From assembly GCA_016206085.1 (NCBI GenBank), contig JACQSF010000009.1:9412-73411 (forward strand): DNA of 64,000 nucleotides. Reading direction: 5' to 3'. Both the position numbers and the translations under genes were made by a program. Within the stretch, counting starts at the first letter, position 1, and each line of letters begins with the position of its first letter. The stretch is from Candidatus Uhrbacteria bacterium. GTDB taxonomy: Bacteria > Patescibacteriota > Patescibacteriia > UBA9934 > GWF2-40-263. The notes below the pieces were generated by a model. The model worked only from the letters and a program-made list of their open reading frames with translations. It had not been told where the DNA came from and searched no databases. This document shows, piece by piece, positions 1 through 64,000 of the stretch.

Positions 1-1151
1 AAGAACTCCACGGTCACATCGGTCGCGACGCCTTCGCCGACTAACAGCTCGCGCACCTCCTCTTCTGACATCCCCACGAATCGACCCACCTGGAGTGCCT
101 CACTCGTGCGTGACGTAATCGCTGGAACCGCGAGAGAGACAAGGATATTCGCCTGTCCTGCTTCTTCGTCGACTGCCTCGACCGTTACGACCATATTGCC
201 TGCATCTGCGTTCATGAATTCCTGTCCCTGCCCAAGACCCTCGTACAGCTTTGCCACGGCGATCTTGCCTAGAGCCTCTTGATCAAAGAATACCGCCGTA
301 ACCTTAAGTGTGAGCGTCACATCAAAACTTTGAGCTTCTGTATCTGGTTCAATGCTGAATGTCTTATCGACGACTTCGACATCATACGACTGACCCGTGA
401 ACGTTTCCCCTACTTCGGCGATCAGCATAGCCTTGGCGTCCTCAAGGAGACTCAGCTCGAGCTCTGAAGCGGCCGCATCAAGTTCCGCTTGCGAAACAAC
501 CGCAACGGAGTAGACGCCACCAGTAAACGCCTCGGCGCTGGTTGCGTACACAGACTCTTGTCGAGTCGCTGACAGACCTGGGATCGAGAACCGTGTGGGT
601 TGGATGTTTCCACTCTCCCCTGCGATATCTGCATACACCTGCGCCTCGACGGAGCCACCGGCCGGAACGGTTACGGCTGACTCCAATCGGAACAAGATAC
701 CAGTCTCAGACAACAATCGCGTTGTGGCGACCAGTGCTTGAGCAAACGTCAGGCTGTTGTAGATCGTTACCGTTCCACGAGCGGTATCCTCGACCGTCTT
801 TGCCGACTCACCCGTTGGTTCAAACGTTTGGGTCCGACCAAGCGTTCCAGAAACCACCGCACCGCGCACATCGGTTGCACGCGTTGGCACCTCATACACG
901 TTGACGACGAACTCCGTTGTAATCGGTTCCTCGGTGGAATCGACGTGAATCACGGCCTGGACGGTGGAGAGATACAACACTGCCAACAGCGCCGCCGCCA
1001 CAAGCACAATAAACGTGAGGGCTATGCGTCGATACATAATAAGTGGCACGGCCGCAGGTTGGGTGATCTCAAGATCCTCGATGTCGGTTACGGTAATCTT
1101 CTTGGCTCCTCCCTTTCTCACAGCCACCCGCTTCCTTGGTACAACGTTCTT
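1..1151 (-). CDS. Hypothetical membrane-anchored protein. The 5' end is in the window (ATG near 1151); the gene runs off the window edge.
   Basis: Hand translation of the minus strand from 1151 (MPTKNVVPRKRVAVRKGGAKKITVTDIEDLEI...) gives an N-terminal TM helix (IALTFIVLVAAALLAVLYL). The frame appeared open through position 1 on hand translation. It is absent from the ORF track, consistent with having no stop codon inside the window. Confidence 0.5.
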
Positions 1152-1199
1152 GGTGGGCATATGAGTCTATTATAAATCATTCACTGTGTTTAGCCAAAA

Positions 1200-1217
1200 G
1201 ATGCCCACTCAGTGGGT
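1200..1217. repeat. Short hairpin motif GATGCCCACTCAGTGGGT (copy 1; copy 2 at 31144-31161)
   Basis: Identical 18-mer containing cccac-tca-gtggg. Both copies sit in 3' intergenic spacers. Confidence 0.4.
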
Positions 1218-1259
1218 CATGCTGTCGACGTCACAAAGTGACGATCTCAAGTCCATCAC

Positions 1260-1937
1260 TTATCTTTTTAACTGTTGCATGGCATTTCTTGCAAAAACAT
1301 CTGCAAATCTTTCTTTATCAAGTTGCCGATATGCGTTTTCTTGGAGAGTAACAAGCTGTCTCTCAGAGTGAACGTTCAGCTTACGACACAACTCTTTTCG
1401 TTTCTCATCTTGCGCAAGCCATTGGTCAAACCCCCCCCCATCAAAAATCTGTTCACGAAGTTCCGCAGGAGAAAGGCTCGGATATGGAAGTTGCCCAAGT
1501 TGGAACTCTGAATTAGCCATCCAGATCGACGCGGCTGATTCAAAATCCATATCCATTCCGAAGTTTGTAAGAAAATCATAGGCGTGTCCAATCTCATGAA
1601 AAAAAATGAATTGTCTAATCTGCTCCCCATCTATCTGGTCAAATGCCACACCAAGTTGTTCCGCCATCAAACGAACGGCTTGTTCACGCGTCTGCTTAAG
1701 ATTCTCAAAATCTCTTTCGCTCCCAAACGCCATGTGAATTCGTGACCCCTCCTCTTCAGATTCTGGAAGACAAAAACGTCCACCTTCAAAAGCGGGATCG
1801 TCCACTACTTCAATACTCAAACTCTCCAAGATCGGAAACCGTTCTTGTAACCTGACCAAATCGCGTCTAAAAGCCTCTGTCCCTTTTCTTTGATGTTCGA
1901 TTATGGTTGATTCTCTGTTAGCTGATATTTCTAACAT
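1260..1937 (-). CDS. HExxH zinc-peptidase-like protein (ImmA/IrrE/DUF955-like)
   Basis: 225-aa ORF with motif IFFHEIGHAYDF (HExxH). No signal peptide. Family assignment is by motif only. Confidence 0.4.
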   Translation of the reverse strand: MLEISANRESTIIEHQRKGTEAFRRDLVRLQERFPILESLSIEVVDDPAFEGGRFCLPESEEEGSRIHMAFGSERDFENLKQTREQAVRLMAEQLGVAFDQIDGEQIRQFIFFHEIGHAYDFLTNFGMDMDFESAASIWMANSEFQLGQLPYPSLSPAELREQIFDGGGFDQWLAQDEKRKELCRKLNVHSERQLVTLQENAYRQLDKERFADVFARNAMQQLKR

Positions 1938-2009
1938 ATAGCCCTCTCAAAATCCGGCGAAAAATGCTTCGCCTCAAAAAAGCCTTGACGCTCTTCTTTT
2001 AGTTCTGAA

Positions 2010-2168
2010 TTAAAGATGCTCATAGGTTTCCAAAACCAATTCGAGAGCTTCCTCTAAATTCGACTCCACATCTGCCTGTGACCTACCCTGAGTATTAACT
2101 CCGGAAATCTCCTTTATCCAACCAATCCACCGACCATCACTTTGTTTTACTATTTTTGTGTATTGCAT
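2010..2168 (-). CDS. Small UPF0150/HicB-like (RNase-H-fold antitoxin-like) protein, about 52 aa
   Basis: C-terminal part of the listed 96-aa ORF. MQYTKIVKQSDGRWIGWIKEISGVNTQGRSQADVESNLEEALELVLE matches the HicB/UPF0150 signature (..G.V.E.PG....G.T.EEA..N..EA.E). ATG lies 7 nt after the dnaE stop, with GGAG upstream. The N-terminal 44 aa of the listed ORF overlap dnaE and are discounted. Confidence 0.4.
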   Translation of the reverse strand: MQYTKIVKQSDGRWIGWIKEISGVNTQGRSQADVESNLEEALELVLETYEHL

Positions 2169-2173
2169 ACTGC

Positions 2174-5100
2174 TTACTCCACACTCACATTCTGTCTCCC
2201 CACGAGTGCCGCGATCGCGCTTACGACCGAATCGGTAGCGGCGACGGAGTAGTCCGTCTGGATGCGACGCATTTGTCCTCCAGACTCCACCATCAGGCAC
2301 ACCGGCTTGGATCCAGGCGTCGACGTCAAAATTTCTCGCAGTCTCGCCACCATCTCCTGCGTGGGCTTGCCCTTGAGCGCGATCGAGAGTGAACCGCGAT
2401 GGAGAATCGCTGGCTCAGGATCAGGTTCATGTGCGGCTTCTTGCGTGCTGGGTATGGCCCATTGTTCCGATTGTAACATGCGTTGCACATCCGCAATGCT
2501 TGTCTCGTCAACAGGAATAAAGCTGTTGGCGAGGAGCTTTGCCTCTTCCCCATCGCGGATCGATACTTTCGCCGAAACAAGCACGATAGAATCCGACACC
2601 ATCATTGGCCTCGCCTCTTTGTACGTTCGGGGGAACACAATCACTTCTGTCGTGCCCGTGAGGTCTTCTAGTCCGACAAACGCCATCGGTTCACCTTTTT
2701 TTGTGATGATCTCTTTCACGCTTGTGATGATGCCCCCACAACGCACAAACTCTTTGTCTTTGCACTCGATCACCTTCCCACATCCAATCAGCGATCCTTC
2801 AAACGCATTCGCAAACGGCTCATACGGATGCCCGCTCACATACAATCCTAACAACTCCTTCTCCCATGCCAACGTTTCGCGCATGGTCGCTGGCGAACAA
2901 TCACGCAAAACAATCCCTTGGTTCATGACGGTCGAAGCACCGATAAACAGACTTTGCTGATTGCTGGCTTTTTCTTTTTGAATAGCCTTGTTGTGAAGCA
3001 AGATCCGATCCATGTTCTCCAGAAGTTGCTTGCGCTCGCCAAACCGATCCAGCGCACCTACTTTGATAAGTGCTTCCAGCGACTTCTTGTTAAACGCCCG
3101 ATGCGAAATGCGTCCCGCAAGATCGGCCAAGTCTTTGAATGGGCCGCTTGTTTTGCGCTCCGAGATAATGGATTCGATCACTTCCTCGCCGAGGTTCTTA
3201 ATCACCAACAACCCGAAACGAATCTGCGCGTCACTCATGAACGTAAAATCTTTGCGACTCTCATTGATGTCTGGCGAGAGTACCGCAATACCCATACGTG
3301 CACACTCCTTCACGGCCTCAGCGATCTTTTCCAAGTCACCGGACTCCGCGGTCATGAGTGCCGTCATATACTCAGCCGGATAATTGGCCTTCATGTACGC
3401 CGTCTGGTACGCGACCATACCGTAAGAAGCCGCATGCGCCTTGTTGAATCCATACGCGGCAAACGGTTCGATGAGTTTCCACAATTCCGTCGCGTGTGCC
3501 TTGGTCATGCCATGTTCCATGAACCCATCGACAAGTTTTACTTTTTGCAATGCCATCTCCTCGGGAATCTTTTTGCCCATGGCTTTGCGCAGCTTGTCGG
3601 CTTCCAGCCATGAGTAGCCGGCCAAATGAATGGCCGTCAACATCACGTCGTCTTGATACACAAGGAGCCCATACGACTTCTGCAAAAAACCCTCCATACG
3701 AGGATCCATAAACTGCACCAGGCTCGCGTCATGCTTGCGACGGATATACTCAGGGATCACTTCGATCGGTCCCGGGCGATACAACGCCACCATCGCCATG
3801 ATGTCCTCCACCCGCTCAGGACGCAGATCCATGAGGTACTTCGTCATACCGTCGCCGTTCAATTGAAACACCCCCATGGTGTGACCGGCCGCCAGAAGCT
3901 CGAACGTCTTTTTGTCGTCGACAGGGATATCTTGCGTCACCACCTCAATTCTCTTCACGGCGCGCACCAACGCCACCGCATCTCCCAAAATTGACAAGTT
4001 GCGAATCCCAAGAAAATCCATTTTCACGAGACCCGCGGATTCAACGGCATGCATCTCGTACTGCGTGATCATCTTTCCCTCCTTGGTATCAATCTGCAGT
4101 GGAGTGAAGTCCGTCAGATCGGTTGGTGAGATCACCGTTCCCGCCGCATGGATGGAAACATGACGTGCACAACCCTCGATACGCTGCGCCAGATCGATCA
4201 CCCGATGCACGTTTGCGTCGCCCTCGTATTTCTTTCTCAAATCAGGCGCCTCATTAAGCGCACGCTCAAGCGTCATGGGAAATCCCTGTGACCCCATCGG
4301 TACGAGTTTTGCGACCTCATCGATCATGCCATACGGAAACCCAAGCGCCCGACCCACGTCGCGCACGCTCCCGCGCGCCAACATCGTTCCAAAAGTACAA
4401 ATCTGCGCAACCTTCTCGTGTCCGTACTTACCTCGAACATAGTCGAGCACTTCGTCTCGACGGTTATCCGCAAAATCCGCATCGATATCCGGCGCCGAAG
4501 GACGCTCTGGATTCAAGAAGCGCTCAAACGGCAACTGGTACTGCAACGGGTCGATCGAAGAAATACCGATCGAATAACTCACCAGTGACCCGGCCGCCGA
4601 TCCTCGCGTAGTCGTGACAATCCCATGCTCGTTCGCCCAGGTGAGGAAGTCGGATACGATGAGCAGATAGGGACAAAACCCCTTCTTGTCGATGATATCG
4701 AGTTCGTAGGTGAGACGTTTCGTCTCAATCTCGTCGAGCTCCCGCGCCCGCCGCTCTTTGAGTTTTGCAAACGCTCGATCCGTAAGCACTTGTCGGAACG
4801 TCTTTCCTTCTTCAATTTCAAACTTCGGAAAGTTCCACTTGCCCAATTCCAGCGTCACCTCGCATCGATCGGCAATGAGTCGAGTATTCTCGATGGCTTC
4901 AGGACAATCGCGGAATCGCTCCTCCATGTACTCGCCTGTCACCATCGATGCGTCGTACTCATACTGGTTCATTCGGTCGAATTGTTCGAGGGTTCTCCCG
5001 CCCTTAATACAGTTCAAAATCTTCCACGCTTCCATGTCCTGTGGCTTGAGGTAAAACGTGTTCTTGGTCGCAACAACAGGAACACCGAGTTCTTTCCCAA

Positions 5101-5701
5101 GTGCCATGAGTCGCGTATTCGCCGCCTCTTGCTCTGCAATTTCCGGTCGATCCACAAGCTCGAGATAATAGTTTCCCTCACCAAAAACGTTCACATACCA
5201 ACGAATCATCTCACGCGCCTCAGCTTCCTTCTCAAGTTTCAACAACCCATCAATCTCCCCCATGTATCCACCTGAGAGCGCAATCAAGCCTTGACTGAAT
5301 TTCTGGATGAGCTCTTTGTCGATACGAGGCTTGTAGTAAAACCCTTCAAGGAACCCGAGACTCGAAAGTTGAATCAAATTCTTGTAGCCCTCATTATTTT
5401 GCGCCAGACACACCAGACGGTTTGGTCGCGTGTCGATACGCGCACGTTTCAAGTGTCGGCCATCTTGCGCCATATAAAAATCGACGCCAATGATGGGCTT
5501 CACGCCCGCGTCGATTGCCTTCTGATAAAACTCGATCGCTCCGTAGAGCGTCCCATTGTCGGTCAGCGCCACCGCCTTTTGTTCCAGCGCGCCTACATGC
5601 TTTAAGAGCTCCTTTACCTTTGGAAGAGCCTCAAGAAGCGAATAATGTGAGTGCGTGTGGAGATGGACAAAATTGGACATATCAGGACTCGAGCTTACCA
5701 T
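2174..5701 (-). CDS. dnaE: DNA polymerase III alpha subunit
   Basis: 1175 aa. N-terminal PHP motif (HLHTHSHYSLL) and overall DnaE architecture. The true start is probably the internal MSNFVHLH near 5680. Confidence 0.95.
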   Translation of the reverse strand: MVSSSPDMSNFVHLHTHSHYSLLEALPKVKELLKHVGALEQKAVALTDNGTLYGAIEFYQKAIDAGVKPIIGVDFYMAQDGRHLKRARIDTRPNRLVCLAQNNEGYKNLIQLSSLGFLEGFYYKPRIDKELIQKFSQGLIALSGGYMGEIDGLLKLEKEAEAREMIRWYVNVFGEGNYYLELVDRPEIAEQEAANTRLMALGKELGVPVVATKNTFYLKPQDMEAWKILNCIKGGRTLEQFDRMNQYEYDASMVTGEYMEERFRDCPEAIENTRLIADRCEVTLELGKWNFPKFEIEEGKTFRQVLTDRAFAKLKERRARELDEIETKRLTYELDIIDKKGFCPYLLIVSDFLTWANEHGIVTTTRGSAAGSLVSYSIGISSIDPLQYQLPFERFLNPERPSAPDIDADFADNRRDEVLDYVRGKYGHEKVAQICTFGTMLARGSVRDVGRALGFPYGMIDEVAKLVPMGSQGFPMTLERALNEAPDLRKKYEGDANVHRVIDLAQRIEGCARHVSIHAAGTVISPTDLTDFTPLQIDTKEGKMITQYEMHAVESAGLVKMDFLGIRNLSILGDAVALVRAVKRIEVVTQDIPVDDKKTFELLAAGHTMGVFQLNGDGMTKYLMDLRPERVEDIMAMVALYRPGPIEVIPEYIRRKHDASLVQFMDPRMEGFLQKSYGLLVYQDDVMLTAIHLAGYSWLEADKLRKAMGKKIPEEMALQKVKLVDGFMEHGMTKAHATELWKLIEPFAAYGFNKAHAASYGMVAYQTAYMKANYPAEYMTALMTAESGDLEKIAEAVKECARMGIAVLSPDINESRKDFTFMSDAQIRFGLLVIKNLGEEVIESIISERKTSGPFKDLADLAGRISHRAFNKKSLEALIKVGALDRFGERKQLLENMDRILLHNKAIQKEKASNQQSLFIGASTVMNQGIVLRDCSPATMRETLAWEKELLGLYVSGHPYEPFANAFEGSLIGCGKVIECKDKEFVRCGGIITSVKEIITKKGEPMAFVGLEDLTGTTEVIVFPRTYKEARPMMVSDSIVLVSAKVSIRDGEEAKLLANSFIPVDETSIADVQRMLQSEQWAIPSTQEAAHEPDPEPAILHRGSLSIALKGKPTQEMVARLREILTSTPGSKPVCLMVESGGQMRRIQTDYSVAATDSVVSAIAALVGRQNVSVE

Positions 5702-5745
5702 CTCGCGGCTGAATCTAAAAGCGGAGCCTGAACCCCGCTTTTGTC

Positions 5746-6078
5746 TTACGTTTCATCGTCCGCGACCACCTTTTTCTTCTTACTCGCCTTCTTGGAGGCA
5801 GGCGCGCTCTTGTTCAGTTTTCTCTCGATCATGTATTCAACCGCCTTGGTTGTGGTGTGCATGATCGCTCCTAGCGCCGTACCCGTGGAATCGAACTTAC
5901 GACGAATTCCATCAAGGGCTGCTTCCATCTTCGCAAGCGTCTCCTGCACAAGCGTGACCGTATCATTCGCACGCTTGAGAATACTCGCCACCTGCCACAA
6001 CAACCAGAACACAACGGCTGAAATCCATAGGACACAGAACGCGAGCACGATGTAGAGAATCTCAAGGGGTGTGAACAT
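5746..6078 (-). CDS. Small membrane protein (DUF948-like)
   Basis: 110 aa. N-terminal TM helix, coiled-coil middle, Lys-rich tail. Confidence 0.4.
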   Translation of the reverse strand: MFTPLEILYIVLAFCVLWISAVVFWLLWQVASILKRANDTVTLVQETLAKMEAALDGIRRKFDSTGTALGAIMHTTTKAVEYMIERKLNKSAPASKKASKKKKVVADDET

Positions 6079-6094
6079 ATCCTCCGTTTAGAAC

Positions 6095-8515
6095 TTATGA
6101 TCTCATTGTAGCACCAAATTCTTTTTCGAGCATCTGACGAATCTTGCGCATCTCTTCATCAACCTCCTGCGCCTCCAGCGTCTTCTCCAAGGAGCGGAAT
6201 GTTATGTGTGCGGCCATGGACTTCTGCCCTTCCTCTATCCCTTTACCGCGGTAGATGTCGAATAGGTCGTATTCGACCAATAAGGCCGACGCCTTCCGCA
6301 CCGCCTTCTCAAGTCCTTCCGCTGGTGTGCGCTCCGCGACGGTAAACGCGATGTCACGCTTGGCGTCCGGATACGGGGGGATTGGCGAAAAGACGCTCGG
6401 CGCTCGCCCAAGTGCCGCCAACATGCTGAGATTAAGCTCCGCTATGGCGACGCGTCGATCGATACCAAGAGCCTGTGCCACATCAGGACGCGCTTCCGCG
6501 AGGACACCGTGCTTTTTTCCGTTAACGAGAATCTCGGCCGCACGACTTGGATGCATCCACGCTCCCGGCTCTTCCATCTCGCGGAAGGTCACGTCAAAAC
6601 CTGCAATGTGAAGAGTCGTCTCAACTTGTCGACGGAGTTCCACGATCGGCGATTCATCGCCTTGGGCGCTATACGCTATTCCGAAATGATACGGCTGTGC
6701 GGGAAGCATGCCGCCTTGTCCATCCTCATCTCCCTTGAGTTTGCCAAAAAATACTCGATCAATCTCGAAGACGGATACAACCGGGAACGCCCGATGATTG
6801 ATTATGACGGTGTCAAACAAATTTGGAACAAGCGACTGACACAAGTACGGACGATCTTCTGCAAGCGGATTGGCGAGCTTGAGATGATCGCCCGGATCAA
6901 ACCCGAGCGTCTGCAGCATCTCAGGAGAAACGAACGCATAGCGGTACACCTCTGTTGCGCCCAGTCCCAGCGACATCGTTTTGCGTACTCTTCGAGCAAA
7001 ATCACGTACAGGATCCTGGACAGGCGGCTTGATCGAAAATGACGGGAGAGACGATTCAATCTGGTCGTATCCCCATATGCGAGCAATCTCTTCGACGACA
7101 TCTTCGACAATCGATACGTCCTTGGTGGCGCGCCAGCTTGGAATCGTTACAGCGAACACTTCTTTCTTCATGCGTACTTCAAATCCCAGTCGCGTCAGAA
7201 TATCCTCCACATCCTTTGCAGGAATCTCTGTTCCGAGCCGCTCATTTACCAAGTCGGCTGTCAACGAGACCGTTATCGATTTTGGTGGTCGTGGATATTC
7301 GTCAATGACCTTCGACGCGACTCGCGCGCCAGGATTCAATTCGCTCATCAGTTCCACCGCACGGCGCAGAGCCAGCTCGCACAAATTCGGATCCAACGAC
7401 TTTTCAAAACGAGCCGACGACTCTGATCGCAATGCGAGCTTCGTCGACGTCTTGCGCACGCTCACGGGATTGAAGTTTGCCGACTCAAATATAATCCTCG
7501 TCGTCTTCTCACTCACGCCACTCCCCTCACCTCCCATCACGCCCGCAATCGCCATCGGCTTTTGTCCGTCGGTGATAAGAAGCATCGACAAATCGAGTTG
7601 ATATGTCTTCTCAGCAAGCGTGGTTATTTTCTCTTTTGGATATGCAGCGCGCACCGCAATCTTATCGCCTAGAATATCCGCATCAAACGCATGCATCGGC
7701 TGGCCAAGCTCAAGCATCACATAATTCGTGACGTCGACCACATTGTTGATTGATCGCACCCCGCAGGCTTCAAGCCGACGCTTTATCCATTCCGGGGACG
7801 CTCCCACGACGATTCCATCCATGGCAACCGCCATGTAGCGCGGACAAGCTTCCTCGTCTTCAACCTTTACGGAAAGACCAATCCCTTTCCCGACGGGAAT
7901 CTTCTTTGGCTCGTAACTCTTAAGTTTCGACTTCGTGAGCGCCGCCACTTCCCGCGCCATGCCGTAATGCCCCATGAGGTCAGGACGGTTCGTGAGCGAT
8001 TTGTGTTCGATATCAAAAATAACATCGTCGAGTCCAAGCACTGTGGCAAGAGGCGTACCGGCTTTTGCGTCGACGTTGCCCAGATCGCGAATCTCGTGAT
8101 CGCCTTCTGTCTGTGAGAGCCCAATCTCGTTGCTTGAACAAATCATGCCTTCACTGTCTTCACCCCGAAGCTTTGTTTTCTTGATCTCCACAAGCTCCCC
8201 TTCCCCATGCCATTTCACCCACGCCCCAGGAAGCGCAACCGCAACCTTCATGCCAGAAGTGACGTTGGTTCCTCCACAGACAATTTGGGTCTTGCGTGTA
8301 CCGACATCGACATGACAGATGCGAAGTTTATCCGCGCTTGGGTGCGCAGAAACCGACTTGATCATTCCCACGACAATCTGCTCAAGCGCCGCCGCCTGAT
8401 CCTTCATACTCTCCACCTCAACGGTCGAAAGCGTAATCTTCTGCGCAAGCTCCGTGTCGGTGAGACTCTTGGGAGTCGCGACAAATTCCTGTAGCCATTT
8501 TTTTGAAATCAACAT
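6095..8515 (-). CDS. pheT: Phenylalanine--tRNA ligase beta subunit
   Basis: The listed ORF (to 8590) begins with a TTG-initiated extension that reads through an intergenic hairpin. The conserved PheT N-terminus MLISKKWLQEF starts at residue 26. Length and domain order match PheT. Start is +/-1 nt because of a 1-nt inconsistency I could not resolve by eye. Confidence 0.93.
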   Translation of the reverse strand: MLISKKWLQEFVATPKSLTDTELAQKITLSTVEVESMKDQAAALEQIVVGMIKSVSAHPSADKLRICHVDVGTRKTQIVCGGTNVTSGMKVAVALPGAWVKWHGEGELVEIKKTKLRGEDSEGMICSSNEIGLSQTEGDHEIRDLGNVDAKAGTPLATVLGLDDVIFDIEHKSLTNRPDLMGHYGMAREVAALTKSKLKSYEPKKIPVGKGIGLSVKVEDEEACPRYMAVAMDGIVVGASPEWIKRRLEACGVRSINNVVDVTNYVMLELGQPMHAFDADILGDKIAVRAAYPKEKITTLAEKTYQLDLSMLLITDGQKPMAIAGVMGGEGSGVSEKTTRIIFESANFNPVSVRKTSTKLALRSESSARFEKSLDPNLCELALRRAVELMSELNPGARVASKVIDEYPRPPKSITVSLTADLVNERLGTEIPAKDVEDILTRLGFEVRMKKEVFAVTIPSWRATKDVSIVEDVVEEIARIWGYDQIESSLPSFSIKPPVQDPVRDFARRVRKTMSLGLGATEVYRYAFVSPEMLQTLGFDPGDHLKLANPLAEDRPYLCQSLVPNLFDTVIINHRAFPVVSVFEIDRVFFGKLKGDEDGQGGMLPAQPYHFGIAYSAQGDESPIVELRRQVETTLHIAGFDVTFREMEEPGAWMHPSRAAEILVNGKKHGVLAEARPDVAQALGIDRRVAIAELNLSMLAALGRAPSVFSPIPPYPDAKRDIAFTVAERTPAEGLEKAVRKASALLVEYDLFDIYRGKGIEEGQKSMAAHITFRSLEKTLEAQEVDEEMRKIRQMLEKEFGATMRS

Positions 8516-8517
8516 GT

Positions 8518-8590
8518 GTGTGGGGATCAGGTTGTATAAGAAAAAATTTATTGGCTCGGCTTTGCCAGCAAGAAATTTTTCCTTATACAA
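8518..8590. repeat. Intercistronic palindromic element, copy 1 (19-20 bp arms flanking the core GGCYCGRCTTTGCCAGC)
   Basis: gttgtataagaaaaaattt...ggctcggctttgccagc...aaatttttccttatacaac forms a near-perfect hairpin between pheS and pheT. The core and architecture recur at 38640-38720. Confidence 0.6.
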
Positions 8591-8603
8591 CCTGATCCTG
8601 GTA

Positions 8604-9665
8604 TTAAAACTGATTAAGGAATCTCAAGTCTCCGCTCTCTAAATGCCTAATATCGTCTATCCCGTACTTGAGCATGACCAACCTCGTAAGACCAAAGCCG
8701 AAGGCAAATCCAGAATACTTCTCTGGATCGATGCCCGCCTGGCGCAAAACGTTTGGATGAATCATGCCGCCGGGCATGGCCTCGAGCCACCCACTCTGTT
8801 TGCACACACGGCATCCTTTTCCTTTACACAAGAAACACTCAAGCTCTCCGCGGACACCTGGTTCAACGAATGGATAAAACTTTGGTGAGAGGCGAATCTT
8901 TGTGCCCTTCCCGTAAAGATGATCCGCGACGGCTTGGAACACCCCCTTCATATGCGCAAACGAAATCCCCTCGCCTACCACCACGCCTTCCAACTGATGG
9001 AACGTGTGCTCATGGCGTGCGTCCGTCGCCTCGTTACGGAAACATCGGCCAGGGACAATCGCGCGCAAAGGAACGCCGTGCTCTCGCATGGCACGAACCT
9101 GGAAGGAGGAGGTGTGCGTGCGCATGACCCATCCGGTTTCTTCTGATCCAGCTTTTCCGGCCGCACCTGTCTTCCCTTCGATGTAAAACGTATCCTGCAT
9201 GTCGCGCGCGGGATGCGATGGCGGAATGTTCAACGCGGTAAAATTGTAATAATCACTTTCAAGCTCTGGTCCATCCAGAACCATGAACCCCATGGACGTG
9301 AACAACTCTTCGAGCTCTTGCTGAACCTGCGTAACGGGATGGAGCGTTCCATGAGGCCGGGCGTGAAACGTGGGCTCAGTTACATCGATCCATTCCTTTG
9401 CCGCAGTCGCTGACCATGAGGCTTTCGAGACTTTTTGTTCCGCCTCACCAAACGCGGCCTCAATTGCTTCTTTGACCTCATTGGCCACCGCGCCAACAAG
9501 CTTGCGCTCCCCGTCCGCCAAGCTCGCCATCTCTTTCATGAGACCACTGAGTTTTCCTTTGCGACCCAGGAACTGAGTTTTTAATTCCTCAAGCGCCTCG
9601 CGACTGGCAACCTTGTCAACGAGCTCAACAAATTCTTTTTTCAGTTGTTCAAGCTGTCCTTTCAT
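8604..9665 (-). CDS. pheS: Phenylalanine--tRNA ligase alpha subunit
   Basis: 353 aa. FLGRKGKL... class-II aaRS motifs. Lies immediately upstream of pheT. Confidence 0.95.
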   Translation of the reverse strand: MKGQLEQLKKEFVELVDKVASREALEELKTQFLGRKGKLSGLMKEMASLADGERKLVGAVANEVKEAIEAAFGEAEQKVSKASWSATAAKEWIDVTEPTFHARPHGTLHPVTQVQQELEELFTSMGFMVLDGPELESDYYNFTALNIPPSHPARDMQDTFYIEGKTGAAGKAGSEETGWVMRTHTSSFQVRAMREHGVPLRAIVPGRCFRNEATDARHEHTFHQLEGVVVGEGISFAHMKGVFQAVADHLYGKGTKIRLSPKFYPFVEPGVRGELECFLCKGKGCRVCKQSGWLEAMPGGMIHPNVLRQAGIDPEKYSGFAFGFGLTRLVMLKYGIDDIRHLESGDLRFLNQF

Positions 9666-9678
9666 AATCGAAAAAACG

Positions 9679-10047
9679 TTATGGCCTCAGTACACTAATA
9701 TCGCGAATTTTCTTGAAGACAACATCTCTCGTCGCTACGGGAGACTGTAGCAAAACAGCCGTGGCTGCAATCACACTATCAGAAACGGTAAGCTTTAATT
9801 CTCGTCGAATACGCGCGGCTTCCCTGGCAATTGACCCATCAACGTCCACTACCAGGACGTACTGAAGCCATGACTCAATCAGAAATATCTCGTCGTGTGA
9901 AATATTCTGAAAACCTAAAAGCTCTACCACGGTAATGGTAGAGACACAAAATCGTTCACCTTTCGATCGTTGTCGATTGATCCATTCAACAATAACCGGA
10001 TCCTTCTTGATGAAAAAAATGACAACGTTCGTATCAAGTACAATCAT
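9679..10047 (-). CDS. vapC: PIN-domain ribonuclease toxin (VapC-like)
   Basis: MIVLDTNVVIFF... is a typical PIN N-terminus with conserved Asp; ...ITVVELL... follows. The start is taken at the internal Met, which overlaps the stop of an upstream small ORF by ATGA. Confidence 0.8.
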   Translation of the reverse strand: MIVLDTNVVIFFIKKDPVIVEWINRQRSKGERFCVSTITVVELLGFQNISHDEIFLIESWLQYVLVVDVDGSIAREAARIRRELKLTVSDSVIAATAVLLQSPVATRDVVFKKIRDISVLRP

Positions 10048-10220
10048 ACTCGGACATGATCCGCCTCTTTGCGTATCTTCCGTTGATATGCAACCGGATC
10101 GATTCGCTTCTTTTCCCACATTCCACAAATGGCGCTCCATGCATCATCCTCCGCCGATCGCATGACTCGATTCTTAGTACAGGACATTTTCACTCGATTT
10201 TTTGCAACAGCAATAGTCAT
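10044..10220 (-). CDS. Putative antitoxin (58 aa), not in the ORF track
   Basis: Hand translation gives MTIAVAKNRVKMSCTKNRVMRSAEDDAWSAICGMWEKKRIDPVAYQRKIRKEADHVRV. Its TGA overlaps the vapC ATG (ATGA), the classic type-II TA arrangement. Fold family not recognised. Confidence 0.4.
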   Translation of the reverse strand: MTIAVAKNRVKMSCTKNRVMRSAEDDAWSAICGMWEKKRIDPVAYQRKIRKEADHVRV

Positions 10221-10261
10221 ACATGGTTACTATGCCACAAAAACAAACCTAAAACAACAAC

Positions 10262-11389
10262 TTAAATCGCCACCATCGACTTAATCGCGCCCCAGATTTG
10301 GTCGCCGAAGGTCACGAAATCTTTGTAGGTGACCAGCACCACCAACACCATCAGAAGCATGAACCCTAGGTTGTGCACCGTTACTTCCACTTTCTGATTT
10401 ACGGCACGTCCGCGGACTTTCTCGATAAGCAAGAACAAGATCCGTCCGCCATCGAGCGCCGGGAATGGCAACACGTTGATGATCGCAAGATTAATCGAAA
10501 GCACAGCCGTAAACTGAAGAAGATAGATGAGCCCCATGGCCGCCACTTGGCCGGTCATGACCGCAATGCCAACCGGACCAGAAAGATCAACAGCGACTTC
10601 TTGACGCACTACCAAATCCGCAATAAGTCCACCGAACGCTTTCAAAATCTCGATGGTGAACTGGTACGTCGTATAGATTCCCTGGCCGATCGCTTGAAAG
10701 AATGGATAGGACACAAGGCCGGTAGAGACGAATGCGATTCCCACGCCGGTTGTATCTACGGACTCGAGGTACGCACTCGTCAATGTATAGGTCGAGTAGG
10801 ATCCATCCTCCTTCTGAACAAGCACGTCAACGCCGTCCGCGGCGTGCTGGGCAAAATAGTCGCGCGCTTCCGCGTCGCTCGTTACCACCGCCCCATCAAG
10901 GGACTCGATCACGTCGCCGCTCACCACGCCGGCTTGTGCCGCAGGTGAACCCTCCACAACTTGCATCACCGTAATCTCCTGGGACTCCACACGTGCAGAG
11001 GCGGGCAGTGAGTCGTCGATGATGCTCGGAAGTCCGGCCATGTACCCAATCGAGAACAACACCGCCGCGAGTACGAGGTTCATCGCCACACCGGCGATCA
11101 ACACCACAAATCGTTTCCAGGCTTTCTTTGAGGCAAAACTATCCGGGTCATGCGCCTGCTCGCCGCTCTCGCCCTTAATCTTCACGAATCCGCCAAGTGG
11201 AATCCAGTTGATCGAGTAAACCGTCTCGCCACGTTTCACGCCCCATAATCGAGGAGGAAACCCAAATCCAAACTCCTCCACCTTCATGCCCATGCGCTTG
11301 GCCATCACAAAGTGACCAAGTTCATGTGCAAACACAAGGAGCGAGAGGACGATGATAAACAATAAAAGTGTTCCCATAAATCGCGTCAA
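10262..11389 (-). CDS. rseP: RIP zinc metalloprotease (site-2 protease, RseP family) with PDZ domain
   Basis: HELGHF motif in the first TM segment, multi-pass membrane topology, central PDZ-like region. Confidence 0.85.
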   Translation of the reverse strand: MTRFMGTLLLFIIVLSLLVFAHELGHFVMAKRMGMKVEEFGFGFPPRLWGVKRGETVYSINWIPLGGFVKIKGESGEQAHDPDSFASKKAWKRFVVLIAGVAMNLVLAAVLFSIGYMAGLPSIIDDSLPASARVESQEITVMQVVEGSPAAQAGVVSGDVIESLDGAVVTSDAEARDYFAQHAADGVDVLVQKEDGSYSTYTLTSAYLESVDTTGVGIAFVSTGLVSYPFFQAIGQGIYTTYQFTIEILKAFGGLIADLVVRQEVAVDLSGPVGIAVMTGQVAAMGLIYLLQFTAVLSINLAIINVLPFPALDGGRILFLLIEKVRGRAVNQKVEVTVHNLGFMLLMVLVVLVTYKDFVTFGDQIWGAIKSMVAI

Positions 11390-11464
11390 TCATAACGATT
11401 TTCTGGATTGCAAGCAATATCTTAGCACATGGAATGCTCTACGAACCATTTCTAATCTCAGTAT

Positions 11465-11492
11465 TATAAAAAAGTGACCTACGAGGGGTCAC
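11465..11492 (-). terminator. Rho-independent terminator at the left edge of the high-GC island
   Basis: Hairpin gtgacc-tacgag-ggtcac overlaps the stop codon and is followed on the minus strand by a T-run (plus strand ataaaaaa). Confidence 0.6.
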
Positions 11493-12526
11493 AGCAGATT
11501 GGCACGTTCGCGGCCAATGGTGCGGAAATCGCGGCCGAGGAGTGCCGAGATGAGCGTGATTTCCGCGCTCACGATCGGTGTCGGGATGCTGGTCAGCTCT
11601 CCGATGCGCTCCCAGCACACGAGACCGGCGGCCGTGTCCTCGGTGAGGTAGCGGTGCTCGAGGACGTTCGGCCCCTTGAACCCGGCCGCGCGGCCGCACG
11701 CGAGGAACTCGAGATCCTGTCGCTCGGGCTCGGCCATGGAGCCGGACTTGGAGAACAACCCGCGCAGTTCGTTCCATGCGAGCCCGCGGCCCTCCACCTC
11801 CGCGAGCAGCGTCATGCGCTCCGCATCCTTGCGCCCGAGGAGCGCGCGCACCCCGGGGGTGACCCCGTGCTCGTACATCCGGAAGTCTGGGTCGAGCTCG
11901 ATGCGGCTCGCGGAGAGCAGGCAGGGCGTGGTGTGGAAGAGCGGGTTCGGGTTCGAGAGCAACACGGACTGGACTGTGCCGCCGAACACCGGGTTCGGGG
12001 TCAGGATCGCGAGCATCTCCGCGAGTTCCGGCACGGACGACGGATCGCCCGAGTAGAGCACCGACGGGGTGAGCACGGTAACGCGCGCGACCTCTGCGTC
12101 GTGCGGGGAGATCCGACACCCGTAAGGGAGGGTATTGGCCTCCACGAGCAGCGGCACCCGCGCCTGCGAGCCGAGCCGCCGGAGCAGGAACAGCGAGCCG
12201 AGGTTGCCCGGGAAGTACAGCACCGCGCGGACGGCATCAACGACGGGCGCGAGCATGTCCGCGACCGCCTTGTGCGCGTCGGCCACCGTGGTGACGACCA
12301 CGAAGTCGACACCTTCCACCTGCGAGAGATCGGCCGCGAACGCGACGAACCCCTCGGCACGCAACATCCCGTAGATCCGAACCCCCTTCCCCGCGGCACG
12401 GATATTGTCGAGGCGGTCGATAAATCCTGGCACTTCCGAGAGCGTGACGCGGTACCCGTTGGAAGACAGATGGGCCGCGATGGTGGTGCCGGCGGCGCCA
12501 GCACCGATGATAAGAATGTGAGGCAT
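11489..12526 (-). CDS. NAD(P)-binding dehydrogenase, opine dehydrogenase / ketopantoate-reductase-like
   Basis: N-terminal Rossmann GxGxxG (MPHILIIGAGAAGTTIAAHL), 345 aa, GC-rich codon usage. Confidence 0.5.
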   Translation of the reverse strand: MPHILIIGAGAAGTTIAAHLSSNGYRVTLSEVPGFIDRLDNIRAAGKGVRIYGMLRAEGFVAFAADLSQVEGVDFVVVTTVADAHKAVADMLAPVVDAVRAVLYFPGNLGSLFLLRRLGSQARVPLLVEANTLPYGCRISPHDAEVARVTVLTPSVLYSGDPSSVPELAEMLAILTPNPVFGGTVQSVLLSNPNPLFHTTPCLLSASRIELDPDFRMYEHGVTPGVRALLGRKDAERMTLLAEVEGRGLAWNELRGLFSKSGSMAEPERQDLEFLACGRAAGFKGPNVLEHRYLTEDTAAGLVCWERIGELTSIPTPIVSAEITLISALLGRDFRTIGRERANLL

Positions 12527-12902
12527 CTACTAACTCCAATCAGCAACGGAACCGTATCCATTTTTTGAATAAATGTCAAGGGAATATGAAAAAACCGCCC
12601 GGGATTAGCCGAGCGGGACGAGGATGGCGCAGATCGCCTGCGCGTCCGGGATCACGGTGCGTCCCGCGCAGTTGGGTCGGATCTTCAGCCCGCGCTCGAC
12701 GAGCACCTTGGCGATGGCGAGCGTGTCCGCCCATACCGTGCATGTTATCTCCATCCAGAACTTCGTCTACCAGCGACGACCAATGCTGTTGAGAATACGA
12801 ATGGGCGGATTCGCTCTGTCCTCAATCGTGCTCGTGGGTGTCGGACTCCTGAATCACTCATTCACTGGATCACGGCGTTTCTCTGGTTCCATCCGACAGT
12901 GA

Positions 12903-13283
12903 AATGTCGACCAAAATTACCAACAGAAATTCGGCGTGTATCCCACATATGCCCGAGCCATTCGGACACTGCCAAAGGAACTCGCGAAGTCACTCACCTA
13001 CGACCAAGGGAAAGAAATGAGTGACCACAAAGCGTTTACATTTTCTACCGGCATGAAGGTATACTTCGCTCATCCAAGCAGTCCATGGGAACGTGGCACA
13101 AACGAAAATACCAACGGACTTATTCGTCAGTATTTTCCAAAGGGCACGGACTTCCGTACAGTCTCAACAAAAGAGATTAAGCGGGTACAGCGTCAGTTGA
13201 ATCAACGACCAAGAAAGACGCTCGGCCACCTCACGCCAGAAGAAACCATTAACAATATCGTTGCGTTAAAAGTTGGAAACTAA
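12903..13283 (+). mobile_element. IS30-family transposase C-terminal fragment (remnant/pseudogene)
   Basis: ...YFAHPSSPWERGTNENTNGLIRQYFPKGTDF...LNQRPRKTLG is the conserved IS30 DDE C-terminus. Only about 126 codons are present, an in-frame stop lies at 12900, and no N-terminal HTH/DDE region or inverted repeats were seen. Its low G+C contrasts with the surrounding high-GC DNA. Confidence 0.75.
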
Positions 13284-13302
13284 GTATCAAAAAACCTCCC
13301 CG

Positions 13303-14376
13303 TTACGAGGAGGTTACGATCCAGAGGACGTCGCCGTCCTGAACCGCGTAGTCGCGGCCGACCGTTTGGAAGGTACCGCGGGCGCGGATGGCCTGTTCGC
13401 CGACCTCGCAGATTTGGTCGAGCGAGAACACCTGCGCCTTCAGAAAGGTGCCGAGGAAGTCCGTGTGGATCATTCCGGCGGCCTCGTGCGCCGTGGTTCC
13501 GCAGCGGATGGGCCACGCACGGGTCACGCCCTTGCCGAACGTGTAGAAGGTGACGAGGCCAAGCGTGTCGTAGCAGCCGCGAACCACCTCGTCGACGGAC
13601 CCGTCGACGCCGAGCGATGTACGTAGCTCCGCGCGCTCCGCCACGTCGTCGATGTCCGAGAGTTCGCGCTCGGCGCGGATGCTGAGCGGAATCGCCGGGT
13701 GGCCGAGTGCCTTCTCCCAGTGCGCGCGGTCGAATGGGCCGTTCTCGCCGACGTTCATGACCACGAGCACGGGCTTGAGCGTGAGGAACTCGTAGACGCG
13801 CAGGCGCTCGAGCTCGTCGGGGGTTAGTCCGGCCTCGCGCGCGGTCTTGCGCTCGTCGCGCATGGCGCGCCAGAGCTTCTCGAGCGCGGCGTGCTTCGCG
13901 ATCGAATCCTTGTCGTTGGTGTTGCGCGCGCGGGATTTCTCCGCGATGCGGTACTTGTTGACGAGTGCGAGGTCGGCCATGACCAGCTCCTCGTCGATGA
14001 TCCGGAGGTCGCGCGACGGGTCGACCGAATCCTCCACGTGCGTCACGTCGCCGTCCTCGAAGGCGCGAACCACGTGCAGGATCATGTCCACGCCGCGCAC
14101 GTGCGCGAGGAACTCGTTGCCGAGCCCCACGCCCTGATGCGCGTTGCGAACCAGCCCCGCGATGTCCACGAACTCGATCTGGCTTGCCATGAGCTCCGCG
14201 CAGCCGGTGGCTCGAGCCAGGCGGTCGAGCCGCTCGTCCGGAATCGTGACGATGGAGACGTTCGGTTCGATCGTGCAGAACGCAAAATTCTCCGCGGGCA
14301 CGTTCCGGCGGGTCAGGGCGTTGAAGAGGGTGGACTTCCCGACGTTCGGGAGTCCGACGATTCCGACTCGAAGCAT
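13303..14376 (-). CDS. ychF: Ribosome-binding ATPase YchF (Obg-family GTPase-like, TGS C-terminal domain)
   Basis: GIVGLPNVGKSTLFNALT P-loop plus the characteristic YchF C-terminus. High-GC codon usage. Confidence 0.9.
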   Translation of the reverse strand: MLRVGIVGLPNVGKSTLFNALTRRNVPAENFAFCTIEPNVSIVTIPDERLDRLARATGCAELMASQIEFVDIAGLVRNAHQGVGLGNEFLAHVRGVDMILHVVRAFEDGDVTHVEDSVDPSRDLRIIDEELVMADLALVNKYRIAEKSRARNTNDKDSIAKHAALEKLWRAMRDERKTAREAGLTPDELERLRVYEFLTLKPVLVVMNVGENGPFDRAHWEKALGHPAIPLSIRAERELSDIDDVAERAELRTSLGVDGSVDEVVRGCYDTLGLVTFYTFGKGVTRAWPIRCGTTAHEAAGMIHTDFLGTFLKAQVFSLDQICEVGEQAIRARGTFQTVGRDYAVQDGDVLWIVTSS

Positions 14377-14406
14377 AGGGATTCTCCAGGAAACCGAACT
14401 GACAGT

Positions 14407-14432
14407 GTAGCCAAACCGCGCGACGTTGGCAA
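14407..14432 (-). promoter_or_regulatory. Putative sigma70-type promoter for ychF (TTGCCA-N17-TACACT)
   Basis: Minus-strand read ttgccaacgtcgcgcggtttggctacact lies about 30 nt upstream of the ychF ATG. GGAG Shine-Dalgarno sits 9 nt upstream of the ATG. Confidence 0.35.
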
Positions 14433-14459
14433 GAAAAAAGCCCGAGCTAGCGCTCAGGC
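14431..14459 (-). terminator. Rho-independent terminator ending the tyrS...GATase operon
   Basis: GC-rich hairpin gcctgagcgctagctcgggc followed by TTTTTT on the minus strand. Overlaps the GATase stop codon. Confidence 0.5.
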
Positions 14460-15104
14460 CGTGATGGCATCGAAGAAAAACCGGCTCGCAAACGCCGCCG
14501 CGGGACCGGGATCCGGGAAGCGGTCGTTGTGGAGCTCGGACGGCGCGAGGCCCGCGCCACGGTAGATGCGCTCCGCGTCCGCGGGGCCGATCTCCGGGTG
14601 GTAGGCCGTCGCGAGGATACGATCCCCGACCGCAAACGCCTCCACTGCGTCACGTGGCGAGTCCGCAAGCAGGCGCGCCCCTGGCGGCAGCCGCACGATG
14701 TGGTTGCTGTGGAACTCAAACTGCACGTAACGGGTGCACAGCGGGAACATTCGATGATCCGCGAGCTGACGGATCTCGTTCCACCCGCGCACGGTCTCGC
14801 CGCGCACCACATCTCCTCCGAGCGCGAGCACAATGAGCTGCGCACCGAGGCAGATGCCCACCAGCATGGGCGCGGCCGGATCCGAGGCGAGCGCGCGGAC
14901 GCGGTCAAATTCCTCCTGGATGAACGGATGTCTAGCCCGATCCTCCTCGTTGGCGGACATGGGCCCGCCGCCGAGCATGAGGACATCAAACGACTCCGGA
15001 ACCGTCTCGCCGAGATAGCGCCGGACCACCCTGGAACCGGGAAGCCAGTTCATGAAGGCCGAGCCGCGTTCCGGGGCGAACTCGCAGACAATGATCCGCC
15101 TCAT
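14454..15104 (-). CDS. Class-I glutamine amidotransferase-like protein (GATase1 / gamma-glutamyl hydrolase-like)
   Basis: Nucleophile-elbow motif GICLGAQL. Start taken at MRRIIVCEF, which overlaps the upstream stop by ATGA. Confidence 0.7.
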   Translation of the reverse strand: MRRIIVCEFAPERGSAFMNWLPGSRVVRRYLGETVPESFDVLMLGGGPMSANEEDRARHPFIQEEFDRVRALASDPAAPMLVGICLGAQLIVLALGGDVVRGETVRGWNEIRQLADHRMFPLCTRYVQFEFHSNHIVRLPPGARLLADSPRDAVEAFAVGDRILATAYHPEIGPADAERIYRGAGLAPSELHNDRFPDPGPAAAFASRFFFDAITA

Positions 15105-16411
15105 GATGCACTCCTTTGTACGATGTTCCACCAAGGCGAGCGACCTGTGAGCCGCTCGTACATCTCGGGATACCCTTCACCCCCGCGCTCGATGGTGAGG
15201 TGTCGGCCACTTCCGGTCGTGCGGATCATCCCATACTCATCCTCCGGATCCGGCACCCGGAGGGCGACGATTTTCTCCCAGTCCGGCTCGGCGCCGAGCC
15301 CCTCGCCCGCGAATGCGACAGACCGGCCGTCCTCGGCCGTCTGAAACGCGCCGTGGATCAGGTGTCGCGCACCCGTGAACCAGTCTGACGCCGGCTGCCA
15401 TCCGTCGCACGGGAGCGAGACAGTGCGGAGCACCGACGCGGCGTGCTGGTCGTAGCAGCGACCGATCGCTGTCGGGAAGGTCCCGCCGACGAGGCTTCGC
15501 ACCGGCTGGTCAACGGTGGCCTCGACCGCCAGACGCTCGAGCTCGAGTGACCGACGGATCCCGCCGAGCTTCTGGATCTTCATGTTGAGCCAGACGCCCG
15601 AGCGCGCGAGAACGCGTGCGTCAGACTCGTTGAGGAACGACTCGTCCGCAACCACATGCAGGCCGAATGCATTCCGTGCGATTCGGTGCGCGTACACGAT
15701 TCCCTCGGCGCCGAAGCGCTCGCCAATAGGCTGCTCGCTGAACGCCCAGGTCTCGATCCATGGGATGTCCCGCGCCCACGCGATTACACCCTCCCACTCC
15801 TCCGGTCCGAGCGAGCCGTTGAAGTCCGTGGAAAAGGTGCCCTGCGTCTCGTGTGCGACCTCGGCGGCCGCGTGCAGGACGGTGCTGGTATATTCCATGT
15901 CCGTGCCGCACTTAAACTTGGGCGTGCGCCCGACGGCGAGGATGCGCCCGACGGCCGCGCGGATCGCGGGCTCATTGGCGAGGATACCGACGCTCTCGAG
16001 CACACACCCGCTTCCCGGCCGATGGCCGTACAGGTTGCAGACGTTGGTACCGGTCATGCGCGCGGCGGCTGCATCGAGTGCCATGTTGATGGCCGCCTGC
16101 GTCGCGTATACACCGTCACGCTCGCGCTCGACCCACGCCTCGTCGAGTAGCGTCTCGCGATCCCCGATGCGGCGGCCAACGAGCAGCGCGGAGTGGAGCG
16201 CGAAAATGATGTCCCACGCGTCGTAGTGCGAGAACGGGAAATCGATCGACGCTTCGCCGACGACGGTGAACGGTGCACCCGCGTCCGGCTCCACCGTGAG
16301 GCGGAGCAACACGCGCGGCAGGTCACGTAACGTCCCGAACCCGAGCCGAAACGGCTGGGAAAGCGGGATCGCGAGCAGCAGGATGTCTCTGCTAATGATC
16401 GTAGCGTTCAT
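15101..16411 (-). CDS. Enolase-superfamily enzyme (mandelate racemase / muconate lactonizing enzyme; dipeptide-epimerase-like)
   Basis: 436 aa. N-terminal capping domain, KxK-type motif MKIQKLGGI, barrel-domain acidic residues. Strong AAGGAGGG Shine-Dalgarno upstream. Confidence 0.65.
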   Translation of the reverse strand: MNATIISRDILLLAIPLSQPFRLGFGTLRDLPRVLLRLTVEPDAGAPFTVVGEASIDFPFSHYDAWDIIFALHSALLVGRRIGDRETLLDEAWVERERDGVYATQAAINMALDAAAARMTGTNVCNLYGHRPGSGCVLESVGILANEPAIRAAVGRILAVGRTPKFKCGTDMEYTSTVLHAAAEVAHETQGTFSTDFNGSLGPEEWEGVIAWARDIPWIETWAFSEQPIGERFGAEGIVYAHRIARNAFGLHVVADESFLNESDARVLARSGVWLNMKIQKLGGIRRSLELERLAVEATVDQPVRSLVGGTFPTAIGRCYDQHAASVLRTVSLPCDGWQPASDWFTGARHLIHGAFQTAEDGRSVAFAGEGLGAEPDWEKIVALRVPDPEDEYGMIRTTGSGRHLTIERGGEGYPEMYERLTGRSPWWNIVQRSAS

Positions 16412-16443
16412 CGATCCCTCCTTGATATCTGGAAATATAAAGA

Positions 16444-16489
16444 GCCACTCCGATCTTGGGACGTCTTGAACGTCCTGTCAAGGAGTGGC
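16444..16489 (-). other. Intercistronic stem-loop (8-bp stem gccactcc/ggagtggc enclosing a nested hairpin) between the 293-aa gene and the MR/MLE gene
   Basis: Seen directly. Lies 10 nt after the upstream stop and before the Shine-Dalgarno of the next cistron. No T-tract follows. Confidence 0.3.
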
Positions 16490-16498
16490 CGTTGACTT

Positions 16499-17380
16499 CT
16501 ATGCGAGGATCTGATCGATGAGTGCTTGGACGCGCACGAACACGTCCGTCCCGTGCTGAGGCTGCGATCCGGTGAGCCGGTCCCAGAGACGGAGAATACC
16601 ACCCAAGTGACGCACCAACCCACCCATGGTCTTGTCGGCACCCCAACTAGGCAAAGCTTGCTCGATCTTAGCACGAACATCCTCACCGGGCTTGAACAAG
16701 ATCCGTCGCTCGTCGGCGACCGCGATGTACGGGGACGCCCGCATGCGTTTCGGATCGAGCGTCCGTCCCGCGACCACGTAGGCGAAGGACATGTGCTCGT
16801 CGCAGCGCACGCGGAACTCCCGGTCGTACAGCCGTTCGTCGAAGCCAAGCTCCGACTCGCCCGCCTGGAGGAGCCAGCCGAGCTTCAGACGCACGCTGTG
16901 CGTCTCGCGGTACCAGAGCATGTCCGCGAGCTCGCGGCGCACGTACTCGGCCTTGTCGGTGTGCACGCGCGCGAGGAGCGCCTCGTACTCGTCCGAGCGG
17001 TCGAAGTCACTCGAGAGGCGGACGTCTACCGGGATGTCGGCGGCCCTCGCGATCTTGCCGATCACGTCCCGGTACTCCGCCGCCATGGCCGCGACCACTT
17101 CCGGCGTGCAGAAGGGGTTAGTCAGCGCGTGCGTGTCTGCGATGTGGTGGTAGATGCGGTCGAGCCCCATCAGCCTGCGAAGTCGCTCGGCTCCAAGGAT
17201 GAAGATGAGGATGTCAAACGGAAGCCCGATCGACGGCGAACGCGGGGTGGTCAGACCTGTCCCGTAGTAAACCGATCCGAAGGGTTTCGTGAGAAACGCC
17301 GGATCGATCATGGCGAGCGATGGTTCCGAGTGGAACAGGGGCTCGTTCTGCAAAAAAATCCTGAGTTGATCTTCAGTCAT
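16499..17380 (-). CDS. Hypothetical protein (293 aa) of the island operon
   Basis: Long GC-rich ORF, translationally coupled (ATGA) to the upstream GCS2 gene. No recognisable motif. Confidence 0.5.
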   Translation of the reverse strand: MTEDQLRIFLQNEPLFHSEPSLAMIDPAFLTKPFGSVYYGTGLTTPRSPSIGLPFDILIFILGAERLRRLMGLDRIYHHIADTHALTNPFCTPEVVAAMAAEYRDVIGKIARAADIPVDVRLSSDFDRSDEYEALLARVHTDKAEYVRRELADMLWYRETHSVRLKLGWLLQAGESELGFDERLYDREFRVRCDEHMSFAYVVAGRTLDPKRMRASPYIAVADERRILFKPGEDVRAKIEQALPSWGADKTMGGLVRHLGGILRLWDRLTGSQPQHGTDVFVRVQALIDQILA

Positions 17381-18801
17381 ATGTCTTCGTCCTTGTAGGT
17401 GAGGAAATACTGCCGAAACAAATCACGATCGATCGGTTTATTGCCGATGCTACGCTCTCCCCACATCTGTCGCAAGCTCCGAAACGCGATGTCCGACGGG
17501 CTGCCGAACACGCTGCGGTCTTTCCAAATCTCGCGAACCTGGTCGATCTCCTCGGACGAGGCACCGAGCTCACACATACCATTCTCGGCGAGCTGGGTCT
17601 GCCGTTTCATGACGTCGCGCGCCGACAGACGGACAGGTTCGCCTTCCGTCATCTGCCAGAGCTTGCCGTCCATGCCGAGCGTCATCGCAGACCACCGATT
17701 GTCATGCAGGAGCGGCATGGGCAGGAGCGGGATATCCGCGGCTCGCGCACCAATGACGTGTCCGACGGCGAAGGCGACCATCGCATAGTCCTCGAGCGAG
17801 GTCGGCTGTATGGAAAGCGGCCGAAACTCGAGTACGATCTGCGGATCGGATTCCCCGATGCGAAGAAATTTAATCCGCGCGTCGCGCCAGTACAAGCCGG
17901 TCGCGAGCGGGAACGCCGCCTCCGGGATGTGCAGGATCGACGGCTGGTCGTGGAGATCCTCGAAGTACGCCTCGAGGGTGTGGAAATAGCCCGTCGGGAG
18001 CCCCGTGCGTCCACTCAGGCCACGCGACACCTCCCCAGGAGTACGAATGTCATGACTGAACTCCCACACGATCCCGCGGATGTCCGCGTAACCACTGTCC
18101 ACACCGTCAACGAAGCGCGCGTTTGCACCCATCGCCACGGCGTATGGCCCGGAGACCAACGCCAGATTCAGGAGCTGGAGCGCCTCCTCGGAGGAGTGAC
18201 AATCAAGGTTGTACTGCACGCTCGACATCATCCCCAGTCCGGCTGCGTGGTCGCAACGAATGAGTCCCCCGTCCCGACCGATGAAGGTCGGGAGTCCGTC
18301 TCGACGGTGGCGGCGGTGGAAGTCGGGGACGAGGACGTAGCGATCCTTCGCGCGCTTGGAGCGGCCGCGTTGGTCTGCGTGGACGAGCGGATCGGATCCG
18401 AGGCGCACGATGGAAGCTCCAACCGCGCCAACCCGACTCCGGAGGAGCGAGGTTTCGGAACGGATGGCATTGCGCAACTGACCAAACCCGCCCGCGACCG
18501 TGATGTCGATTGGAGGGGTCATGATCTCAATCTGGGCGGCACCAAGCTCGTATTGGTAGGACGGATACTTCTGAACTAACGCGTTGCGCGTGTCCTCGTC
18601 GAGCGGCTCACCCTCCCGTGTCATACAGGAGAACTCGAGCTCGACGCCGACGCGTCTACCGGTCTTGTTGGATCCGGTGTCGACCGTGCGGTCGAGAATA
18701 GACTCCGCCGTCTCACGGAAGAGCGCACGCATCTCTGGGAAGAACGGATAGAGCGCATCAAAGCGCTCCGCACGACTGGTGGAAAATCGCCGGAACATCA
18801 T
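17377..18801 (-). CDS. Carboxylate-amine ligase, glutamate--cysteine ligase family 2 (GCS2/YbdK-like)
   Basis: Real start MMFRRF... at 18801, with ATGA overlap of the tyrS stop. N-terminal GVELEFS motif is typical of GCS2. The 140-aa Arg-rich N-terminal extension in the listed 614-aa ORF is a GC-rich out-of-frame read through tyrS. Confidence 0.65.
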   Translation of the reverse strand: MMFRRFSTSRAERFDALYPFFPEMRALFRETAESILDRTVDTGSNKTGRRVGVELEFSCMTREGEPLDEDTRNALVQKYPSYQYELGAAQIEIMTPPIDITVAGGFGQLRNAIRSETSLLRSRVGAVGASIVRLGSDPLVHADQRGRSKRAKDRYVLVPDFHRRHRRDGLPTFIGRDGGLIRCDHAAGLGMMSSVQYNLDCHSSEEALQLLNLALVSGPYAVAMGANARFVDGVDSGYADIRGIVWEFSHDIRTPGEVSRGLSGRTGLPTGYFHTLEAYFEDLHDQPSILHIPEAAFPLATGLYWRDARIKFLRIGESDPQIVLEFRPLSIQPTSLEDYAMVAFAVGHVIGARAADIPLLPMPLLHDNRWSAMTLGMDGKLWQMTEGEPVRLSARDVMKRQTQLAENGMCELGASSEEIDQVREIWKDRSVFGSPSDIAFRSLRQMWGERSIGNKPIDRDLFRQYFLTYKDEDI

Positions 18802-20084
18802 GCACCCTCCTGAGCGTTGATAATGAAACGGACGAACGTGCGCTTGCCGACGCGCACGTCCTGCTGCGTCCCGGGAGCCGGAACGGGATCGGACTGCTTC
18901 ATCACCTGATCCGCACCCGCGGTCACCAGGTGGACGCCGCCGCCGTCGAGCAGTCGGCGCGCGTCGGAGTTGCTCGCGGCCTGCGTGATGCCGAGCGCCC
19001 GCAGGAGGGTGATCCAGGTGGCTGCCTTGCCCGCGGGAACCTGCACGACCGGAAGGTCGGCAGGCACTTCCTTCTCGACGATGCGCCGACGGAAGTCCTC
19101 GTCGGCCGCGTCGGCCGCCGCGAGACCGTTGAGATCCGCGACGACGACTCGCGCGAGTAATCGCTTCGCGTTGCGCGGATGTACAGAGCCGTTCACGATG
19201 GCCGCGGCGAGTTCGTCCCACTGAGCGTCGCGCATGTCTGTGAGCAACTTGAAGTACGACTCCACCTGCGCGTCCGGGATGGACATAATCTTGCCGAACA
19301 TGTCCACCGGGTCGGCGGTGACTGGGATGTAGTTGCCTAGCGACTTCGACATCTTGTGCCCGTCACCCGTGGTGCCTAGCAGAATGTCGGTTGTGATCGC
19401 GGACTCCGGCGATAATCCCTCGTTCTCCATCACACGCTCGGTGGTGTAAAAGTTGAGAAGTTGATCGTCACCGCCGAGCTCGATCTCACTCTTGAGTTCG
19501 ACCGAGTCGATGGCCATGAGGAGCGCGTAGAGCATCTCGGCGACCGTGACGGACTCACGCTTGCGGAAGTCGTCGCGTTGCATCGCCATCGAGACGTTGA
19601 TGCCGCGACACACGGTAAAAAACCGCGCCAGCTTGAACACATCGAGCCACTCGCTGTTGAACCGAACCTCGGTGCGCTTCAGGTCGAGGATCTTCCCCGC
19701 CTGCGCTGCGAAGAGCTCCGCGTTGGCGCGAATCTCGGCGGACGAGAGCACAGGACGGGTCGACACGCGACCGGTCGGATCCCCTACCTGGGCGGTGAAG
19801 TCGCCGATGAGTAGCACAACGTGGTGGCCCATGTTCTGCAGGCGGCGCAGCACGAACAGCGGAACCGCATGGCCGAGATGAATGTCCTTGGCCGTGGCGT
19901 CGATGCCGTACTTCACGCGTAGCCCGCGTCCTTCCTTGCGGGCGATCACGAGGGTTGCGCGTAGACGATCCTCGCCGACGATGTGCTTAGCGCGCTCCTT
20001 AAGCAGCGCGAGCTGTTCGTCCGGCGTCAATCCGGAAAGGTTCGGATGCTCGAGCAACGAGCGTTCCAGTGCCTGAATGTCCAT
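18798..20084 (-). CDS. tyrS: Tyrosine--tRNA ligase
   Basis: HIGH-like GHAVPL and KMSKS motifs, C-terminal S4-like domain. Start likely MDIQALERS (20084). G+C drops sharply immediately upstream of the start. Confidence 0.9.
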   Translation of the reverse strand: MDIQALERSLLEHPNLSGLTPDEQLALLKERAKHIVGEDRLRATLVIARKEGRGLRVKYGIDATAKDIHLGHAVPLFVLRRLQNMGHHVVLLIGDFTAQVGDPTGRVSTRPVLSSAEIRANAELFAAQAGKILDLKRTEVRFNSEWLDVFKLARFFTVCRGINVSMAMQRDDFRKRESVTVAEMLYALLMAIDSVELKSEIELGGDDQLLNFYTTERVMENEGLSPESAITTDILLGTTGDGHKMSKSLGNYIPVTADPVDMFGKIMSIPDAQVESYFKLLTDMRDAQWDELAAAIVNGSVHPRNAKRLLARVVVADLNGLAAADAADEDFRRRIVEKEVPADLPVVQVPAGKAATWITLLRALGITQAASNSDARRLLDGGGVHLVTAGADQVMKQSDPVPAPGTQQDVRVGKRTFVRFIINAQEGA

Positions 20085-20249
20085 GTTGTTTTTCCTTTTC
20101 ATAAAAAACAAATTGTGAAAGAACGACAAAAAACGCTATCAATTTCCTCAAAAAGTGTCAACAAAGTAAATCGAGACCGCTGAAATATGCTCTCCATACC
20201 TGATTCGGAATGTTCCTCAATTTTTTTCTGATCGGTTGATACGGACATA

Positions 20250-21662
20250 TTATTCTGGCTTCATTGTGCCAACTTCTGGGTACTTGGCAATGAGTTCGAC
20301 AAATTCATTCATAATCTCGTCCATCCGCTCCTGTGTCTTTGCCTCGAACACGAGCACGAGCTTGGGGAGGTTTGACGAGGCCCGGACAAGGCCCCAGCCG
20401 TCATCAAACTCAACGCGCGCCCCATTTACATCTATGACTTTCTCTGAACCGTACTTCTCTTTCACATCCTGTACGAGCTTATCGACAATTCCATACTTCA
20501 CTTCATCCGCACAATGTGCCTCGTAGGTCGGAGACGTGGCATACGTACTCACTTCGTCATGAAGCTCCGCAACTGATTTCTCCTGCGAGGTCACATACTC
20601 AAGGAATTTCATCGAAGCAAACAGACCATCGTCATAGCCAAAATAGTCTCGACGAATAAAAATATGTCCACTCCGTTCACCAGCGACAGGAGCATCCACC
20701 TCTCGGGACTTTGCTTTGATATGCGAGTGCCCTGTTTTCCAGATCACGGGTTTCCCTCCATGAGCGATCACGTCATCCGAAATCGCACGTGTCGCTTTTA
20801 CGTCATATACAATGGAAGCTCCGGGCTCCTTGGCGAGCGCAAGACGTGCAAGAAAGATTAAAATCTTGTCCGGATACATGGTTCGACCACGTTCATCAAC
20901 CACTCCAAGGCGATCCCCATCGGCGTCGTAACCCAATCCACAATCCGCTCCAACCTCCATCACCTTTGCTTCCAATGCTTTTTGAAATCCAACAGAACTG
21001 GGGTTGGGTTCATGGTTTGGAAATGTCGCATCGGGTGTTGTGTTTTGTTCTATAACTTCGCACCCAAACGCTTTGAGCGCCGGAACGTTAATCGGCCCAG
21101 CAGCCCCGTTACCCGTATTCACCACAACTTTCAAAGGTCGATGGAGCGTTGCGCGACTCGTGAGATCTTTGATATATGCCTGAACGATCTCACCCATCGA
21201 CACGTCTTCACAAGACCCCTCACCGCTCAAAAAATCTTCACGCACAATCCGATTATAGAGTTCGTCGAACCCCTGAAGCGTACTGGACTTATCCATTCCA
21301 AGTTTTAGACCAAACCAACCGTTGGGATTGTGCGAGGCCGTACCCATACAAATTCCTTTCACATCTAAGTGGTACTGCGCCCAATAGGCAACCGGGACCG
21401 TCACCTGACCCACATTCTTTACGTGAACTCCCGTAGAAACCAAACCTTCAATGGCTGCCTCCGCCAGTCCTTTCGAGTAAGAACGGTTGTCATACCCGAC
21501 CACACACTGGTTCACACCCACCTCGATCAAGGTCGATCCAAAGGCCTTTGCGATCAATTTTACGGAGGTTTCGTTTAACTCCTCAGGACCAACTTGTCCT
21601 CGAATGTCATACTCCCGAAACATGGTTCGTTTTAGCTCTGGCATATTTTTGACGGATATCAA
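20250..21662 (-). CDS. Phosphomannomutase / phosphoglucomutase family
   Basis: Active-site GTASHNP phosphoserine loop. Four-domain length (470 aa). Confidence 0.85.
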   Translation of the reverse strand: MISVKNMPELKRTMFREYDIRGQVGPEELNETSVKLIAKAFGSTLIEVGVNQCVVGYDNRSYSKGLAEAAIEGLVSTGVHVKNVGQVTVPVAYWAQYHLDVKGICMGTASHNPNGWFGLKLGMDKSSTLQGFDELYNRIVREDFLSGEGSCEDVSMGEIVQAYIKDLTSRATLHRPLKVVVNTGNGAAGPINVPALKAFGCEVIEQNTTPDATFPNHEPNPSSVGFQKALEAKVMEVGADCGLGYDADGDRLGVVDERGRTMYPDKILIFLARLALAKEPGASIVYDVKATRAISDDVIAHGGKPVIWKTGHSHIKAKSREVDAPVAGERSGHIFIRRDYFGYDDGLFASMKFLEYVTSQEKSVAELHDEVSTYATSPTYEAHCADEVKYGIVDKLVQDVKEKYGSEKVIDVNGARVEFDDGWGLVRASSNLPKLVLVFEAKTQERMDEIMNEFVELIAKYPEVGTMKPE

Positions 21663-21698
21663 GAAATTTCGTACTATTTTAGAAGAAATCTCATAAAA

Positions 21699-22262
21699 TT
21701 GAAACCATCTATGGAACTCATTTGGATCCTCGTCATTATCCTTATCCTTGTTTCGCTGTGGCTCATTCTAACATACAACGGCCTCATCACCTCCCGAAAC
21801 CGCGTGGATGAATCTTGGTCGGATATTGAGGTTCAACTCAAGCGCCGCTATGACCTCATCCCCAACATCGTAAACACGGTGAAAGGCTATGCCAAGCATG
21901 AAGATTCCGTGTTCACAAAAGTCACGGAAGCGCGCACAGCCGCCATGGGAGCTAAGACCATGCAGGAACATGCCAAGGCGGAAAATATGTTGAGCGAGAC
22001 GCTCAAGTCGCTCTTTGCCGTCTCCGAGGCCTATCCTGCGCTCCAAGCCTCAACGAACTTCCTTCAGCTCCAGCACGAGCTTACCGATGCCGAAGACAAA
22101 ATCATGGCATCCCGACGTTTTTACAACGCCAACGTCCGCGACTTCAACACCAAGCTCCAGGTCTTCCCAACCAATCTCATCGCTGGAATGTTCGGTTTCG
22201 TGAAACGCGAATTCTTTGACGCCCCCGACGTTGCTCTTGAAGCCCCACAAGTCACCTTCTAA
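21699..22262 (+). CDS. lemA: LemA family membrane protein
   Basis: N-terminal TM helix plus conserved LemA body (..RYDLIPN.V..VKGYA.HE...). Confidence 0.85.
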   Translation: MKPSMELIWILVIILILVSLWLILTYNGLITSRNRVDESWSDIEVQLKRRYDLIPNIVNTVKGYAKHEDSVFTKVTEARTAAMGAKTMQEHAKAENMLSETLKSLFAVSEAYPALQASTNFLQLQHELTDAEDKIMASRRFYNANVRDFNTKLQVFPTNLIAGMFGFVKREFFDAPDVALEAPQVTF

Positions 22263-23150
22263 TTGACTATGTATTCCCAGATCACGGCGAACAAGCACAA
22301 GACATGGTTTCTGATCGTGATCTTTACGATCGTCATCGTGGGCTTAGGTTGGACACTTGGGGAATACACCAACACTGGAAACATCGGGCTCATCGTGGCT
22401 GTGATGTTCGCCACCGGCATGAACCTCATCGGCTACTTCCATGGCGACAAAGTTGCGTTGGCGACTTCCGGAGCGAAATCGATCCAGAAGGTCGACAATC
22501 CGCGGCTGTATCGCATGGTCGAAAACCTTGTGATCACCGCTGGCATGCAGACCCCAAAGATTTATCTCATCAATGACCCCGCGGGAAACGCCTTTGCGAC
22601 CGGTCGTGATCCGGAGCATGCATCGATCGCGGTGACGACGGGTCTCATGGATATGCTGGACGACCAAGAATTGCAGGGCGTGCTTTCCCATGAGCTCTCT
22701 CACATCAAGAACTACGACATTCGCGTGATGACGATCGTCATCGTGTTGGTCGGCGTGATCCTGCTTCTCTCCGACATGCTGATGCGATCGATGTTCTGGG
22801 GTGGCCGTGATAGCGACAACAAAGGCGGCGGCATTCTACTCCTCATCGGTCTCGTGCTCGCGATCCTTTCTCCCCTCTTTGCTGAGCTCATCAAACTCGC
22901 GGTCTCACGTTCTCGTGAATACCTCGCGGACGCCGACGGAGCGCTTCTCACTCGCTATCCAGAAGGACTGGCTCGTGCGCTTGAAAAAATCGCAGGCCAG
23001 GACAGACCCCTCAAGCGCGCGAACCATGCGACCGCGCATTTGTTCCTTGCCAACCCGTTTGACCCGCACGTGACCAAAAAATTTGAACACCTATTCAGCA
23101 CACACCCACCGATTGAGGAACGCATCAAAAAACTCAGAAACATGCTATGA
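22263..23150 (+). CDS. htpX: M48 zinc metalloprotease HtpX
   Basis: HELSHIKNYD HExxH motif, four TM segments. Classic lemA-htpX pair. Confidence 0.85.
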   Translation: MTMYSQITANKHKTWFLIVIFTIVIVGLGWTLGEYTNTGNIGLIVAVMFATGMNLIGYFHGDKVALATSGAKSIQKVDNPRLYRMVENLVITAGMQTPKIYLINDPAGNAFATGRDPEHASIAVTTGLMDMLDDQELQGVLSHELSHIKNYDIRVMTIVIVLVGVILLLSDMLMRSMFWGGRDSDNKGGGILLLIGLVLAILSPLFAELIKLAVSRSREYLADADGALLTRYPEGLARALEKIAGQDRPLKRANHATAHLFLANPFDPHVTKKFEHLFSTHPPIEERIKKLRNML

Positions 23151-25630
23151 GCCACGACATCGTCGATAAATTTTCTACACACCTCAAAAATGTCCTCACA
23201 CGGGCGCTGTGCTTTGTTGTTGAACAAGACCAAAAGACCATCCAGCCTGAGCACCTCTTGTGGGCTTTGGGGACACAAAAAGGCTGTATCGCTGCCGAAA
23301 TCCTGAAAAAAAATGGCGTGAAAGCAATGGATCTAAAAAAATTGGCCGGCACGGGACAGACCACACGAGTCCTGTGCGACGCATCTGGCCTCACGCTTCA
23401 TTTGTCTAATGATGCCAAACGCATTGTTGAAAAAGCCGTACTCACAGCCAACGTCTATGGCCACCGTTACATTGGCACCGAACACCTCTTATCAGGACTC
23501 ATCCAAATCAATCCCAGGGTGACCGAATCGTTCTTTACTGAAATACAACTGGATCTCAAAGAACTGAAGTCCCAACTTGCCGTTGTGCTCAAGAGTACTT
23601 CCAAATTTCCAAATCTCACCGGCACAAGTACCGTAGAATCTCTTTCGACCGTACAAGCCCAACCTCAAAAGCCGGAAGGACAAATCAACGAAGAAAAAAA
23701 AGTTTCCGCACTTGAATATTTTGCGATGGAACTCACGAGTCTTGAATCACAGAAAAAAATTGACCCGGTCATCGGTCGCGAAACAGAAATCGAGCGCATT
23801 ATGGAAGTTCTCTGTCGACGCACAAAGAATAATCCCTTGCTCCTGGGCGAACCGGGCGTAGGAAAGACGGCGATCGTGGAAGGCCTTGCCAAGCAGATTA
23901 CCCAAGGACGCGTTCCACCGGTGCTTGCGAACAAGCGCATTTTTTCCATCGACATGGCGCTTCTCATTGCGGGAACGATGTATCGAGGAGAGTTCGAGGG
24001 GCGTTTGCGACAGATCGTGGATGAAGTAAGGAACAACCCCGAAATCATTCTCTTCATCGATGAGATTCATTCGATCGTCGGCGCCGGAGCCGCATCTGGT
24101 TCCATGGATGCAGCACATATTTTGAAACCTGCTCTTGCCCGTGGCGAGATCCGCTGCATCGGGGCAACAACCCCAGGAGAATTTAAAAAACACATTGAAA
24201 CTGACGCGGCTCTTGAGCGTCGCTTCCAAACGATTCTCGTCGACGAGCCCTCTCAAGAAAAAACCGTTGAAATTCTTGAAGGAATCGCCCCCTACTACGA
24301 ACAGTTCCACCGCGTACGAATCAGTCATGACGCCCTGACACAAGCGGTAGCGCTTTCCAGTCGCTACCTCCAGGATCGTCAACTTCCGGATAAGGCGATT
24401 GACTTGATTGACGAAGCCGCCGCCTCCGTGCGTGTTCATACTCTCACACCTGGTCCCATTGAACGCGAACGTGAACTGCAAGATACACTCGTAGCCCTCA
24501 AAGAAACCAAGCGTCAAGCGGTGATCGAAGAACGGTTTGATGAAGCTATGCGTCTCAAAGAAGAAGAGGAACGACTTTCCGTGCACCTTCATGTCATGAC
24601 CAATCAAGAGGATCTCTCTCCCATCCCCGCGATTACCACGCAAGATATCGCCCGCGTCGTCTCACGTACCACTGGCATTCCGTTTGAGGATCTTGTGGCA
24701 TCAGACAAGAGTCAACTCTTAAAACTGGAGGAACAGCTGCGTACGAACATCCTTGGCCAAGACCGTGTCATCGACACCGTTGCCGGTGCACTGCGACGTG
24801 CAAAAACCGGTATTGCCCATCCGAACCGACCGCTTGCGTCCCTGCTGTTCCTTGGTCCGTCGGGCGTGGGCAAGACGGAACTCGCTAAAACGATTGCTCA
24901 AATCCTCTTCCACACCAAACAGCATTTCATTCGATTGGACATGAGCGAGTACGCCGAAGGGTTCACCATGTCAAAACTCATCGGAGCGCCGGCGGGATAT
25001 GTCGGGTACAAGGAAGGCGCGAACCTCACCGACCGCGTGAAGCAACGACCGTACTGCGTCGTCCTCTTTGATGAAATAGAAAAAGCACACCGAGATGTGC
25101 AGAATTTGCTTTTACAAATTCTTGAGGAAGGAGAACTCACGGATGCGACGGGGCGCACCATCAACTTCAAAAACGCCATTATCGTTCTCACGTCCAATGT
25201 CGGGCTTGAGCGATTTGAGCGTGGAGATATGGGGTTCCTGGGCTCACAGATCGATCGAACAATCGCGATGAACCAAGATCTCCGAAAAGAACTCGAGGAT
25301 CGTTTCCGCCCTGAACTGCTTAATCGCCTGGATCACACTTGTATCTTCCAACCACTCGAAGAAACTATTCTCGAGCGCATCGTTGAGAAACAACTTGGCG
25401 AGCTTGTGGAACGCATGCAGACACAGGGACTCACTCTGAACCTTCATAAAAACCTCACGAGCCACATTAGTGCAAAACTTGAACCAAAGTTCGGCGCTCG
25501 TCATGTGCGTACGGTCATCCAGAATGAAATCGAACACAAAATCGCGGAACGCCTCAGTAAAAAAGATCAACCCACATCGCTCACCGTCTCTCTCAAAGGC
25601 AAAGCCGTGTGCGTGACAAAAGGACGCTAG
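23147..25630 (+). CDS. clpC: Clp/Hsp100 AAA+ chaperone (ClpC-like, two AAA+ modules, N-terminal Clp_N repeats)
   Basis: Two Walker A motifs ([16 protein letters not shown]), short middle domain, 827 aa. ATGA overlap with htpX. Confidence 0.85.
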
Positions 25631-25636
25631 TCCCCT

Positions 25637-26476
25637 ATGGCCACTCCGGAGGAACAAAAATCAACACTCCTCGCCAATCGACGTCTTCCGTCGACCTCCT
25701 TTGCCCCCCCAAAAACTCCCCCTATCAGGGGCGACATAGAGTCGAGTCGCCGATCAGCATTTGTTTCAAATCGTCTGCAAGCGTTCGCCTTGTCCTCCGC
25801 TCCTGCATTTCAAACATCGCCCACAACTCAACAAACCGAGGATGAATCCTTTGCACAGACGCAACAGGCTGTTCAAGAGGAACACCTTGAGGAAGTTCAA
25901 CAAGCACAAAAGACTCAGCTTCTCGCCAGTATTCAGGGGGCTCTTATCGCTCAAACAGCACAACAAACGCAAGCAAAAAAATCTGAACAAGCAAATGCAC
26001 AGACCATCCAACAGCGCCAGGAGATAAAACAGACAGCAAAAGCCGCGATGAAACGTGGAGCTATTTTTGTCACGGATTCCATCGCCGCCGCATTTGATCT
26101 GGGGTCTAGCGGACTTTCCCTCATCATCGACATCTTTATTTATCTGTTCACGTTGGGATGGTTGAACCTCGAGATGATTTATGGAAAATACTTTGCAAAA
26201 GGAAAAAGCAAATTCATTGGCCCCATTTCTTGGGATCCGATTCCGATGCCACTGGATAAAGACGCGATCATCCTTTCAGGATTTGTGGTTGCCGCAGACA
26301 TTGCTCTTTGTGTTGTCGGAGTCATCCTCGCCTTCACCGGATTTTGTTTCCTTCATGATATGGTCAAAATCACCAATTCTGTGACAGGAGCGTTCGCCAT
26401 TGGCGCCTCCCTTGCCCAGGGGGACACAGCGGGATTGTGTTTGGGTGGTATACTTACTTCAGCTTTCGGTTTGTAA
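25637..26476 (+). CDS. Hypothetical Gln-rich membrane protein
   Basis: 279 aa. Q-rich low-complexity middle, C-terminal TM helices. Confidence 0.4.
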   Translation: MATPEEQKSTLLANRRLPSTSFAPPKTPPIRGDIESSRRSAFVSNRLQAFALSSAPAFQTSPTTQQTEDESFAQTQQAVQEEHLEEVQQAQKTQLLASIQGALIAQTAQQTQAKKSEQANAQTIQQRQEIKQTAKAAMKRGAIFVTDSIAAAFDLGSSGLSLIIDIFIYLFTLGWLNLEMIYGKYFAKGKSKFIGPISWDPIPMPLDKDAIILSGFVVAADIALCVVGVILAFTGFCFLHDMVKITNSVTGAFAIGASLAQGDTAGLCLGGILTSAFGL

Positions 26477-26595
26477 CAGAGACCTCTGCAAAAGTCGCGA
26501 TCTTGCGGCTTACGGGCACCCGCCGACCCCACTCTCCCTATGTGGCATAGGGTTCGTGGGGCTCGGCAGCCCGTGCACCACAATCTCATCGACTT

Positions 26596-27846
26596 TTGCA
26601 GAGGTCCCAACAATCTTCTATGTCCGAGCGTACAAAAAAACTTTTACTCGTTGGCGGATTTATCCTATCCGTATTTGTCATCGCGTTTCTTCTCTACCGA
26701 CTTTTCTTTCAAGCCGCTCCTCCTGAACCGACCGTAGAAGACCAAGTCGAAATTTCAACAGGAATCCTTCCCAGTGCCATCGAGGCAGACCTTCGAGCTC
26801 GCCAGGAAGCGCAACGTGAAGCAGCATCAGGGCGACTTGAAGGGTCAGATGACGTTGCGCGTGGAGGCATCACACAAACAACAGAACTCACAACCGGAGC
26901 GGTCTATCACGTTGTGATCGGGGCTGATGGAACATCGATGAATTACTACAACGCGTCGGACGGTCGGTTCTACACCATCGACAAAGACGGGAATGTCGTT
27001 GCGCTGTCTGATACGCAATTCCCTGATGCAGAAACGGTTGCATGGAACAAAGACTCCAACAAGGCGCTCGTCGAGTTTCCTGATGGTTCAAATATTATTT
27101 ACAACTTTGATACCCAGAAACAGGTGACCCTTCCTGCTCACTGGAAGGATTTTGACTTCTCTCCTGTCTCTGACGAAGTTATCGCAAAATCGATCGCCCT
27201 GGATCCAAACAATCGCTGGCTTGTCGTGACAAGTGACGATGGATCCAAAACAACAAGCATCCAAGCGCTGGGTGAACATGAAGATTCCGTGCAAGTCAAC
27301 TGGTCTCCTAATAACCAAGTCGTTGCTTTCGCTGATACCTCAGATGCCATCCAAGGAGGCGTGGATCGAAATGTCATCTATCCCGTTGGAAAGAATAAAG
27401 AAAATTTCAAAGGATTGGTGGTGGAGGGACTTGGATTTGATTCCCTCTGGTCTCCCAACGGAAAACAATTGCTGTACTCGGTCGCGGGAAGCTACAGCAG
27501 TAACAAGCCGCTCTTATGGATTGTTGATGCGACGTCCGCCACCATGGGAGACAATCGACAGTCCTTGGGGCTGTATACGTGGGTCGATAAATGCACCTGG
27601 AGCTCTGCCTCCGTTGTGTACTGTGCCGTTCCACTTGAACTTCCGGCAAACGCGGGACTCCAACGATCCCTCTACGAAAATGAACCTGACGCCTTGTACA
27701 AACTCAATCTATCGACGGGAACTTCCACCCTCATCGCCATCCCCACAGAAGAAACGTCCATGAACAATCTCCAGGTTTCAGACGATGAATCCGTGATCTA
27801 CTTCACCAACACCTCCGGTCAGCTTGAACTCATGCGACTCAAATAA
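26596..27846 (+). CDS. Hypothetical membrane-anchored protein with beta-propeller-like (TolB/PD40-like) repeats
   Basis: N-terminal TM helix, repeated ..DG.......S..G... segments. Confidence 0.35.
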   Translation: MQRSQQSSMSERTKKLLLVGGFILSVFVIAFLLYRLFFQAAPPEPTVEDQVEISTGILPSAIEADLRARQEAQREAASGRLEGSDDVARGGITQTTELTTGAVYHVVIGADGTSMNYYNASDGRFYTIDKDGNVVALSDTQFPDAETVAWNKDSNKALVEFPDGSNIIYNFDTQKQVTLPAHWKDFDFSPVSDEVIAKSIALDPNNRWLVVTSDDGSKTTSIQALGEHEDSVQVNWSPNNQVVAFADTSDAIQGGVDRNVIYPVGKNKENFKGLVVEGLGFDSLWSPNGKQLLYSVAGSYSSNKPLLWIVDATSATMGDNRQSLGLYTWVDKCTWSSASVVYCAVPLELPANAGLQRSLYENEPDALYKLNLSTGTSTLIAIPTEETSMNNLQVSDDESVIYFTNTSGQLELMRLK

Positions 27847-27848
27847 GT

Positions 27849-28505
27849 ATGGAACACCGATGGTTAGGATTTTTGTCGATTGGCGCGTTGGGTCTGATGG
27901 TCTTTGTCTTTTTTTGGTATCGAAATCAGCCCGTGGAAATCACCATTCCTGAATCAACAGTCGAGGTCGGCTCCATCACCCAACCGACAGTTACGTTTGT
28001 GAACCCAGCAAAGGGCGCGGAAGAACCTACCGTCACGATTGTAGAGTTTGGAGATTTTGAGTGCGAACCGTGTCAAACACTCGCCAGCTCGTTAGAGGTC
28101 TTAGTCAAGACCTTTCCCGATGATGTACAGGTCGTCTGGAAGGACATGCCAAACGAATCCATTCATGAGCTTGCAACACCGGCGGCGATTGCAGCGCATT
28201 GCGCGGATCGACAAGGAGCTTTCTGGACCTATCATGACGCCTTGTTTGATCGCCAAGCCTATTTGAACGAATCTCAATTTACGCAGATCGCCCAAGATCT
28301 CCAGTTGGATGTAGAAAAATTTCAGAGTTGCTACGACGAGCGGGACACACTCCCGATTGTGAAAAAAGACTACGAGGAAGGTCTGGCTCTGGGGATCACA
28401 TCAACACCAACCTTATTTATCGGCGATCAAACGCTTGTCGGAGCCGTGACGACGCAGGATCTCACGACACTGGTAACCGAATTACTACAGGACTCATCTA
28501 AATAG
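27849..28505 (+). CDS. DsbA-like thiol:disulfide oxidoreductase
   Basis: N-terminal TM/signal anchor, CEPC thioredoxin motif in EFGDFECEPCQ. Confidence 0.7.
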   Translation: MEHRWLGFLSIGALGLMVFVFFWYRNQPVEITIPESTVEVGSITQPTVTFVNPAKGAEEPTVTIVEFGDFECEPCQTLASSLEVLVKTFPDDVQVVWKDMPNESIHELATPAAIAAHCADRQGAFWTYHDALFDRQAYLNESQFTQIAQDLQLDVEKFQSCYDERDTLPIVKKDYEEGLALGITSTPTLFIGDQTLVGAVTTQDLTTLVTELLQDSSK

Positions 28506-28509
28506 ACGT

Positions 28510-29784
28510 ATGAGGATTGCGTTACACATAGGAATAGGGGTATTCATACTTCTTTTATCATTTCCCACTCATGTCGAAGCGGCAAGTGTCTGCACCTGTA
28601 CGTACACAAGAACATCTATCTCCTCAGGAACCACCTCAAGTGAAAACACCTACGACGTTTCAACCTACGAAGGGGCAACCATCACCAGTGACACGAGCTG
28701 TCAACTGGGATGTAGCGCATGGGCTGATGGAAAAACCACAGACTCAGGAGGAACGCTCCTGTACACCATTACGAACACATCCTACGCCGCTACTACCACA
28801 ACCACACCTGCACCCACGACGACATCCACTCCGACAGTAACCAGCCGACCCTTGCTCACACCAACTCTCTCAGTTGATATTCCCACGGTGACGTTTACTG
28901 ATGCCTTTATCAAAAATGATGTTCTCAATATAAACTACTTGGGCGATTACATCGCTGGCGTCTATAAGTACCTCTTAGGCATTGCGACTACGATTGCGAT
29001 TGTCATGATCATGGTGAGCGGATTGCAGTGGACGTTGGGGGGAACCACTCCGGAAGCCATCGGCAAAGCACAAACACGAATCAAGAATGCGGTAACGGGA
29101 CTTGTTCTTTTACTTTGCACATACCTTATTCTTTCCATCGTCAATCCTAATCTTATCAATCTTCAATTCCCGACACTTGAAATCATTCAATACGAAGCCC
29201 TGGTGGCAGACTCTGGAGATGCGACAGGAACGACATCCACAGAAAACCTTGCTGCTGCCGGTATTGATTGTCCTGGATCGGGTGATGTGGCCACCATTGC
29301 AAAATCATTTCTTGGGAAAACAACCTATCGAACCGGAGGAAAGGGTGGTGGAGCCCCATATAGTGCCGAGAAAAAAATCGATTCTTCTGGGAGACCTTAT
29401 TCGGAATATTGTCCGGAAGGGACGGTGTGCTTAGATTGTTCCGGGTTTGTTGGAATCGTTGCTCAGTGTGCAGGACTCGCATCCAAAAATGAAAGTAGTG
29501 GAACCGCTGGAATTTTTGCTTCCGCTCCCCGTATCACCTCGTGTGGAACAGATATAGTCACACTTGAAAGTGGTAACACATTCACTCTTACGGCTGGCGA
29601 CCTTGTTGGATTTAAGGCAGGTGAGTATTCAAAAAATCCTAAAAATGGACATGTCTGGATGTATATTGGTAATGGAACTCTCATCAATAGTGTTGGTTCA
29701 GGACGTATCTCGGGAACAGCCGTTATCACGCAGTCCCTCGAATCCGCCTGCCAAACATTCCCTTTACGGTTTATTGCTCGTTAA
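28510..29784 (+). CDS. Secreted/membrane NlpC/P60-family cell-wall peptidase with Thr-rich linker and two hydrophobic helices
   Basis: Signal peptide. Thr/Ser/Pro-rich stalk, two TM helices. C-terminal catalytic Cys in LDCSGFV and His in GHVWMYIGNG, typical of NlpC/P60. Confidence 0.6.
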   Translation: MRIALHIGIGVFILLLSFPTHVEAASVCTCTYTRTSISSGTTSSENTYDVSTYEGATITSDTSCQLGCSAWADGKTTDSGGTLLYTITNTSYAATTTTTPAPTTTSTPTVTSRPLLTPTLSVDIPTVTFTDAFIKNDVLNINYLGDYIAGVYKYLLGIATTIAIVMIMVSGLQWTLGGTTPEAIGKAQTRIKNAVTGLVLLLCTYLILSIVNPNLINLQFPTLEIIQYEALVADSGDATGTTSTENLAAAGIDCPGSGDVATIAKSFLGKTTYRTGGKGGGAPYSAEKKIDSSGRPYSEYCPEGTVCLDCSGFVGIVAQCAGLASKNESSGTAGIFASAPRITSCGTDIVTLESGNTFTLTAGDLVGFKAGEYSKNPKNGHVWMYIGNGTLINSVGSGRISGTAVITQSLESACQTFPLRFIAR

Positions 29785-29817
29785 TCATTTTTCAACCTAA
29801 CCTTCAACCACTTCTAC

Positions 29818-31137
29818 TTGATAATTATGTTCATTTGTACGCATTGTGATGCCCAGTCGTCGAAGTGGTCAGGCAAATGCCTCACCTGCGACAAGTGGGG
29901 GACGATCGTAGAGGAACAAGCCGAACGCAGGCTAAAGCCTGCGGCTACCGGTGCCAAAGCCAAGGCCGCGCAAAGTACGCCCCTGCGAGATGTCATGAAA
30001 CAAAACGAAACCGACAGACTCAGCACGCTGGACGCGGAAGTGGATCGAGTACTTGGCGGCGGGATCGTGAAAGGATCGCTTGTGTTGTTATCTGGTGAGC
30101 CTGGGATTGGAAAATCGACGCTGGTCGCGGCGATCGCAGGTTCAATCAAAGGAAACGTCTTGTACATCTCCGGCGAGGAGTCCCCCACCCAACTGGCAGC
30201 GCGGTTTGAACGACTCAAGAAGAATACAGACTCAGTGCGTTTCCTTGAGCCTTATCCTGTTGAGACATTAGTCGCAACGATGGAAAAAGAGGCGCCCGTC
30301 TTAGCCGTGATCGACTCTGTCCAAACGCTTACCTCTTCAGAACTGGACTCCACCGCCGGGACACCGACGCTTGTCCGCTACGCCACCTCACTCTTGCTTG
30401 ACCTTGCCAAGCGTACAAACGTCTCAATCCTGCTGGTCGGCCAGGTTACGAAGGACGGTTCAATCGCGGGTCCCAAGACACTTGAACATCTTGTCGATGT
30501 CGTTGTGAACCTCGAAGGTGATCCAGTCCACAGCTACCGCATGCTACGCGCGGCTAAAAACCGATTTGGGGCCACGGATGAGATAGGCGTATTTGAAATG
30601 ACCGAGGGTGGACTTGTGGCCGTTGCGAACCCATCCGAAAGATTCCTTGCAGAACGTTCAGCGACTCCTGGATCGGTTATTGCTGCGACGATTGAGGGGT
30701 CTCGCGTATTTCTTGTAGAGGTACAGGCACTCGTTGAAACGGCATTCTATGGAACACCTGTTCGTCGAGCCTCTGGTTTTGATCCAAACCGATTGCAGAT
30801 GCTCGTGGCGATTCTGTCTAAACGAGCGGGATTGAAGCTCGGCGACAAAGATGTATTTGTAAACGTGGTCGGTGGCATGAGTCTCGCTGAACCCGCGGCT
30901 GATCTCGCCATCTGTGCCGCCATCACCGGCGCATTCAAAAACCGCGCAGACGAATCCGCAACGGTGTATATGGGAGAAGTGGGTCTGGGTGGCGAAGTGC
31001 GCTCTGTTCCTCTGGTCGACCGACGACTCATGGAAACATCTCGACTTGGTCTCTCAAACGCCGTCATTCCGTCAAAGTCAAAAGCGAAAAAAGTAGAGCT
31101 CGTCGTGAAACAGGTAGGAAATATTAGCGAACTTTAG
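29818..31137 (+). CDS. radA: DNA repair protein RadA/Sms
   Basis: C4 zinc finger (CTHCDA...CLTCDKW), RecA-like Walker A (SGEPGIGKST), Lon-like C-terminal domain. Confidence 0.9.
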   Translation: MIIMFICTHCDAQSSKWSGKCLTCDKWGTIVEEQAERRLKPAATGAKAKAAQSTPLRDVMKQNETDRLSTLDAEVDRVLGGGIVKGSLVLLSGEPGIGKSTLVAAIAGSIKGNVLYISGEESPTQLAARFERLKKNTDSVRFLEPYPVETLVATMEKEAPVLAVIDSVQTLTSSELDSTAGTPTLVRYATSLLLDLAKRTNVSILLVGQVTKDGSIAGPKTLEHLVDVVVNLEGDPVHSYRMLRAAKNRFGATDEIGVFEMTEGGLVAVANPSERFLAERSATPGSVIAATIEGSRVFLVEVQALVETAFYGTPVRRASGFDPNRLQMLVAILSKRAGLKLGDKDVFVNVVGGMSLAEPAADLAICAAITGAFKNRADESATVYMGEVGLGGEVRSVPLVDRRLMETSRLGLSNAVIPSKSKAKKVELVVKQVGNISEL

Positions 31138-31162
31138 CAAATGGATGCCCACTCAGTGGGTA

Positions 31163-33241
31163 TCACTCCAAATGCACCATTTCAAACTGATGCTCGATTC
31201 GTGCTTTGATCAACGGATGAAAATCGAGGTCAGGATCCTGGACAAGAAGCTCCGTGGCGTAGTCACGGGCTTTTTTCATAATGTCTGTATCGGCCGGCGT
31301 AGCAAGTTGGAAATCGGCAAACCCAGATTGGGCATTTCCGAACACATTTCCAGCTCCGCGAAGCCCAAGGTCGATCTGAGCCAGTCTGAACCCATCGATT
31401 GTTTCCTCCATCGCCCGCAATCGTGCTTCGCTTGTACTCGAAAGTTGCTCAGGGAGAAGATAGCAGTACGATTGGATGTCGCTGCGTCCGACTCGACCGC
31501 GCAATTGATGAAGCTGTGCGAGCCCAAACCGCTCGGCGCCGACGATCACCATGACGCTTGCGTTTGGGATATCAACCCCAACCTCCACGACAGTGGTTGA
31601 GACAAGGACATCGATCTTCCCTGTGCGAAACTTCTCGATTACTTTTTCCTTCTCATCTGTTTTGAGTCGTCCATGAAGCATCTCGATCTTTGCGTCCTTG
31701 AGTGTTCCTTTTTTGAGTTCGCGTGCGACTTCCGCCACGGACTTCACCCCAAGCTTGTCGCTTGGATCAATGAGCGGACACACCACAAAGACCTGTCTTC
31801 CTTGTTCGATCTGCTCGCGGACATGCTTCCACATTCCCGCCTGTTGTGATTCTGGTACAACCGCAGTCGCCAGCGGTTTTCGGCCAGGCGGCATCTCATT
31901 CAAAATCGAAAGCTCGAGGTCGCCAAAGATCGTCAACGCGAGTGTGCGAGGAATCGGTGTCGCACTCATCGAGAGTAGATGTGGGGCAGGCCCCTCATCG
32001 GTGTGCAACAGGGCATGGCGCTGTTCCACGCCAAATCGGTGCTGTTCGTCCACGATCACAAGCCGAAAATCGCTCAATTTTAGACGATCCTGAAGAAGCG
32101 CATGGGTTCCAACAATACATCCGATCCCCCTTCTTTTTAAGGAGGGGCTAGGGGTGGTTAAGAGTTGTAGCGACTCGAGGAGTTCGTCGCGAGTGATGTC
32201 CTTGTCGCCTATCTTGCACATGGTCCGTGTGAGCAGCCCAACAGGTTCATCCAGAAACCGTGATAACGCCGCGTGCTGCTGAGCCGCCAGAATCTCGGTC
32301 GGTGCCAAGTACACAACCCGTGAACCCGCGTGGAGCACACTCGCCGCTGCCGCTGCCGCGACGACCGTCTTTCCGCTTCCCACATCTCCTTCCAACAGTC
32401 GATTCATCGGGTGTGGCTTTTCCAGATCCTGAACAACCTCCCAGATCGCCTTGCGTTGTGCGACTGTAAGCTCAAAAGGCAGACTCGCAACAAACGATTT
32501 GAGGAACGCCTCGTCCAGGTGAATCACGGTTGCGGCCTTTCTTTCTCTGTCTACGCGGACGCGGGCGAACATGAGCTGGTGTAAAAAGAGCTCATCAAAC
32601 TTCAAACGCTGTACCGCCTCATCTAATTCTCGTTGCGACTCAGGAAAATGAACCCCTTGAAGTGCCTGCGCAAGACTTGGATACGATTCGTGTTCAACGA
32701 TGTGGTTCGGAAGCCAATCTGGAAACTCAGCCGCTGCCGGAAGTGCGGCACGCATGGCATCACGCAGCCGACGCATGGTAAGTGAGCCTGTGAGTCCGTA
32801 GACTGGTACGATCCTACCCGTGTGGGTCTGTTCCCCGGCCCGTTCAATGATTGGATTAGTGAGGCATCGTCCGAAGCGACCATCAATACGACCTGCGAGC
32901 GAGACCCTCGATCCAACCAGAAGGGTTTTCTCGAGATACGACTGATTAAACCAAACCACTTTCAACTCTCCTGTTTCGTCGCCTACGACTGCCTCAACAA
33001 TCTTCAAATGTCGGTTCCTTGCCGGTCGTGACTGGATCGACTGAATCGTCCCAGTCACGGTCACCGTGTCCCCGCTTCTGGCCTTCCCTGCCCCAACGAC
33101 ACGAGAAAAGTCGTCATAACGAAATGGCACATACCACAAAAGGTCTCGCACAGACGTAATGTCTAGGCTACGTAAATCCGCCACTGCTTTGGCTCCAAGA
33201 CCAGGTAAGTCAGAAACCGGCGAGCTTAAATGAATGGCCAT
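31163..33241 (-). CDS. recG: ATP-dependent DNA helicase RecG
   Basis: Wedge domain plus SF2 helicase motifs (GSGKT, DEQHRFG). Start at MAIHLSS (33241). Confidence 0.9.
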   Translation of the reverse strand: MAIHLSSPVSDLPGLGAKAVADLRSLDITSVRDLLWYVPFRYDDFSRVVGAGKARSGDTVTVTGTIQSIQSRPARNRHLKIVEAVVGDETGELKVVWFNQSYLEKTLLVGSRVSLAGRIDGRFGRCLTNPIIERAGEQTHTGRIVPVYGLTGSLTMRRLRDAMRAALPAAAEFPDWLPNHIVEHESYPSLAQALQGVHFPESQRELDEAVQRLKFDELFLHQLMFARVRVDRERKAATVIHLDEAFLKSFVASLPFELTVAQRKAIWEVVQDLEKPHPMNRLLEGDVGSGKTVVAAAAAASVLHAGSRVVYLAPTEILAAQQHAALSRFLDEPVGLLTRTMCKIGDKDITRDELLESLQLLTTPSPSLKRRGIGCIVGTHALLQDRLKLSDFRLVIVDEQHRFGVEQRHALLHTDEGPAPHLLSMSATPIPRTLALTIFGDLELSILNEMPPGRKPLATAVVPESQQAGMWKHVREQIEQGRQVFVVCPLIDPSDKLGVKSVAEVARELKKGTLKDAKIEMLHGRLKTDEKEKVIEKFRTGKIDVLVSTTVVEVGVDIPNASVMVIVGAERFGLAQLHQLRGRVGRSDIQSYCYLLPEQLSSTSEARLRAMEETIDGFRLAQIDLGLRGAGNVFGNAQSGFADFQLATPADTDIMKKARDYATELLVQDPDLDFHPLIKARIEHQFEMVHLE

Positions 33242-33295
33242 ATTGAGAAAATAGTAGCACAAACAAAATGACCCCACTTGAGTGGAGTCCTTTTG

Positions 33296-33372
33296 TGGTG
33301 CACCCGGCAGGACTTGAACCTACGACCCTCAGCTCCGCAAGCTGATGCTCTATCCAACTGAGCTACGGGTGC
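33296..33372 (-). tRNA. tRNA-Arg (anticodon read as GCG), CCA encoded
   Basis: Cloverleaf folded by hand: acceptor GCACCCG/CGGGTGC, D-stem GCTC/GAGC, anticodon stem TCAGC/GCTGA with loop TTGCGGA, T-stem GTAGG/CCTGC, 3' CCA. Confidence 0.8.
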
Positions 33373-33378
33373 AAAAGC

Positions 33379-33876
33379 TCAGAGTTTATACAGTCTTCGG
33401 AGCACATCCGTCAAGTTCTCTTCCACCCGCTGTAAGTTCTCCAAACAGTAAGGAAGAAGCAGCTCACGCACCTCATTTGGATCGATATCCTCAAGTGGGA
33501 CGGTCAGAAGTGGTTGCCAAGGAGAGTGGAACTCAAAGTAGAGATTCTTTACCTGTGGTGGGTCGTAGGCAATCGAAAAATCTTTAATGGCTTGGAAATC
33601 ATAGTACATGTCCGAGACAACCACGCCCGTATTGGTGATCACAACCGGGACACGGTCAGGGGGCACAAAACTCGACAACAGCGTGATCACGCCGATCATA
33701 AGGATGATGACGGCAAACAAAAAATTCGCTGTCGCGATGGCATAGATGATGAGCGCCACACCAAGAACGGCTGCGATTATGTACCAAAGCCGTGAGCGCT
33801 GGTGCATCGGATACTCATTCACCTCCCACTCAAGCTGCGGGGCACCGATATTGATTTGTCCTTCCTCTTGCTCCAT
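33379..33876 (-). CDS. Hypothetical membrane protein
   Basis: 165 aa with two TM helices. Confidence 0.4.
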   Translation of the reverse strand: MEQEEGQINIGAPQLEWEVNEYPMHQRSRLWYIIAAVLGVALIIYAIATANFLFAVIILMIGVITLLSSFVPPDRVPVVITNTGVVVSDMYYDFQAIKDFSIAYDPPQVKNLYFEFHSPWQPLLTVPLEDIDPNEVRELLLPYCLENLQRVEENLTDVLRRLYKL

Positions 33877-34016
33877 AGCCCTTCTATTTTATCACGATCC
33901 AGAACTTAATTCACGAATTTTGTCCTCAAGCTCGGGGAAAAACCCATCGTTTCATACGGTCTATTATCCTTGATCTTTTGAATATCTTCCAGTATTCTAT
34001 CCCCGTAATTGAATAC

Positions 34017-34105
34017 GGAGAGGTACCCAAGTGGTTGAAGGGGACGGTTTGCTAAATCGTTAGGGGCGAAAGCCCGCGAGGGTTCGAATCCCTCCCTCTC
34101 CGCCA
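34017..34105 (+). tRNA. tRNA-Ser (anticodon GCU), long variable arm, CCA encoded
   Basis: GGAGAGGTACCCAAGTGG..., anticodon loop TTGCTAA, long variable arm, 3' CCA. Confidence 0.85.
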
Positions 34106-34131
34106 GTAGACATTTACATACATTTTATATT

Positions 34132-34220
34132 GGAGAGGTGGCCGAGTGGTTGAAGGCAACAGTCTTGAAAACTGTCGAGGTGAATAGCCTCCGTGAGTTC
34201 GAATCTCACCCTCTCCGCCA
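34132..34220 (+). tRNA. tRNA-Ser (anticodon UGA), long variable arm, CCA encoded
   Basis: GGAGAGGTGGCCGAGTGG..., anticodon loop CTTGAAA, long variable arm, 3' CCA. Confidence 0.85.
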
Positions 34221-34252
34221 CAAAAACACCGCCTCGTGCGATGTTTTTGTTT

Positions 34253-34951
34253 TTACGAACTCCCCTTAGCCAAGGTAAACCCCCACACAGTCTTGGCGCC
34301 GTTCTCTTTCAGCAATCGCGCGACTGCGTCCATCGTGGTGCCGCTGGTGAAAACGTCATCACATAAGAGAACATGCCCTGGCACACTCATTCCTGGCGCA
34401 ATCTCAAAGACATGATCCATCTCCCCCACCCGACGCTGACCATGGAACGTCCGTGACTGTTGGGCGGTTTTTTTCGCTCGACGCACAAGCATCTCCACTG
34501 GAAGTCCAAACAGCTCCCCGACCCACGTCGCGACGAGTTGAGCCTGATCGAACCCACGAGATCGAAGACGCGACTCATGCAAGGGCACATGTGTCACCCA
34601 ATACGGGGCGAGCGGTGGCTGCATCCTGGGTGCGGCGCGGCGCAAACTTTTCACAAACACGTCTTCGACGGATCTATCGCCATGGAACTTCCAACTTGCG
34701 ATGAGCTCACGCATGAGTGCGTTTCCATATGGAACAAAATACGTCAGCCCGTCGAGGTACCGATCCTCGCAGCACTCTGTGCAGGTTCGCGGTGATCCAC
34801 CCCGTCCACAAAATGCACAAGACACCTGTGGGGGCACAGGTGTCCAGAAGTCTAGACACGGTCGGCACAGAAGCGCTCCCTCGCGCTTGCATGAAACGCA
34901 AAATCGCGGGAACAGCGCCTCTATTGCCAGATCGCAGAGTCGACTTTCCAT
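34253..34951 (-). CDS. comFC: Competence protein ComFC (phosphoribosyltransferase-domain protein)
   Basis: N-terminal Cys4 zinc-finger region. C-terminal PRTase motif VLLCDDVFTSGTT. Confidence 0.8.
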   Translation of the reverse strand: MESRLCDLAIEALFPRFCVSCKREGALLCRPCLDFWTPVPPQVSCAFCGRGGSPRTCTECCEDRYLDGLTYFVPYGNALMRELIASWKFHGDRSVEDVFVKSLRRAAPRMQPPLAPYWVTHVPLHESRLRSRGFDQAQLVATWVGELFGLPVEMLVRRAKKTAQQSRTFHGQRRVGEMDHVFEIAPGMSVPGHVLLCDDVFTSGTTMDAVARLLKENGAKTVWGFTLAKGSS

Positions 34952-35502
34952 GTGTCTACCTCCTTCACAAAAGTTAAGATGATGTCCTGGTACTTTACCG
35001 TCACGTTTTGGGTCGATCCAATCGCTTCTTCACGCTGAGTCGTAACCGTCACCAAAGCCGTGCCTGCCGTCTCATCTTCTTGTTGAACCTTCACGGTCAC
35101 AATGCTTGTGGTCACGCCATAGTATTCCTCGGGTGCCTTCTGGGTATCAACAATGTTTTGAAGCTGTGCGGCAAATGAGGCACTCGTCAGTGGAATCACG
35201 TCTGCAAGGTTGGCAAAATGTGCCTCATTTGAATAACTCCCATACCGTGTCACAAATGACTTAGAAAGGGAAACAACTTCCGCGGACGTCGTGCGCGTTT
35301 CCCGTTCTTCCTCCAACTCCTGCTCGGAAATTGTGGGTCGCGTCGGGAGAACCTCTTGTCCCTGCGGCGCCTGCACCACCTCTTCCACTTGCGGCTCCTC
35401 TTCGCCCCCAGAAAAAAGGATCCACAAAAACCAGATCAACAACAAGAAAAGAGCCAAGAGAATAAGGGCAATAATCGTCAATCGTTTTCTTCGAGTCATC
35501 AT
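34921..35502 (-). CDS. Hypothetical membrane-anchored protein
   Basis: N-terminal TM helix, acidic linker. ATGA-coupled to upstream virB4. Confidence 0.4.
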   Translation of the reverse strand: MMTRRKRLTIIALILLALFLLLIWFLWILFSGGEEEPQVEEVVQAPQGQEVLPTRPTISEQELEEERETRTTSAEVVSLSKSFVTRYGSYSNEAHFANLADVIPLTSASFAAQLQNIVDTQKAPEEYYGVTTSIVTVKVQQEDETAGTALVTVTTQREEAIGSTQNVTVKYQDIILTFVKEVDTWKVDSAIWQ

Positions 35503-37505
35503 ACAAAAAGCGAGTCACGAATCTTCTCTGCCTGCGCTTTCCCCTGCGTCTGGTTTGCAAGGACACTTGCCGTCGCGTTTGCCTGCTGAGCTTCTTCTTG
35601 AACCTGCTGCGCCGCAACCGACGCTTCCTTCTTCACCCGTTCCTGTTCAAGAAGCTGTTGGGGATTCGTTGTCACGATTTGATCTTCCGTATAAGACGCA
35701 ACGACTTTAATAGCCGCATGCTTGTTTCCAGCAAAGAAAATTCCTTCGCCCACGCCCGACTCAAGTAATAAGTATTTTTCTCCGTCGGTAAGGTGAAATG
35801 TATTTTGCACAACGTCCACGGCCGAGGGAGCTTGCTTCAAAAGAATCTGCATGGCCGAGTTGGTCACAATCGCCTGACCATATTGACTCCGCAGAAAGTC
35901 GTTCACGTCCTGGGTGATGGTGGTAACCCCCAAATAATATTTTCGCGCACGTTTTACCAGAGCAAAAATAAACTTCGCGGAGTCCTCATTTTGCATGAGC
36001 CACCATGCCTCATCCACAACCAGGATGCGCTTCTTGCGCTCACTGCGTGTCACGTTCCAAATGTAGTTGATGATCGTATAGATGGCCGTAGGACGTAACT
36101 CATCTTCCAAATCTCGCACCGAAAATACCACAAGTTGATTCTTCATCTCAACGTTGGTCGGTGAATCGAGAAGTCCAGAAAATGTGCCATTGGTATACTT
36201 CTGAAGTCGCGCCACAAGATCCGCGGAGCCATCCATCCCTTCCAAAACGTCTTGAAAATCTGTCAGAGTCGGCGGTTCCACATCCGCAAGACTCAATAGG
36301 TCTGGGGTGATGTCTTTCTTCGCGTACGTTTCAATGAGAGCTCGATCCAAAAGTGAATCCTCCTCAGGAGTAAACCCAAGCTTCCCCCCCTCACCAATGG
36401 GCTGGCCGATCATGATACGCAATAACCCTTTGAGCGTAATAACGGCGGACCGAATAATATCATCCACCTTCGTGCCCTCGCCAATCCCGCGAGGCAAATC
36501 AAACGGGTTGACCTTCGCTTCTGACGCAAGTGAAACATTGATGAATGTTCCACCGACGGCATCGGACAAATCCTTGTACTCGTACTCCGGATCAATGACA
36601 ATCACGTCCGTTCCCATCATGAGGGAGCGCAAGATCTCAAGCTTAATGGCGTAGGACTTTCCCGCTCCGGAAGTCGCAAACACCACGGAGTTCGCGTTTT
36701 GCAAACTGAATCGATCAAACAAAATGAGCGAATTATTGTGGCGGTTGATGCCGTAGAGAATGCCGTTGTCAGACGTCAGATCAGAACTAATAAACGGGAA
36801 CGATGCCGCAATCGGACTTGTGTTCATGTTATACGAAATCTGAAGTTCGTCGTTTCCTAATGGGGTGGTCGAATTGAAACCCTGTTCGGCCTGATAAAAG
36901 CCACTCTTGGTATAGATGAGCTTGCTGCCAAACAATGACTCGACTTCTTCTGTGTACTTCTCAAGTTCCTGTTCGTTCTTAGCGTAGATCGTAACGTAGA
37001 ACGAAAATTGAAAAAAATGTTCAATCCCTTGCGTAAGCGCATCTCGAAGAGATTCGGTGTCCCGCAGAGCCGTTTCAGCAATCGGATCGCGCGGGGCTCC
37101 CTTCTCCGCGTCCCCCAAAATCTTCGCTTCAAAAATTCCGACTTTCTTTTGGAGCTGCTTTAAAATAATTCTGGCCTTGAGCGGATAGAAAAACATCCCC
37201 ACATCAAATGTCTTGTTGAGATTAATGAGGGCAGAGGACCAGCCAAGACCAATATGACGGGGGTACGTGATGATAAACAGTGTCCGAACATAGAGCCCGG
37301 AAAGCAACAAAAACGTCGGCTTCACCTCAAATGAGGCAGGAGCAATAATATCCTTTACCGTGACAACTCCACGCCGATAAATGCGTTCCTCCTCCAAGAC
37401 CTCCCGCTCCTGGCGCGTCTTTACCACTTCCTCGTTGATCTTCTGTGGCTTTTCAGGCGCCGGCATGGGCATGGCCTGTTTTATTTTTCTTATCTCAATG
37501 GCCAT
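35499..37505 (-). CDS. virB4: VirB4/TraC-type type-IV secretion/conjugation ATPase
   Basis: Walker A FATSGAGKS, Walker B ILVVDEAWW, length 668 aa. Confidence 0.8.
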   Translation of the reverse strand: MAIEIRKIKQAMPMPAPEKPQKINEEVVKTRQEREVLEEERIYRRGVVTVKDIIAPASFEVKPTFLLLSGLYVRTLFIITYPRHIGLGWSSALINLNKTFDVGMFFYPLKARIILKQLQKKVGIFEAKILGDAEKGAPRDPIAETALRDTESLRDALTQGIEHFFQFSFYVTIYAKNEQELEKYTEEVESLFGSKLIYTKSGFYQAEQGFNSTTPLGNDELQISYNMNTSPIAASFPFISSDLTSDNGILYGINRHNNSLILFDRFSLQNANSVVFATSGAGKSYAIKLEILRSLMMGTDVIVIDPEYEYKDLSDAVGGTFINVSLASEAKVNPFDLPRGIGEGTKVDDIIRSAVITLKGLLRIMIGQPIGEGGKLGFTPEEDSLLDRALIETYAKKDITPDLLSLADVEPPTLTDFQDVLEGMDGSADLVARLQKYTNGTFSGLLDSPTNVEMKNQLVVFSVRDLEDELRPTAIYTIINYIWNVTRSERKKRILVVDEAWWLMQNEDSAKFIFALVKRARKYYLGVTTITQDVNDFLRSQYGQAIVTNSAMQILLKQAPSAVDVVQNTFHLTDGEKYLLLESGVGEGIFFAGNKHAAIKVVASYTEDQIVTTNPQQLLEQERVKKEASVAAQQVQEEAQQANATASVLANQTQGKAQAEKIRDSLFV

Positions 37506-37507
37506 AC

Positions 37508-38206
37508 CTATTTTTCAGAAACGAATGATGATTCTTCAAACTGTACCTGACGTATATCCACAAGCTTCTGTGTATCAAACACATTGGGATTATAGACCGT
37601 ATAATAGAGTTCAATGAGTCCTTGGGTATCCAAACGTGCGGAAGAAAGACCCATACTATTGAGTTGCCCTTGAGTGATTTCAAGTCGACGAGAGAGCTGT
37701 TCCATGCGATCCGCCAGCTGTTTCTTGTTCAGTTTAGCAGCCGCCGCTGGAGAAAGGGCTTCGGTGAATCTTGTCCAAAAATTTTTCTTCTTGTTTGTGA
37801 GCGGGTCGTATGGCACAACAAGATAAAACATTTTCTGCATGATCTGACCTAGCTCGACTAACTCCGTTACGAACGCCCGATAATCGAAAATCTGATTACG
37901 CAGAAGGTCATTTTCCACGACTCGTTCGCGTTCACGCAATCGATTCATATACGCATCAATATTCATGCGGCGTGACTGAATCACAATCTGGATGGGATAC
38001 GCCAGGGAATTCAGAAACGTCATGTAGGCCTGAATGATGGCTTCCTGTTCGTCCGCGGATTTAAGCGCGAAGTTAATGCTTGAAACCAAAAGCACGGCGC
38101 GCACCGTCCCGTCATTGAGAAGTACCATGTCATCACGAATCTCGGCGATGTCCAAAAATCGTTCCGTTGATGATCCTGGTTTTGGCTTGGCAAGTTTATG
38201 GGCCAT
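37508..38206 (-). CDS. Hypothetical protein in the T4SS-like operon
   Basis: ORF directly upstream of virB4. Start uncertain (MAHKL...). Confidence 0.4.
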   Translation of the reverse strand: MAHKLAKPKPGSSTERFLDIAEIRDDMVLLNDGTVRAVLLVSSINFALKSADEQEAIIQAYMTFLNSLAYPIQIVIQSRRMNIDAYMNRLRERERVVENDLLRNQIFDYRAFVTELVELGQIMQKMFYLVVPYDPLTNKKKNFWTRFTEALSPAAAAKLNKKQLADRMEQLSRRLEITQGQLNSMGLSSARLDTQGLIELYYTVYNPNVFDTQKLVDIRQVQFEESSFVSEK

Positions 38207-38639
38207 ACGATTCCTCGGGCTTGTACACACCGCCGGTATTCACGACGAGCGTCAATTCTTGCAAACGAGACGTGCCAGCAAAGGTTTTTCGGATATAGGG
38301 CGTGGAGGGTGATGGCAAAGAAGTTTTCATGAGCTCTTTGAGTTCCCTATCCGTATATTCTCGACTCCAGACCCGCAGTCGTGGCTTCTTCAATGTCTGG
38401 ATGAGATTCAAGAAAAAATAATGAAACGGAGCGCCGTTGATCCTCAGAAAGGCGACCGTTCCGCCCACCGCGAACAACGGAATCCCCAAAAGAAGAAACT
38501 GAACAAATGGGAGGAGTCGAAACAAGATGAACTCGACCAAAAAAACCACCATAAGAATAATAAACTGCCTCGCTGTGATGGGGCCGAAAATTTTGTCCTC
38601 TGCGTCGATGAATTGTGGCACTACGAATTGGTCGGGCAT
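38196..38639 (-). CDS. Small two-TM membrane protein (possibly VirB3/PrgI-like)
   Basis: Real start taken at MPDQFVVPQF... The first 27 residues of the listed ORF read through the palindromic repeat. Two hydrophobic helices. Confidence 0.4.
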   Translation of the reverse strand: MPDQFVVPQFIDAEDKIFGPITARQFIILMVVFLVEFILFRLLPFVQFLLLGIPLFAVGGTVAFLRINGAPFHYFFLNLIQTLKKPRLRVWSREYTDRELKELMKTSLPSPSTPYIRKTFAGTSRLQELTLVVNTGGVYKPEESYGP

Positions 38640-38720
38640 AAGCTCAGAGATGAGACTATACGGAAGAAAATTTCTTGGCCCGACTTTGCCAGCAAGAAAT
38701 TTTCTTCCGTATAGTCTCAT
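38640..38720. repeat. Intercistronic palindromic element, copy 2 (21-bp perfect arms flanking GGCCCGACTTTGCCAGC)
   Basis: ctatacggaagaaaatttctt-ggcccgactttgccagc-aagaaattttcttccgtatag. Same core as 8518-8590 with compensatory arm changes. Confidence 0.6.
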
Positions 38721-38732
38721 CTCTGTAGTGTA

Positions 38733-40043
38733 TCAGAAACGCAGGTCGGCGTTTAACTTCATCACCGCCTTGAGCTCTTCATCAGAAAGCGTTTCCTCTC
38801 CTGCTGTCCGTTTCTTCCCCAAAACCTCGGCCACCGGAATTCCCGTCAACACAGCCTCTCGCGTAATCCCGACGTACATTTGGTTCAACGGAGAACTTCG
38901 CCACGCCTGAACGGCTTCCACTTTCTTTTCATATCCCTGTTCTTCCATGAGATCGACTTTATCTTTCACCTTTGTCGCTGCCTGAGTCGGATCTTTGGAG
39001 AGACGATGGAAGTCTGTGAGCGTCAGCGACCGCAACTCATCAATAGGACCAGAGAGACGTTTTTCAAATGTGACTTCCTGCATGCTTGCAACCGTCTTGG
39101 GTCGTGGTTCCGTGCTCGTCTCTCGCGCGGCCATGACTGCATCCTTCACTTTGGAGGCATCGATTTTCCCCTCACGTGAGAGCTGTTCATGATGAGCCGA
39201 GATGGCCACGCTTGTGCGTGAGACAGATGGCGCAACGGGCGCGACATGTTCTCCCGGAACTTTTCCGGTGAGCTCGACGTAGCGCTTTGTGAGAAGTGTT
39301 TCTTCATTCTTTGCAAGTTCTCCCTTGTCTGGAATAGCCGCGAGCTTCTCAACCCTTTTGCGCTGTTCCTCTTGATTCACGTTCCCTTGAAAGGCCGAGA
39401 TGCGTCCCTCGATCATGGCCAGCATGTCTGAGAGTCGGCGACCTGTGACGCCCAATCCACCACTCTCGACAGCCTTTTCAAGCTGAGCCCGTGTCTGCTC
39501 CGGTGTACGGACATCACGTACTCGCGACTCGATGAGCTTCGCACAGCGTTCTTGTAACTGCGCGTCCTCAAACGTAAACATTGGGTTCGTACAGATTTCT
39601 TTGATGATTTCCGGGATGTCGAGTGGTCCCTTCGTCTCAAGAATGGAGGACTTCTCTTGAGCGATACTCGCCGCTTCGGCTTCTTCCTTTGAAAAATCTG
39701 GCTCAACGGAAATCCCTGGATTCCCTTTTAGCTCAAAAAGTGAAAACGGCAGATCATTCTGAAGCGGAGTCAGAACACGCTCGACAACCCCCCTTACGAT
39801 CTGCTTGGCAACATCCTGCGTCACGCGAAATTCGGATAGGATCACCCCAACAAAATCCTGAGGCTCAAGAACACGACTCACAAGGCGCATCACATAGAAC
39901 CCCAGAAGAGATTCATCCGCATCCTTCAAGCCAGCCTGAGACAAAATTTCACTGTATGTCTCATACGTGGATTCCTGCTGCAACGCAGCATCAACCCGTT
40001 CTTCTTGGGCTTGCTGTGGTGTGGATTGAGAAACCTCCGCCAT
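38733..40043 (-). CDS. Hypothetical soluble protein in the T4SS-like operon
   Basis: 436 aa, charged/helical, no TM segment. Confidence 0.4.
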   Translation of the reverse strand: MAEVSQSTPQQAQEERVDAALQQESTYETYSEILSQAGLKDADESLLGFYVMRLVSRVLEPQDFVGVILSEFRVTQDVAKQIVRGVVERVLTPLQNDLPFSLFELKGNPGISVEPDFSKEEAEAASIAQEKSSILETKGPLDIPEIIKEICTNPMFTFEDAQLQERCAKLIESRVRDVRTPEQTRAQLEKAVESGGLGVTGRRLSDMLAMIEGRISAFQGNVNQEEQRKRVEKLAAIPDKGELAKNEETLLTKRYVELTGKVPGEHVAPVAPSVSRTSVAISAHHEQLSREGKIDASKVKDAVMAARETSTEPRPKTVASMQEVTFEKRLSGPIDELRSLTLTDFHRLSKDPTQAATKVKDKVDLMEEQGYEKKVEAVQAWRSSPLNQMYVGITREAVLTGIPVAEVLGKKRTAGEETLSDEELKAVMKLNADLRF

Positions 40044-40046
40044 ACA

Positions 40047-42815
40047 CTATGTTGTTCGCTTGTTTCGCTCTTGTACCAATCGTACCCTTGTCTTTTCCAA
40101 TCGATCTGCCTGTTCCTGAAGTTCTTGGAGTCGTCGACTCTTTTCCTTCGCCGCCTCAAGGCCGGCTTTGCCACCAGCATCATCAATCATCTTCTTTACC
40201 TCGGCCTCAAGCGACGTAATATCTGGACTTCCCTTCATCTCTTCATCCCCTTCCTGTACGACCTTGTCATAGGATGCCTGGAACTTATCTAGTTCTTTTT
40301 GTGCACGAGCAATTTCATTCGCATTTCCTTTTTGTTGCGCAACGGCCAAATTCTTTCGTGCTCTTCGTAATGGCTGGTAGGCTTGCTTACGATCACCTTC
40401 AACAGACTGCTGGATTCTCTTACGAACATCCGCGATCTGCTTCTCTTTATCCGCAATCGTCTTTTCAACCCCTCTGAGTGCCTGAACCTCACCCTCAAGT
40501 GCGGCCACCGCTCCTTGGGCAGCGGTCTTCTCAGATTCGATCTGACTCATGGCTGCATCAATACGCTCACCACTGGACTGGCCGAAATTCTCATCGACAT
40601 AGGTATCAGCCCCTTGTCCGGCAGCTGGAGCTGGAGGCAAGCCAAAGCCTGCTTGTGTTTCCATCGCTGTTCGTGCCGTATCAAAGGCTGTAAGTGAATC
40701 AACAGCCGTCGCATTTCCACCCTTACCCATCTTGTCAGCCGCCGCACGCATACGATCCATCGAGAGCGCCATCTTTTGACGATCTTGGTCAGAAGTTCCA
40801 GCATCCGTGTATTTTGCACGCATCTGCGCGATGACCGCGTCTGCGCTGTCCCTATCATTCATTTGCAGAGCCGCTTCAAATTGTCCTTCCACCTGCGTTC
40901 CAATGTCGAGCTTCGTGACATCCGTTCCCTTCACAGCCGCCTGTTGTGCCTCTATCCCATAATGACCTGCGCGTGCGGCTTCCAGAGCGTTGAGATTCTT
41001 CCCGTCCTTATCCCTAAACGTCGTCCTGATACCAGCGGCACGCCCTTGAACAGCCGAGTCTTCCCAGGCTCCTGCGGCAAGAGCCTTTGTATCATCGGCA
41101 TCCTTAATCCTATCTGTCGAACCAGTAATGTGTGCGTATTTCTTTTTGAAGCTATCAAGCTCAGCCGTCTTGGCAACATTCCCGTTGGACATCTCTGTAT
41201 AGCCTTTTCCTTGAATCGCCCAAAGCTTCTTCATCGCCTCTGGATCTTTCCTCAAAAGATCTTTTTGGAGTCGGCCATCGGCCATCGTCTCTTCAAACAA
41301 TGCGGCCATCTTGTCCTTTCCGGCTTGCGTCTTAGGAGGACTCTTGAGCATGGCTTCAAGCTGACCCTGCTTCCAGTTGCGGTCTTTGTTTTTCATGGCC
41401 TCCTTCTCTTTGTTTACACCGTCAAACTTTGTCGCACGAATCCCTTGTTGAATATCCGCTTGTTTGCCTTTAAAAAAACGACCTATAGCGCCCTCACCCG
41501 CCATATCGGCAACTCGACCAGCCACCGCCGCCTTAGCTCGTGAAGGAATGTTCTGAAAGGCTGCAGGGGCTGGTGGGAGGTATCGAGAAGCTGCTGCAGC
41601 GGCTCCAGGTGTACCAGCAATAGCGCGACCACCAAGTCGTGCTACATATCCACCAGCTTTCAAACCCACGCCAGCCCCAAACCTCGCGACTTTCTCAGGA
41701 CTGAAGGCTTTTGCTGTTTCTAAACGCTTGCCAATAAATCCACCCGCTATTCCCGCGCTACAAAATTGCGATGCGGCCTTAAAACCCGCAAACAACATTC
41801 CCATGCCAATGAGAAAACTCAGAAAGTTGTTCACTTCCAACCAAGAAGCCGTAAAATCGGCATTGTTCGAATTCGCGCTTACGTCAAAGCCTGAATTGGC
41901 CGCAATGTTTCCCGCCCCGGCAACGGCAAGAGTGAGCCATAAGAAAAAAGTAAGAACCGGCCCGATGCCGACAAGACACTTAAACTCTTTCCACCAATCT
42001 TCATACGCATTGGAGTCAATAATGCCTTTGGCTCCCTTCATAAACCACGCCAGAGGGGCGATCACAACCAGCACCCACAACATGATAATGCGAAAGAGTA
42101 AAATCGAAACCAAAATAAGGAGTGTCGCAAAAACCCAAATAGTCAATAAAACAGACAGAACGGCTGAACCAAAAAAATCAAACGCTTGCGAAGCCCCTTG
42201 GGCATTCACCTGCTCAACCCCATCAATAACTGAGCTTGCTTGACTCACTTGATATATTTTATTCAAACCCAACAATTGAATAAAGTTTCCAGCCGCAATC
42301 TCGCGAAGTGCATTGGCGAACGTCAACATGATGACTTGCCCAAAATCAATCATGATGCCGCAAAGGGTTTTAGAAAAATTCACGACGATGGCCATGACCA
42401 GAAGTCTTGGAACTTGCTGCTGCCACTTAAACCGTTCACTTCCAAAAATCGTACCAAACGCGATGATGATCAAGATGACCACAAAAAACATATTCACCGT
42501 GTCGCGCACGATCGCCCACCCGGCTCTCACCACCGGGTTCCCGACAAAATTGTTGTAGGTCATGATCGGTACCATCACATCGATAAGCAAAACGATCCCT
42601 TGCGTAATGGCAGCCGCTATCGTGAAGGCAATGTAGGCAAAACTTTGAACAATACTCTCCACCCATAATGGAGCGGCGTGAACGGGAGTCGGATGCAACA
42701 GCAACGAAAAAACAAACACAATAATTCCAACACGGGCTCGTTTGGTTACGAGATTCTTCGTGCGACTCGAAAGCCACGATTTGAGCGCGAGCAATCGAAG
42801 GACAATCCAAGGCAT
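40047..42815 (-). CDS. VirB6/TrbL-like polytopic membrane protein with long C-terminal coiled-coil/charged region
   Basis: Signal/TM followed by 6-7 TM helices, then about 500 aa Ala/Lys/Glu-rich coiled-coil. Sits first in the operon with virB4. Confidence 0.5.
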   Translation of the reverse strand: MPWIVLRLLALKSWLSSRTKNLVTKRARVGIIVFVFSLLLHPTPVHAAPLWVESIVQSFAYIAFTIAAAITQGIVLLIDVMVPIMTYNNFVGNPVVRAGWAIVRDTVNMFFVVILIIIAFGTIFGSERFKWQQQVPRLLVMAIVVNFSKTLCGIMIDFGQVIMLTFANALREIAAGNFIQLLGLNKIYQVSQASSVIDGVEQVNAQGASQAFDFFGSAVLSVLLTIWVFATLLILVSILLFRIIMLWVLVVIAPLAWFMKGAKGIIDSNAYEDWWKEFKCLVGIGPVLTFFLWLTLAVAGAGNIAANSGFDVSANSNNADFTASWLEVNNFLSFLIGMGMLFAGFKAASQFCSAGIAGGFIGKRLETAKAFSPEKVARFGAGVGLKAGGYVARLGGRAIAGTPGAAAAASRYLPPAPAAFQNIPSRAKAAVAGRVADMAGEGAIGRFFKGKQADIQQGIRATKFDGVNKEKEAMKNKDRNWKQGQLEAMLKSPPKTQAGKDKMAALFEETMADGRLQKDLLRKDPEAMKKLWAIQGKGYTEMSNGNVAKTAELDSFKKKYAHITGSTDRIKDADDTKALAAGAWEDSAVQGRAAGIRTTFRDKDGKNLNALEAARAGHYGIEAQQAAVKGTDVTKLDIGTQVEGQFEAALQMNDRDSADAVIAQMRAKYTDAGTSDQDRQKMALSMDRMRAAADKMGKGGNATAVDSLTAFDTARTAMETQAGFGLPPAPAAGQGADTYVDENFGQSSGERIDAAMSQIESEKTAAQGAVAALEGEVQALRGVEKTIADKEKQIADVRKRIQQSVEGDRKQAYQPLRRARKNLAVAQQKGNANEIARAQKELDKFQASYDKVVQEGDEEMKGSPDITSLEAEVKKMIDDAGGKAGLEAAKEKSRRLQELQEQADRLEKTRVRLVQERNKRTT

Positions 42816-42962
42816 AACTGATGAAAGTATAGCATGAAAATGGCCTTCTGCCGCTGATAAATGGGGATAAGAAACTTTGAATTACGAAACAAGATCGCGA
42901 ATTTTATAATTCAAGATAAGAAAAACCCTCAACCGTATGTCAAGGGTCTGTATCGTGGTCGC

Positions 42963-44822
42963 CTAGTAGACGGCGCCCACCGAGATGCTGGTCGTGTTCC
43001 CAAACCACAGCAGTGCGCTGCAGCCCAGGTTCGTGTCGCTCTCGGATCCGGGACTCCAGGTCACGAGATCGTTCTCGTCCCAAGAGTTGCTGTCCAGGGT
43101 GATGTCCACCGCCACCCCGTACTCCAGGAAAGCACTACTGTAGTGGCCGTAGCAGTACCAGTCATCATACGTGCCATCGCCGTCGCTATCGACGTCGACG
43201 TTGAAGCGTACACCCAGAAGTCCTGAGTAGTCGCCTTCATCACTCCAGCTCACCTCGTCATCCTCGGTCACACTGGTTTCGACCAACCAGTAATCGCCCA
43301 GGCTCGAGATGGCATAGACGGGCTGAACCGTGAGCGTGAGCTCGGGGGAGTTGGCCGGATAGTCCACTTCGACCGTGAGTGTGCTCACGTCGCTGGTCTC
43401 TTCCTCTTCCTCCTGCTCGACTTCCTCCTCGGACTCCTCTTGCTCCTGCTCGACCTCGTCGGCGGGATCATCCTGCTCCTCATCGGGATCATCGTAGTCG
43501 TCTTGGTTCAAGTCTCCACCCTCACCAGGACCATCGCTGAGCTCCAGACCGCCTCCGCAGGTCGTGACCGCCTCGTAGTCCAAACACATCTGATCGGTTG
43601 TGCAGCTGCCGATCTGGTGGAGTTCTCCCACGATCCCGTCGTCAACCGTGAGGATGTCACGACGATAGTGATTCATGAGCAAGTAGACGTCCCAGGTCTT
43701 CACCGGGAGCGCAAACCCGCCGGAGATGATGTACACATCTGAGGCATCGGACTCCTTGACGATGGTGCCGTCGCGCATGCTGACATAGCTCGCGCTGGGC
43801 GGCCAGTTGGTCATGTAGGAGCTGGTGTCCCCGTACGTGTCAGGCTCGTTGCTCCTGTCGTAGGAAAGACCCCAGGAACTCAGAACGTCCTCCCAACCCG
43901 TCCCTCGCACTCGCGCGCGGTACCGGTTGGAGTCGCTTGCGGCGCCCACGATGAGCCAAAGCTCCTCCTCTGTGTCGAAGGCGGCATCGATGAACGTCTC
44001 GCCGACGATGTCCGACCCATCGCCGTAGCAATCAAGTTCCGACTCAGAGACAAGCGTGACGTCGTCGAAATCGTACTCGAGTCCCCAGAAGGTGGACTCG
44101 TTCTGGATCCATCGCGTCTTGCCGTCTTGAAGCACGTACACGCGCGCGTTGTCCGGGGTCATCACGAGCGCCCCGTCGGGGTGCCAGAGGTTGATCAAGA
44201 GATCGGACTTGTAGAAGTCACCGTCCTGGGGATCTCCCTGGCTGCGGATGCCGCAGGAGAACTCCTCCGAGGAGATTGTGGTCACCTCGGTTCCATCGCT
44301 CTGGTTCCCCGTCCAGTAGGTCGCGGGAATCGAGGTGCCGTTGTCAGCCGTGAGCGAAGCATCGCCTTGGTGCAGACCGATGTGCACATGCTCACCGGTG
44401 GCGTTTCCGGTCTTGCCTTCGTAGCCCAGGAGGCTTCCGACCGACACCTCGTCCCCATCGGAGATGAAGATGTCGGAGAGGTGTGCAATCACGACGTAGG
44501 TTCCGTCACCCAGATCGATGTTCACATGGTAGCCGAAACCCGAGGTCGCGGACTCCATGTGCACGTAGGCCACACCCGTGACCGACGCGAACACTTCCTC
44601 GTCGGCGTAGTCATTCGTGTCCAGATCGATGTCGTAGCGGGTCGAAATACCCGTGTGGCTGTGGGTGCCACCCGCGCCCTGGGTGCAGAGCTTCTCGGTA
44701 CCCGCGGAGAACGGGAGCTCGATCACGAGTCCAGCTCCGCCCTGATTGCTCTGGTTGGAACCATCGTACTGAGGAATGAACAGAGAACCGCAACCCGTGA
44801 GGGTGAAAAAGACGAGGGACAT
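42963..44822 (-). CDS. M23 (LytM) family metallopeptidase lipoprotein, high-GC codon usage
   Basis: Lipobox LTGC at the start MSLVFFTLTGCGSL. M23 motifs HTGISTRYDIDL and GEHVHIGLH. Long acidic C-terminal region. GC3-rich codons unlike the neighbouring genes. Confidence 0.75.
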   Translation of the reverse strand: MSLVFFTLTGCGSLFIPQYDGSNQSNQGGAGLVIELPFSAGTEKLCTQGAGGTHSHTGISTRYDIDLDTNDYADEEVFASVTGVAYVHMESATSGFGYHVNIDLGDGTYVVIAHLSDIFISDGDEVSVGSLLGYEGKTGNATGEHVHIGLHQGDASLTADNGTSIPATYWTGNQSDGTEVTTISSEEFSCGIRSQGDPQDGDFYKSDLLINLWHPDGALVMTPDNARVYVLQDGKTRWIQNESTFWGLEYDFDDVTLVSESELDCYGDGSDIVGETFIDAAFDTEEELWLIVGAASDSNRYRARVRGTGWEDVLSSWGLSYDRSNEPDTYGDTSSYMTNWPPSASYVSMRDGTIVKESDASDVYIISGGFALPVKTWDVYLLMNHYRRDILTVDDGIVGELHQIGSCTTDQMCLDYEAVTTCGGGLELSDGPGEGGDLNQDDYDDPDEEQDDPADEVEQEQEESEEEVEQEEEEETSDVSTLTVEVDYPANSPELTLTVQPVYAISSLGDYWLVETSVTEDDEVSWSDEGDYSGLLGVRFNVDVDSDGDGTYDDWYCYGHYSSAFLEYGVAVDITLDSNSWDENDLVTWSPGSESDTNLGCSALLWFGNTTSISVGAVY

Positions 44823-45090
44823 GACATGCTCCGTTGAGCTGGTCGTTGATGGGTTGGCGCCAGAATGGTGAACCTTCCCGGGCGACGCGCCAGATCTTGC
44901 GCGTCGACCCGTGCGGGTCAACCAAGCATGGTCATCACCCCACTTCCTGCCCCTCTCTCCAGGAACTTTTGTCTATTGATCGTCTAGTCCGACATGACCC
45001 CGGCGGGGTCTTTGGCAAACGGCTTCTGTTACGGGTGTCTGCCACAGGCCAGTCGAGAGAGTGATGTGGATGTCGATCTATCTTTACAAC

Positions 45091-45124
45091 ACCAAAAAAC
45101 CGCTTGAAGGTCAAGCAGTTTTTG
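45091..45124 (-). terminator. Rho-independent (bidirectional-type) terminator downstream of serS
   Basis: Hairpin gcttgaaggtcaagc flanked by an A-run and a T-run. Confidence 0.5.
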
Positions 45125-45253
45125 GCTAAATTTAGTGCCTTTTTTGTACACGACCGTTTTACAGTCCGCTTACAGTTAACAACATTTTTTCTCAAACACA
45201 TTGATTTTTCTGTTCACTGCCCAGAACAACACAACAGTGTGAATACCAACGCA

Positions 45254-46522
45254 TCATGTACGCTTCACGATTCGATCCTTGCCAACCCAAGGACGCAAAA
45301 TATCCGGAACCAACACACAACCATCTGCTTGTTGATAATTCTCCAAGATCGCGACAATCACACGACCGATCGCAAACGCCGTGCCATTGAGGGCATGAGC
45401 AAATTCATTTTTGCCTTCAAATCTCACTCGCGTATTAAGACGTCGTGTTTGAAAATCTGTTGTGTTGGAAGTAGAACTGGTCTCGCGATACGTTTTTTGA
45501 GACGGAATCCAGGTTTCGATATCGTACGTGCGCGCACTTGGCGCCCCCGTGTCCCCACTACACAGTTTCATCACTCGGTGAGGGAGTTTGAGTCCTTGCA
45601 TAAGACGCTCTTGAATCGAAAGGAAAAGATGGTGTTCCTCGTCTGATCTCTCCGGCGTTGTGAAACTAAACATCTCAATCTTATCAAACTGGTGCACGCG
45701 AATAATGCCATGTGTATCTTTCCCGTAGGATCCAGCCTCACGACGATAACAGGGCGAAAATCCGAGATATCGCAAAGGGATATTTTCTGCATCGATAATC
45801 TCGTCCATACGCATGGGTCCAATAGATTGTTCACTTGTCCCGATCAACACGAGGTCATCGTTTTTCAGATGGTAAATCTCTTCTTCCCCTCCATGTTCAA
45901 GGTACCCCATCGCGCTCATTGCCGCGGTTGAAATCATGTGCGGTGGGATAATGGGAACAAAACCTTCCCTGAGCGTCTCTTGAAACGCATACTGGATGAG
46001 CGCAAACTGCAGAAGAACGGCGTCCCCCTTGAGATAGGCAAAACGCGCTCCAGAAACTTTTGCCGCCCGATCCATGTCGATAAGATCCAAATCTATCCCA
46101 ATGGCAAGATGATCTTTTGGTTCAAAATCAAACGTTGTCGGTTCACCGAATGTCCGCAATAATTCATTTCCCGTCTCGTCTTTTCCAATCGGAACATCAG
46201 AACGCAAGATGTTTGGATACCGTTTGAGTTCTGTGAAAAGCTCGATCTCTACATGGGAAAGTTCTGCTTCCTTTTCTTTGACCTGCTCCTTAATCGTCTT
46301 TCCTTCTTCTACCAGGGCTTTGCGCTCAACAGGTGAGGAAACCGAGGGAATCTTGGCGGCAATTTCGTTTCCGCGGGTACGAAGGGTCTGCACAGATTCA
46401 ATCAACTCCACACGTTGGGCGTGCCACGCGATGGCCGCCTGTGGGTCCATAGATTTTCCCCGATTTTTATTGTTTTGCGCCACGCGCTCTGGTTCCTCCA
46501 AAAGACGTTTGATATCGATCAT
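45254..46522 (-). CDS. serS: Serine--tRNA ligase
   Basis: N-terminal coiled-coil arm and class-II catalytic core. Start taken at MIDIKRLL. Confidence 0.9.
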   Translation of the reverse strand: MIDIKRLLEEPERVAQNNKNRGKSMDPQAAIAWHAQRVELIESVQTLRTRGNEIAAKIPSVSSPVERKALVEEGKTIKEQVKEKEAELSHVEIELFTELKRYPNILRSDVPIGKDETGNELLRTFGEPTTFDFEPKDHLAIGIDLDLIDMDRAAKVSGARFAYLKGDAVLLQFALIQYAFQETLREGFVPIIPPHMISTAAMSAMGYLEHGGEEEIYHLKNDDLVLIGTSEQSIGPMRMDEIIDAENIPLRYLGFSPCYRREAGSYGKDTHGIIRVHQFDKIEMFSFTTPERSDEEHHLFLSIQERLMQGLKLPHRVMKLCSGDTGAPSARTYDIETWIPSQKTYRETSSTSNTTDFQTRRLNTRVRFEGKNEFAHALNGTAFAIGRVIVAILENYQQADGCVLVPDILRPWVGKDRIVKRT

Positions 46523-46584
46523 ACGTCGATCATCATGCCTCATTTTGCAAAAAAGAAGAAGACCCCCATTTGGGGATCTTCTTG

Positions 46585-46947
46585 TTAAAACCCAGATTCA
46601 CCAGCGATCATCCCACCAAGGAGGTCGTCGACCTCATCTGCAAGATCTTGGAGATCGGCTGTGGAGGATGAGGAACTTGCGTCTACAGAACTATTCACAT
46701 CGTATTGTGCTTCCACACCTTCTGTCTCTTGATTCTCATCGGACTCTGCTTGTGTCTCTTCCTCTTCCACTTCGTTTTCGTCCTCCTCTTCTTGGTCTGA
46801 CTGATTCGAACGGCCAGAACGGTCTTGTCGGGTCTCCCCAGAGATATCCGCATCGACGTCCGCCTGCGTTTGTGCGCAGCCAGCTCCTAACAAAATGAGT
46901 ACAGACAAGAGTGGAAGAATGAGGGTCGGGGTGTAACGATTACGCAT
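46585..46947 (-). CDS. Acidic lipoprotein
   Basis: Lipobox LLGAGC followed by an extremely Asp/Glu-rich body. Confidence 0.4.
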   Translation of the reverse strand: MRNRYTPTLILPLLSVLILLGAGCAQTQADVDADISGETRQDRSGRSNQSDQEEEDENEVEEEETQAESDENQETEGVEAQYDVNSSVDASSSSSTADLQDLADEVDDLLGGMIAGESGF

Positions 46948-46953
46948 AGAAAC

Positions 46954-47481
46954 TTAGGATGAAGTTTCTGTATTGAGGGAGGATTGGATCGCGTCGAAAA
47001 TGACTTCTACATGTGACTTGATCGATTGTCGAATCTCCTTGATCACCGCGATATTTTCTTTGACCGCCTCAAAGAGCGTTTTTGCGGTGGCGATCTGGTT
47101 GTCGTATTCCTCAATGGTCATCGTTGTACAATCAACCTGCGTCATAGCGGTTAAATTATCTTGAACAGCCTGGTGATCCGCAGCAAGATCTACAAGAGCG
47201 GATTCAAGGGCGGCGATATCTCCCTCCAGAGTGGAGGTATCTGCCCCGAGAGTTTGTGCTTTCTCAACAAATTTCTTGAGTTTCTCAATGGATTTATTCA
47301 TGCGTTCGATGTTTTTCGCGTGGCGAGTTTCGTTCGCCGTCAATCGTTCCTGTGAACGCGTGACCATGGCCTCACACTGAGCGCTCACATCGAAAGAACT
47401 TTTTGGCGTTTCTTGGGCAAACACTGCGGCAGAAGGGACGAGCATAGCTCCCACAACCGCCAGGATAAGAAATTTCTTCAT
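46954..47481 (-). CDS. Secreted coiled-coil protein
   Basis: Signal peptide MKKFLILAVVGAMLVPSAAVFA, helical heptad-rich body. Confidence 0.4.
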   Translation of the reverse strand: MKKFLILAVVGAMLVPSAAVFAQETPKSSFDVSAQCEAMVTRSQERLTANETRHAKNIERMNKSIEKLKKFVEKAQTLGADTSTLEGDIAALESALVDLAADHQAVQDNLTAMTQVDCTTMTIEEYDNQIATAKTLFEAVKENIAVIKEIRQSIKSHVEVIFDAIQSSLNTETSS

Positions 47482-47631
47482 AGAGAGAAATGTAAAGATT
47501 TATTTTCTGTTTTACAGTAACCGAACGTCTCAAAAAGGTAACAAGACTATATCCTTGGACAGAAAACTTCAGATTCTGAGAGGTTTTGATTCAAACTTAA
47601 CCATGGAAATAAGGAAGAGTCAATGGACTGT

Positions 47632-47675
47632 ATTTTCTTCAAGCAGGTCGGAAGCGAAGCTCCCGACAAATGAAG
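47632..47675. repeat. 44-nt direct repeat with internal hairpin (gtcggaagc-gaa-gcttccgac), copy 1
   Basis: attttcttcaagcRggtcggaagcgaagctYccgacaaatgaRg recurs at 50100-50143 with 3 mismatches. Both copies lie just 3' of minus-strand genes. Confidence 0.6.
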
Positions 47676-47691
47676 CCCTTGTCGGAAACTG

Positions 47692-48405
47692 TCACTTGAT
47701 CGTCCACGTCTTGGGAAGACTACATTGATACCGTTTCTTCAAATGCTGATAGATCTTTTTGACCAACTGCATTTGCTGACTAACCTCATGTGTCTGATAC
47801 ACAGCACGAACAGACCGAACGAATCCCGCATCGCGGTGACTCAGGACCTCAATAGTTTCATCGAATCGACGAAAATAGTCTCCATGTTTACGCAAAACAC
47901 ATTCGATGGCGTTGTTTATAAACAGCTGTAGGTTGCAGGCAAACAACAACCGATCGTCGTTTTTGGCACTTCTTTCAAGCTCTCCCAAAAAATCATGCAA
48001 GGAGTAAGCATGCATGAGATAGTCACTTTTGCTCGTACGAGTTTTCCCATTCAAATTTTGTTTCGCCAATCGTTGTAAGACACGCAACTGAGGCGTACGT
48101 TCAAAAATGATCTTTCCATTCGCCAGTATATGCGAGGTCGGACGACGTAATGCGTTTCGGTCTTGCTGTAAAAAAGCCGTTGCGGTTTCCACAGAGTCAA
48201 TGATTACATCGATCAATATCTCGCCAACAAAAAATCCTTTTCGTGTTACTGCTGTAGATGTGCGTGTCAGCACGTACACATCAACGTCAGAAAACTGATC
48301 TGCCTTCCCGTTCACCACCGAACCAAAAACCATAATACCAACAACATTCTGATCGCGACTAAAATGGGACAATAAACGATCTTCTATACTCTTCATGTTG
48401 ATCAT
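47692..48405 (-). CDS. Nucleotidyltransferase-domain protein (KNTase/ANT-like; possible aminoglycoside or lincosamide nucleotidyltransferase)
   Basis: N-terminal minimal NTase motif VFGSVVNGKADQFSDVDVYV (GS...D.D) and helical C-terminal domain. 237 aa. Confidence 0.5.
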   Translation of the reverse strand: MINMKSIEDRLLSHFSRDQNVVGIMVFGSVVNGKADQFSDVDVYVLTRTSTAVTRKGFFVGEILIDVIIDSVETATAFLQQDRNALRRPTSHILANGKIIFERTPQLRVLQRLAKQNLNGKTRTSKSDYLMHAYSLHDFLGELERSAKNDDRLLFACNLQLFINNAIECVLRKHGDYFRRFDETIEVLSHRDAGFVRSVRAVYQTHEVSQQMQLVKKIYQHLKKRYQCSLPKTWTIK

Positions 48406-48822
48406 AAAATAAAAACAGGAGCCGCACAGATGTGTTGAGTATACATCCGACGACCCCAGTCGTCACGTGCCGACCCTCAGCCTACATTCATTTATTTCTT
48501 GACAACTAATGTTTCTACTTTAAAAAAGAGCTGAGTCCTTTCACAAAGAGTAAGCATCAAATAATCCAACAGTTTTTCTCTCTCTGGGCAATGCTGAACG
48601 CCAGGCAGGCAACATCTCAAAGGCTCTCTTTTGGTACCAACAATACATCGATGAAAATGGTGAGGACTGGAATGTCTTGTCAAATATCGCCCTTGCAAAA
48701 TCGGATCAAACCGATATTGAGGGAGCAAGGTTAGCTGCAAAAAGCTTTGAAACTGTTCCCAACGACGGAACATCCGGAGATGAAAACGCTTCGAGAGTCG
48801 CTTGAGTCCATTGCTGGGAAAC

Positions 48823-48900
48823 CTATCCACATCTCACCCACAGGTTTAGTCAAAAATGGCTGATTTTGGCCTGTTTTTGAGGTCTGGGGGTTGACAAAAC
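48823..48900 (+). promoter_or_regulatory. Duplicated 78-nt upstream block (copy A) ending in TTGACAAAAC, with dyad CAAAAATGGCTNATTTTG
   Basis: About 85% identical to 51658-51734. Lies 50 nt upstream of the HExxH gene. AAGGAGG Shine-Dalgarno sits 5 nt before the ATG. Confidence 0.5.
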
Positions 48901-48951
48901 TTATTTTTTCTGAAACTATCGGTTGTCGCAACCTACAGCCAAGGAGGCACC

Positions 48952-49671
48952 ATGCGGCTCAATCAGACCCGATCCTTCACGCCAATGAATATGGTCATCA
49001 TGGCCGTAGTCGCCATTCTTCTGGGGATGGGAACCAAGACCTCTTCAGTTTCCGAAAGACCACTGGCTCCTGTCGTGAGCGAGCCACGTCCGAGGAACGC
49101 GCCGTCCGCACAGACGTCCCAACCCTCGCGTGGAGAGATCAAGGAATTCTTCCTCACCCATCCGCAGAAAGGGGTGCGTGATGACTTCCATCACTTGCTC
49201 ATCAGTGGGCAAATGTCATTCGTCTGGAATGCGGTCGGCACTCCGGTAGCCACATTCGGCTTGATCCAAGATGGGGATAGCGAGCCTGTTCTGGCACTGC
49301 TGGCGGATCCAGAGATCTTTCTGGAACGCAACCGCTCTCTCGCGCAGATCACCATCTACCACGAATACCTGCATTACCTGCAGTGGCGGGATGGAACCAT
49401 TCCCGAGTCCGCGTTCTACATTCGTGATTCCATGCCTCACGACGAGGTACACGACTGGTGCAAACAAAAATGGCACGCCGAGCGTCTGGCGTACCATGAA
49501 GCGTGCGCGTTCGGCCGAGAAGCCGGCCTGATAGGCGATCTGCGACCCGGAGGGCCGTTGTCAGTCGTCTGTACGGCTGATGAACCCCAGTTCATTCCGA
49601 TCCTGAAGCGTGTCCTCACGCTCGCGGATCCATCGGGCCCCATGTGTTCCCAGACGTGGAACACGATCTGA
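48952..49671 (+). CDS. Secreted/anchored HExxH protein (HEYLH), function unknown
   Basis: N-terminal hydrophobic segment, motif ITIYHEYLHYLQW, elevated G+C. Confidence 0.4.
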   Translation: MRLNQTRSFTPMNMVIMAVVAILLGMGTKTSSVSERPLAPVVSEPRPRNAPSAQTSQPSRGEIKEFFLTHPQKGVRDDFHHLLISGQMSFVWNAVGTPVATFGLIQDGDSEPVLALLADPEIFLERNRSLAQITIYHEYLHYLQWRDGTIPESAFYIRDSMPHDEVHDWCKQKWHAERLAYHEACAFGREAGLIGDLRPGGPLSVVCTADEPQFIPILKRVLTLADPSGPMCSQTWNTI

Positions 49672-49689
49672 CCAGACTGACCGACATTG

Positions 49690-49938
49690 TCAGTCTTTTT
49701 TGTTCCAGGATTCTACCGTGAGGGTTTCAGGCGGATGAAAGGCTAGATGCCTAGCCAGAATCCGTTCCCAAACTCCAGGCGGACAATCGAATTCGATGGA
49801 ACGGTAGGGCGAGCTGTCTTCGGCCTCACGGATGACACATCCATCCTCATTTGGGTGATCCCTTTCGATTGACTGATCGTTACAACCGTTCAGCAACGGA
49901 AGGACGATGAACGAAAGAACGTACAGGAACTGACGCAT
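49690..49938 (-). CDS. Small lipoprotein
   Basis: Lipobox LLNGC. 82 aa. Confidence 0.35.
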   Translation of the reverse strand: MRQFLYVLSFIVLPLLNGCNDQSIERDHPNEDGCVIREAEDSSPYRSIEFDCPPGVWERILARHLAFHPPETLTVESWNKKD

Positions 49939-50099
49939 GGGAACCTCGTTGGTAAGTTGTCCAAAAAAATAACCCCCAATCGTTATGATCTGGGGGATTA
50001 TTTTTCTACCTTCACTACATCAGAAATCTGAGCTCCCGTCAATGGTCATGTGTGGACAACTCACCTGAGATGCTCGAGTCGTCATCAGGCAAAAAGTGC

Positions 50100-50143
50100 A
50101 TTTTCTTCAAGCGGGTCGGAAGCGAAGCTTCCGACAAATGAGG
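50100..50143. repeat. 44-nt direct repeat with internal hairpin, copy 2
   Basis: See 47632-47675. Lies 7 nt 3' of the TPR gene stop. Confidence 0.6.
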
Positions 50144-50149
50144 AACTCT

Positions 50150-51019
50150 TTATCTCCTTGGATTTAATCCTGATGCGGGAAGATCTTGAACGATCTCCAT
50201 CATGGCCTTTTGAAATCGCCGTCCACCCTCACTACTCCGTTCCTTCCGTGGCTTAGACCTGAAAAGACGAAGAGCAACCTTCGCGTAATGACGGGCCTGT
50301 TTCTTGATTCCTCGAGCCACGTTTAGCTGGGCGAGATTGTAAACACACCCAAAGTCGGATGGGTCTCGTCGTCGCAATCGCTTAATAAGACATTCTGCTT
50401 CCTTAAATTTGCCCAACTGAAAATAGGCGTAGGCCAAAGAAAACTCAACTTTTGATCCCTTAGGATCAACCTGAAATGCTTTTCGATACCACTTGAGTGC
50501 ACGTGGATCCTTACGATTTATGAGAATACGACCTAACCCAATCATCGCCATCGTGCATTTTGGATTGAGTCGCAATGCCTGACGATACGCATGGCGTGCG
50601 GCGGCTTCCATTTCTTTTCGTATTTTCGGCCAGAGTGGATTCGCTAAATGATCATACATAAACCCAAGATAACACCACTTGAGCTCCTTTTCTTCTTTTG
50701 TCGCAGCTTTTATGTTCTTCAAGTTTCGTATCCCGCTTCTTGGATCCAAAGACCACGCTGCTTTGAGATATGCCTTAGACAATTGATCTGTTATAGACAT
50801 AGTTCCTAAAAAAATGCGCACCATGCAATGGTACGCTACAGGGTGAGAGAAGGCTACTTCATATGTTGTATCCCCAACGACCCGTTGACGGTGAAAGAAA
50901 AACCTGTTGTGATGGTTATGTAAGAACCCCTTCATTGCCTGCTTGTCGGGCTGGGGGTTGTTTTTGTTCGACTTAATCAGGAACATAAAGTTCACGATCG
51001 AAAACTTTATGTTCCACAC
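50150..51019 (-). CDS. TPR-repeat protein
   Basis: Multiple TPR-like 34-aa units (..AY..A..L.P....A...LG......). The true start is probably an internal Met, so the hairpin element at 50979-51014 would be intergenic. Confidence 0.55.
   Translation of the reverse strand: MWNIKFSIVNFMFLIKSNKNNPQPDKQAMKGFLHNHHNRFFFHRQRVVGDTTYEVAFSHPVAYHCMVRIFLGTMSITDQLSKAYLKAAWSLDPRSGIRNLKNIKAATKEEKELKWCYLGFMYDHLANPLWPKIRKEMEAAARHAYRQALRLNPKCTMAMIGLGRILINRKDPRALKWYRKAFQVDPKGSKVEFSLAYAYFQLGKFKEAECLIKRLRRRDPSDFGCVYNLAQLNVARGIKKQARHYAKVALRLFRSKPRKERSSEGGRRFQKAMMEIVQDLPASGLNPRR
50979..51014. repeat. Hairpin element ggaacataaaSttcacgatcg...tgttcc, copy 1 (13-bp perfect arms)
   Basis: ggaacataaagtt-cacgatcgaa-aactttatgttcc, 8 nt upstream of the 174-aa gene ATG. 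Related copy at 51538-51573. Confidence 0.55.
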
Positions 51020-51021
51020 CT

Positions 51022-51546
51022 ATGGCACAAAACCAAAAATCCAATAAGGTAACCCAAGAAATCATCGATACACTGGTCGAAGCTAGCGACCTTACTATCG
51101 AGTGGATGAACAACCCGTACAAACAATACAGACGGATTCGAGGAATCATGGAGCCGGAAGAGTGGGATCAAATCTTTCGAGAGAAAAAGAAACGTCGGGC
51201 TCTGAAAGAACTCAAACGCAAGAAATGGCTTACTGAGCGACGGGAAGGGAACCAAATCGTTTTTGAATTAGCAGAATCAGTCGCCATCCAACGTCTTAAA
51301 ACAATGATCCGATCAACGATTGCCGTCCTACCGGAACCATCGATTATTTTAGTAGCGTTTGATTTTCCTGAAGCGGCGAGAAAGGCCCGCGACTCGTTTC
51401 GATTTTTTCTGAAATCGGTCGGTTTCGGACAGAAACAGCTCAGCGTCTGGTTCTCCAACAAATCTATTCTTGATGAAATGCAGGCTCTGGTTCGTATACT
51501 CAAGATTGAAAAGTGGGTTAACATTTACCTCACGAGCGGAACATAA
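51022..51546 (+). CDS. Hypothetical small protein, possibly a wHTH-type regulator (PaaX-like)
   Basis: 174 aa, basic/helical N-terminal half, conserved-looking C-terminal SIILVAFDFPE...GFGQKQLSVWFS. No His residues, so not a HUH transposase. Confidence 0.3.
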   Translation: MAQNQKSNKVTQEIIDTLVEASDLTIEWMNNPYKQYRRIRGIMEPEEWDQIFREKKKRRALKELKRKKWLTERREGNQIVFELAESVAIQRLKTMIRSTIAVLPEPSIILVAFDFPEAARKARDSFRFFLKSVGFGQKQLSVWFSNKSILDEMQALVRILKIEKWVNIYLTSGT

Positions 51547-51573
51547 ACTTCACGATCGTGAAAAGATTGTTCC
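51538..51573. repeat. Hairpin element, copy 2 (contains the perfect 14-bp palindrome TTCACGATCGTGAA); overlaps the stop codon of the 174-aa gene
   Basis: ggaacataaacttcacgatcgtgaaaagattgttcc. Confidence 0.55.
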
Positions 51574-51657
51574 TTGGAAACTCTTGCTTTGGCGATGTTC
51601 AAGCGCGAAGATTCAAAAGTGAGCGTTCGATCTAAAGAACAGCGTTTCGGCCGAAAA

Positions 51658-51734
51658 CTATCCACATCTCACCCACAGATTTTGCCAAAAATGGCTAATT
51701 TTGTCTCATTTTTGAGGCAAAGGGGTTGACAAAA
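51658..51734 (+). promoter_or_regulatory. Duplicated 78-nt upstream block (copy B) ending in TTGACAAAAC
   Basis: Lies 41 nt upstream of the lipoprotein gene ATG (51776). Low-GC, unlike the gene it precedes. Confidence 0.5.
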
Positions 51735-51775
51735 CCCCAAAAATAGGATCAAATGTCAATAGATAGAGGTGAATT

Positions 51776-52402
51776 ATGTCCAGGTCCCTCCTGGTTTCTC
51801 TCCTGCCCCTCGCCTTCGTGGTGGGGTGCGGGAACAGCACCGGCGGCACCTGCGCCGGCGCCGAGTGCGACGCCACCGACGTCGACTCCGACTTCTCCGC
51901 GATGTTCCACAACGTCGCCCCCTACGGTTGGGTAGGTGACCACCTGGTGTGGCCGTACGACGAGAACTCGATGGGAATCGAGCCTCTGTGTTCCTCGGTC
52001 AACGAGTGCAACGCCGAACTCTCGGAGTTCGGGACCAGGATGGTCGACATCGACGGTGACACCTTCATGTGTGTCCCTCAGCTCCTCATCGTGGGCGAGG
52101 TCGACGACGGCACGACCGTCGACGCGACTTCTCCATGGCTAGGTGAGGGCATGTGTGGCCTCGCACCTGAGGGCGAAGACGATGGCTGGGAGGTACGTAC
52201 CGACATCCACGACCTCAACAGCGACGGGGATGACGAGGTGATCATTCACATCGCTTCCTGGACGGCGATCGTCACGGGCTCCGAATTCTTCTACGAGGAG
52301 GACGAGTACCTCCTCGAAGGCTGGATCTCGGAAGACCTCAGCCAGGTCTACTTCCACCGCGTCGTCGAGACAGGCGAGACAGAGCGGACACTCGACCTGT
52401 AG
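51776..52402 (+). CDS. Acidic lipoprotein, high-GC (GC3-rich) codon usage
   Basis: Lipobox LAFVVGCG, Asp/Glu-rich, Cys-containing. Strongly GC3-biased codons, unlike the flanks. Confidence 0.5.
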   Translation: MSRSLLVSLLPLAFVVGCGNSTGGTCAGAECDATDVDSDFSAMFHNVAPYGWVGDHLVWPYDENSMGIEPLCSSVNECNAELSEFGTRMVDIDGDTFMCVPQLLIVGEVDDGTTVDATSPWLGEGMCGLAPEGEDDGWEVRTDIHDLNSDGDDEVIIHIASWTAIVTGSEFFYEEDEYLLEGWISEDLSQVYFHRVVETGETERTLDL

Positions 52403-52458
52403 GAACCACCGTCTCTGACGGTACGCGCGACTCACTCACACGGAGTCGCTATTTATTT

Positions 52459-52488
52459 AAAAGACGAGCTTCAGAAGCTCGTCTTTTT
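52459..52488. terminator. Bidirectional rho-independent terminator between convergent genes
   Basis: aaaagacgagcttcagaagctcgtcttttt, a perfect 10-bp stem flanked by an A-run and a T-run. Confidence 0.7.
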
Positions 52489-52494
52489 GTGAGC

Positions 52495-55400
52495 TTACTC
52501 AGTTAGAATTTTCACGACCCCATCGTAATTGATCCAAGGATTTACTATCCTACCACTAGAATCTTCACATATACTGTCAGAATTATTTTCAGATGGACAT
52601 TCCTCAATGTTACACTCATCCTGCGTACTACTTCCTATCACTCCCGTATAACACCCCTCGGTCCCATCATCACCTGCCGTACAGTATCCCGTGCACCAAC
52701 CCCAGTTGTCCATCACGTGTACACGGGGCTGGAAGACACAGAAGTCCCCACTCACGCAAGGCGAGTAGATTAGCCTTCCGTCTTCTTCATCAAAGATACA
52801 CTCACGACCTTCCAGCTGCGCCAACCGTCCTGTGGTACAAGTGTAATCATGCGTAAAGGCGATATAAGAACTGCTACAGGCGTTAGATGATTGGCCAAAT
52901 TCATCCGGATCATTGCTGCACTCCTGTGAATCTGAAACGGAATTGAGTCCTCTATAGTTTTTATAGAAATTATTTCGAGCAATTGATCCGCTATAAGAAC
53001 CAAACGGCCATGGATTGGAATTGCCACCAATCCCAGCCATATTATCCCCCCAATCAACAATCACACGCCGGATCGGCATTTGATCCGAGTCCGCATAGGC
53101 ATAAAACGCTACCGTTACATGCTTGGATCCCTCGCCTTCAATATCGGCACTATCAACTTCATTCACAGAGAACTTGTTTTTCACTCCCTCGTAGCAAAGC
53201 GTTCCCTCACACTCGCCAATGGAAACGATCGTTGGAGCCTTATCTTCTGGATTATCTTGAGCGCTTGCTCGTGTGTCCCAAATCCAATCAGAGAAACTTG
53301 TTTCAAAATTATCTGTGTCAAAATCAAATCGTTCGAAGTCTCCCAGCGGTTCACGATCCGTAAAGATTGTTTCGTTTGTCGGGATGACTCCGGTGTCCAC
53401 CTCCCCGTATCCGTCATCGGTAAACTCAACAATACCGTAAATGCGTCCGAAGATCTGAGAAAGAAGCCCTATGGCATCCCCTTTTGAACCAACGGATAAC
53501 GCATACACTGGGGCATCATCATTTGCAATACAGGTCGCGCCCGATAACTGACGACTCCCATCTGTCGAATACGAACCATGGCAATAGTTGACCCAGCAGG
53601 TCTGATCTCCTTCACATGCCAGTCCATCATAGGAACCCCCCACACAGGTCCCAGCGGCACAGGCTCCATCAACGCCTTCATCCTCACAGGTATCATCCAC
53701 CCCATCTTCATTCGCGTCGATAAACGAACAGCTAATACTGTTGTCATTCTCACAATACCCGCCGCCACAATACACAGCCGCACCCGAACTGCTGTTCCAA
53801 TTGCACCATTGCTCATTTTCTTCACCGCTATCATTGCAATCACAATCAACATTCAAACAATAGCTTGAAATCACATCCGTCTGTACTGTCAATGAAACAT
53901 CCCTATTGGCTCGTGCATCTTCCCCACTACTGCTCGTCACCACGTCTCCCGAATCGCAAACTAAATCGACAGGTGGTAGCTCCTGTCCATAACCCTCAAC
54001 AAGACACATGGCCAATACCCAGGGTTCTGGGTCTCTCTCTAATTTAAGCGAAAGATAATCCGTCGCAATCCCATAGGGGGACTGTAACGAGCCGAATTGG
54101 TAGCCTAAGAAACTTGGATTGGAACTTGAAAGAGGTTGCGTGTTACTTTCATGATCCCAGAGCTTGTTTGTCCATGCCGCATTATACGTATCAAACGGGA
54201 GAACCTGCTCATCTTGAGTGGATTTTGCAGACACTTGAACCACGCTTGTGCAAACAGCACCAGGAACAAAATTATTATTCAAATTCCGAAATCCTTTTCC
54301 CGAGAGAGCTCCTCCCGCATCATAGGTTGAAAGCAGAAAGTCAACACCCCCTCCTGTATATTCACTATAACTAAACGCTTCGGCTCCTTCACTGAGAACC
54401 CCCCGCGCTTCACAATCGTCATAATAATCAACCGCCGTATCAAAATCTGTCGGAGGCAAAACGTACACACGGATATTTGGTGCGGCTAATCCCGCCCAAT
54501 GATCGCCCACCGAATTCACATTTAGGTAGTAGGCTCCCGTGGGTGCATCCGCGTCATTGTTCGCAGTAAACGGGGACGACTCGACGGTGATCCCTAATGC
54601 GGCATCCGGGGTCAAACACGTATCTCCGGACACTCCTCTATCATCATCTTGAGTTTTATAGGAAAGTTTTGGAACACAGAAATAGGGACAGTCTTTATCA
54701 CCGGAAGCCGTACATTCATTGTTTGTGTCATTTGACCCACAACCCGTCATCACAGCGAAGAATCCATCAGGACACCAAACAGCGGCAACACAATCATCTT
54801 GAGAATCTCTTGAATTATCCGCTTCATTGCTGAAATGTTGCCAATCGGAACCGTCATTACAGTTGTTATCTTGTACTTCCGCACAGGCGATCTCACTTGT
54901 TCCAACGGTGTATCCTAACTCCACCTCCGCACAGTAATACGTGTCCTGTGGTTGGTATCCAGCGGACGTATACTTTGCGTAGAGGTCTGTGGCGCCCGTA
55001 AGCTGGTCAACAGGAAGCCACGTTAAACAGGCTTGATCCTCTGGCGCGGATGAACCAAGCGTTTGGATCGATGAATCTTTTTCAATACAGTAGCCATTCC
55101 ATCCGTACACGGAATCAACACGGCTCACATAGGAACAGATGCCGGATTGCGTCGTTTTTCCGTCGGTACTCGTAAAAGAACAGTCGTCATCATCTTGGCA
55201 GGGAATTCCATTCACAGGACCGCCTGAACAAATTCCCTCGGGAACATCGGCAACTCCTGTCCCTAGTTCAAAGTATCGATAGCCTGTCCCGTCTCCATAT
55301 TCCGCCTTATCATAAGAACAAATACAATCAACAGGATTGCCAGAAGCATCTATCGCACAAGTGGTTGAATCCTGGAACCCATTAACGTAGCTATAGGGAA

Positions 55401-58400
55401 GAGCCGCCTGGCTGGTTGGAGGATTGACCTTTGAGTTGGAGTCAGAAGAAACAGGACTTTCTCCATCTGCCTCAATGTTCTCCGCTGTGTATTGAATCCA
55501 GTACTGCACCACATCCGTCGGGAACGGCGAATCAATCTCTGGATAGGCCCGACAGGACTGTTCACGAGCATCATCCACCTCAAGACGATCCGCAAAACCG
55601 TCACCATTTACGTCCAGAATATCTGTCAAACAGCGATCGTTGAAACAAGAACCCGTTGTTGATGTTGAGGCTGGAACACAGGTGCGATTGGAGGAGTCTG
55701 TCACGCAGGCGTCACGATATAACACATTTGTCGTCAGCTCATCCACACAGACAAACCCAATAGGATCACAAATCAATGTCGAAATGCCGCTGGACGATGT
55801 CACGCCGGAGCAATCCGCATTTGTTCCGTTCCCTTCGTTTTCGTCAGGATTACAGGAACAATCTTCATCACAACCCACCGTCCCCGTTGCTTGCAAGTAT
55901 CCAACCACACAGGACTCTCCATCTGAACAGTCGTCATCACTTGCACAGGAGACCGCGGAATCCTCACAATGCCCGATCACACAAGATCCCCCGTTTCCGT
56001 CCCCAGACTCCGTCGAGTCACAGGGTCCCGCGTTATAGACCAGTCGGTAGTCTGTTTCATTTGAATTTTCGCAGGCGAAATAGCACTGCCCGCTTGCCCG
56101 GTCGCACACGCCAGAAGCGTGACCACTGTTGCTCGTACAATCTGAATCAGTCGAGCAGCGTGCGGAGCTATCCAATGGACAATCCGCATACGACCCGCAC
56201 GCGCGTGGAAGCGTCGTATCCCCTTGAGTAATATAAGCTGATCCGGTGAGTGCCACTCCTGATGAATTGACACACACTGACTGGGCGGCAATGTTGTACT
56301 GGTCGTACAACTCAACTGGGAGCTGGTTTGGAATCGCATTTCCCGAATACTCATACCCCGTCCAACTTACATCGCGGACGGAATAGTGATACGCAGAAAG
56401 AATCGATGGGTCACTCTGATCCCATTGAGAACAAATTGCACGGTCTCCCTGCTGTTGTCCTTCCACACACAAGTTAATCGAATCACAAATCGTGTCATAC
56501 GTGTTGGTTTGTGTGTTCCAACTGGTGCGCGAACTCTCGCAAGAAAGCCATGCCGCACAGCTACGATCACGATTCACTTTTATCACCTCATTGGTGTCGT
56601 CCTCCAGAGCATAGGCATCAACAACATCGGTACAGGTTCCGCTCACATCTTCTCCCTTATAGGTAGTGAGAAGGCCACAGTCGGAATCAACAAAGCAGGA
56701 GCCATTGTAATAGACTGTATCTACCGCCCCCTGCTCTGAACCTGTTGTTGTGAGCTGATCCCCACTCTCAACCGTGTAGGCACAACGCCTGGCACAAAGA
56801 TCAACTTCTGTTCCTGTCCCGGCAATCGCCGCGTCGGCATCGGAAATCGTGAATACCCCACCGTCTTGTGTCGTACAACTAATCGGATCCACGAGATCGT
56901 TCATTTCTGTTCCGTAGAACACATCCGCATGGGTCGAAAGTACGTAGCTGGCGGAGGCATGGTAGGTTAATTCTGAAACAGTCGTATTATTAAAAAGGGC
57001 ACATCCAAACTTCTGACTCACTTGGCCGTTACAACGTTGCGAGTCCGTGAGCGTGTCTTCACTCAACAGATCGTCGTTGGTGAAATAATAGGACTGGCCG
57101 TCTTCATTGAGGCCTCCACCCGTGTCAACGACATCAATAAACTCGGTACACAAATCATACTTACTGCTACAACTTGCAACCCATCCATCATAGAAATCCC
57201 AATAGTCTGTGTCGCCATCGTCCTGGTCTCCATTATTCCAAACCCCAAATTCCTCGCCCGCAATCAAGTACGCTTCATCCTCATCCTGATCATAGACCCC
57301 ATCCCCATCTTTATCTTCCCAGTAACACGGTTCGTTTGTTCCGGTTCGGAACCACCCGAAGTAGGAACGGTTGTTGATCGTCACGCTGGTCTTGTATTCA
57401 CATTCTTTATCAAGCGGATCTTTAAAATAGAAATTCCCGTCTTGTGTTGACGCCCACTCCTCGCAGAACAAGGCTTCTTGATCGCACAAAATACTGTCGT
57501 AATCCGCAGGTAAGTTGATGTAATACACCGACTCAAAACTCTCCACTTCACGTTGGTCTTGCGTGTAGGTTGGTTTACCAAGCTCCTGACACCCCATCGC
57601 GCTGGAAGCACATTGATCGCTCTCATCCGCAACAATGTACACAGGCGTATCACCCGGAACAATCACGGTCTCCGAACCATACACGACGGCATAATACTCG
57701 CTGGAACTTACCTCCTCCACAGGGAGATCTCCTGGGAACGCCTGATCGGCATCAAAAAGACAGTAACTCTCTCCCACGATAATCGTGCAGTATTCAATCT
57801 CGTTGATCTTACACGCGGTGTTTCTAGTGACCACATCATCGTCTGTAAAATCCGTGTCTGAGGAATACATGCACCTGGCGTTGTACACCTGCGTGTAAGG
57901 CGAATCTGAATTGGCCGTGTGATAAAACCCCTCGCATCCCACAACCTCTTCTGAACACAGATCTGAAAACTGATACAGATCAACCGCACTCCCGTTATGA
58001 TCCGTGTAGGCTTCACAACCCAGGTAGTATTGGTCTGAATCAACACCTTCTGGCGTTTGATCACAGGTCGACGGAACCACCCAGGAATTTTTTATGATCG
58101 TAATATTCTCTTCGACCTGCTTGAGGGTGACGTTATCAAGATAAAACTCCATTTCCGCATCCGTGGCAAAACGGACTACCGCATTCTCATCAAAATCTGC
58201 ATAGGCGGACGTATCCACGGGTCCAAGGGAATAGAGAACCCACGATCCATCCAGGGCAACAGGAGTGAGATCGGAAACACCGCTGTTTGGATCGACGAAG
58301 TCATGTACGTCTCCCGCTCCTCCTTGCTCCCCAAACGTCACGTAGAGATTCCCATTTCCCTTGGCCCAAAAATCCAACACAAACGTCTTTCCCGCCACAA

Positions 58401-61400
58401 GATACCCCGTCAGAGCCCCACAACTCTCTTGTCCATCCAAGACGGAACAATCTTCATCGTCTGAACCATCCCCATCAATATCATCGGCGATATCGCATCC
58501 GCTATCGCCAATGGTTCCTCCATTACTCGTACAGGTCGTCGAAGTTCCTGCTGCGTCTCCAGCTTCATCATAGATCTCCGTTGTCACGGTAGAATCAAGA
58601 TAGATCTGTGTCGTTTCAATTCCTGCCATTCCACTTGAAGGAGCAAGGACATACAAAGAATGTCCTTCAGTCGCGACAGACTCATTGCTGATCGAAATTT
58701 CATCCGGATAATTCCCAATTTCTGCCATGACAAAATCTTCGTAGGTCCCTCCTTCAAATGTTTCCGAAAGGATCGTGGTCGCGTTGCGACCGGTCCCTCC
58801 TGTATATTCGCGGCAGCCGTTTTGTTCGGCCGGACAATCAACGCTCTCCTCAGGTAGGACATAATAACGACAGAATCCTTGGTCAGTCCACCATCCACCT
58901 GAATCCTCACAATCCGTTTCTTCACTTTCATCTTTTCGATAGGCAGAACACGCGTCTGAAATAGAAATCGTGTCTGAGTACTGACGGTAATGGATATTCC
59001 CTTTCGTATCGAAAAACTCCCGACAATCTGGATTGTTAAAAATATCATCATGCTCATCGCAGTCCTCGTTTGTCCAGACATCTGCCGTCAAATTTGCAGA
59101 GGTATCATCACACACGACCACATTTTCAGACGTCATCTGACGATGGGTACACGGGGCAAGATCAATCGCAAGTTCGGTGTATCCACTTGAGACAAACGTC
59201 TGACTCCCGGATGCGCTATTTGACTGCAACAGAGACCATGTTTGCAACTGGTAGCCTTCGTTGTCTGATCCTTCCCAGGTGAAATACGTCGCGGGTGTTT
59301 TGTTGGTGGCTGTGGCGTCCGCAATGTCAGGGCTCAAACAGAATCGAAGATCTGTATAGTATTCAATCCCCTCACCTCCCGCGTCAACGGCTCCGAGGTT
59401 TGTATACGAATCACATCCTACGTACTGCGATGCGCACACGCTTGCGCTGTCGGCGATAAAGTAGAGTGGGAATGACTCACGTTCAAAATCCGTGGCTTCT
59501 TGTTTGTACGTTGTGTACCCAACACACTCACTTGGACACGTATCAAGATCCGAGATAATCGCCGGCACATTCGGATCTCCGTCCTCTGGTGTGTACAGAC
59601 GACACCCTACTTCCTGTGCGGTACACACCTGGGCATACGAGTCACATTCCTCTGGATCTGTATCGTTTCCCGTGCATCCCAAGTAGCTTGGGGCAACCTG
59701 GTAGTACACTTGTGTCGGAGTACCGCTGTACCCCTCCGCAAAGATATTTGCATCTTCCCCAAGTTCGAGTTGCACCGCATCGATGTACACTTCATCAGAA
59801 GAGTAGAACGAAGAATTTCCGACTCCCACGCGAATCTGAACCGTTCCTTCCGGCGCAGTCACAAGACACTCAAATCGTTCAAAATCAGCCGTATCTGGTT
59901 CTTCAACCATCAGATACAAGTTAAACACACTGCTCCACTCACAATCTCCAGAAGACGATGTCCCGGAAGCATCAATGGAATTTCCGTCTTCATCTAAAAA
60001 GAGGAGGAGACCCACACCGCTATCACCCGATGTCTGTGCCTGAAAATAGGTACTGAAGGTATAAAAATTATTCTCAGAGGCACTGATATCCTGATAGAGA
60101 TAATTCAGGGTGCCTGCAGAATAGAGAAGTGAAGTCGACCCAAACTCTGAATTGCTTGTATCAAGCGTGTATCCTCCTGCTGTCAACGGAACCCATCCAT
60201 CAGGCGTTCCATCCGCGTCCTCATCCTCCTCAAACGAAGGATTCTGCACGCTGTTGAGATACACCGTCTCATCGAACTCATACAATTGGGTACAACCGAC
60301 ATCATTCTCACTACATTGTGTCGCGTCATTGGTGAGATAGAGACGATCCTCATAGGCATACTGTTCATACGTATACGTTTCACCAGAATCAGAAGTATAG
60401 ACGTACGATGTTCGTCCCACTGATCCACTCCCATCCCAGTAATTCCAATCCACGTCTCGCTCTTCTAGAAGATACTCATCTCCTGTGGCAAGCCATTCAT
60501 ACGTATCATCTTCTGTGTCCGTCGTCCCCGCATCCTCAAGATACTTATTTGTACGGTACCAACGACACCCAGCATTATCCTGATCACAGACACTGTAGTT
60601 CACCGTACTCACAAGAAAATCTCCATCGTCCCCTGTTTGGGTATTCGTAAACGAAAGACAGGTGGCGTACTGTGCCGGACACTCGTCGCCACGGAACCGC
60701 CAGACGTTCTTCTCCTGGGTGCAGTACCCATAGCCATCAACACAATTTCCCTTGTTATCCTCCCCAATACAACTTGGTGAATCAACACACGTCGTGTTGC
60801 GCCCGCTGGAAAGCGTTGAAATACGGATCTCGCCGTTGCCCACAGCGCGACATTCTGTTTTTGGATATTTCAAGACCCAGTTTGGATCAATGAGATGACA
60901 CCACTTGCTGTCAGAATCCGACGTGCTTGCCGACCCAATGGTTCCCTCTTGCGTACAATCATTGAACCCATCGATCACTTCTTGGAGCGTGGCGGGATTG
61001 GATTCACTGTTGCGACTTGCAGCCAACTCCCATCCAATCGGGAGCACGCGCGCTTTGCGCAGCTTCACAAGGTTTCCGTAGCAATACCCGTAGGTATAAC
61101 AAAACGGATCTTGGTTGGCGGCTTCGTTGTCAGGCGCAATGAGTGGCCAATCTCCATCAAGCAACCCCTCATCAATCGCCTCTTGCACCGTTAACGGGAC
61201 ACCGGCAGTTCCACGATTCACGGCTGCCAAAAAGTTCACGTCCATGACACAGTTATAGAGTCCTCGGTTGATCGTTCCTTGTGCTGTACACACAACAAAC
61301 TCGGAAAGCGCATCATACTCGGTCGTGGCGATTGGATTTGTTGTGATGATCGACGCAAATCGTTCCTGCGCCGCCTCCCTGTCCCCGGCTCCGACCGCTT

Positions 61401-62460
61401 CCAGGTCAAACGGATCGACGACCTCAGTATCAAACAATCCGGTATAAATTCGGTTAAGAAGCTGGGACAACAAGACGTTTGTAAAGGTCGACGCGGTCGA
61501 AAGGGCAAGACCCCCAATGAGATCTCCGGCGTTAGCAAGCTCGCCAACACGAATTTGAGAATCATCCCCTTTTGCTTTCTTGAGTGCCTCCTCAAAATCC
61601 GCTTGGAGCGTTTCAGAAGGTGTTTTAACCGTTCCCGTAATAAAGTCCTTTACGTTTTTATAGGTACTCTCGTTGCGCTCCAAAAACTGAAGCAATTTCT
61701 GTTCGTGAACTTTCTGGTCAATGGCGATATTAATACGTAACGTCGCTGTCAATTCGTTTTGACCCGGTTTAAGAGCACTGGCAAATGTTTTTAGAATTGC
61801 TTCCTGTCTTCCTTCTGGATCGAGATATTTCTGATAAATATCTGCTCCAAATTTCTCCCAATTACCCAGAACCTCCATGAAGTCACATTTGGGCTCGCTG
61901 GGTTGATACTTTTGTTTGATTCCCAATGAAAGAGCAAGTTGAAGGCTCTGGGAGGATGGTTGACACAGATCAAATTCAATTCCTAATTTGCTGGAAGAAA
62001 GTTGAGACATACTCCCAATCGCCTCTCCTGCGACTTCCAACCCCAACTGACCAAACGCTTCCGATGGAGTCTGATTGTAAAACAACGAGTCCTCACCAGG
62101 ACCACCCGAAGCAATCGCCACGGCTGCCTCGTAAGCAAGGCGGTTGAGCACAAACTGAGAAAGATTCAGCAGAGCCTGAATGAGCGCAATACGAAATGTC
62201 GGAGACAAAATCTTTTCTCCGACAATCTGCAAACTCTGTTTGATTCCTTTTTGTGGACACGGGACGGGGGAGGGACCACCAGACGTACATCCTCCTTCCG
62301 CGGCACCAGCTGCCAACTCCCCAGCCGCAATGGCCGCGGAATCCACGGCGTAGACCGGTTGCACAAAAGAAAAAATACCGACAACCAAAAATACTCCTAC
62401 ACACAAAGACAAAACTCCGGCCACGAACCATCGTTTGTGTTTGTGCCAGAACAGTCTCAT
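52495..62460 (-). CDS. Giant (3321 aa) secreted/surface protein, Cys-, Asp-, Gly-, Thr- and Ser-rich
   Basis: Uninterrupted 9.97 kb ORF. N-terminal signal/TM (FVAGVLSLCVGVFLVVGIFSF). Hundreds of Cys in CxxC/CxnC spacings, DGDG/DxDxDG motifs. No recognisable enzymatic motif. Confidence 0.7.
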   Translation of the reverse strand: MRLFWHKHKRWFVAGVLSLCVGVFLVVGIFSFVQPVYAVDSAAIAAGELAAGAAEGGCTSGGPSPVPCPQKGIKQSLQIVGEKILSPTFRIALIQALLNLSQFVLNRLAYEAAVAIASGGPGEDSLFYNQTPSEAFGQLGLEVAGEAIGSMSQLSSSKLGIEFDLCQPSSQSLQLALSLGIKQKYQPSEPKCDFMEVLGNWEKFGADIYQKYLDPEGRQEAILKTFASALKPGQNELTATLRINIAIDQKVHEQKLLQFLERNESTYKNVKDFITGTVKTPSETLQADFEEALKKAKGDDSQIRVGELANAGDLIGGLALSTASTFTNVLLSQLLNRIYTGLFDTEVVDPFDLEAVGAGDREAAQERFASIITTNPIATTEYDALSEFVVCTAQGTINRGLYNCVMDVNFLAAVNRGTAGVPLTVQEAIDEGLLDGDWPLIAPDNEAANQDPFCYTYGYCYGNLVKLRKARVLPIGWELAASRNSESNPATLQEVIDGFNDCTQEGTIGSASTSDSDSKWCHLIDPNWVLKYPKTECRAVGNGEIRISTLSSGRNTTCVDSPSCIGEDNKGNCVDGYGYCTQEKNVWRFRGDECPAQYATCLSFTNTQTGDDGDFLVSTVNYSVCDQDNAGCRWYRTNKYLEDAGTTDTEDDTYEWLATGDEYLLEERDVDWNYWDGSGSVGRTSYVYTSDSGETYTYEQYAYEDRLYLTNDATQCSENDVGCTQLYEFDETVYLNSVQNPSFEEDEDADGTPDGWVPLTAGGYTLDTSNSEFGSTSLLYSAGTLNYLYQDISASENNFYTFSTYFQAQTSGDSGVGLLLFLDEDGNSIDASGTSSSGDCEWSSVFNLYLMVEEPDTADFERFECLVTAPEGTVQIRVGVGNSSFYSSDEVYIDAVQLELGEDANIFAEGYSGTPTQVYYQVAPSYLGCTGNDTDPEECDSYAQVCTAQEVGCRLYTPEDGDPNVPAIISDLDTCPSECVGYTTYKQEATDFERESFPLYFIADSASVCASQYVGCDSYTNLGAVDAGGEGIEYYTDLRFCLSPDIADATATNKTPATYFTWEGSDNEGYQLQTWSLLQSNSASGSQTFVSSGYTELAIDLAPCTHRQMTSENVVVCDDTSANLTADVWTNEDCDEHDDIFNNPDCREFFDTKGNIHYRQYSDTISISDACSAYRKDESEETDCEDSGGWWTDQGFCRYYVLPEESVDCPAEQNGCREYTGGTGRNATTILSETFEGGTYEDFVMAEIGNYPDEISISNESVATEGHSLYVLAPSSGMAGIETTQIYLDSTVTTEIYDEAGDAAGTSTTCTSNGGTIGDSGCDIADDIDGDGSDDEDCSVLDGQESCGALTGYLVAGKTFVLDFWAKGNGNLYVTFGEQGGAGDVHDFVDPNSGVSDLTPVALDGSWVLYSLGPVDTSAYADFDENAVVRFATDAEMEFYLDNVTLKQVEENITIIKNSWVVPSTCDQTPEGVDSDQYYLGCEAYTDHNGSAVDLYQFSDLCSEEVVGCEGFYHTANSDSPYTQVYNARCMYSSDTDFTDDDVVTRNTACKINEIEYCTIIVGESYCLFDADQAFPGDLPVEEVSSSEYYAVVYGSETVIVPGDTPVYIVADESDQCASSAMGCQELGKPTYTQDQREVESFESVYYINLPADYDSILCDQEALFCEEWASTQDGNFYFKDPLDKECEYKTSVTINNRSYFGWFRTGTNEPCYWEDKDGDGVYDQDEDEAYLIAGEEFGVWNNGDQDDGDTDYWDFYDGWVASCSSKYDLCTEFIDVVDTGGGLNEDGQSYYFTNDDLLSEDTLTDSQRCNGQVSQKFGCALFNNTTVSELTYHASASYVLSTHADVFYGTEMNDLVDPISCTTQDGGVFTISDADAAIAGTGTEVDLCARRCAYTVESGDQLTTTGSEQGAVDTVYYNGSCFVDSDCGLLTTYKGEDVSGTCTDVVDAYALEDDTNEVIKVNRDRSCAAWLSCESSRTSWNTQTNTYDTICDSINLCVEGQQQGDRAICSQWDQSDPSILSAYHYSVRDVSWTGYEYSGNAIPNQLPVELYDQYNIAAQSVCVNSSGVALTGSAYITQGDTTLPRACGSYADCPLDSSARCSTDSDCTSNSGHASGVCDRASGQCYFACENSNETDYRLVYNAGPCDSTESGDGNGGSCVIGHCEDSAVSCASDDDCSDGESCVVGYLQATGTVGCDEDCSCNPDENEGNGTNADCSGVTSSSGISTLICDPIGFVCVDELTTNVLYRDACVTDSSNRTCVPASTSTTGSCFNDRCLTDILDVNGDGFADRLEVDDAREQSCRAYPEIDSPFPTDVVQYWIQYTAENIEADGESPVSSDSNSKVNPPTSQAALPYSYVNGFQDSTTCAIDASGNPVDCICSYDKAEYGDGTGYRYFELGTGVADVPEGICSGGPVNGIPCQDDDDCSFTSTDGKTTQSGICSYVSRVDSVYGWNGYCIEKDSSIQTLGSSAPEDQACLTWLPVDQLTGATDLYAKYTSAGYQPQDTYYCAEVELGYTVGTSEIACAEVQDNNCNDGSDWQHFSNEADNSRDSQDDCVAAVWCPDGFFAVMTGCGSNDTNNECTASGDKDCPYFCVPKLSYKTQDDDRGVSGDTCLTPDAALGITVESSPFTANNDADAPTGAYYLNVNSVGDHWAGLAAPNIRVYVLPPTDFDTAVDYYDDCEARGVLSEGAEAFSYSEYTGGGVDFLLSTYDAGGALSGKGFRNLNNNFVPGAVCTSVVQVSAKSTQDEQVLPFDTYNAAWTNKLWDHESNTQPLSSSNPSFLGYQFGSLQSPYGIATDYLSLKLERDPEPWVLAMCLVEGYGQELPPVDLVCDSGDVVTSSSGEDARANRDVSLTVQTDVISSYCLNVDCDCNDSGEENEQWCNWNSSSGAAVYCGGGYCENDNSISCSFIDANEDGVDDTCEDEGVDGACAAGTCVGGSYDGLACEGDQTCWVNYCHGSYSTDGSRQLSGATCIANDDAPVYALSVGSKGDAIGLLSQIFGRIYGIVEFTDDGYGEVDTGVIPTNETIFTDREPLGDFERFDFDTDNFETSFSDWIWDTRASAQDNPEDKAPTIVSIGECEGTLCYEGVKNKFSVNEVDSADIEGEGSKHVTVAFYAYADSDQMPIRRVIVDWGDNMAGIGGNSNPWPFGSYSGSIARNNFYKNYRGLNSVSDSQECSNDPDEFGQSSNACSSSYIAFTHDYTCTTGRLAQLEGRECIFDEEDGRLIYSPCVSGDFCVFQPRVHVMDNWGWCTGYCTAGDDGTEGCYTGVIGSSTQDECNIEECPSENNSDSICEDSSGRIVNPWINYDGVVKILTE

Positions 62461-62462
62461 AC

Positions 62463-63155
62463 CTACGGTGATGTTGTTAGATATTCATCCAGGAGTCCAG
62501 ACTCGGAAGCTTCCCCAAGTGCCCCGTAAAAAAATGCTTTGAGTGTTTCATCATCGATCTGGTCAAGTTCTTCCTGGGTCATTCCAGACTCCAGAAGCGC
62601 GGCGCGGATCTGATCCATGGTTGCCTGTTGAAAAAAGTTCGCCACGTCTTCTTCTGATTCAAATGTCACGCTTCCCGCATCCAACAGATCGCCCTCCCCC
62701 ACCAGTCCTTCAATGAACGCATCGGCAGCGGACGTTTCAGCCACGGCCTCTGCCGATCCAGAAATACGTCCACAATTTTGTCCAGTAGGACAGTTCGGAT
62801 TGTTCCCTGAGTACACTTCTTCCTGATCGCTAAAACCATCGGAATCAGAGTCGACAATATAGGGCGATGTTTTGTACACGTAGAGTTCGTCGTAATCGAC
62901 AAGCCCATCTTGATCCGTATCATTTGTTTTGGACTCCTCCAGTTCCCGTGCCTCGCGCGCGTCGGAGGTTAAAAATTCTTCCCCGGTGTAGAACGCCGCA
63001 ATTTGTTCTTGAATTGGTCTCATCATGTTGATGCCAAACGACTGAGCGCCAAATGCCACACCGCCCAGACCCAAAAACATCAAAAGACCAAAAGCAACCT
63101 TTTGCTCAGTCGATAGAGGCGAGGCTGGCTTAAGTCTCAACCGTTGTGTAGCCAT
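62463..63155 (-). CDS. Membrane-anchored protein with Ca-binding-like DxDxDG repeats (thrombospondin-type-3 / dockerin-like)
   Basis: TM helix AFGLLMFLGLGGVAFG. DTDQDGLVDYDE and DSDSDGFSDQEE motifs. Start taken at MATQRL (the listed ORF starts at a GTG inside the upstream hairpin). Immediately precedes the giant gene. Confidence 0.45.
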   Translation of the reverse strand: MATQRLRLKPASPLSTEQKVAFGLLMFLGLGGVAFGAQSFGINMMRPIQEQIAAFYTGEEFLTSDAREARELEESKTNDTDQDGLVDYDELYVYKTSPYIVDSDSDGFSDQEEVYSGNNPNCPTGQNCGRISGSAEAVAETSAADAFIEGLVGEGDLLDAGSVTFESEEDVANFFQQATMDQIRAALLESGMTQEELDQIDDETLKAFFYGALGEASESGLLDEYLTTSP

Positions 63156-63170
63156 GAGACTATTATAGCA

Positions 63171-63200
63171 AAACACCTGAGGTTAACCCAGGTGTTTTTT
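63171..63200. terminator. Hairpin (cacctgaggttaacccaggtg) with flanking A/T runs, overlapping the rsmA stop
   Basis: Seen directly. T-tract is weak on the minus strand (4 T), stronger on the plus strand (6 T). Confidence 0.35.
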
Positions 63201-63986
63201 ACTCTTTTCGTTGAGGATGTGGGTAAGTGCGATCCAGTTTTCCACAGAAAGCTCCTGGGCACGAGCCGAGGGAGAAAGCCCAAGACTCTTGAGAGCTTGT
63301 TTTATCTGTTCTGAATTATGTGCAAAGGACTTCAAATTCCCATGAAGTTGTTTGCGGCGTGAACAAAATCCACGCTTGACTAGAGCGATCACGTCTTCTG
63401 GATCGATTCCCCAAGACGATGAATCGAACACTTCAAATTGAACGACCGTTGAATCCACCTTTGGTATGGGTCGAAACGCTCCAGCGGGAACCTTGGCGAC
63501 GTGCTTGCATTTCGCATACAGCTGACACATGACGGACAAGAGACTCATGTCAGGGGGCACGGCCGTGATGCGGTCAGCGACTTCTTTCTGAACCATGAGG
63601 ATCATGCGAGAAGGTTTGGGATCAGTCGTCAAAAAACGTCTAAGAAGGTCGGAGGTGATGTTGTAAGGGATGTTGGCAATGAGCTTGTAGCGGTAGCCGC
63701 AGGCTTTAGCCTGCGCGGGAGTGAACCCCCAAGAGAGAACATCCCCTTCGATCAGTTCGATCGAATCGCCAAATCTTTCTCGCAGGGGGGCGATGAGCGA
63801 CGTGTCCGCTTCAACCGCGATGACGTGAGCACCCGCATCAACAAGCGCCTGCGTCAGAACACCTGTCCCAGGACCAACCTCAAGGACGGTTTCGCCAGGA
63901 GTAATCTGTGCAGCCTTGACAATCTTCTTCACGACCGTCTTGTCCATCAACCAATTCTGCCCAAATGATTTTTTCGCACGAGTCAT
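63183..63986 (-). CDS. rsmA: 16S rRNA (adenine1518/1519-N6)-dimethyltransferase
   Basis: SAM-binding motif VLEVGPGTGVLT and N-terminal FGQNWL. KsgA signature. Confidence 0.9.
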   Translation of the reverse strand: MTRAKKSFGQNWLMDKTVVKKIVKAAQITPGETVLEVGPGTGVLTQALVDAGAHVIAVEADTSLIAPLRERFGDSIELIEGDVLSWGFTPAQAKACGYRYKLIANIPYNITSDLLRRFLTTDPKPSRMILMVQKEVADRITAVPPDMSLLSVMCQLYAKCKHVAKVPAGAFRPIPKVDSTVVQFEVFDSSSWGIDPEDVIALVKRGFCSRRKQLHGNLKSFAHNSEQIKQALKSLGLSPSARAQELSVENWIALTHILNEKSKKHLG

Positions 63987-64000
63987 ACGTCGATCTCGAT

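Follow-up and report, generated by a model that had tools for sequence, protein, structure and literature searches.

A GC-rich tyrS operon in a Candidatus Uhrbacteria genome and its possible origin by ancient replacement from a GC-richer relative

An amelioration model for compositionally atypical, horizontally acquired DNA was reportedly put forward by Lawrence and Ochman in 1997. GC-biased gene conversion in bacteria is said to have been described by Lassalle et al. in 2015. The genes of aminoacyl-tRNA synthetases are known to undergo orthologous (xenologous) replacement in the course of their evolution, and host-to-epibiont transfers are known from Actinobacteria to Saccharibacteria. In aquifer Patescibacteria, most of the detected transfers are received from other Patescibacteria, translation genes are enriched among them, and old transfers are undetectable after their composition has been homogenised (Gios et al., 2025, mSystems; PMC12455944).

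The block described here lies in a 64,000-nucleotide stretch of DNA (the window) from a Candidatus Uhrbacteria metagenome-assembled genome (MAG). As in ameliorating acquired DNA, its GC, GC3 and dinucleotides are atypical, and its synonymous sites drift toward the composition of the recipient. Unlike typical acquired DNA, it is a conserved, probably essential native operon in its ancestral slot rather than accessory material, it lacks an integrase, a tRNA site and flanking repeats, and it is still GC-rich after about 18% nucleotide divergence among its descendants. As in xenologous synthetase replacement, a canonical tyrS of atypical composition stands in the place of the native gene, but the anomaly is common to eight linked genes and reaches beyond the synthetase. 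A GC-rich patch in a CPR recipient also recalls host-to-epibiont transfers, from which this locus differs in its recipient, an Uhrbacteria member, in its CPR-type genes and in failing the donor test. Gene conversion would raise GC locally at recombining loci without a foreign donor; however, the present substitutions of the island lower its GC, and most CPR genomes do not show the effect in this operon. Lastly, the locus has in common with the cases of Gios et al. (2025) a groundwater-type CPR bacterium and a block of translation genes that stems from CPR, although the event is old but compositionally visible and has the look of a replacement, not of a gain.

Composition and gene content of the block

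The preliminary description reported a GC-rich island with gene-precise borders at the tyrS ATG and at a rho-independent terminator, and windowed GC and GC3 across the stretch confirm both the step and the codon bias. The GC content is 0.632 in 11465-20090 and 0.503 over the remaining window (about 63% versus 50%). Windows of 1 kb show an increase from 0.53 to 0.69 at 11.5 kb and a decrease from 0.63 to 0.48 at 20.0-20.5 kb. In 100-nt windows, GC declines across the tyrS ATG at 20084 (0.54 to 0.38) and just beyond the opine-dehydrogenase stop and the terminator at 11474-11492 (0.53 to 0.39). Flanks of about 50% GC were likewise found, with values of 0.54 for rseP and 0.49 for PGM, as were the spurious long ORFs, which overlap throughout the non-coding strand of the block at lengths of 100-364 aa. 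GC3 is 0.75-0.89 in the seven island genes and 0.37-0.68 in the other ORFs checked, two further GC-rich ORFs excepted. At fourfold sites, the island has a GC content of 0.824 and the backbone one of 0.558, a distance of about 3.4 SD given the backbone per-gene SD of 0.078. The dinucleotide signature distance between island and backbone is 141, whereas equal-sized backbone chunks average 46 and reach 102 at most. Additionally, GC1 and GC2 are elevated in the island, and the spacers inside the block have a GC content of 0.49 and 0.56, versus 0.35-0.39 for the outer spacers. The GC-rich stretch itself is genuine, and its GC-rich spacers, GC1 and GC2, distinct dinucleotides and a GC-rich gene remnant argue for a foreign-looking block rather than for codon selection.

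The genes, terminator and IS30 fragment given in the preliminary description are all present. The operon, on the minus strand, begins with tyrS (18798..20084), which encodes a bacterial-type tyrosyl-tRNA synthetase of 428 aa (TIGR00234, 250 bits versus a cut-off of 114; GC3 0.81) with intact HLGH at 69 and KMSKS at 244. No second tyrS was found within the 64 kb of the window. The next genes encode a GCS2-type carboxylate-amine ligase-like protein of 474 aa (17377..18801; PF04107; GC3 0.75; start as called in the relative L001), a 293-aa protein (16499..17380), an enolase-superfamily protein of 436 aa with an MR_MLE C-terminal domain (15101..16411; PF13378; GC3 0.81), a class-I glutamine-amidotransferase-like (GATase1-like) protein of 216 aa (14454..15104; PF00117; GC3 0.81; start as called in an identical Logan contig) and YchF (13303..14376; 357 aa; TIGR00092, 344 bits versus a cut-off of 279; GC3 0.89), which is 68% identical to the product of the syntenic L004 gene. 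The last gene encodes an opine/octopine-dehydrogenase-like protein of 345 aa (11489..12526; PF02317, E 3e-27; GC3 0.87). The rho-independent terminator that follows it (11474..11492, minus strand; stem GTGACC...GGTCAC, then TTTTTT) forms the left compositional border, where GC declines to 0.39 inside about 50 nt.

The right compositional border is the tyrS leader (20085..20249, minus strand). The preliminary description was correct that it is low in GC (35%), but it is more than host-like sequence. A putative promoter has a TTGACAC -35 box at 20155-20161, a conserved box, GTCGTTCTTTCACAATT, lies at 20111-20127 (GTCGnTCTTTCACAAyT across relatives), and an AAAGGA ribosome-binding site is located at 20093-20098. 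The leader boxes also occur upstream of tyrS in the relatives L002, L003 and L009 and more loosely in L004, and L003 retains them despite a different upstream gene, gyrA.

The fold of the 293-aa protein is that of a class Ic aminoacyl-tRNA synthetase (TyrRS/TrpRS). Compared with the class Ic synthetases and the cyclodipeptide synthases, the protein lacks the HIGH motif and possesses only a KASP-like stretch at the position expected for the KMSKS of class Ic synthetases. No sequence-level match was found in Pfam/NCBIfam or among solved structures. Members of the family were found almost exclusively in CPR and DPANN, and across CPR the gene adjoins tyrS. Because it is encoded beside a canonical tyrS, the protein is not the housekeeping enzyme.

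The site between ychF and the opine-dehydrogenase-like gene holds an IS30-family transposase remnant of 47-48% GC (12936..13283, plus strand; NF033563, 141 bits). It is the C-terminal third of the protein and spans only profile positions 179-267 of 267. A possible second fragment resembling an IS256 C-terminus (12770..12900, plus strand; low GC) is uncertain, its match (NF033543, E 0.007, 15 bits) being far under the cut-off. In relatives, this site is occupied by an intact HMGL/isopropylmalate-synthase (IPMS)-like gene, of which a 38-codon remnant survives in the window (12623..12736, minus strand), with a terminator-like hairpin directly 3' of it (12595..12616, minus strand; an 8-bp stem, 7 of its pairs GC, and a T-run after it). 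By tblastn, the remnant is 76% identical to residues 72-109 of the intact gene in a contig from Hainich (L027, 4574-5797), 51% to L033 and 42% to L004. This dead gene is still GC-rich, at 0.69 over 12601-12735 containing it. No further IS30 copy is present elsewhere in the window, and the fragment is not at the corresponding site in L002, L027 or L033. As the preliminary description had proposed, the IS30 element came in after the GC-rich state.

Synteny and affinity of the operon

An Uhrbacteria member of 47% GC possesses the same operon at normal GC, in the same slot after PGM-LemA-M48-ClpC. Specifically, the order ClpC-M48-LemA-PGM-tyrS...opDH is conserved in L004-L007 with GC3 of 0.45-0.57, and L033 has the identical eight-gene order with GC3 of about 0.5. 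Between the low-GC relative and the window, flank proteins such as ClpC (61%), M48 (69%), LemA (70%), PD40 (58%) and DsbA (53%) range in identity from 39 to 70%, excluding the non-orthologous PGM (32%), and operon proteins from 49 to 68%, a similar divergence.

The GC-rich operon itself recurs between flanks of about 50% GC in at least two relatives from other datasets. L002, which spans both ends, consists of a PGM fragment, the operon and an rseP fragment, and its nucleotide identity to the window is comparable in the operon (82%) and in rseP (87%). In the Hainich contigs L003, L027 and L028, the operon has GC3 of 0.74-0.90 and the flanks 0.40-0.68; L003 comprises 8 kb of low-GC flank and the operon start, and L027 the operon end and 4 kb of low-GC flank. 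The tyrS leader lies within L001, and the right junction is 100% identical in a separate Logan assembly. Because the GC-rich operon beside low-GC flanks recurs in L002, L003 and L027, the junctions are biological, as had been claimed. A chimera of populations of about 50% and 63% GC, formed during assembly or binning, might be suspected from the fact that the contig belongs to a MAG and from a Logan contig that ends exactly at the PGM stop (20249/20250), maybe at a graph branch. It is nevertheless extremely improbable, given that other runs and other assemblers yielded the same arrangement in relatives (L001, L002, L003, L027) and the presence within the block of both a host-GC IS fragment and the GC-rich pseudogene remnant.

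It had also been suggested that the block, with tyrS and ychF, reached a Saccharibacteria-like epibiont from its GC-rich actinobacterial host. The high GC and GC3, the gene-precise step and the low-GC flanks would agree with such a donor, and a distant homologue of the 293-aa protein (51%) is encoded in a 72%-GC contig with radical-SAM and two P450 genes. However, the source organism is Candidatus Uhrbacteria and not Saccharibacteria, and database-wide searches with TyrRS, the 293-aa protein and the opine-dehydrogenase-like protein contradict the suggestion, since their close relatives are restricted to CPR, mainly Uhrbacteria, and no match from outside CPR exceeds 43% identity. Outside the GC-rich clade, the nearest TyrRS is that of Ca. 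Uhrbacteria RIFCSPHIGHO2_02_FULL_47_44 (67%; 47% GC), compared with 56% for Kerfeldbacteria and just 43% for Streptomyces, the only and best named actinobacterial match; in a neighbour-joining tree, the TyrRS of the window clade is nested among those of Uhrbacteria. Opine-dehydrogenase-like relatives of at least 42% identity comprise the window clade and Uhrbacteria-type proteins, and all other matches, named Clostridia and Bacillales included, are at most 34% identical. Low-GC Uhrbacteria share synteny with the window over the whole eight-gene order and the right flank. Moreover, the choice between C- and G-ending codons in the island correlates with CPR sets (r 0.78-0.86) but not with the 72%-GC contig (r = 0.12), unlike which the island prefers CTC over CTG and CGC over CGG. 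An actinobacterial donor is thus very improbable. Based on CPR affinity, shared gene order and codon choice, tyrS and ychF are the lineage's own gene type and not imports from another phylum, and the block is the conserved tyrS operon of this lineage in its usual chromosomal slot. Other GC-rich genes of the window, such as that of an M23 peptidase, are likewise of Uhrbacteria type.

A further explanation is that the operon is mobile and entered each lineage independently from a shared GC-rich donor pool, instead of through one ancestral acquisition. The operon lies between PGM and rseP in the window and L002 and between gyrA and NusB-RNase III in the Hainich contigs, nucleotide homology between the copies runs from about 20 nt before the tyrS ATG to a few nt past the opDH stop, and the tree of the three copies is close to a star, with fourfold p-distances of 0.32-0.37. 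Yet the flanks also differ among low-GC Uhrbacteria with a normal-GC operon (L004 versus L033), so rearrangement suffices to explain these differences, and the window and L002 have both neighbours in common, at similar nucleotide identities in rseP and operon. No att-like or other flanking repeats and no integrase were found, nor any plasmid or phage match except for a conserved ychF segment. Independent entry therefore seems rather improbable.

Direction of GC change and origin of the GC-rich state

The direction of change was estimated from 1082 fourfold sites in three taxa with a simple model of two states on a star tree. A non-stationary process is favoured over a stationary one (2dlnL = 16.0, p = 6e-5), also with gamma rate variation (2dlnL 7.3, p = 0.007). 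The ancestral GC4 is 0.93 (bootstrap 0.88-0.96), present values are 0.80-0.84, and the equilibrium is 0.66 (0.40-0.76), a range that includes the backbone value of 0.558. The block is losing GC.

One way to reach such an ancestor without a foreign donor is vertical inheritance with a locus-specific process that made the operon very GC-rich on the stem branch of the subclade; candidates are GC-biased gene conversion at a recombination hot spot and selection on mRNA or codon composition. This would accommodate the retained slot and conserved leader, the equal divergence of operon and flank proteins, the match between island and backbone in C-versus-G codon preference, the lack of a GC-rich donor among the loci examined, and the GC elevation at the same loci elsewhere, namely in L009 and, for the serS-adjacent M23 gene, in the window, L034 and L035. 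However, all three lineages now lose GC toward a backbone-compatible equilibrium, so the process must have stopped everywhere. Furthermore, operon-minus-flank GC3 is centred on zero across about 58 other operon-bearing loci, indicating that the elevation is not intrinsic to the operon; the mid-operon ychF of L009 is without elevation; and the GC-elevated internal spacers and pseudogene remnant speak against codon-level selection. Enrichment in place appears unlikely. In Uhrbacteria CG_4_9_50_9, the operon is GC-elevated with a mid-operon ychF at host GC3 (0.54), a mosaic that fits patchwise recombination.

The favoured reading, held with about even confidence, is an ancient replacement from a GC-rich, unsampled CPR relative, followed by amelioration. 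Transfers among Patescibacteria, with translation genes enriched, support the exchange of such blocks (PMC12455944). GC-richer Uhrbacteria are indicated by MAG names in the taxonomy that end in FULL_60 and FULL_63, and serS has a GC4 of 0.71 in a relative with an 83%-identical SerS versus 0.49 in the window. Several observations count against replacement. Extrapolating from the loci seen here, the ancestral GC4 of 0.88-0.96 implies a donor of about 65-70% GC, which exceeds 63%, the top value in Uhrbacteria MAG names. Among the Logan/ENA relatives, 20 GTDB loci and 60 metagenome loci, no genome or contig with the operon was GC-rich throughout; uniform GC reached 0.56-0.59 at most. The exact ancestral slot and the conserved AT-rich leader demand a very tidy swap, and the GC elevation of the L009 operon and of the M23 gene in three genomes could point to a locus-intrinsic cause. 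The operon proteins are also no more diverged than the flanks from the low-GC relative, so there is as yet no positive phylogenetic discordance.

Under replacement, the operon of tyrS, the GCS2-like gene, the TyrRS-fold paralogue, the enolase-superfamily gene, the GATase1-like gene, ychF, the lost IPMS/HMGL-like gene and the opine-dehydrogenase-like gene would have occupied its ancestral slot until one Uhrbacteria subclade exchanged its resident copy for the ortholog of a relative with far higher GC, or derived it from that ortholog; the relative would most likely be another CPR or Uhrbacteria lineage. This subclade would comprise the present MAG and at least two relatives from other datasets, and the swap, possibly by homologous replacement, would be older than the split of the sampled lineages. 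The mutational regime of the recipient would then have driven a slow loss of GC, and in the lineage of the window alone, IS30-type debris would finally have removed the IPMS/HMGL-like gene. Because the apparent donor lies inside the same candidate phylum, protein phylogeny would barely reveal such an event.

Composition, borders and gene content of the island

The GC-rich tyrS operon at positions 11465-20090 of the window is a genuine compositional island. Its GC content is 63.2%, compared with 50.3% in the remainder of the window, and the 1 kb GC profile rises at 11.5 kb, falls at 20.0-20.5 kb and dips at 12.5-13.3 kb. The seven intact genes all lie on the minus strand and have a GC at third codon positions (GC3) of 0.75-0.89, whereas the other ORFs checked range from 0.37 to 0.68, two further GC-rich ORFs excepted. 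GC1 and GC2 are also elevated in the island genes. GC at fourfold sites (GC4) is 0.824 in the island and 0.558 in the backbone (per-gene SD in the backbone, 0.078), and the dinucleotide signature distance of the island is 141, while the maximum among equal-sized backbone chunks is 102. Windowed GC, GC3, GC4 and the dinucleotide signature therefore all set this stretch apart, in line with the raised GC and GC3 that the preliminary description had reported from inspection. The gene-precise borders described there were recovered as well, with a GC step at the tyrS ATG (20084) and at the opine-DH terminator (11474-11492). The spacers immediately outside these two points fall to 0.35-0.39 GC, in contrast to 0.49 and 0.56 for internal spacers. 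Long spurious ORFs, also remarked on previously, are indeed abundant and crowd the strand opposite the island genes.

Family profile searches confirmed the gene list. The first gene is tyrS (start 20084, minus strand; TIGR00234, 250.6 bits against a cut-off of 113.8), whose product carries HLGH at residue 69 and KMSKS at residue 244. Also on the minus strand are the operon genes for YchF (TIGR00092, 344.2 bits; cut-off 279.2), for a GCS2-like ligase, for a protein of 293 aa that matched no family, and for MR_MLE, GATase1-like and Octopine_DH-like proteins. The AT-rich tyrS leader contains a -35-like TTGACAC at 20155-20161 and the box GTCGTTCTTTCACAATT at 20111-20127 (minus strand). The TTGACAC and GTCGnTCTTTCACAAyT boxes are conserved 5' of tyrS in several Uhrbacteria irrespective of which gene precedes it, even where this is gyrA (20111-20161 on the minus strand of the window; 134-254 in the close relative L002; 7935-8019 in the Hainich-type contig L003; about 7100-7227 in the Uhrbacteria locus L009). 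Rfam detected neither a T-box nor another leader RNA, its sole hits in the window being three tRNAs at 33-34 kb. The product of the flanking pheS had no match in an exact look-up.

By composition alone, the block resembles a classical integrative genomic island (GC 0.63 vs. 0.50, GC4 0.82 vs. 0.56, dinucleotide distance 141 vs. 102). No integrase or recombinase is encoded in the island, which holds transposase fragments only, a repeat search found no att-like or flanking direct repeats at its borders, and the nearest tRNAs are at 33.3-34.2 kb. Nor is the content accessory and absent from relatives, since a 47%-GC member of the Uhrbacteria has the same operon in the same slot.

Conservation of the operon and affinities of its products

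In the 47%-GC Uhrbacteria loci L004-L007, the gene order is ClpC-M48-LemA-PGM-tyrS-GCS2-293aa-MR_MLE-GATase-ychF-(HMGL-like, 157 aa)-opine DH. The right flank of the window follows the L004-type order gene for gene up to RadA; this LemA-M48-ClpC-...-RadA synteny is common to the window and L004-L006, and a PGM gene lies 5' of tyrS in L004, L002 and the window. Compared with their L004 counterparts, the flank proteins of the window are 61% (ClpC), 69% (M48), 70% (LemA), 58% (PD40) and 53% (DsbA) identical, and the seven operon proteins 49-68%. The L004 operon has a GC3 of 0.45-0.57, as do its flanks, and the same eight-gene order occurs at a GC3 of about 0.5 among other neighbors in a further normal-GC relative, L033. 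Because the order is shared with L004-L007 and L033 and the flank is syntenic with L004, the operon is ancestral to the Uhrbacteria and in its ancestral slot in the window, only its composition being unusual. Such a syntenic position is that expected of a xenologous replacement.

The unusual composition recurs in relatives. The Logan assembly of SRR12113385 includes a contig 100% identical to window positions 14315-20249, which crosses the AT-rich leader to the PGM stop codon. The ends of this contig fall exactly at the PGM stop codon (20249) and inside ychF (14315), and they may be strain-variation branch points. L002 (SRR22387810) consists of a PGM fragment, an operon with 82% nucleotide identity to that of the window and an rseP fragment; the operon has a GC3 of 0.82-0.93, and GC is about 50% at the ends of L002. 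In the Hainich-type contigs L003, L027 and L028 (Hain_H43 contigs and a sister ENA assembly), the operon is bordered by gyrA on the tyrS side and by NusB-RNase III on the opine-DH side, and its GC3 is 0.74-0.90, compared with 0.40-0.68 in the flanks. The GC anomaly is common to a clade and is not an assembly artefact. An assembly chimera, in which the sharp borders would be misjoins, is thus improbable in the extreme, since the GC-rich operon stands beside lower-GC flanks again in L002, L003, L027 and L028; the earlier view that the junctions are biological holds. More widely, the operon is conserved across the CPR in GTDB and metagenome loci, and the difference between operon and flank GC3 is centered on zero, with a range of -0.19 to +0.14, among 20 GTDB loci and 38 longer metagenome loci. 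The only other GC-elevated operon is that of Uhrbacteria CG_4_9_14_3_um_filter_50_9 (L009, the same locus as L042), whose GC3 is 0.62-0.81, with a value of 0.54 for the mid-operon ychF.

The affinities of the encoded proteins bear on the proposed donor. The 293-aa and opine-DH-like proteins are identical to NCBI proteins of a Candidatus Uhrbacteria bacterium MAG (HY626_01565, MBI4256727.1). In a database-wide search, the island TyrRS had five relatives at 79-100% identity, followed by Ca. Uhrbacteria RIFCSPHIGHO2_02_FULL_47_44 (67%), Kerfeldbacteria (56%) and Microgenomates (42%). The sole named actinobacterial TyrRS among the matches listed is from Streptomyces, with 43% identity. In a neighbor-joining tree, the window TyrRS clade is nested among Uhrbacteria sequences. 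For the opine-DH-like protein, relatives of at least 42% identity belong only to the window clade and the Uhrbacteria type, and the rest have at most 34%. The comparison with the backbone is limited, as the flank genes are common only to the window and L004. Codon choice among GC-ending codons (CTC over CTG, CGC over CGG, CCG over CCC and GCG over GCC) is the same in the island, the backbone and other CPR sets. The preference for C versus G at third positions correlates between the island and CPR gene sets with r of 0.78-0.86, compared with 0.12 for a 72%-GC, P450-bearing contig, the one proxy used for actinobacterial-type usage. The preliminary description had suggested, as a speculation, that a GC-rich actinobacterial host passed the operon to a Saccharibacteria-like epibiont. 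Because the closest homologues of the TyrRS, 293-aa and opine-DH-like proteins are from the Uhrbacteria and CPR, and the TyrRS clade nests among Uhrbacteria, an outcome that the description itself had named as refuting, this part of its interpretation is refuted and such a donor is highly improbable, although its claims of biological junctions and a late insertion sequence stand.

Direction of the GC change and origin of the block

The history of the GC content was examined in seven aligned genes of the window, L002 and the Hainich organism, at 1082 fourfold sites whose codon family is conserved. GC4 is 0.82, 0.84 and 0.80, respectively, and pairwise p-distances are 0.32-0.37. Parsimony polarization gave about four times as many GC-to-AT as AT-to-GC changes, but it was dropped as stand-alone evidence because, by a back-of-envelope estimate, stationary GC-rich sequence would give a similar skew at such divergence. 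In its place, a two-state model was fitted by likelihood to the tree of the three taxa, both with gamma-distributed rates and without them, and the estimates were bootstrapped. The non-stationary model was preferred over the stationary one (2dlnL = 16.0; with gamma 7.3, p = 0.007), and the stationary fit under gamma led to absurd parameter values. The ancestral GC4 was estimated at 0.93 (bootstrap 0.88-0.96) and the equilibrium GC4 at 0.66 (0.40-0.76; at least 0.80 in none of 400 replicates), an interval that includes the backbone value of 0.558. Given the non-stationary fit, an ancestral GC4 above the present one and an equilibrium compatible with the backbone, the block is decaying from a still GC-richer state under a host-compatible regime, and its high GC is a relic that is not being maintained. 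Codon selection is argued against by the GC-raised internal spacers, the raised GC1 and GC2 and the 0.69 GC of a dead HMGL/IPMS-like remnant.

The most economical account, with about an even chance of being correct, is an old orthologous replacement followed by amelioration. The resident tyrS operon would have been replaced by the orthologous copy of a much GC-richer relative, and the block would since have been ameliorating toward the composition of the recipient. In its support, the proteins have CPR/Uhrbacteria affinities, the block looks foreign in signature throughout, even in its spacers, and its GC decay was measured; the mosaic operon of L009 and a GC-rich M23 peptidase gene elsewhere in the window also fit. 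A GC-driving process that acted in situ and has now ceased is an unlikely alternative. Independent imports of a mobile operon, which would accommodate the gyrA and NusB-RNase III neighbors in the Hainich-type contigs, are a little less probable again; in plasmid and phage collections, the only matches were short ones within the ychF G-domain, which is conserved. Replacement, for its part, would need to have been very tidy, since the conserved AT-rich leader was retained.

Relatives of higher GC do exist in the Uhrbacteria, as indicated by MAGs known from their names only (FULL_60 and FULL_63) and by the serS-M23 locus L034. Its SerS is 83% identical to that encoded at window positions 45254-46543, while serS GC4 is 0.71 vs. 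0.49, with saturated synonymous divergence (p 0.69). Backbone GC therefore differs strongly between fairly close Uhrbacteria. L034 was also considered as a backbone yardstick for L002, but it is suggestive only, as a link between the two as one organism is not demonstrable. Exchange between Patescibacteria, enriched in translation genes, has been described in aquifer MAGs (PMC12455944). No uniformly GC-rich contig or genome with the operon, as expected of a donor, was present among about 80 loci from GTDB species genomes and JGI metagenome contigs. Three candidate contigs, examined as sources of individual GARP-rich homologues, were rejected: P0010 (1.5 kb, with a tyrS GC3 of only 0.66), P0142 (uniformly 57% GC) and P0155 (72% GC but with an unrelated radical-SAM/P450 context). 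A donor of the composition that the ancestral GC4 estimate calls for would exceed in GC every Uhrbacteria MAG name encountered.

Later events have left traces within and beside the block. In relatives, ychF and the opine-DH gene are separated by an HMGL/isopropylmalate-synthase-like gene that is intact. In the window, only codons 72-109 (38 codons) remain at 12623-12736, 76% identical to the Hainich gene and with 0.69 GC. Adjoining this remnant is a C-terminal IS30 transposase fragment of host GC (profile positions 179-267 of 267); no inverted repeats stood out, and the fragment is itself a remnant. Just upstream of it, a doubtful IS256-like C-terminal fragment (12770-12900, plus strand; E 0.007) is also of host GC, and the pair suggests nested IS debris. 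Because a host-GC IS fragment lies beside a gene remnant that is still GC-rich, the IS arrived after the GC-rich state, as had been supposed. The PGM/PMM gene of the window (20250-21662, minus strand), of host GC, shares only 32% identity with its positional counterpart in L004, and the PGM fragment at the start of L002 is of the L004 type. On these grounds, the window PGM seems to be a non-orthologous replacement, swapped in this lineage too.

Other GC-rich loci and the TyrRS-fold protein

The M23 peptidase gene (42963-44921, minus strand; 652 aa) has a GC3 of 0.78 among low-GC neighbors, and its homologues are from Uhrbacteria or Patescibacteria. In two further Uhrbacteria, the M23 gene at the syntenic position beside serS likewise has a raised GC3, namely in L034 (0.88 vs. 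0.62-0.65) and L035 (0.69 vs. 0.42). A third GC-rich ORF (51776-52402, plus strand; 208 aa, GC3 0.84) matched no family; its product is acidic and carries a lipoprotein-type signal (VVGCGN). At the equivalent position, L035 has another gene, different from this one but also acidic and lipoprotein-like, with a GC3 of 0.78. The window ORF is convergent on the 3' end of a giant gene of host GC, a single ORF of 3321 aa (52495-62460, minus strand). In its C-terminal part, the giant gene shares 41% identity with the end of one of 3189 aa in L035, another member of the Uhrbacteria.

The 293-aa protein (16499-17380, minus strand) has the Rossmann-type catalytic fold of TyrRS/TrpRS, as in the class Ic aminoacyl-tRNA synthetases. 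This was recognized by fold comparison alone; the protein had no PF00579, Pfam or NCBIfam hit, and a sequence-profile search of its family against the PDB gave no match. The class Ic signature motifs HIGH and KMSKS are both missing. The GTGLTTP stretch that follows strand 1, the HIGH position as placed by reading the alignment against the fold, lacks a His, and only RPKASPY occurs near the expected KMSKS position. Stretches of the ADxHAxxN and RPKASPY types are invariant in the family. The protein did not show the combination of CDPS-type fold and family hit expected of a cyclodipeptide synthase.

The family has 149 detectable members, and all organism-named hits are CPR. In GTDB it occurs in Uhrbacteria, Kerfeldbacteria, Kaiserbacteria, Berkelbacteria, Gottesmanbacteria, Saccharibacteria and DPANN archaea, and also at three loci in MAGs labeled Gammaproteobacteria or Pseudomonadales. 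A canonical tyrS adjoins the family gene in most CPR loci examined (L008-L026 and L036-L095), and many loci also include the GCS2-like ligase, the enolase-superfamily enzyme (MR_MLE) and the GATase1-like protein. In the Nanobdellati (DPANN) locus L022, the family gene is accompanied by the ligase and the enolase-superfamily enzyme, and tyrS is about 5 kb away. A homologue with 51% identity lies between radical-SAM and FtsX/MacB transporter genes on L030, an 8316-bp contig of 72% GC (JGI 3300065440). Two cytochrome P450 genes are located just past this stretch, in a layout like that of a biosynthetic gene cluster in a GC-rich, non-CPR genome. A role of the 293-aa protein in an amino-acid or aminoacyl-tRNA-dependent small-molecule pathway is a reasonable guess but no more than that. 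A literature search on this operon, the CPR TyrRS paralogue and GC islands in Uhrbacteria found nothing specific.

GC mosaicism affects the same orthologous loci in several Uhrbacteria: the tyrS operon, strongly in the window clade and to a milder degree in CG_4_9_50_9, and the serS-adjacent M23 gene in three genomes. Rather than a one-off import, it could, speculatively, be the footprint of habitual exchange of alleles or operons between members of one CPR class that differ widely in GC, or of GC-biased recombination specific to these loci. As part of the same doubtful proposal, the operon may encode an uncharacterized, possibly tyrosyl-tRNA-dependent pathway around the TyrRS-fold paralogue.

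In conclusion, on the favored account the event belongs to a kind already known, gene replacement within the Patescibacteria that is still visible in base composition. The capture of core translation genes by an epibiont from its host was a tempting but wrong story, and its removal is a warning that donors are not to be named from GC content alone. More modestly, an ultra-small CPR bacterium appears to have exchanged even its tyrS and ychF, probably the only copies it has, within a block of eight genes, the other party being a relative that differed greatly in base composition. The block has kept the compositional mark of this exchange through considerable divergence, and the mark can serve to date and follow the flow of genes in uncultured Uhrbacteria. 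In addition, the linkage of tyrS to a TyrRS-fold paralogue across the CPR, in a family that extends to the DPANN, provides a testable lead to a pathway in these reduced organisms.

What the first reader, a model, noticed from the sequence alone, without database searches (positions are those of the whole stretch)
14454..20084. Translationally coupled operon: tyrS -> GCS2 ligase -> unknown 293 aa -> MR/MLE epimerase-like -> GATase1-like
Five minus-strand genes are linked by 4-nt ATGA start/stop overlaps, all verified by hand: tyrS/GCS2 at 18798-18801, GCS2/293-aa at 17377-17380, MR/MLE/GATase at 15101-15104. There is one short intercistronic stem-loop at 16444-16489 followed by a strong AAGGAGGG Shine-Dalgarno. 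A terminator at 14431-14459 ends the operon, and ychF downstream has its own promoter.

An aminoacyl-tRNA synthetase cotranscribed and coupled with three enzymes of amide-bond chemistry is not a standard housekeeping arrangement. Those enzymes are an ATP-grasp-like gamma-glutamyl-type ligase, an enolase-superfamily dipeptide-epimerase-like enzyme, and a Cys-nucleophile amidotransferase/gamma-glutamyl hydrolase-like protein.

One inference is a small-molecule pathway, for example gamma-glutamyl-amine or dipeptide formation, epimerisation and hydrolysis. In that scheme the TyrRS would supply Tyr-tRNA or act as a self-resistance / extra-copy synthetase. The 293-aa protein has no recognisable motif. 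I checked for and did not find the cyclodipeptide-synthase GxSxGNS pocket.
Basis: partly seen in the sequence, partly recalled or inferred. Interest (0 to 1): 0.8.

Follow-up and report, generated by a model that had tools for sequence, protein, structure and literature searches.

The report
TyrRS operon with hidden TyrRS-like paralogue
A tyrosyl-tRNA synthetase gene in an ultra-small (CPR) bacterium is co-transcribed with an undescribed, catalytically stripped copy of the synthetase fold and with enzymes that look built to flip an amino acid between L and D forms; the module recurs across CPR bacteria and DPANN archaea and points to an unknown layer of tyrosine/tRNA handling.

Summary
In detail: five minus-strand genes at 14454-20084, three ATGA overlaps, a stem-loop, a Shine-Dalgarno site and a terminator all sit at the stated coordinates.

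The source is a Candidatus Uhrbacteria (CPR) chromosome, not an actinobacterium. The genes lie in an 8.6-kb block that is 13 GC points richer than its flanks.

The "unknown 293-aa" protein is a TyrRS/TrpRS-fold paralogue that I call YRSL.
- It lacks the HIGH and KMSKS motifs and has no Pfam, NCBIfam or PDB sequence hit.
- The family has about 540 clusters at 50% identity in CPR and DPANN.
- At least five proteins fuse it to genuine TyrRS, in both domain orders.

In 37 informative loci:
- tyrS is adjacent in 30.
- A racemase or epimerase is adjacent in 31.
- Partner sets interchange: GCS2 ligase + MR/MLE + GATase1 (15 loci, including this window); tandem-GNAT + MR/MLE + M15 peptidase (10); a plain amino-acid racemase (5).
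- A YbaK-like editing domain lies between YRSL and tyrS in 2 (4 loci counting shorter contigs).

Best reading (about 0.45): acylate, epimerise, deacylate stereoinversion of tyrosine or an analogue, coupled to TyrRS/Tyr-tRNA quality control through YRSL. No biochemistry exists, and I found no literature on this family.

The parts
18798..20084 (-). tyrS: bacterial type-2 (KMSKS-type) tyrosyl-tRNA synthetase, 428 aa, with HLGH and KMSKS motifs intact
   Evidence: TIGR00234 scores 250.6 bits against a cutoff of 113.8, and PF00579 gives E 7e-57. Motifs are shown. It groups with the tyrS genes of other type-A clusters at 41-67% identity.
17377..18801 (-). GCS2-family carboxylate-amine ligase-like protein, 474 aa; its start overlaps the tyrS stop (ATGA)
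   Evidence: PF04107 scores 37.5 bits. All NCBIfam equivalogs fall far below their cutoffs. A family profile hits plant glutamate-cysteine ligase and YbdK in the PDB. The search returned 25 proteins (24 besides the window's own); the two that carry taxon names are Candidatus Uhrbacteria and 'bacterium'.
16499..17380 (-).
16431..16490 (-). Conserved two-tier hairpin (stem 16443-16490) plus U-rich tail between YRSL and MR/MLE: an internal terminator- or attenuator-like element
   Evidence: Its free energy is -25 kcal/mol with z -4.5. Equivalent hairpins with U tracts but different stem sequences occur in 6 other orthologous loci. The simple terminator scan missed it because the loop exceeds 8 nt.
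16416..16423 (-). Shine-Dalgarno AAGGAGGG for the MR/MLE gene
   Evidence: Read directly from the sequence.
15101..16411 (-). Enolase-superfamily, MLE-subgroup racemase/epimerase-like protein, 436 aa
   Evidence: PF13378 scores 37.6 bits. It aligns over most of its length with muconate cycloisomerase 3i6e (residues 4-382) and L-Ala-D/L-Glu epimerase YkfB 1jpm (residues 9-331), with the KxK, Asp, Glu, Asp and Lys positions conserved.
14454..15104 (-). Class-I glutamine amidotransferase / peptidase C26-like protein, 216 aa, with Cys (GICLGAQ) and His-x-Glu (YHPE)
   Evidence: PF00117 scores 47.3 bits and PF07722 25.6 bits. It aligns with the stand-alone GATase1 TM1158 (1o1y), including the nucleophile elbow and H-x-E.
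14431..14460 (-). Intrinsic-terminator-like hairpin and T-run ending the MR/MLE-GATase unit
13303..14376 (-). ychF (ribosome-associated ATPase), part of the same GC-rich block and a recurrent neighbour of the module
   Evidence: TIGR00092 scores 344 bits against a cutoff of 279. ychF is adjacent in both type-A and type-B clusters.
12936..13283 (+). Truncated transposase (integrase-core, rve_3) fragment inside the block; I read it as IS30-like by eye
   Evidence: PF13683 gives only a weak hit. Sequence shown.
12623..12736 (-). Remnant of an HMGL-like (isopropylmalate/homocitrate-synthase-like) gene that is intact at this position in relatives
   Evidence: tblastn finds 76% identity to residues 72-109 of the L007 protein. 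The gene is intact in L007, L011 and L039.
11489..12526 (-). Opine (octopine/nopaline) dehydrogenase-family protein, the last gene of the GC-rich block
   Evidence: PF02317 scores 95.8 bits. It recurs beside type-A clusters in L005, L007, L010, L011, L030 and L039.
11470..20100 (.). Compositionally distinct block: 63% GC against 50% in the rest of the window
   Evidence: The same excess occurs in relatives L007 (+11.5 points) and L011 (+9.0), but not in most other lineages.

Best explanation
This is a conserved module of CPR bacteria, shared with some DPANN archaea. Here it sits on a laterally mobile GC-rich block in a Candidatus Uhrbacteria chromosome.

Shown:
- The tyrS gene looks catalytically complete.
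- The 293-aa protein (YRSL) is a TyrRS/TrpRS-fold paralogue without HIGH or KMSKS. It is genomically tied to tyrS and is sometimes fused to it.
- The MR/MLE protein has the full two-base racemase/epimerase residue set.
- The GATase1 protein has a Cys-His-Glu triad.
- In other lineages the GCS2 ligase + GATase1 pair is swapped as a pair for a tandem-GNAT acyltransferase + M15 peptidase.
- In still others the whole trio is replaced by a plain amino-acid racemase.

Inferred mechanism:
- The ligase attaches a gamma-glutamyl (acyl) handle to an amino acid.
- The enolase-superfamily enzyme inverts its alpha-carbon.
- The amidohydrolase removes the handle.
- The net result is ATP-driven D/L stereoinversion.
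- The amino acid is most likely tyrosine or a close analogue, because of the TyrRS/YRSL linkage.
- YRSL works physically with TyrRS on tyrosine or Tyr-tRNA. It could recognise or deacylate D-Tyr- or analogue-charged tRNATyr, or hand substrate between the two.
- Together this would form a tyrosine chirality and quality-control unit for cells that scavenge amino acids from hosts.

A conserved internal hairpin with a U tract probably sets different expression levels for tyrS-GCS2-YRSL and MR/MLE-GATase.
For: Fold of YRSL:
- AF2 pLDDT 95.
- The top 50 Foldseek hits are all TyrRS.

Link to TyrRS:
- Fusions occur in both domain orders: P0147, P0148, P0182, P0245 and a 761-aa ORF in L021.
- tyrS lies within the locus in 30 of 37 informative loci.

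Link to stereoinversion:
- A racemase or epimerase is adjacent in 31 of 37 loci: MR/MLE in 26, asp_race-type racemase in 5.
- MR/MLE retains KxK, D, E, D and K when aligned to YkfB epimerase.
- The GATase triad is present.

Link to editing and amino-acid sensing:
- A YbaK-like tRNA_edit domain lies between YRSL and tyrS in L020, L023, L073 and L074.
- Lrp/AsnC regulators sit upstream in the DPANN loci.

Precedents:
- The acylate-racemise-deacylate D-to-L pathway with N-succinylamino acid racemase (Sakai et al. 2006, cited in PMC12006748).
- D-Tyr toxicity through TyrRS, countered by D-aminoacyl-tRNA deacylase or a selective second TyrRS (PMC11005379).

The conserved hairpin is shown.
Against: - There is no biochemical evidence. 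Substrate identity is inferred only from gene linkage.
- Mapping of TyrRS pocket residues onto YRSL is by eye and from a non-significant hhalign (probability 2.6%), so a retained tyrosine pocket is not demonstrated.
- Every hit of the GCS2 and MR/MLE proteins to a characterised equivalog falls far below cutoff, so the gamma-glutamyl-Tyr intermediate is a guess.
- The model does not explain the co-transferred opine dehydrogenase, the HMGL-like gene or ychF.
- Four loci with two tyrS copies fit a dedicated-supply model as well as they fit this one.
- I could not test whether these genomes lack the D-aminoacyl-tRNA deacylase gene (dtd).
- YRSL has lost the motifs that class I synthetases need for adenylation, and no alternative catalytic residue has been identified.
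Confidence: 0.45

Rival explanations
1. Small-molecule or peptide biosynthesis. TyrRS supplies Tyr-tRNA to YRSL, which acts as a tRNA-dependent transferase like a cyclodipeptide synthase. The ligase, epimerase, amidase, opine dehydrogenase and HMGL-like enzyme then tailor a Tyr-containing product. The cluster tyrS would be a dedicated or self-resistance copy.
For: - YRSL shares the CDPS/TyrRS fold. By eye it has a Tyr-x3-Glu pair where TyrRS has Tyr-x3-Gln; the comparison with CDPS residues is from memory.
- Two tyrS genes occur in L019, L031, L059 and L091.
- The block is compositionally foreign and so mobile.
- Opine dehydrogenase and the HMGL-like gene travel with it.
- An EamA transporter lies in L025.
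- The type-B GNAT resembles Fem-type and tRNA-dependent peptide synthases among other GNATs.
Against: - The module is found across many CPR phyla and DPANN with minimal genomes, usually between the housekeeping genes tyrS and ychF.
- The partner set can collapse to a single amino-acid racemase or to a YbaK-like editing domain. Neither fits a fixed biosynthetic product.
- YRSL is much closer to full-length TyrRS than to CDPS, and I did not find the CDPS GxS nucleophile motif in the aligned region (sequence).
- In the window the HMGL-like gene is already destroyed.
Confidence: 0.2
2. Peptidoglycan stem-peptide recycling or D-Glu handling. MR/MLE would be an L-Ala-D/L-Glu-type dipeptide epimerase, and GATase1/M15/S66 would be gamma-glutamyl or D-amino-acid peptidases. 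tyrS and YRSL would be neighbours only through inherited synteny.
For: - MR/MLE aligns with B. subtilis YkfB L-Ala-D/L-Glu epimerase.
- M15 (VanX/VanY-like) and S66 (LD-carboxypeptidase) peptidases are neighbours.
- In the Kaiserbacteria locus YRSL sits beside a Mur ligase/PBP/MraW/MraZ cluster.
Against: - The module, including GCS2, MR/MLE and GATase, occurs in loci assigned to DPANN archaea, which lack murein to my knowledge.
- The racemase partner is asp_race type, not MurI.
- YRSL-TyrRS fusions and the YbaK-like domain tie YRSL to tRNA(Tyr) biology, not to murein.
Confidence: 0.12
3. YRSL is a non-catalytic pseudo-subunit or regulator of TyrRS, forming a pseudo-dimer as in the double-length Leishmania TyrRS. 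The ligase, epimerase and amidase would be functionally unrelated passengers.
For: - Both class-I signature motifs are lost.
- Natural fusions to TyrRS occur in both orders.
Against: - About 30 invariant residues, mostly polar, are conserved across 55 diverse members. This pattern suggests a catalytic or specific ligand site rather than a decayed one.
- YRSL occurs without an adjacent tyrS but with a racemase in 5 informative loci.
- GCS2 lies between tyrS and YRSL, and its stop overlaps the YRSL start.
- YRSL is nearest in structure to archaeal/eukaryotic-type TyrRS, while the partner TyrRS matches the bacterial tyrS model, so a canonical dimer interface is not obvious.
Confidence: 0.15
4. 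The operon is a fortuitous arrangement of unrelated genes, or an assembly chimera.
For: The GC jump at both block edges could suggest a chimeric contig.
Against: The same GC-rich block sits in low-GC flanks in independent assemblies (L007, L011). The gene order is conserved in dozens of loci.
Confidence: 0.02

Closest known systems
Cyclodipeptide synthases (CDPS; AlbC, Rv2275)
   Different: - The CDPS GxS nucleophile motif is absent.
- YRSL is not linked to CDPS tailoring enzymes.
- Its partner genes are epimerases or racemases and TyrRS itself.
Double-length pseudo-dimeric TyrRS of Leishmania (PDB 3p0h)
   Same: One active TyrRS module is joined to a degenerate TyrRS-like module. Natural YRSL-TyrRS fusions mimic this layout.
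   Different: - In the window the two are separate genes with a ligase gene between them.
- YRSL is a distinct, deeply diverged family with many invariant polar residues.
- The fusions occur in both orders.
- The partner TyrRS is of the bacterial type.
N-succinylamino-acid racemase pathway for D-to-L amino-acid conversion (Sakai et al. 2006; cited in PMC12006748)
   Same: It uses the same logic: an N-acylating enzyme, an MLE-subgroup enolase-superfamily racemase, and a stereospecific deacylase.
   Different: - The acylating enzyme here is a GCS2 ATP-dependent ligase (a tandem GNAT in Saccharibacteria), not a succinyl-CoA GNAT.
- The deacylase is a GATase1/C26-type or M15 enzyme, not an M20 enzyme.
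- The module is linked to an aaRS and an aaRS paralogue.
- Its activity has not been tested.
D-Tyr quality control: D-aminoacyl-tRNA deacylase (DTD) and the selective second TyrRS TyrZ of B. subtilis (PMC11005379, citing Williams-Wagner 2015)
   Same: It shares the theme of protecting tRNATyr charging from D-Tyr. A second tyrS copy occurs in four related loci. A YbaK-like editing domain lies between YRSL and tyrS in four loci.
   Different: YRSL has no similarity to DTD folds. No deacylase activity has been shown. The window holds a single tyrS, and the dtd status of the genome is unknown.
Puu-type gamma-glutamylation/deglutamylation (PuuA/PuuD) and EgtA/EgtC
   Same: A gamma-glutamyl handle is installed by a ligase and removed by an amidotransferase-like hydrolase (from established knowledge of those pathways).
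   Different: The ligase family differs (GCS2, not the GS-like PuuA). An epimerase is inserted between the two steps. The substrate is unknown.

Membership tests
Tyrosyl-tRNA synthetase (gene 18798-20084) | Equivalog HMM score above the curated cutoff over the full length, including the C-terminal tRNA-binding region | tested here: met
   TIGR00234 scores 250.6 bits against a cutoff of 113.8, covering residues 22-422 of 428.
Tyrosyl-tRNA synthetase (gene 18798-20084) | HIGH and KMSKS class-I signature motifs | tested here: met
   HLGH and KMSKS are present, as in all type-A cluster TyrRS.
Tyrosyl-tRNA synthetase (gene 18798-20084) | Tyr-specific aminoacylation of tRNATyr; sole or housekeeping copy in the genome | not testable with these tools
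   This needs biochemistry and the whole genome. There is only one tyrS in the 64-kb window.
Class Ic aaRS (TyrRS/TrpRS), applied to the 293-aa YRSL protein | Rossmann catalytic fold with class Ic topology | tested here: met
   [not shown]
Class Ic aaRS (TyrRS/TrpRS), applied to the 293-aa YRSL protein | HIGH motif | tested here: not met
   The region after strand 1 reads S-I-G-L-P-F-D, with invariant G, P, F and D and no His. The collinear hhalign places IGLP opposite HLGH (low confidence).
Class Ic aaRS (TyrRS/TrpRS), applied to the 293-aa YRSL protein | KMSKS motif | tested here: not met
   The corresponding loop reads GRTLDPKRMRASPY (family consensus GRTFD.SRPKASPY); no KMSKS is present.
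Class Ic aaRS (TyrRS/TrpRS), applied to the 293-aa YRSL protein | Match to the family sequence profile (PF00579 / TIGR00234 / TIGR00233) | tested here: not met
   There is no Pfam or NCBIfam hit and no TyrRS/TrpRS PDB sequence hit even with a profile at E<=10 (the only hit was an unrelated short-chain dehydrogenase at E 2.2). hhalign against TyrRS is not significant.
Cyclodipeptide synthase, applied to YRSL | CDPS-sized (about 220-250 aa) Rossmann-only architecture, with CDPS as best structural match | tested here: not met
   [not shown]
Cyclodipeptide synthase, applied to YRSL | Catalytic Ser in the GxS pocket motif | tested here: not met
The equivalent segment is Y-Y-G-T-G-L-T-T, with G40 and G42 invariant. 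The position mapping is by eye.
GCS2 / glutamate-cysteine ligase family 2 (gene 17377-18801) | Pfam family score above the gathering cutoff | tested here: met
   PF04107 scores 37.5 bits against 21, but only over residues 191-247. The profile hits plant GCL and YbdK.
GCS2 / glutamate-cysteine ligase family 2 (gene 17377-18801) | Membership of a characterised equivalog (GshA, EgtA, YbdK) | tested here: not met
   All NCBIfam hits score 17-32 bits against cutoffs of 176-463.
Enolase superfamily, MLE subgroup (gene 15101-16411) | KxK on strand 2, Asp/Glu/Asp metal ligands, Lys on strand 6 | tested here: met
   The alignment to 1jpm and 3i6e pairs tpKfKcg, stDfNg, sEQP, vADES and nmKiqKlGG with the template residues.
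Enolase superfamily, MLE subgroup (gene 15101-16411) | Specific function (dipeptide epimerase, NSAR/OSBS or cycloisomerase) | tested here: inconclusive
   The best equivalog hits score 19-21 bits against cutoffs of 335-400. Identity to characterised enzymes is too low to transfer specificity.
Class I glutamine amidotransferase / peptidase C26 (gene 14454-15104) | Cys-His-Glu triad in a GATase1 fold | tested here: met
   PF00117 scores 47.3 bits. GICLGAQ and YHPE align with TM1158.
Class I glutamine amidotransferase / peptidase C26 (gene 14454-15104) | A cognate synthase partner (true amidotransferase) as opposed to a stand-alone hydrolase | tested here: inconclusive
   The domain is stand-alone. 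Its replacement by an M15 peptidase in type-B clusters favours a hydrolase role, but a GCS2+GATase amidation pair cannot be excluded.
Acylate-racemise-deacylate amino-acid stereoinversion pathway (NSAR type) | Co-located N-acylating enzyme, MLE-subgroup racemase and deacylase | tested here: met
   Type A has GCS2 + MR/MLE + GATase1 in 15 loci. Type B has tandem-GNAT + MR/MLE + M15 in 10 loci.
Acylate-racemise-deacylate amino-acid stereoinversion pathway (NSAR type) | Demonstrated racemisation of an N-acyl amino acid and stereospecific deacylation | not testable with these tools
   Enzyme assays are required.
T-box-regulated aaRS operon | T-box leader upstream of tyrS | tested here: not met
   The Rfam gathering-threshold scan of the whole window finds only three tRNAs.

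The most novel reading that the evidence does not exclude
YRSL is a new functional class of TyrRS-derived enzyme that acts on aminoacyl-tRNATyr. It could be a fourth, unrelated type of D-aminoacyl-tRNA deacylase or chirality checkpoint, or a tRNA-dependent tyrosyl transferase. It would work in a complex with TyrRS and be coupled to an ATP-driven gamma-glutamyl-handle racemisation route. On this reading the module is an innovation of ultra-small episymbionts (CPR and DPANN), exchanged between the two domains.
Probability: 0.25. Interest if true: 0.88.

Novelty: new variant of a known kind. Interest (0 to 1): 0.74.

Why it matters
Paralogues of aminoacyl-tRNA synthetases have repeatedly turned out to be new enzymes: cyclodipeptide synthases, MshC, GluQRS, PoxA and HisZ.

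What is new here:
- This is a large family (about 540 clusters at 50% identity) of TyrRS-fold proteins with no Pfam or NCBIfam model and no literature that I could find.
- Named hits are mostly CPR bacteria and DPANN archaea, two radiations whose biology is mostly unknown.
- It is physically fused to TyrRS in several lineages.
- It is always embedded in racemase/epimerase or tRNA-editing contexts.

If the stereoinversion/quality-control reading is right, it would reveal two things:
- How minimal, scavenging cells cope with D-amino acids, or tyrosine analogues, taken from hosts.
- A new "gamma-glutamyl handle" racemisation route.

If YRSL is instead a tRNA-dependent transferase, it would be a second CDPS-like invention from the same fold.

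Either way the hypotheses are directly testable with four small soluble proteins and with the genetic system now available for Saccharibacteria.

Tried and rejected
Sequence-level searches for YRSL found nothing useful:
- Pfam and NCBIfam gave no hit.
- PDB phmmer and profile hmmsearch gave no relevant hit.
- hhalign of the YRSL profile against the window TyrRS, and against a 23-sequence TyrRS profile, was not significant. The first run of the latter was spoiled by a fused sequence in the target alignment and was repeated.

Other negative results:
- BLASTP of the 397-aa protein against GCS2 found nothing.
- No T-box or other Rfam element lies upstream of tyrS.
- No att-like direct repeats lie at the block edges; only short, chance-level repeats turned up.
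- RNAalifold on the MAFFT alignment of the YRSL-MR/MLE gaps predicted no pairs because the variable loops misaligned. Folding each sequence singly showed the hairpins.
- Literature searches found nothing relevant. The topics were TyrRS-like or pseudo-TyrRS proteins, aaRS paralogues in CPR/DPANN, and DTD in CPR.

Ideas considered and rejected:
- Actinobacterial origin: the homologues with taxon names are mostly CPR or DPANN (a few MAG contigs carry other labels).
- Assembly chimera: the same island occurs in independent assemblies.
- The Kaiserbacteria racemase as MurI: it is asp_race type.

Not possible with the tools or caps:
- Scanning whole genomes for a second tyrS or for dtd.
- Multimer structure prediction.
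- Access to model coordinates to map invariant residues.

Full report
**1. Observation**

Five minus-strand ORFs occupy 14454-20084:
- tyrS, 18798-20084
- a GCS2-like gene, 17377-18801
- a 293-aa ORF, 16499-17380
- an MR/MLE-like gene, 15101-16411
- a GATase1 gene, 14454-15104

I read the three ATGA start/stop overlaps directly from the sequence at 18798-18801, 17377-17380 and 15101-15104. AAGGAGGG lies 4 nt upstream of the MR/MLE ATG. A hairpin with a T-run follows the GATase stop at 14431-14460.

The domain assignments hold. tyrS passes the curated equivalog cutoff (TIGR00234, 250.6 against 113.8 bits) and carries HLGH and KMSKS. GCS2, MR_MLE_C and GATase pass their Pfam cutoffs only weakly. 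The 293-aa protein matches nothing in Pfam or NCBIfam, and nothing relevant in PDB sequences.

**2. Where the window comes from**

The 293-aa protein is 100% identical to HY626_01565 of a Candidatus Uhrbacteria MAG. The rest of the window looks like an ordinary CPR chromosome. It carries DnaE, PheT/PheS, RseP, PGM, LemA, HtpX, ClpB, RadA, RecG, SerRS and type-IV-like secretion genes.

The genes of interest sit in an 8.6-kb block (about 11470-20100) of 63% GC against 50% for the flanks. The block also holds:
- ychF
- a truncated transposase fragment (12936-13283)
- a 38-codon remnant of an HMGL-like gene (12623-12736)
- an opine-dehydrogenase gene (11489-12526)

An independent groundwater assembly, 82% identical (L007), shows the same GC-rich block in about 50% GC flanks. 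There the HMGL-like gene is intact and the neighbours differ. L011 shows +9 GC points. Most other lineages show the module at native GC.

So the block is real, not a chimera. It appears to move as a unit, tyrS and ychF included, among CPR lineages. I found no att-like repeats at its edges.

**3. The "unknown" protein is a TyrRS-fold paralogue (YRSL)**

An AF2 model built on 55 homologues is very confident (pLDDT 95, pTM 0.93).
- The top 50 Foldseek PDB hits are all TyrRS (E about 1e-8).

At the sequence level the relationship is undetectable. The motifs are nevertheless collinear:
- Y-Y-G-T-G...S-I-G-L-P-F-D sits where TyrRS has Y-G-x-D-P-T...H-L-G-H.
- H-H-I-A-D-T-H-A-x-x-N sits where class Ic enzymes have (A/G)-D-x-(H/T)-A.
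- G-F-D-E-R sits where they have G-x-D-Q.
- G-R-T-x-D...R-x-K-A-S-P-Y sits in the KMSKS loop.

This mapping comes from the family alignment and a non-significant hhalign, so it is an inference. HIGH and KMSKS as such are absent. About 30 positions, mostly polar, are invariant across 55 diverse members. That argues for a specific ligand or catalytic site rather than a decayed one.

**4. Size and spread of the family**

An exhaustive profile search finds 537 clusters at 50% identity with E<=1e-3, and 226 with E<=1e-30.

Named members are CPR: Uhr-, Kaiser-, Kerfeld-, Berkel-, Gottesman- and Woesebacteria, Microgenomates and Saccharimonadales. At about 34% identity there are also DPANN archaea: Nanobdellati, Micrarchaeia and Woesearchaeota. 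A few contigs carry other MAG labels (Gammaproteobacteria, Anaerolineae). Those that include flanking genes carry CPR-type clusters, so they are probably mis-binned. I did not verify this.

**5. Link to TyrRS**

Several proteins fuse YRSL to a bona fide TyrRS:
- P0147 and the 761-aa ORF of L021 have the order TyrRS then YRSL.
- P0148, P0182 and P0245 have the order YRSL then TyrRS.
- The two I inspected, P0147 and P0245, have plausible linkers, and the TyrRS parts belong to different subtypes (KMSKS type and KFGK type).

I pooled species-representative genomes, metagenome contigs and exact-protein look-ups. This gave 70 distinct YRSL loci, of which 37 have at least 3 kb on both sides. Among those 37, tyrS lies within the locus in 30. 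Four loci carry two tyrS genes (L019, L031, L059, L091).

**6. Link to stereochemistry**

Of the 37 loci, 31 carry a racemase or epimerase next to YRSL. Three partner sets recur.

- Type A (15 loci, including the window) has GCS2 ligase, MR/MLE and GATase1. The usual order is tyrS-GCS2-YRSL-MR/MLE-GATase, often followed by ychF, the HMGL-like gene and OctDH. It reaches at least one DPANN locus, L025. There the four genes follow an Lrp/AsnC regulator and precede an EamA transporter; a HisC-like aminotransferase and a bacterial-type tyrS lie nearby.
- Type B (10 loci, Saccharibacteria-like) reads ychF - 397-aa protein - MR/MLE - M15 peptidase - YRSL - tyrS. The 397-aa protein had no Pfam hit. 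Its AF2 model (pLDDT 92) is GNAT-fold; the secondary-structure layout suggests two GNAT-like halves, and matches include tandem-GNAT enzymes such as FemX, MshD, Eis and a tRNA-dependent peptide synthase.
- Type C (5 loci, CPR and DPANN) has YRSL next to an asp_race-type PLP-independent amino-acid racemase that passes the TIGR00035 cutoff. It is not MurI.

A further four loci read YRSL - YbaK-like aminoacyl-tRNA editing domain - tyrS (L020, L023, L073, L074).

The window's MR/MLE protein aligns over most of its length with muconate cycloisomerase and with B. subtilis YkfB L-Ala-D/L-Glu epimerase. It conserves KxK, the three metal ligands and the second catalytic Lys. This residue set fits a two-base 1,1-proton-transfer enzyme, although cycloisomerases and OSBS share it. 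The GATase has the nucleophile elbow Cys and H-x-E.

**7. Internal regulatory element**

The 87-nt gap between YRSL and MR/MLE is not just a spacer. It folds into a 48-nt two-tier hairpin (16443-16490, -25 kcal/mol, z -4.5) followed by CUCUUUAUAUUU.

All seven orthologous gaps that I folded form long stable hairpins followed by U-rich tracts (z -3.9 to -7.2). The stems differ: GGCCACUCC/GGAGUGGCC, GGCAGCA/UGCUGCC and GAACCAUC/GGUGGUUC-type.

This looks like a conserved internal terminator or attenuator, or a processing and stability element. It separates tyrS-GCS2-YRSL from MR/MLE-GATase.

In four of the seven loci a TTGACA-N16/17-(C/T)AAGAT-like pattern lies inside the hairpin, so an internal promoter is possible. 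That rests on consensus only.

**8. Most likely mechanism**

The ligase + amidohydrolase pair is replaced as a pair by acyltransferase + peptidase, always around the same epimerase family. The whole trio can also be replaced by a simple racemase. This pattern is best explained if the three enzymes together invert an amino acid: install an acyl (here gamma-glutamyl) handle, epimerise, remove the handle.

The logic has a characterised precedent. In the N-succinylamino-acid racemase pathway, a GNAT, an MLE-subgroup racemase and a deacylase convert D- to L-amino acids (Sakai et al. 2006, cited in PMC12006748).

The persistent linkage and fusion to TyrRS, plus the YbaK-like editing domain, point to tyrosine or a Tyr analogue and to tRNATyr charging. 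TyrRS is known to charge D-Tyr. Cells counter this with D-aminoacyl-tRNA deacylase or with a more selective second TyrRS (PMC11005379).

I therefore propose a tyrosine chirality and quality-control module. In it, YRSL acts with TyrRS on Tyr or Tyr-tRNA, and the trio recycles the wrong enantiomer.

Shown: the folds, catalytic residue sets, synteny, fusions and hairpin conservation. Inferred: the substrate, the direction of the reaction, and the role of YRSL. My confidence is about 0.45.

**9. Rivals**

- A tRNA-dependent biosynthetic pathway with a dedicated or self-resistance TyrRS (0.2). Duplicated tyrS genes, block mobility and the co-transferred OctDH/HMGL genes favour it. Its spread through minimal genomes and the collapse of the partner set to a lone racemase or editing domain count against it.
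- Murein-peptide recycling (0.12). YkfB-like, M15 and S66 neighbours favour it. DPANN occurrence and the fusions count against it.
- YRSL as an inert pseudo-subunit of TyrRS, as in Leishmania (0.15). The fusions and lost motifs favour it. Strong active-site-like conservation and tyrS-independent racemase pairing count against it.
- Chance or assembly chimera is excluded.

**10. Novelty**

I found no Pfam or NCBIfam model and no paper describing this family or module. The closest known entities are listed here.
- Cyclodipeptide synthases have the same ancestral fold and the same motif loss, but a different architecture and context.
- The pseudo-dimeric Leishmania TyrRS is another.
- The NSAR stereoinversion pathway is the closest in logic.
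- DTD/TyrZ D-Tyr control is the closest in theme.

I rate this a new variant of known kinds: a new aaRS-paralogue family plus a new enzyme combination for an acylate-epimerise-deacylate route. Function is unproven.

**11. Limits**

- Whole genomes could not be scanned for a second tyrS or for dtd.
- No multimer prediction or model coordinates were available.
- The pocket-residue mapping is not statistically supported.
- Some loci may be redundant samples of close relatives, although loci whose YRSL coding sequences were identical were merged.

Noticed in passing
window 11470-20100: An 8.6-kb block of 63% GC sits in a roughly 50% GC chromosome and runs from the OctDH terminator to the tyrS start codon. 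The same excess occurs in relatives L007 (+11.5 points) and L011 (+9.0), but not in most other lineages. This suggests block transfer of tyrS through OctDH among CPR bacteria.
   Followed up: partly
window 12595-13302: A truncated transposase fragment (12936-13283, + strand; IS30-like by eye) lies next to a 38-codon remnant (12623-12736, - strand) of an isopropylmalate/homocitrate-synthase-like (HMGL-like) gene. That gene is intact between ychF and OctDH in L007, L011 and L039. An orphan terminator-like hairpin remains at 12595-12616.
   Followed up: partly
window 16431-16490 and the orthologous gaps in L005-L011: A long hairpin plus U tract is conserved between YRSL and MR/MLE, with different stem sequences in different lineages. 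In four loci a TTGACA-N16/17-xAAGAT pattern lies inside it, which could be an internal promoter overlapping a terminator.
   Followed up: partly
L019 5248-6552 and 12710-13912; L031 4462-5706 and 5728-6951; L059; L091: Two full-length tyrS genes lie in or next to the module. In L031 there is one of each bacterial subtype (KMGKT type and KFGKT type). In L019 a prephenate dehydratase gene lies between the two copies.
   Followed up: partly
L020 1567-2079; L023 8910-9386; L073; L074: A free-standing YbaK/ProX-type aminoacyl-tRNA editing domain (PF04073) is encoded between YRSL and tyrS.
   Followed up: partly
L025 7425-15293; L028; L029; L026: Contigs assigned to DPANN archaea carry YRSL. L025 has the whole GCS2-MR/MLE-GATase set plus a bacterial-type tyrS (TIGR00234, 282 bits), an Lrp/AsnC regulator, an EamA transporter and a HisC-like aminotransferase. 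This suggests inter-domain transfer between CPR and DPANN. I did not independently verify the archaeal assignment of these contigs, apart from an archaeal-type CCA-adding enzyme in L026.
   Followed up: partly
L014, L016, L018, L027, L029 (record titles): Several YRSL-bearing contigs sit in MAGs labelled Anaerolineae, Gammaproteobacteria, Pseudomonadales or Methanosarcinales. Those with enough flanking sequence (L016, L018, L027, L029) carry CPR/DPANN-type gene clusters. Mis-binning is likely.
   Followed up: no
P0149 (581 aa): A predicted protein joins an N-terminal GNAT (Acetyltransf_6, PF13480) domain to a YRSL domain. The C-terminal part looks frameshifted, so the fusion may be a gene-calling artefact.
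   Followed up: no
L030 10282-11148: A peptidase S66 (LD-carboxypeptidase-like) gene directly follows the GATase gene of a type-A cluster.
   Followed up: no
window 52495-62460 (- strand): A giant 3321-aa ORF. I did not analyse it.
   Followed up: no
window 28510-29784 and 35499-37505: Type-IV-secretion-like genes on the host-GC part of the window: a T4SS-pilin/NlpC-P60 fusion protein and a TraG/VirB4-like ATPase. Several large ORFs with no Pfam hit lie nearby (37508-42815).
   Followed up: no
window 33296-33372, 34017-34105, 34132-34220: tRNA-Arg(GCG), tRNA-Ser(GCU) and tRNA-Ser(UGA). No tRNA-Tyr lies near the tyrS module.
   Followed up: no

Follow-up and report, generated by a model that had tools for sequence, protein, structure and literature searches.

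A Patescibacteria-type T4SS operon ending in comF in a Candidatus Uhrbacteria genome

The 64 kb of DNA analysed here (the window), from a Candidatus Uhrbacteria MAG of the class ABY1, almost certainly carry a chromosomal, relaxase-less T4SS of the Patescibacteria type, in an operon whose last gene is comF. T4SS of the Patescibacteria clade are derived from Gram-positive conjugation machinery (MPF-FATA). Quinonero-Coronel et al. (2025) have already described this clade, along with the co-localisation of T4SS, comF, recG and radA in ABY1 and their possible functional coordination (PMC12102498), so our finding is a rediscovery. We lean slightly towards the view that comF is linked to the T4SS functionally rather than by accident. 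With a similarly modest preference, the best explanation overall is that the T4SS and ComF-centred DNA handling are co-ordinated in host exploitation. For comparison, we used 80 related species-level genomes/loci, almost all of them Uhrbacteria or Patescibacteria MAGs; the comF count refers to those loci with enough sequence. A protein with 100% identity to one from the window is annotated as Candidatus Uhrbacteria.

The operon and its boundaries

Seven tightly packed minus-strand genes (42815-34253) form one operon, in the order VirB6-like, 436-aa protein, PrgI/VirB3, TrsD/TraC-like, VirB4, VirB8-like and ComF (Table 1). An earlier sequence-only reading of the window had given this gene order with its strands and coordinates, which were borne out, as was the tight spacing with overlapping stops and starts. 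That is, 3 nt separate the 922-aa and 436-aa genes and 2 nt the 240-aa gene and VirB4, while VirB4 overlaps the 193-aa gene by 4 nt and this VirB8-like gene overlaps the comF start by 31 nt. Terminator-like hairpins bracket the operon, before its first gene and after comF. The former separates the M23 peptidase gene from the T4SS operon; the latter marks the operon end and is the only terminator on the 3' side. A candidate promoter ends 10 nt ahead of the ATG of the first gene, which would imply a near-leaderless transcript. Undetected by the sigma-70 scan, it may be the operon promoter.

Table 1. Features of the T4SS locus and its surroundings (positions in the window)
Feature	Position	Strand	Basis or detail
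M23 peptidoglycan peptidase, 652 aa	42963..44921	-	PF01551, E 7.9e-14
Terminator-like hairpin + U tract after M23 peptidase gene	42923..42949	-	-15 kcal/mol, z -3.7
Candidate extended -10 promoter, TGcTATACT	42826..42834	-	read from sequence
Extended VirB6-like polytopic membrane protein, 922 aa	40047..42815	-	hydropathy, position
Conserved cytoplasmic all-helical protein of unknown fold, 436 aa	38733..40043	-	AF2, family search
Palindromic intergenic element, 33-bp perfect arms, 15-nt loop	38645..38725		folding
PrgI/VirB3-like protein, ~147 aa	38196..38639	-	PF12666
TrsD/TraC-like protein, free-standing VirB4 N-terminal domain homologue, 240 aa	37508..38230	-	NCBIfam
VirB4 ATPase, Gram-positive CD1110 / MPF-FATA type, 668 aa	35499..37505	-	NF045971
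VirB8-like protein, N-terminal TM helix + NTF2-like domain, 193 aa	34921..35502	-	AF2/Foldseek
ComF(C)-type protein, 232 aa	34253..34951	-	TIGR00201, PF00156
11-bp hairpin + U-rich stretch within comF coding region	34820..34845	-	terminator scan
Terminator-like hairpin + U tract directly after comF stop	34220..34250	-	-17.2 kcal/mol, z -4.3
Three tRNA genes	33296..34220	-; +; +	tRNA-Arg(GCG); tRNA-Ser(GCT); tRNA-Ser(TGA)
Two-TM bPH-like ORF, 165 aa	33379-33876	-	within tRNA region
RecG helicase	31163..33277	-	RecG_wedge E 1.9e-24, DEAD, Helicase_C, RecG_dom3_C
RadA/Sms	29818..31137	+	Zn-ribbon + KaiC-like ATPase + Lon_C/ChlI
VirB2-like T4SS pilin two-TM module fused to NlpC/P60, secreted, 424 aa	28510..29784	+	PF18895, PF00877
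Membrane-anchored beta-propeller protein (416 aa) + DsbA-like thiol oxidoreductase (218 aa)	26596..28505	+	domain searches

The hairpin element that the sequence-only reading listed within the operon is real, a 33-bp perfect inverted repeat (arms 38645-38677 and 38693-38725; -60.6 kcal/mol, z -12). It is a dispersed repeat, however, rather than a conserved component of the T4SS operon: most relatives lack it at this site, and it recurs at 8524-8598 with the same loop and inner stem. Beyond the operon, all the neighbours noted earlier were identified on the comF side, namely three tRNA genes, recG and radA and, past these, the NlpC/P60 and DsbA genes at 27.8-29.8 kb (DsbA at 27849-28505). The wider surroundings are housekeeping genes (ClpB, SerRS, tRNAs, KsgA).

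T4SS components and predicted wall-active neighbours

The T4SS core proposed from the sequence was recovered: VirB3 and a split VirB4 by family matches, a VirB8 fold by structure prediction, and VirB6 by topology, position and weak orthologue matches. The VirB4 ATPase lacks an N-terminal domain. NF045971 matches it at 334.4 bits (cutoff 325) over model positions 173-730 of 752, PF19044, PF12846 and PF01935 match as well, and the alignment with PrgJ of pCF10 begins at PrgJ residue 221. The VirB4-N-like part is always a separate ORF (77/77 loci), represented here by the 240-aa protein, with matches to VirB4_plasma in NCBIfam (positions 99-240, E 1.3e-9), to VirB4 PRK13853 (positions 10-172) and to TrsD (E 2.8e-5); its orthologues carry PF26593 (TraC-like).

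Searches for VirB3 and VirB8 folds, which the sequence-only reading had suggested, both succeeded. The small two-TM protein of that reading is PrgI/VirB3 (PF12666, E 3.5e-9, 37.5 bits; cutoff 27), which 77/77 related loci also have. Its mechanically called ORF extends to 38720 (38196-38720), but the start is most likely the ATG at 38639, since orthologues align only from residue 28. For the 193-aa protein, which has one TM segment, the AF2 model (pLDDT 87) shows a predicted VirB8 fold: the top Foldseek matches in the PDB are R388 TrwG/VirB8, the VirB8 domain of PrgL, CagV and TraE (E ~1e-4). PF04335 (VirB8) is matched by 3 of its 46 orthologues, and the gene occurs in 74 of 76 loci.

The corresponding search for VirB6 gave a mixed result. 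Hydropathy places at least six TM/hydrophobic segments in the first ~300 aa of the 922-aa protein, ahead of a ~550-aa hydrophilic C-terminal tail rich in A/K/G/D/E; the gene was found in 53/53 related loci, in the position of PrgH in pCF10. The protein itself has no Pfam or NCBIfam match and its hhalign comparison with PrgH is not significant. Among its orthologues, 2 of 47 match TrbL/VirB6 PF04610 (best E 1.2e-5), and one homologue has a precomputed PF19590 match. We call it VirB6-like on topology, position and these orthologues, its own homology being weak. The 436-aa protein represents a large family, so far uncharacterised, that is particular to such operons (4339 cluster representatives at E<=1e-3; 70/70 related loci). 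It has no TM segment by hydropathy and no Pfam, NCBIfam or PDB match, and a Foldseek search of the PDB with its AF2 model (pLDDT 79, pTM 0.29) returned nothing. The locus also has no VirB7/9/10, and the system is of the monoderm MPF-FATA type.

Genes for wall hydrolases lie on both sides. The M23 peptidase gene, which precedes the operon in 36/48 related loci, encodes a candidate wall-remodelling accessory. A convergent operon carries, co-directionally, the genes for the beta-propeller protein, DsbA and the pilin-NlpC/P60 fusion, with radA last. According to the sequence-only reading, no relaxase, VirD4 or pilin was visible. This stands for relaxase and VirD4, whose domains, like those of comEC, were found in no ORF of at least 90 aa across the 64 kb. 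It fails for the pilin, as PF18895 (30.1 bits, cutoff 26.6; residues 148-210; TM segments 154-172 and 193-211) lies inside the NlpC/P60 protein (PF00877, 27.6 bits, above cutoff). The beta-propeller/DsbA neighbours recur in relatives. In one distant locus (L083), the beta-propeller and pilin-hydrolase genes directly follow the T4SS core, and the pilin module is fused to M23.

The link between comF and the T4SS

ComF combines two CxxC...CxxC zinc-finger motifs with a phosphoribosyltransferase domain. PF00156 scores above its cutoff, GntX matches at E 1.4e-16, and TIGR00201 at E 3.2e-21 (76 bits, under the curated 233). The gene is truly a member of the T4SS operon, because a promoter or terminator could not fit between the overlapping frames. 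The transcriptional fusion of comF to the core, claimed from the sequence, is thus supported; comF comes immediately after the core in 70/70 loci, the overlap with the VirB8-like gene being conserved among relatives (typically -31 nt). This linkage persists although ComF identity falls to ~26%, while the comparative synteny that had been proposed as a check clearly shows the flanks decaying: SerRS is retained in 17/48 related loci, and RecG and RadA lie within 10 kb of VirB4 in 22/35 and 16/35 relatives, respectively. The proximity of recG and radA is loose, since relatives carry unrelated genes (Fur/Znu, Cu-ATPase, YcaO, CysRS) between comF and recG. Moreover, dprA adjoins the VirB6-like gene, divergently, in one subclade (L053, L055, L057 and L058), and lies nearby in the distant locus L084, where comF is kept. 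These recurrent neighbours (recG, radA and, in the one subclade, dprA) strengthen the DNA-processing link.

One reading, which we hold to be improbable at about one chance in four, is that the T4SS is a host-interaction machine moving proteins or other cargo, with comF merely co-transcribed through genome compaction and recG, radA and the tRNAs as ordinary housekeeping neighbours. The housekeeping surroundings and the broken recG/radA linkage fit it, as does L083 (63% VirB4 identity), whose operon lacks comF. In Southlakia epibionticum (Saccharibacteria), the one Patescibacterium with a genetic test of these genes, the T4SS genes are essential and comEC, comF and dprA are not fitness genes (PMC10633639); the essential T4SS job there does not need ComF. 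A conserved hairpin inside comF, 76 nt past the VirB8-like stop, may also terminate part of the transcripts ahead of comF and so uncouple its expression. This candidate attenuator or RNA 3'-end element is the top terminator-like match in the scan and is restricted to the nearest subclade, with compensatory changes among close relatives (93.6% of cells are paired, compared with 36-52% after sliding; 0/500 shuffles reach it). Against a passenger role stand the comF linkage, which outlasts that of SerRS, the conserved start/stop overlap and the independent arrival of a second transformation gene, dprA, beside the same operon.

The coupling of comF to the VirB8-like gene in 70/70 loci and the recurrence of dprA, radA and recG as neighbours in differing arrangements, together with the missing relaxase and T4CP and the precedents of ComB and Ced (PMC12857230, PMC12102498), would suit a direct DNA importer, a somewhat less probable reading still. 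In that case, the VirB6/VirB3/VirB8/VirB4 channel would take ssDNA from the host or environment into the cytoplasm, ComF would replace a coupling protein as receptor on the cytoplasmic side, on the model of Ced or a one-membrane ComB, and RadA, RecG and DprA would process the strand. Yet ComFC works with ComEC in every studied system (PMC9005727, PMC12663950), transformation in Saccharibacteria needs comEC (PMC10633639) with the T4SS essential independently of com genes, the operon has no recognisable ssDNA-binding or nuclease component, and the match of VirB4 to the CedB model is generic P-loop similarity only (44.8 bits, cutoff 700). DNA import via the T4SS is attractive but unproven. An ICE or integrated plasmid exporting DNA to recipients, the conjugative alternative of the sequence-only reading, recalls the VirB4 family (CD1110 conjugation) and the parallel with PrgH-PrgI-PrgJ...PrgL of pCF10. 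A classic conjugative element is very unlikely, because the locus has a housekeeping context and neither a relaxase nor a T4CP close by. In addition, integrase and repeat boundaries were not found within the 64 kb either, the GC content (~0.47-0.53) is like that of the flanks with no compositional island, the same chromosomal setting among core genes recurs in 80 species-level genomes, and relaxases near virB4 number only 15 cases phylum-wide (PMC12102498).

In the co-ordinated programme that we prefer, VirB6, VirB3 and VirB8 would make up a translocon across one membrane, powered by TrsD and VirB4, the wall would be opened by the NlpC/P60 and M23 hydrolases, and the VirB2-like module may supply a surface fibre. 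This machine would work at contact with a host bacterium. ComFC binds ssDNA and connects transport with recombination (PMC9005727); ComF would be a selected operon member, produced at a constant ratio to the channel proteins via the overlapping reading frames, and T4SS activity and the handling of incoming ssDNA (by ComF, then DprA/RecA, RadA and RecG) would therefore be co-ordinated as one host-exploitation programme. The data are compatible with DNA entry by way of ComEC as well as by the T4SS channel itself.

Relation to known systems

The analogy with Helicobacter pylori ComB, drawn by the sequence-only reading, holds conceptually. ComB is likewise a T4SS that lacks VirD4, VirB11 and a relaxase and has an association with genes of natural transformation, and ComFC is required downstream of it. 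Structurally the analogy breaks down: ComB, a diderm system of MPF-T type, has VirB7/9/10 and carries dsDNA no further than the periplasm, with comFC outside the comB operons, whereas our locus is monoderm and of MPF-FATA type, has no VirB7/9/10 and would be a putative DNA-uptake system at most. Archaeal Ced (CedA/CedB), from another domain of life, is alike in concept: it has no relaxase, and a VirB6-like membrane protein works with a VirB4/HerA-like ATPase to bring DNA in through one membrane. Here, matches to the CedB and CedD models are confined to the P-loop and far under the cutoffs, and no CedA homologue is present at the locus.

Closer are the Gram-positive MPF-FATA systems of pCF10 (PrgH-PrgI-PrgJ-PrgK-PrgL) and pGO1 (TrsD/TrsE). 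They share the order VirB6-like, VirB3, VirB4, VirB8-like, a CD1110-type VirB4 with a separate TrsD-like N-domain protein, an NlpC/P60 or CHAP-type wall hydrolase and the lack of an outer-membrane core. Unlike them, the locus has no coupling protein, relaxase, adhesins or plasmid/ICE backbone and adds the VirB2-like pilin module, ComF and the 436-aa protein. Its sequence shares no more than ~25% identity with PrgJ.

From the Patescibacteria-clade T4SS (PMC12102498; S. epibionticum SEML1_0006-0019, Wang et al. 2023, PMC10633639) there is no essential difference. Common to both are the chromosomal location, the MPF-FATA-related VirB4 with TrsD beside it, PrgI/VirB3, a VirB6-like protein, the VirB2-like pilin domain PF18895, peptidase/hydrolase neighbours and the lack of a relaxase or nearby T4CP. 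ABY1 T4SS in particular have detectable VirB8 homologues and comF, recG and radA at the locus, as here; outside ABY1, comF is not a typical T4SS neighbour (PMC12102498). To this picture we add a VirB8 fold by structure prediction, translational coupling of comF, as judged from the overlap, in 70/70 Uhrbacteria-type loci, the adjacency of dprA in a subclade, a large unannotated 436-aa family between VirB6 and VirB3, and a pilin module fused to NlpC/P60 instead of an array of small pilins.

Layout and components of the T4SS operon

Seven minus-strand genes, from a VirB6-like protein to ComF, make up the operon, and the ORF map bears out the order and coordinates that had been read from the sequence alone. 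The genes are tightly packed. Only 3 nt separate the genes of the 922-aa and 436-aa proteins and 2 nt the 240-aa gene from virB4, while overlaps join PrgI to the 240-aa gene, virB4 to the 193-aa gene (4 nt, ATGA) and the 193-aa gene to comF (31 nt). PrgI lies 93 nt from the 436-aa gene when counted from its true start, ATG 38639, since orthologues align only from residue 28 of the ORF. The start of comF falls within the VirB8-like gene, which leaves no space between the two for a separate promoter or terminator, and the earlier proposal that comF is transcribed with virB4 holds on this point. TATACT-like motifs close upstream of start codons also occur in the inserts of several relatives; together with the candidate extended -10 element before the first gene, these motifs hint at near-leaderless transcripts.

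Features of the T4SS locus and of related loci (those with a locus handle are in that locus's own coordinates); the last column gives occurrence among related loci with enough sequence, from 80 related species-level genomes
Feature	Position	Strand	Description	Related loci
M23 peptidase	42963-44921		upstream of T4SS operon	36/48
U-tract hairpin	42949-42923		after M23 stop	
Extended -10-like TGcTATACT	42826-42834		candidate, read from sequence; ends 10 nt 5' of first T4SS ATG	
VirB6-like	40047-42815	-	922 aa	53/53
Helical protein	38733-40043	-	436 aa	70/70
Palindrome	38645-38725		33 bp, perfect; 436-aa/PrgI junction	
PrgI/VirB3	38196-38720	-	174-aa ORF	77/77
TrsD/VirB4 N-domain	37508-38230	-	240 aa	77/77
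VirB4 ATPase	35499-37505	-	668 aa	
VirB8-like	34921-35502	-	193 aa	74/76
ComF	34253-34951	-	232 aa; directly after core	70/70
comF-internal hairpin	34845-34820	-	11-bp GC-rich stem then UUGUGCAUUUUGUGG; 76 nt past VirB8-like stop	
U-tract hairpin	34250-34220		after comF stop; -17.2 kcal/mol, z -4.3	
tRNA-Ser(TGA), tRNA-Ser(GCT), tRNA-Arg(GCG)			past comF	
Two-TM ORF			165 aa; past comF	
recG	31163-33277	-	past comF	22/35
radA	29818-31137	+	last gene of convergent operon	16/35
SerRS				17/48
Pilin-NlpC/P60 protein	28510-29784		424 aa, secreted	
Palindrome, second copy	8524-8598		pheS/pheT junction	
dprA, L053	3008-3850		divergent	
dprA, L055	3057-3908		divergent	
dprA, L057	3124-3990		divergent	
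dprA, L058	2912-3772		divergent	
dprA, L084	2043-2930		4 kb away	
Pilin-M23 fusion, L083	18224-19543			
Palindromes, L002	8713-8860			
Palindromes, L007	8712-8863			
Palindromes, L031	1535-1742, 2171-2342, 3036-3205			

VirB4 scores 334.4 bits (cutoff 325) with NF045971, the Gram-positive CD1110 VirB4 family, over model positions 173-730. It also matches PF19044 (E 4e-27), and PrgJ of pCF10 aligns to it from PrgJ residue 221, so that by sequence it is assigned to the MPF-FATA/CD1110 type. To judge from the alignments, the VirB4 N-terminal domain, absent from this ORF, is provided by the 240-aa ORF just upstream, which covers VirB4 N-terminal regions (VirB4_plasma positions 99-240, E 1.3e-9; PRK13853 positions 10-172) and matches TrsD under that model's cutoff (E 2.8e-5); its orthologues carry PF26593 ('TraC-like'). 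The two ORFs adjoin as separate genes in all 77 related loci, so the split is natural and not a frameshift. PrgI/VirB3 is identified by PF12666 (37.5 bits, cutoff 27).

The 193-aa protein has a single N-terminal TM helix, and its AlphaFold2 model (pLDDT 87) packs four helices against a curved four-stranded sheet. Each of its best Foldseek matches in the PDB is a VirB8 protein (R388 TrwG, the VirB8 domain of pCF10 PrgL, CagV and TraE; E 1e-4 to 1e-3, probability 1.0), and 3/46 orthologues match PF04335 (VirB8). A profile search of the family against PDB sequences gave nothing useful, and hhalign of the VirB8-like profile against PrgL was not significant. The predicted fold places the protein in the VirB8 family, an assignment in which context counts, as the NTF2 fold is also found in non-T4SS proteins.

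Within the first 300 residues of the 922-aa protein lie at least six hydrophobic segments, followed by a 550-residue hydrophilic tail, a layout that has been described as 'extended VirB6' (PMC12857230). Its gene holds the position of PrgH relative to PrgI and PrgJ, and 2/47 orthologues match TrbL/VirB6 PF04610 (best E 1.2e-5). The protein itself matched nothing in Pfam, NCBIfam or the PDB, its N-terminal family profile gave nothing useful against PDB sequences, hhalign showed no significant similarity between the VirB6-like profile and pCF10 PrgH, and ten further homologues had no match in Pfam. VirB6-like is a reasonable assignment and the weakest of the set.

The 436-aa protein, which has no TM segment, is modelled as all-helical and multi-domain (pLDDT 79, pTM 0.29), and its predicted structure found no structural match. 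It has no relative in Pfam, NCBIfam or the PDB, and its family profile likewise gave nothing useful against PDB sequences. The family is nevertheless large, with 4339 cluster representatives at E<=1e-3; its conserved core is the C-terminal ~110 residues, and ten long members showed no Pfam domain. Altogether, the components show a Gram-positive-type T4SS inner-membrane set of VirB3, a split VirB4, a VirB8 fold and a probable VirB6.

Conservation of comF and its neighbours

The host belongs to Candidatus Uhrbacteria, which fall within the GTDB class ABY1 and thus among the Patescibacteria; the 193-aa protein has a 100% identical counterpart annotated as Uhrbacteria (locus tag HY626_01655, on a 97.8-kb contig). 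A scan at one genome per species yielded 80 loci with VirB4 identities of 69-92%, nearly all from Uhrbacteria or other Patescibacteria MAGs. ComF follows the core directly in 70/70 loci and its overlap with the VirB8-like gene is common (-31 nt at many of the loci, with a median of -11.5), whereas the flanks decay; comF is therefore an integral part of the operon that this clade has kept for a long time, and recG, radA and dprA recur beside it with a looser tie. In one subclade (L053, L055, L057 and L058), dprA lies divergently beside the VirB6-like first gene, about 250 nt off, a neighbour not mentioned in the text of the 2025 survey (PMC12102498). Among more distant relatives, L084 (VirB4 70%) keeps comF, with dprA nearby, while L083 (VirB4 63% identity) has the operon without comF, recG still being adjacent. 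No RecA was found near the locus. We also considered comEC or other competence genes in the comF-recG inserts of relatives and rejected them; these inserts hold Fur/Znu, Cu-ATPase, YcaO, CysRS and TOTE genes.

ComF itself aligns over its full length with TIGR00201 (E 3.2e-21), scoring 76 bits where the curated cutoff is 233. It matches GntX (E 1.4e-16), exceeds the cutoff of PF00156 and displays two CxxC...CxxC motifs and the PRPP loop VLLCDDVFTSGTT; there was no match among PDB sequences.

The accessory genes add a component that the sequence-only reading had missed when it reported no visible pilin. About 6 kb from virB4, the 424-aa NlpC/P60 protein contains a PF18895 T4SS_pilin domain (residues 148-210; 30.1 bits, cutoff 26.6). 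This stretch coincides with two TM segments, which points to a wall hydrolase anchored by a VirB2-like hairpin. In L083 the same pilin module is fused to an M23 peptidase, and the beta-propeller and pilin-hydrolase genes come directly after the T4SS core, an arrangement which argues that the plus-strand operon (beta-propeller, DsbA, pilin-NlpC/P60, radA) is part of the system. Pilin-anchored hydrolases are thus suggested to be a recurring design in such systems.

Elsewhere in the window, a GC-rich block at 12900-19300 (60-66% GC, against about 50% in the remainder) holds an rve_3 integrase-core fragment (12936-13283), YchF, a class-I glutamine amidotransferase, an enolase-superfamily protein and a GCS2-like ligase, and was possibly acquired horizontally. 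A PIN-domain protein (9679-10140) sits between pheS and an RseP-like M50 protease, and a 174-aa protein (51022-51546) has a PaaX central Cas2-like domain. A giant 3321-aa ORF (52495-62460, minus strand) had no Pfam match at E<=0.001; the ORF next to it (62463-63176) carries a bacterial TSP3 repeat.

Hairpins and palindromes in the operon

The best terminator-like match of the whole region lies within comF, with a U-rich stretch behind its stem. In the closest relatives this stem is preserved by compensatory changes, non-synonymous ones among them. Pairing holds in 93.6% of cells, a value reached in 0/500 shuffles, compared with 36-52% when the partner is slid; nine cells are changed on both sides. 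As a feature of all relatives the hairpin had to be rejected, for it is confined to the nearest subclade and absent farther out. Within that subclade it may act as an attenuator ahead of most of comF or as a stabilising 3' end for the T4SS mRNA, and it may determine how much comF transcript is made relative to T4SS transcript.

The perfect palindrome at the 436-aa/PrgI junction is of another kind. Its second copy, between pheS and pheT, shares the 15-nt loop CTGGCAAAGYCGRGC and the inner stem, and has the same orientation relative to transcription. The element had no Rfam match and no exact match in a metagenome scan, and the junction that it occupies measures only 5-30 nt in most relatives. 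We rejected it as a conserved regulatory element of the T4SS, given its absence from most relatives and its second copy at an unrelated junction. In relatives (for example L002, L007, L021, L027, L031, L032, L044, L062 and L069), other long palindromes, peculiar to each genome, occupy junctions of this operon, and a locus often has several copies. These palindromes look like small dispersed repeats that have settled in closely packed operons, in the gaps from one gene's stop codon to the next gene's start.

Possible function and comparison with known systems

Patescibacteria form a very large, host-dependent bacterial group, and no T4SS before theirs had been shown to be essential to the organism that carries it. 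Southlakia epibionticum cannot grow epibiotically without its T4SS genes (Wang et al. 2023, PMC10633639), whereas ComEC, ComF and DprA are not fitness genes there and transformation needs comEC (PMC10633639); a 2025 T4SS review (PMC12857230) restates these findings. The genetics of Saccharibacteria argue that a T4SS can do its main work without ComF. The welding of comF to the operon that is specific to ABY1, together with dprA, argues for its part that the two processes are tied in ABY1. In studied bacteria, ComF is an ssDNA-binding protein that connects transport with recombination (PMC9005727). We would picture the T4SS proteins as a single-membrane translocon at the contact with the host cell, and ComF as made together with it; given these properties of ComF, co-production would coordinate T4SS action with the handling of incoming DNA. 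On balance we lean towards a real functional link between comF and the T4SS. That comF is a mere passenger in the operon, as its absence from L083 might suggest, we find doubtful in view of the 70 loci and the conserved overlap.

The sequence-only reading went further and proposed a T4SS-derived DNA importer. Its premise, a T4SS core with comF in the operon, stands; passage of DNA through the ABY1 channel itself seems unlikely to us. In full, the ABY1 T4SS would be a contact-dependent importer that takes up host or environmental DNA via VirB6/VirB3/VirB8, driven by TrsD and VirB4, with co-translated ComF, possibly beside the 436-aa protein as adaptor, receiving it and passing it to DprA, RecA, RadA and RecG, a scheme to which we likewise give a low probability. 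If true, it would be a new bacterial route of DNA acquisition and could explain how nucleotide-auxotrophic epibionts acquire nucleic acids. Short of that, the ABY1 arrangement (comF in the operon; dprA, radA and recG recurring) is the strongest genomic hint of nucleic-acid involvement.

A conjugative element is very improbable. The relaxase, coupling protein and integrase or boundaries of a conjugative T4SS or ICE are all absent from the window, which holds no conjugation-specific DNA-processing gear. A domain search covering all ORFs of 90 aa or more in the window found no relaxase or coupling protein, in agreement with the initial impression that neither a relaxase nor VirD4 was present; a tblastn search with pCF10 PcfC and PcfG, a weak test, gave no match. 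Moreover, there is no GC island at the locus, and in 80 genomes it keeps the same place among core genes. The ComB type is also distinct: it has VirB2,3,4,6,7,8,9,10, including an outer-membrane core, whereas the window is without VirB7, VirB9 and VirB10 and has a monoderm architecture. ComB-type systems are further marked by being required in natural transformation, upstream of ComEC/ComFC; of this side the window shows the linkage to comF, and comEC is not in it. An import channel, if real, would give bacteria a one-membrane equivalent of the archaeal Ced system, working apart from ComEC or alongside it. The locus is not itself Ced, which is defined by CedA/CedA1/CedA2 and CedB (CedB model 44.8 bits against a cutoff of 700, CedD 20.8 against 600).

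The closest known system is the T4SS surveyed across Patescibacteria by Quinonero-Coronel et al. 2025, who describe exactly the same apparatus (PMC12102498). There, the VirB4 proteins form a monophyletic clade related to MPF-FATA, with TrsD as their most abundant partner, PrgI/VirB3, VirB6 and VirB2-like pilins, and VirB8 homologues almost only in ABY1; a relaxase is found close to virB4 in just 15 cases, and T4CP genes usually lie elsewhere (PMC12102498). Our locus shares the VirB4 type, TrsD beside virB4, PrgI, the PF18895 pilin and a locus free of relaxase and T4CP. The association of this T4SS with comF, recG and radA was already published in 2025, and the locus is in this respect a rediscovery. 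What our analysis adds to that paper is the count of 70/70 loci that retain comF while their flanks decay, the assignment of the VirB8 fold, the adjacency of dprA, the hairpin within comF and the family of the 436-aa protein.
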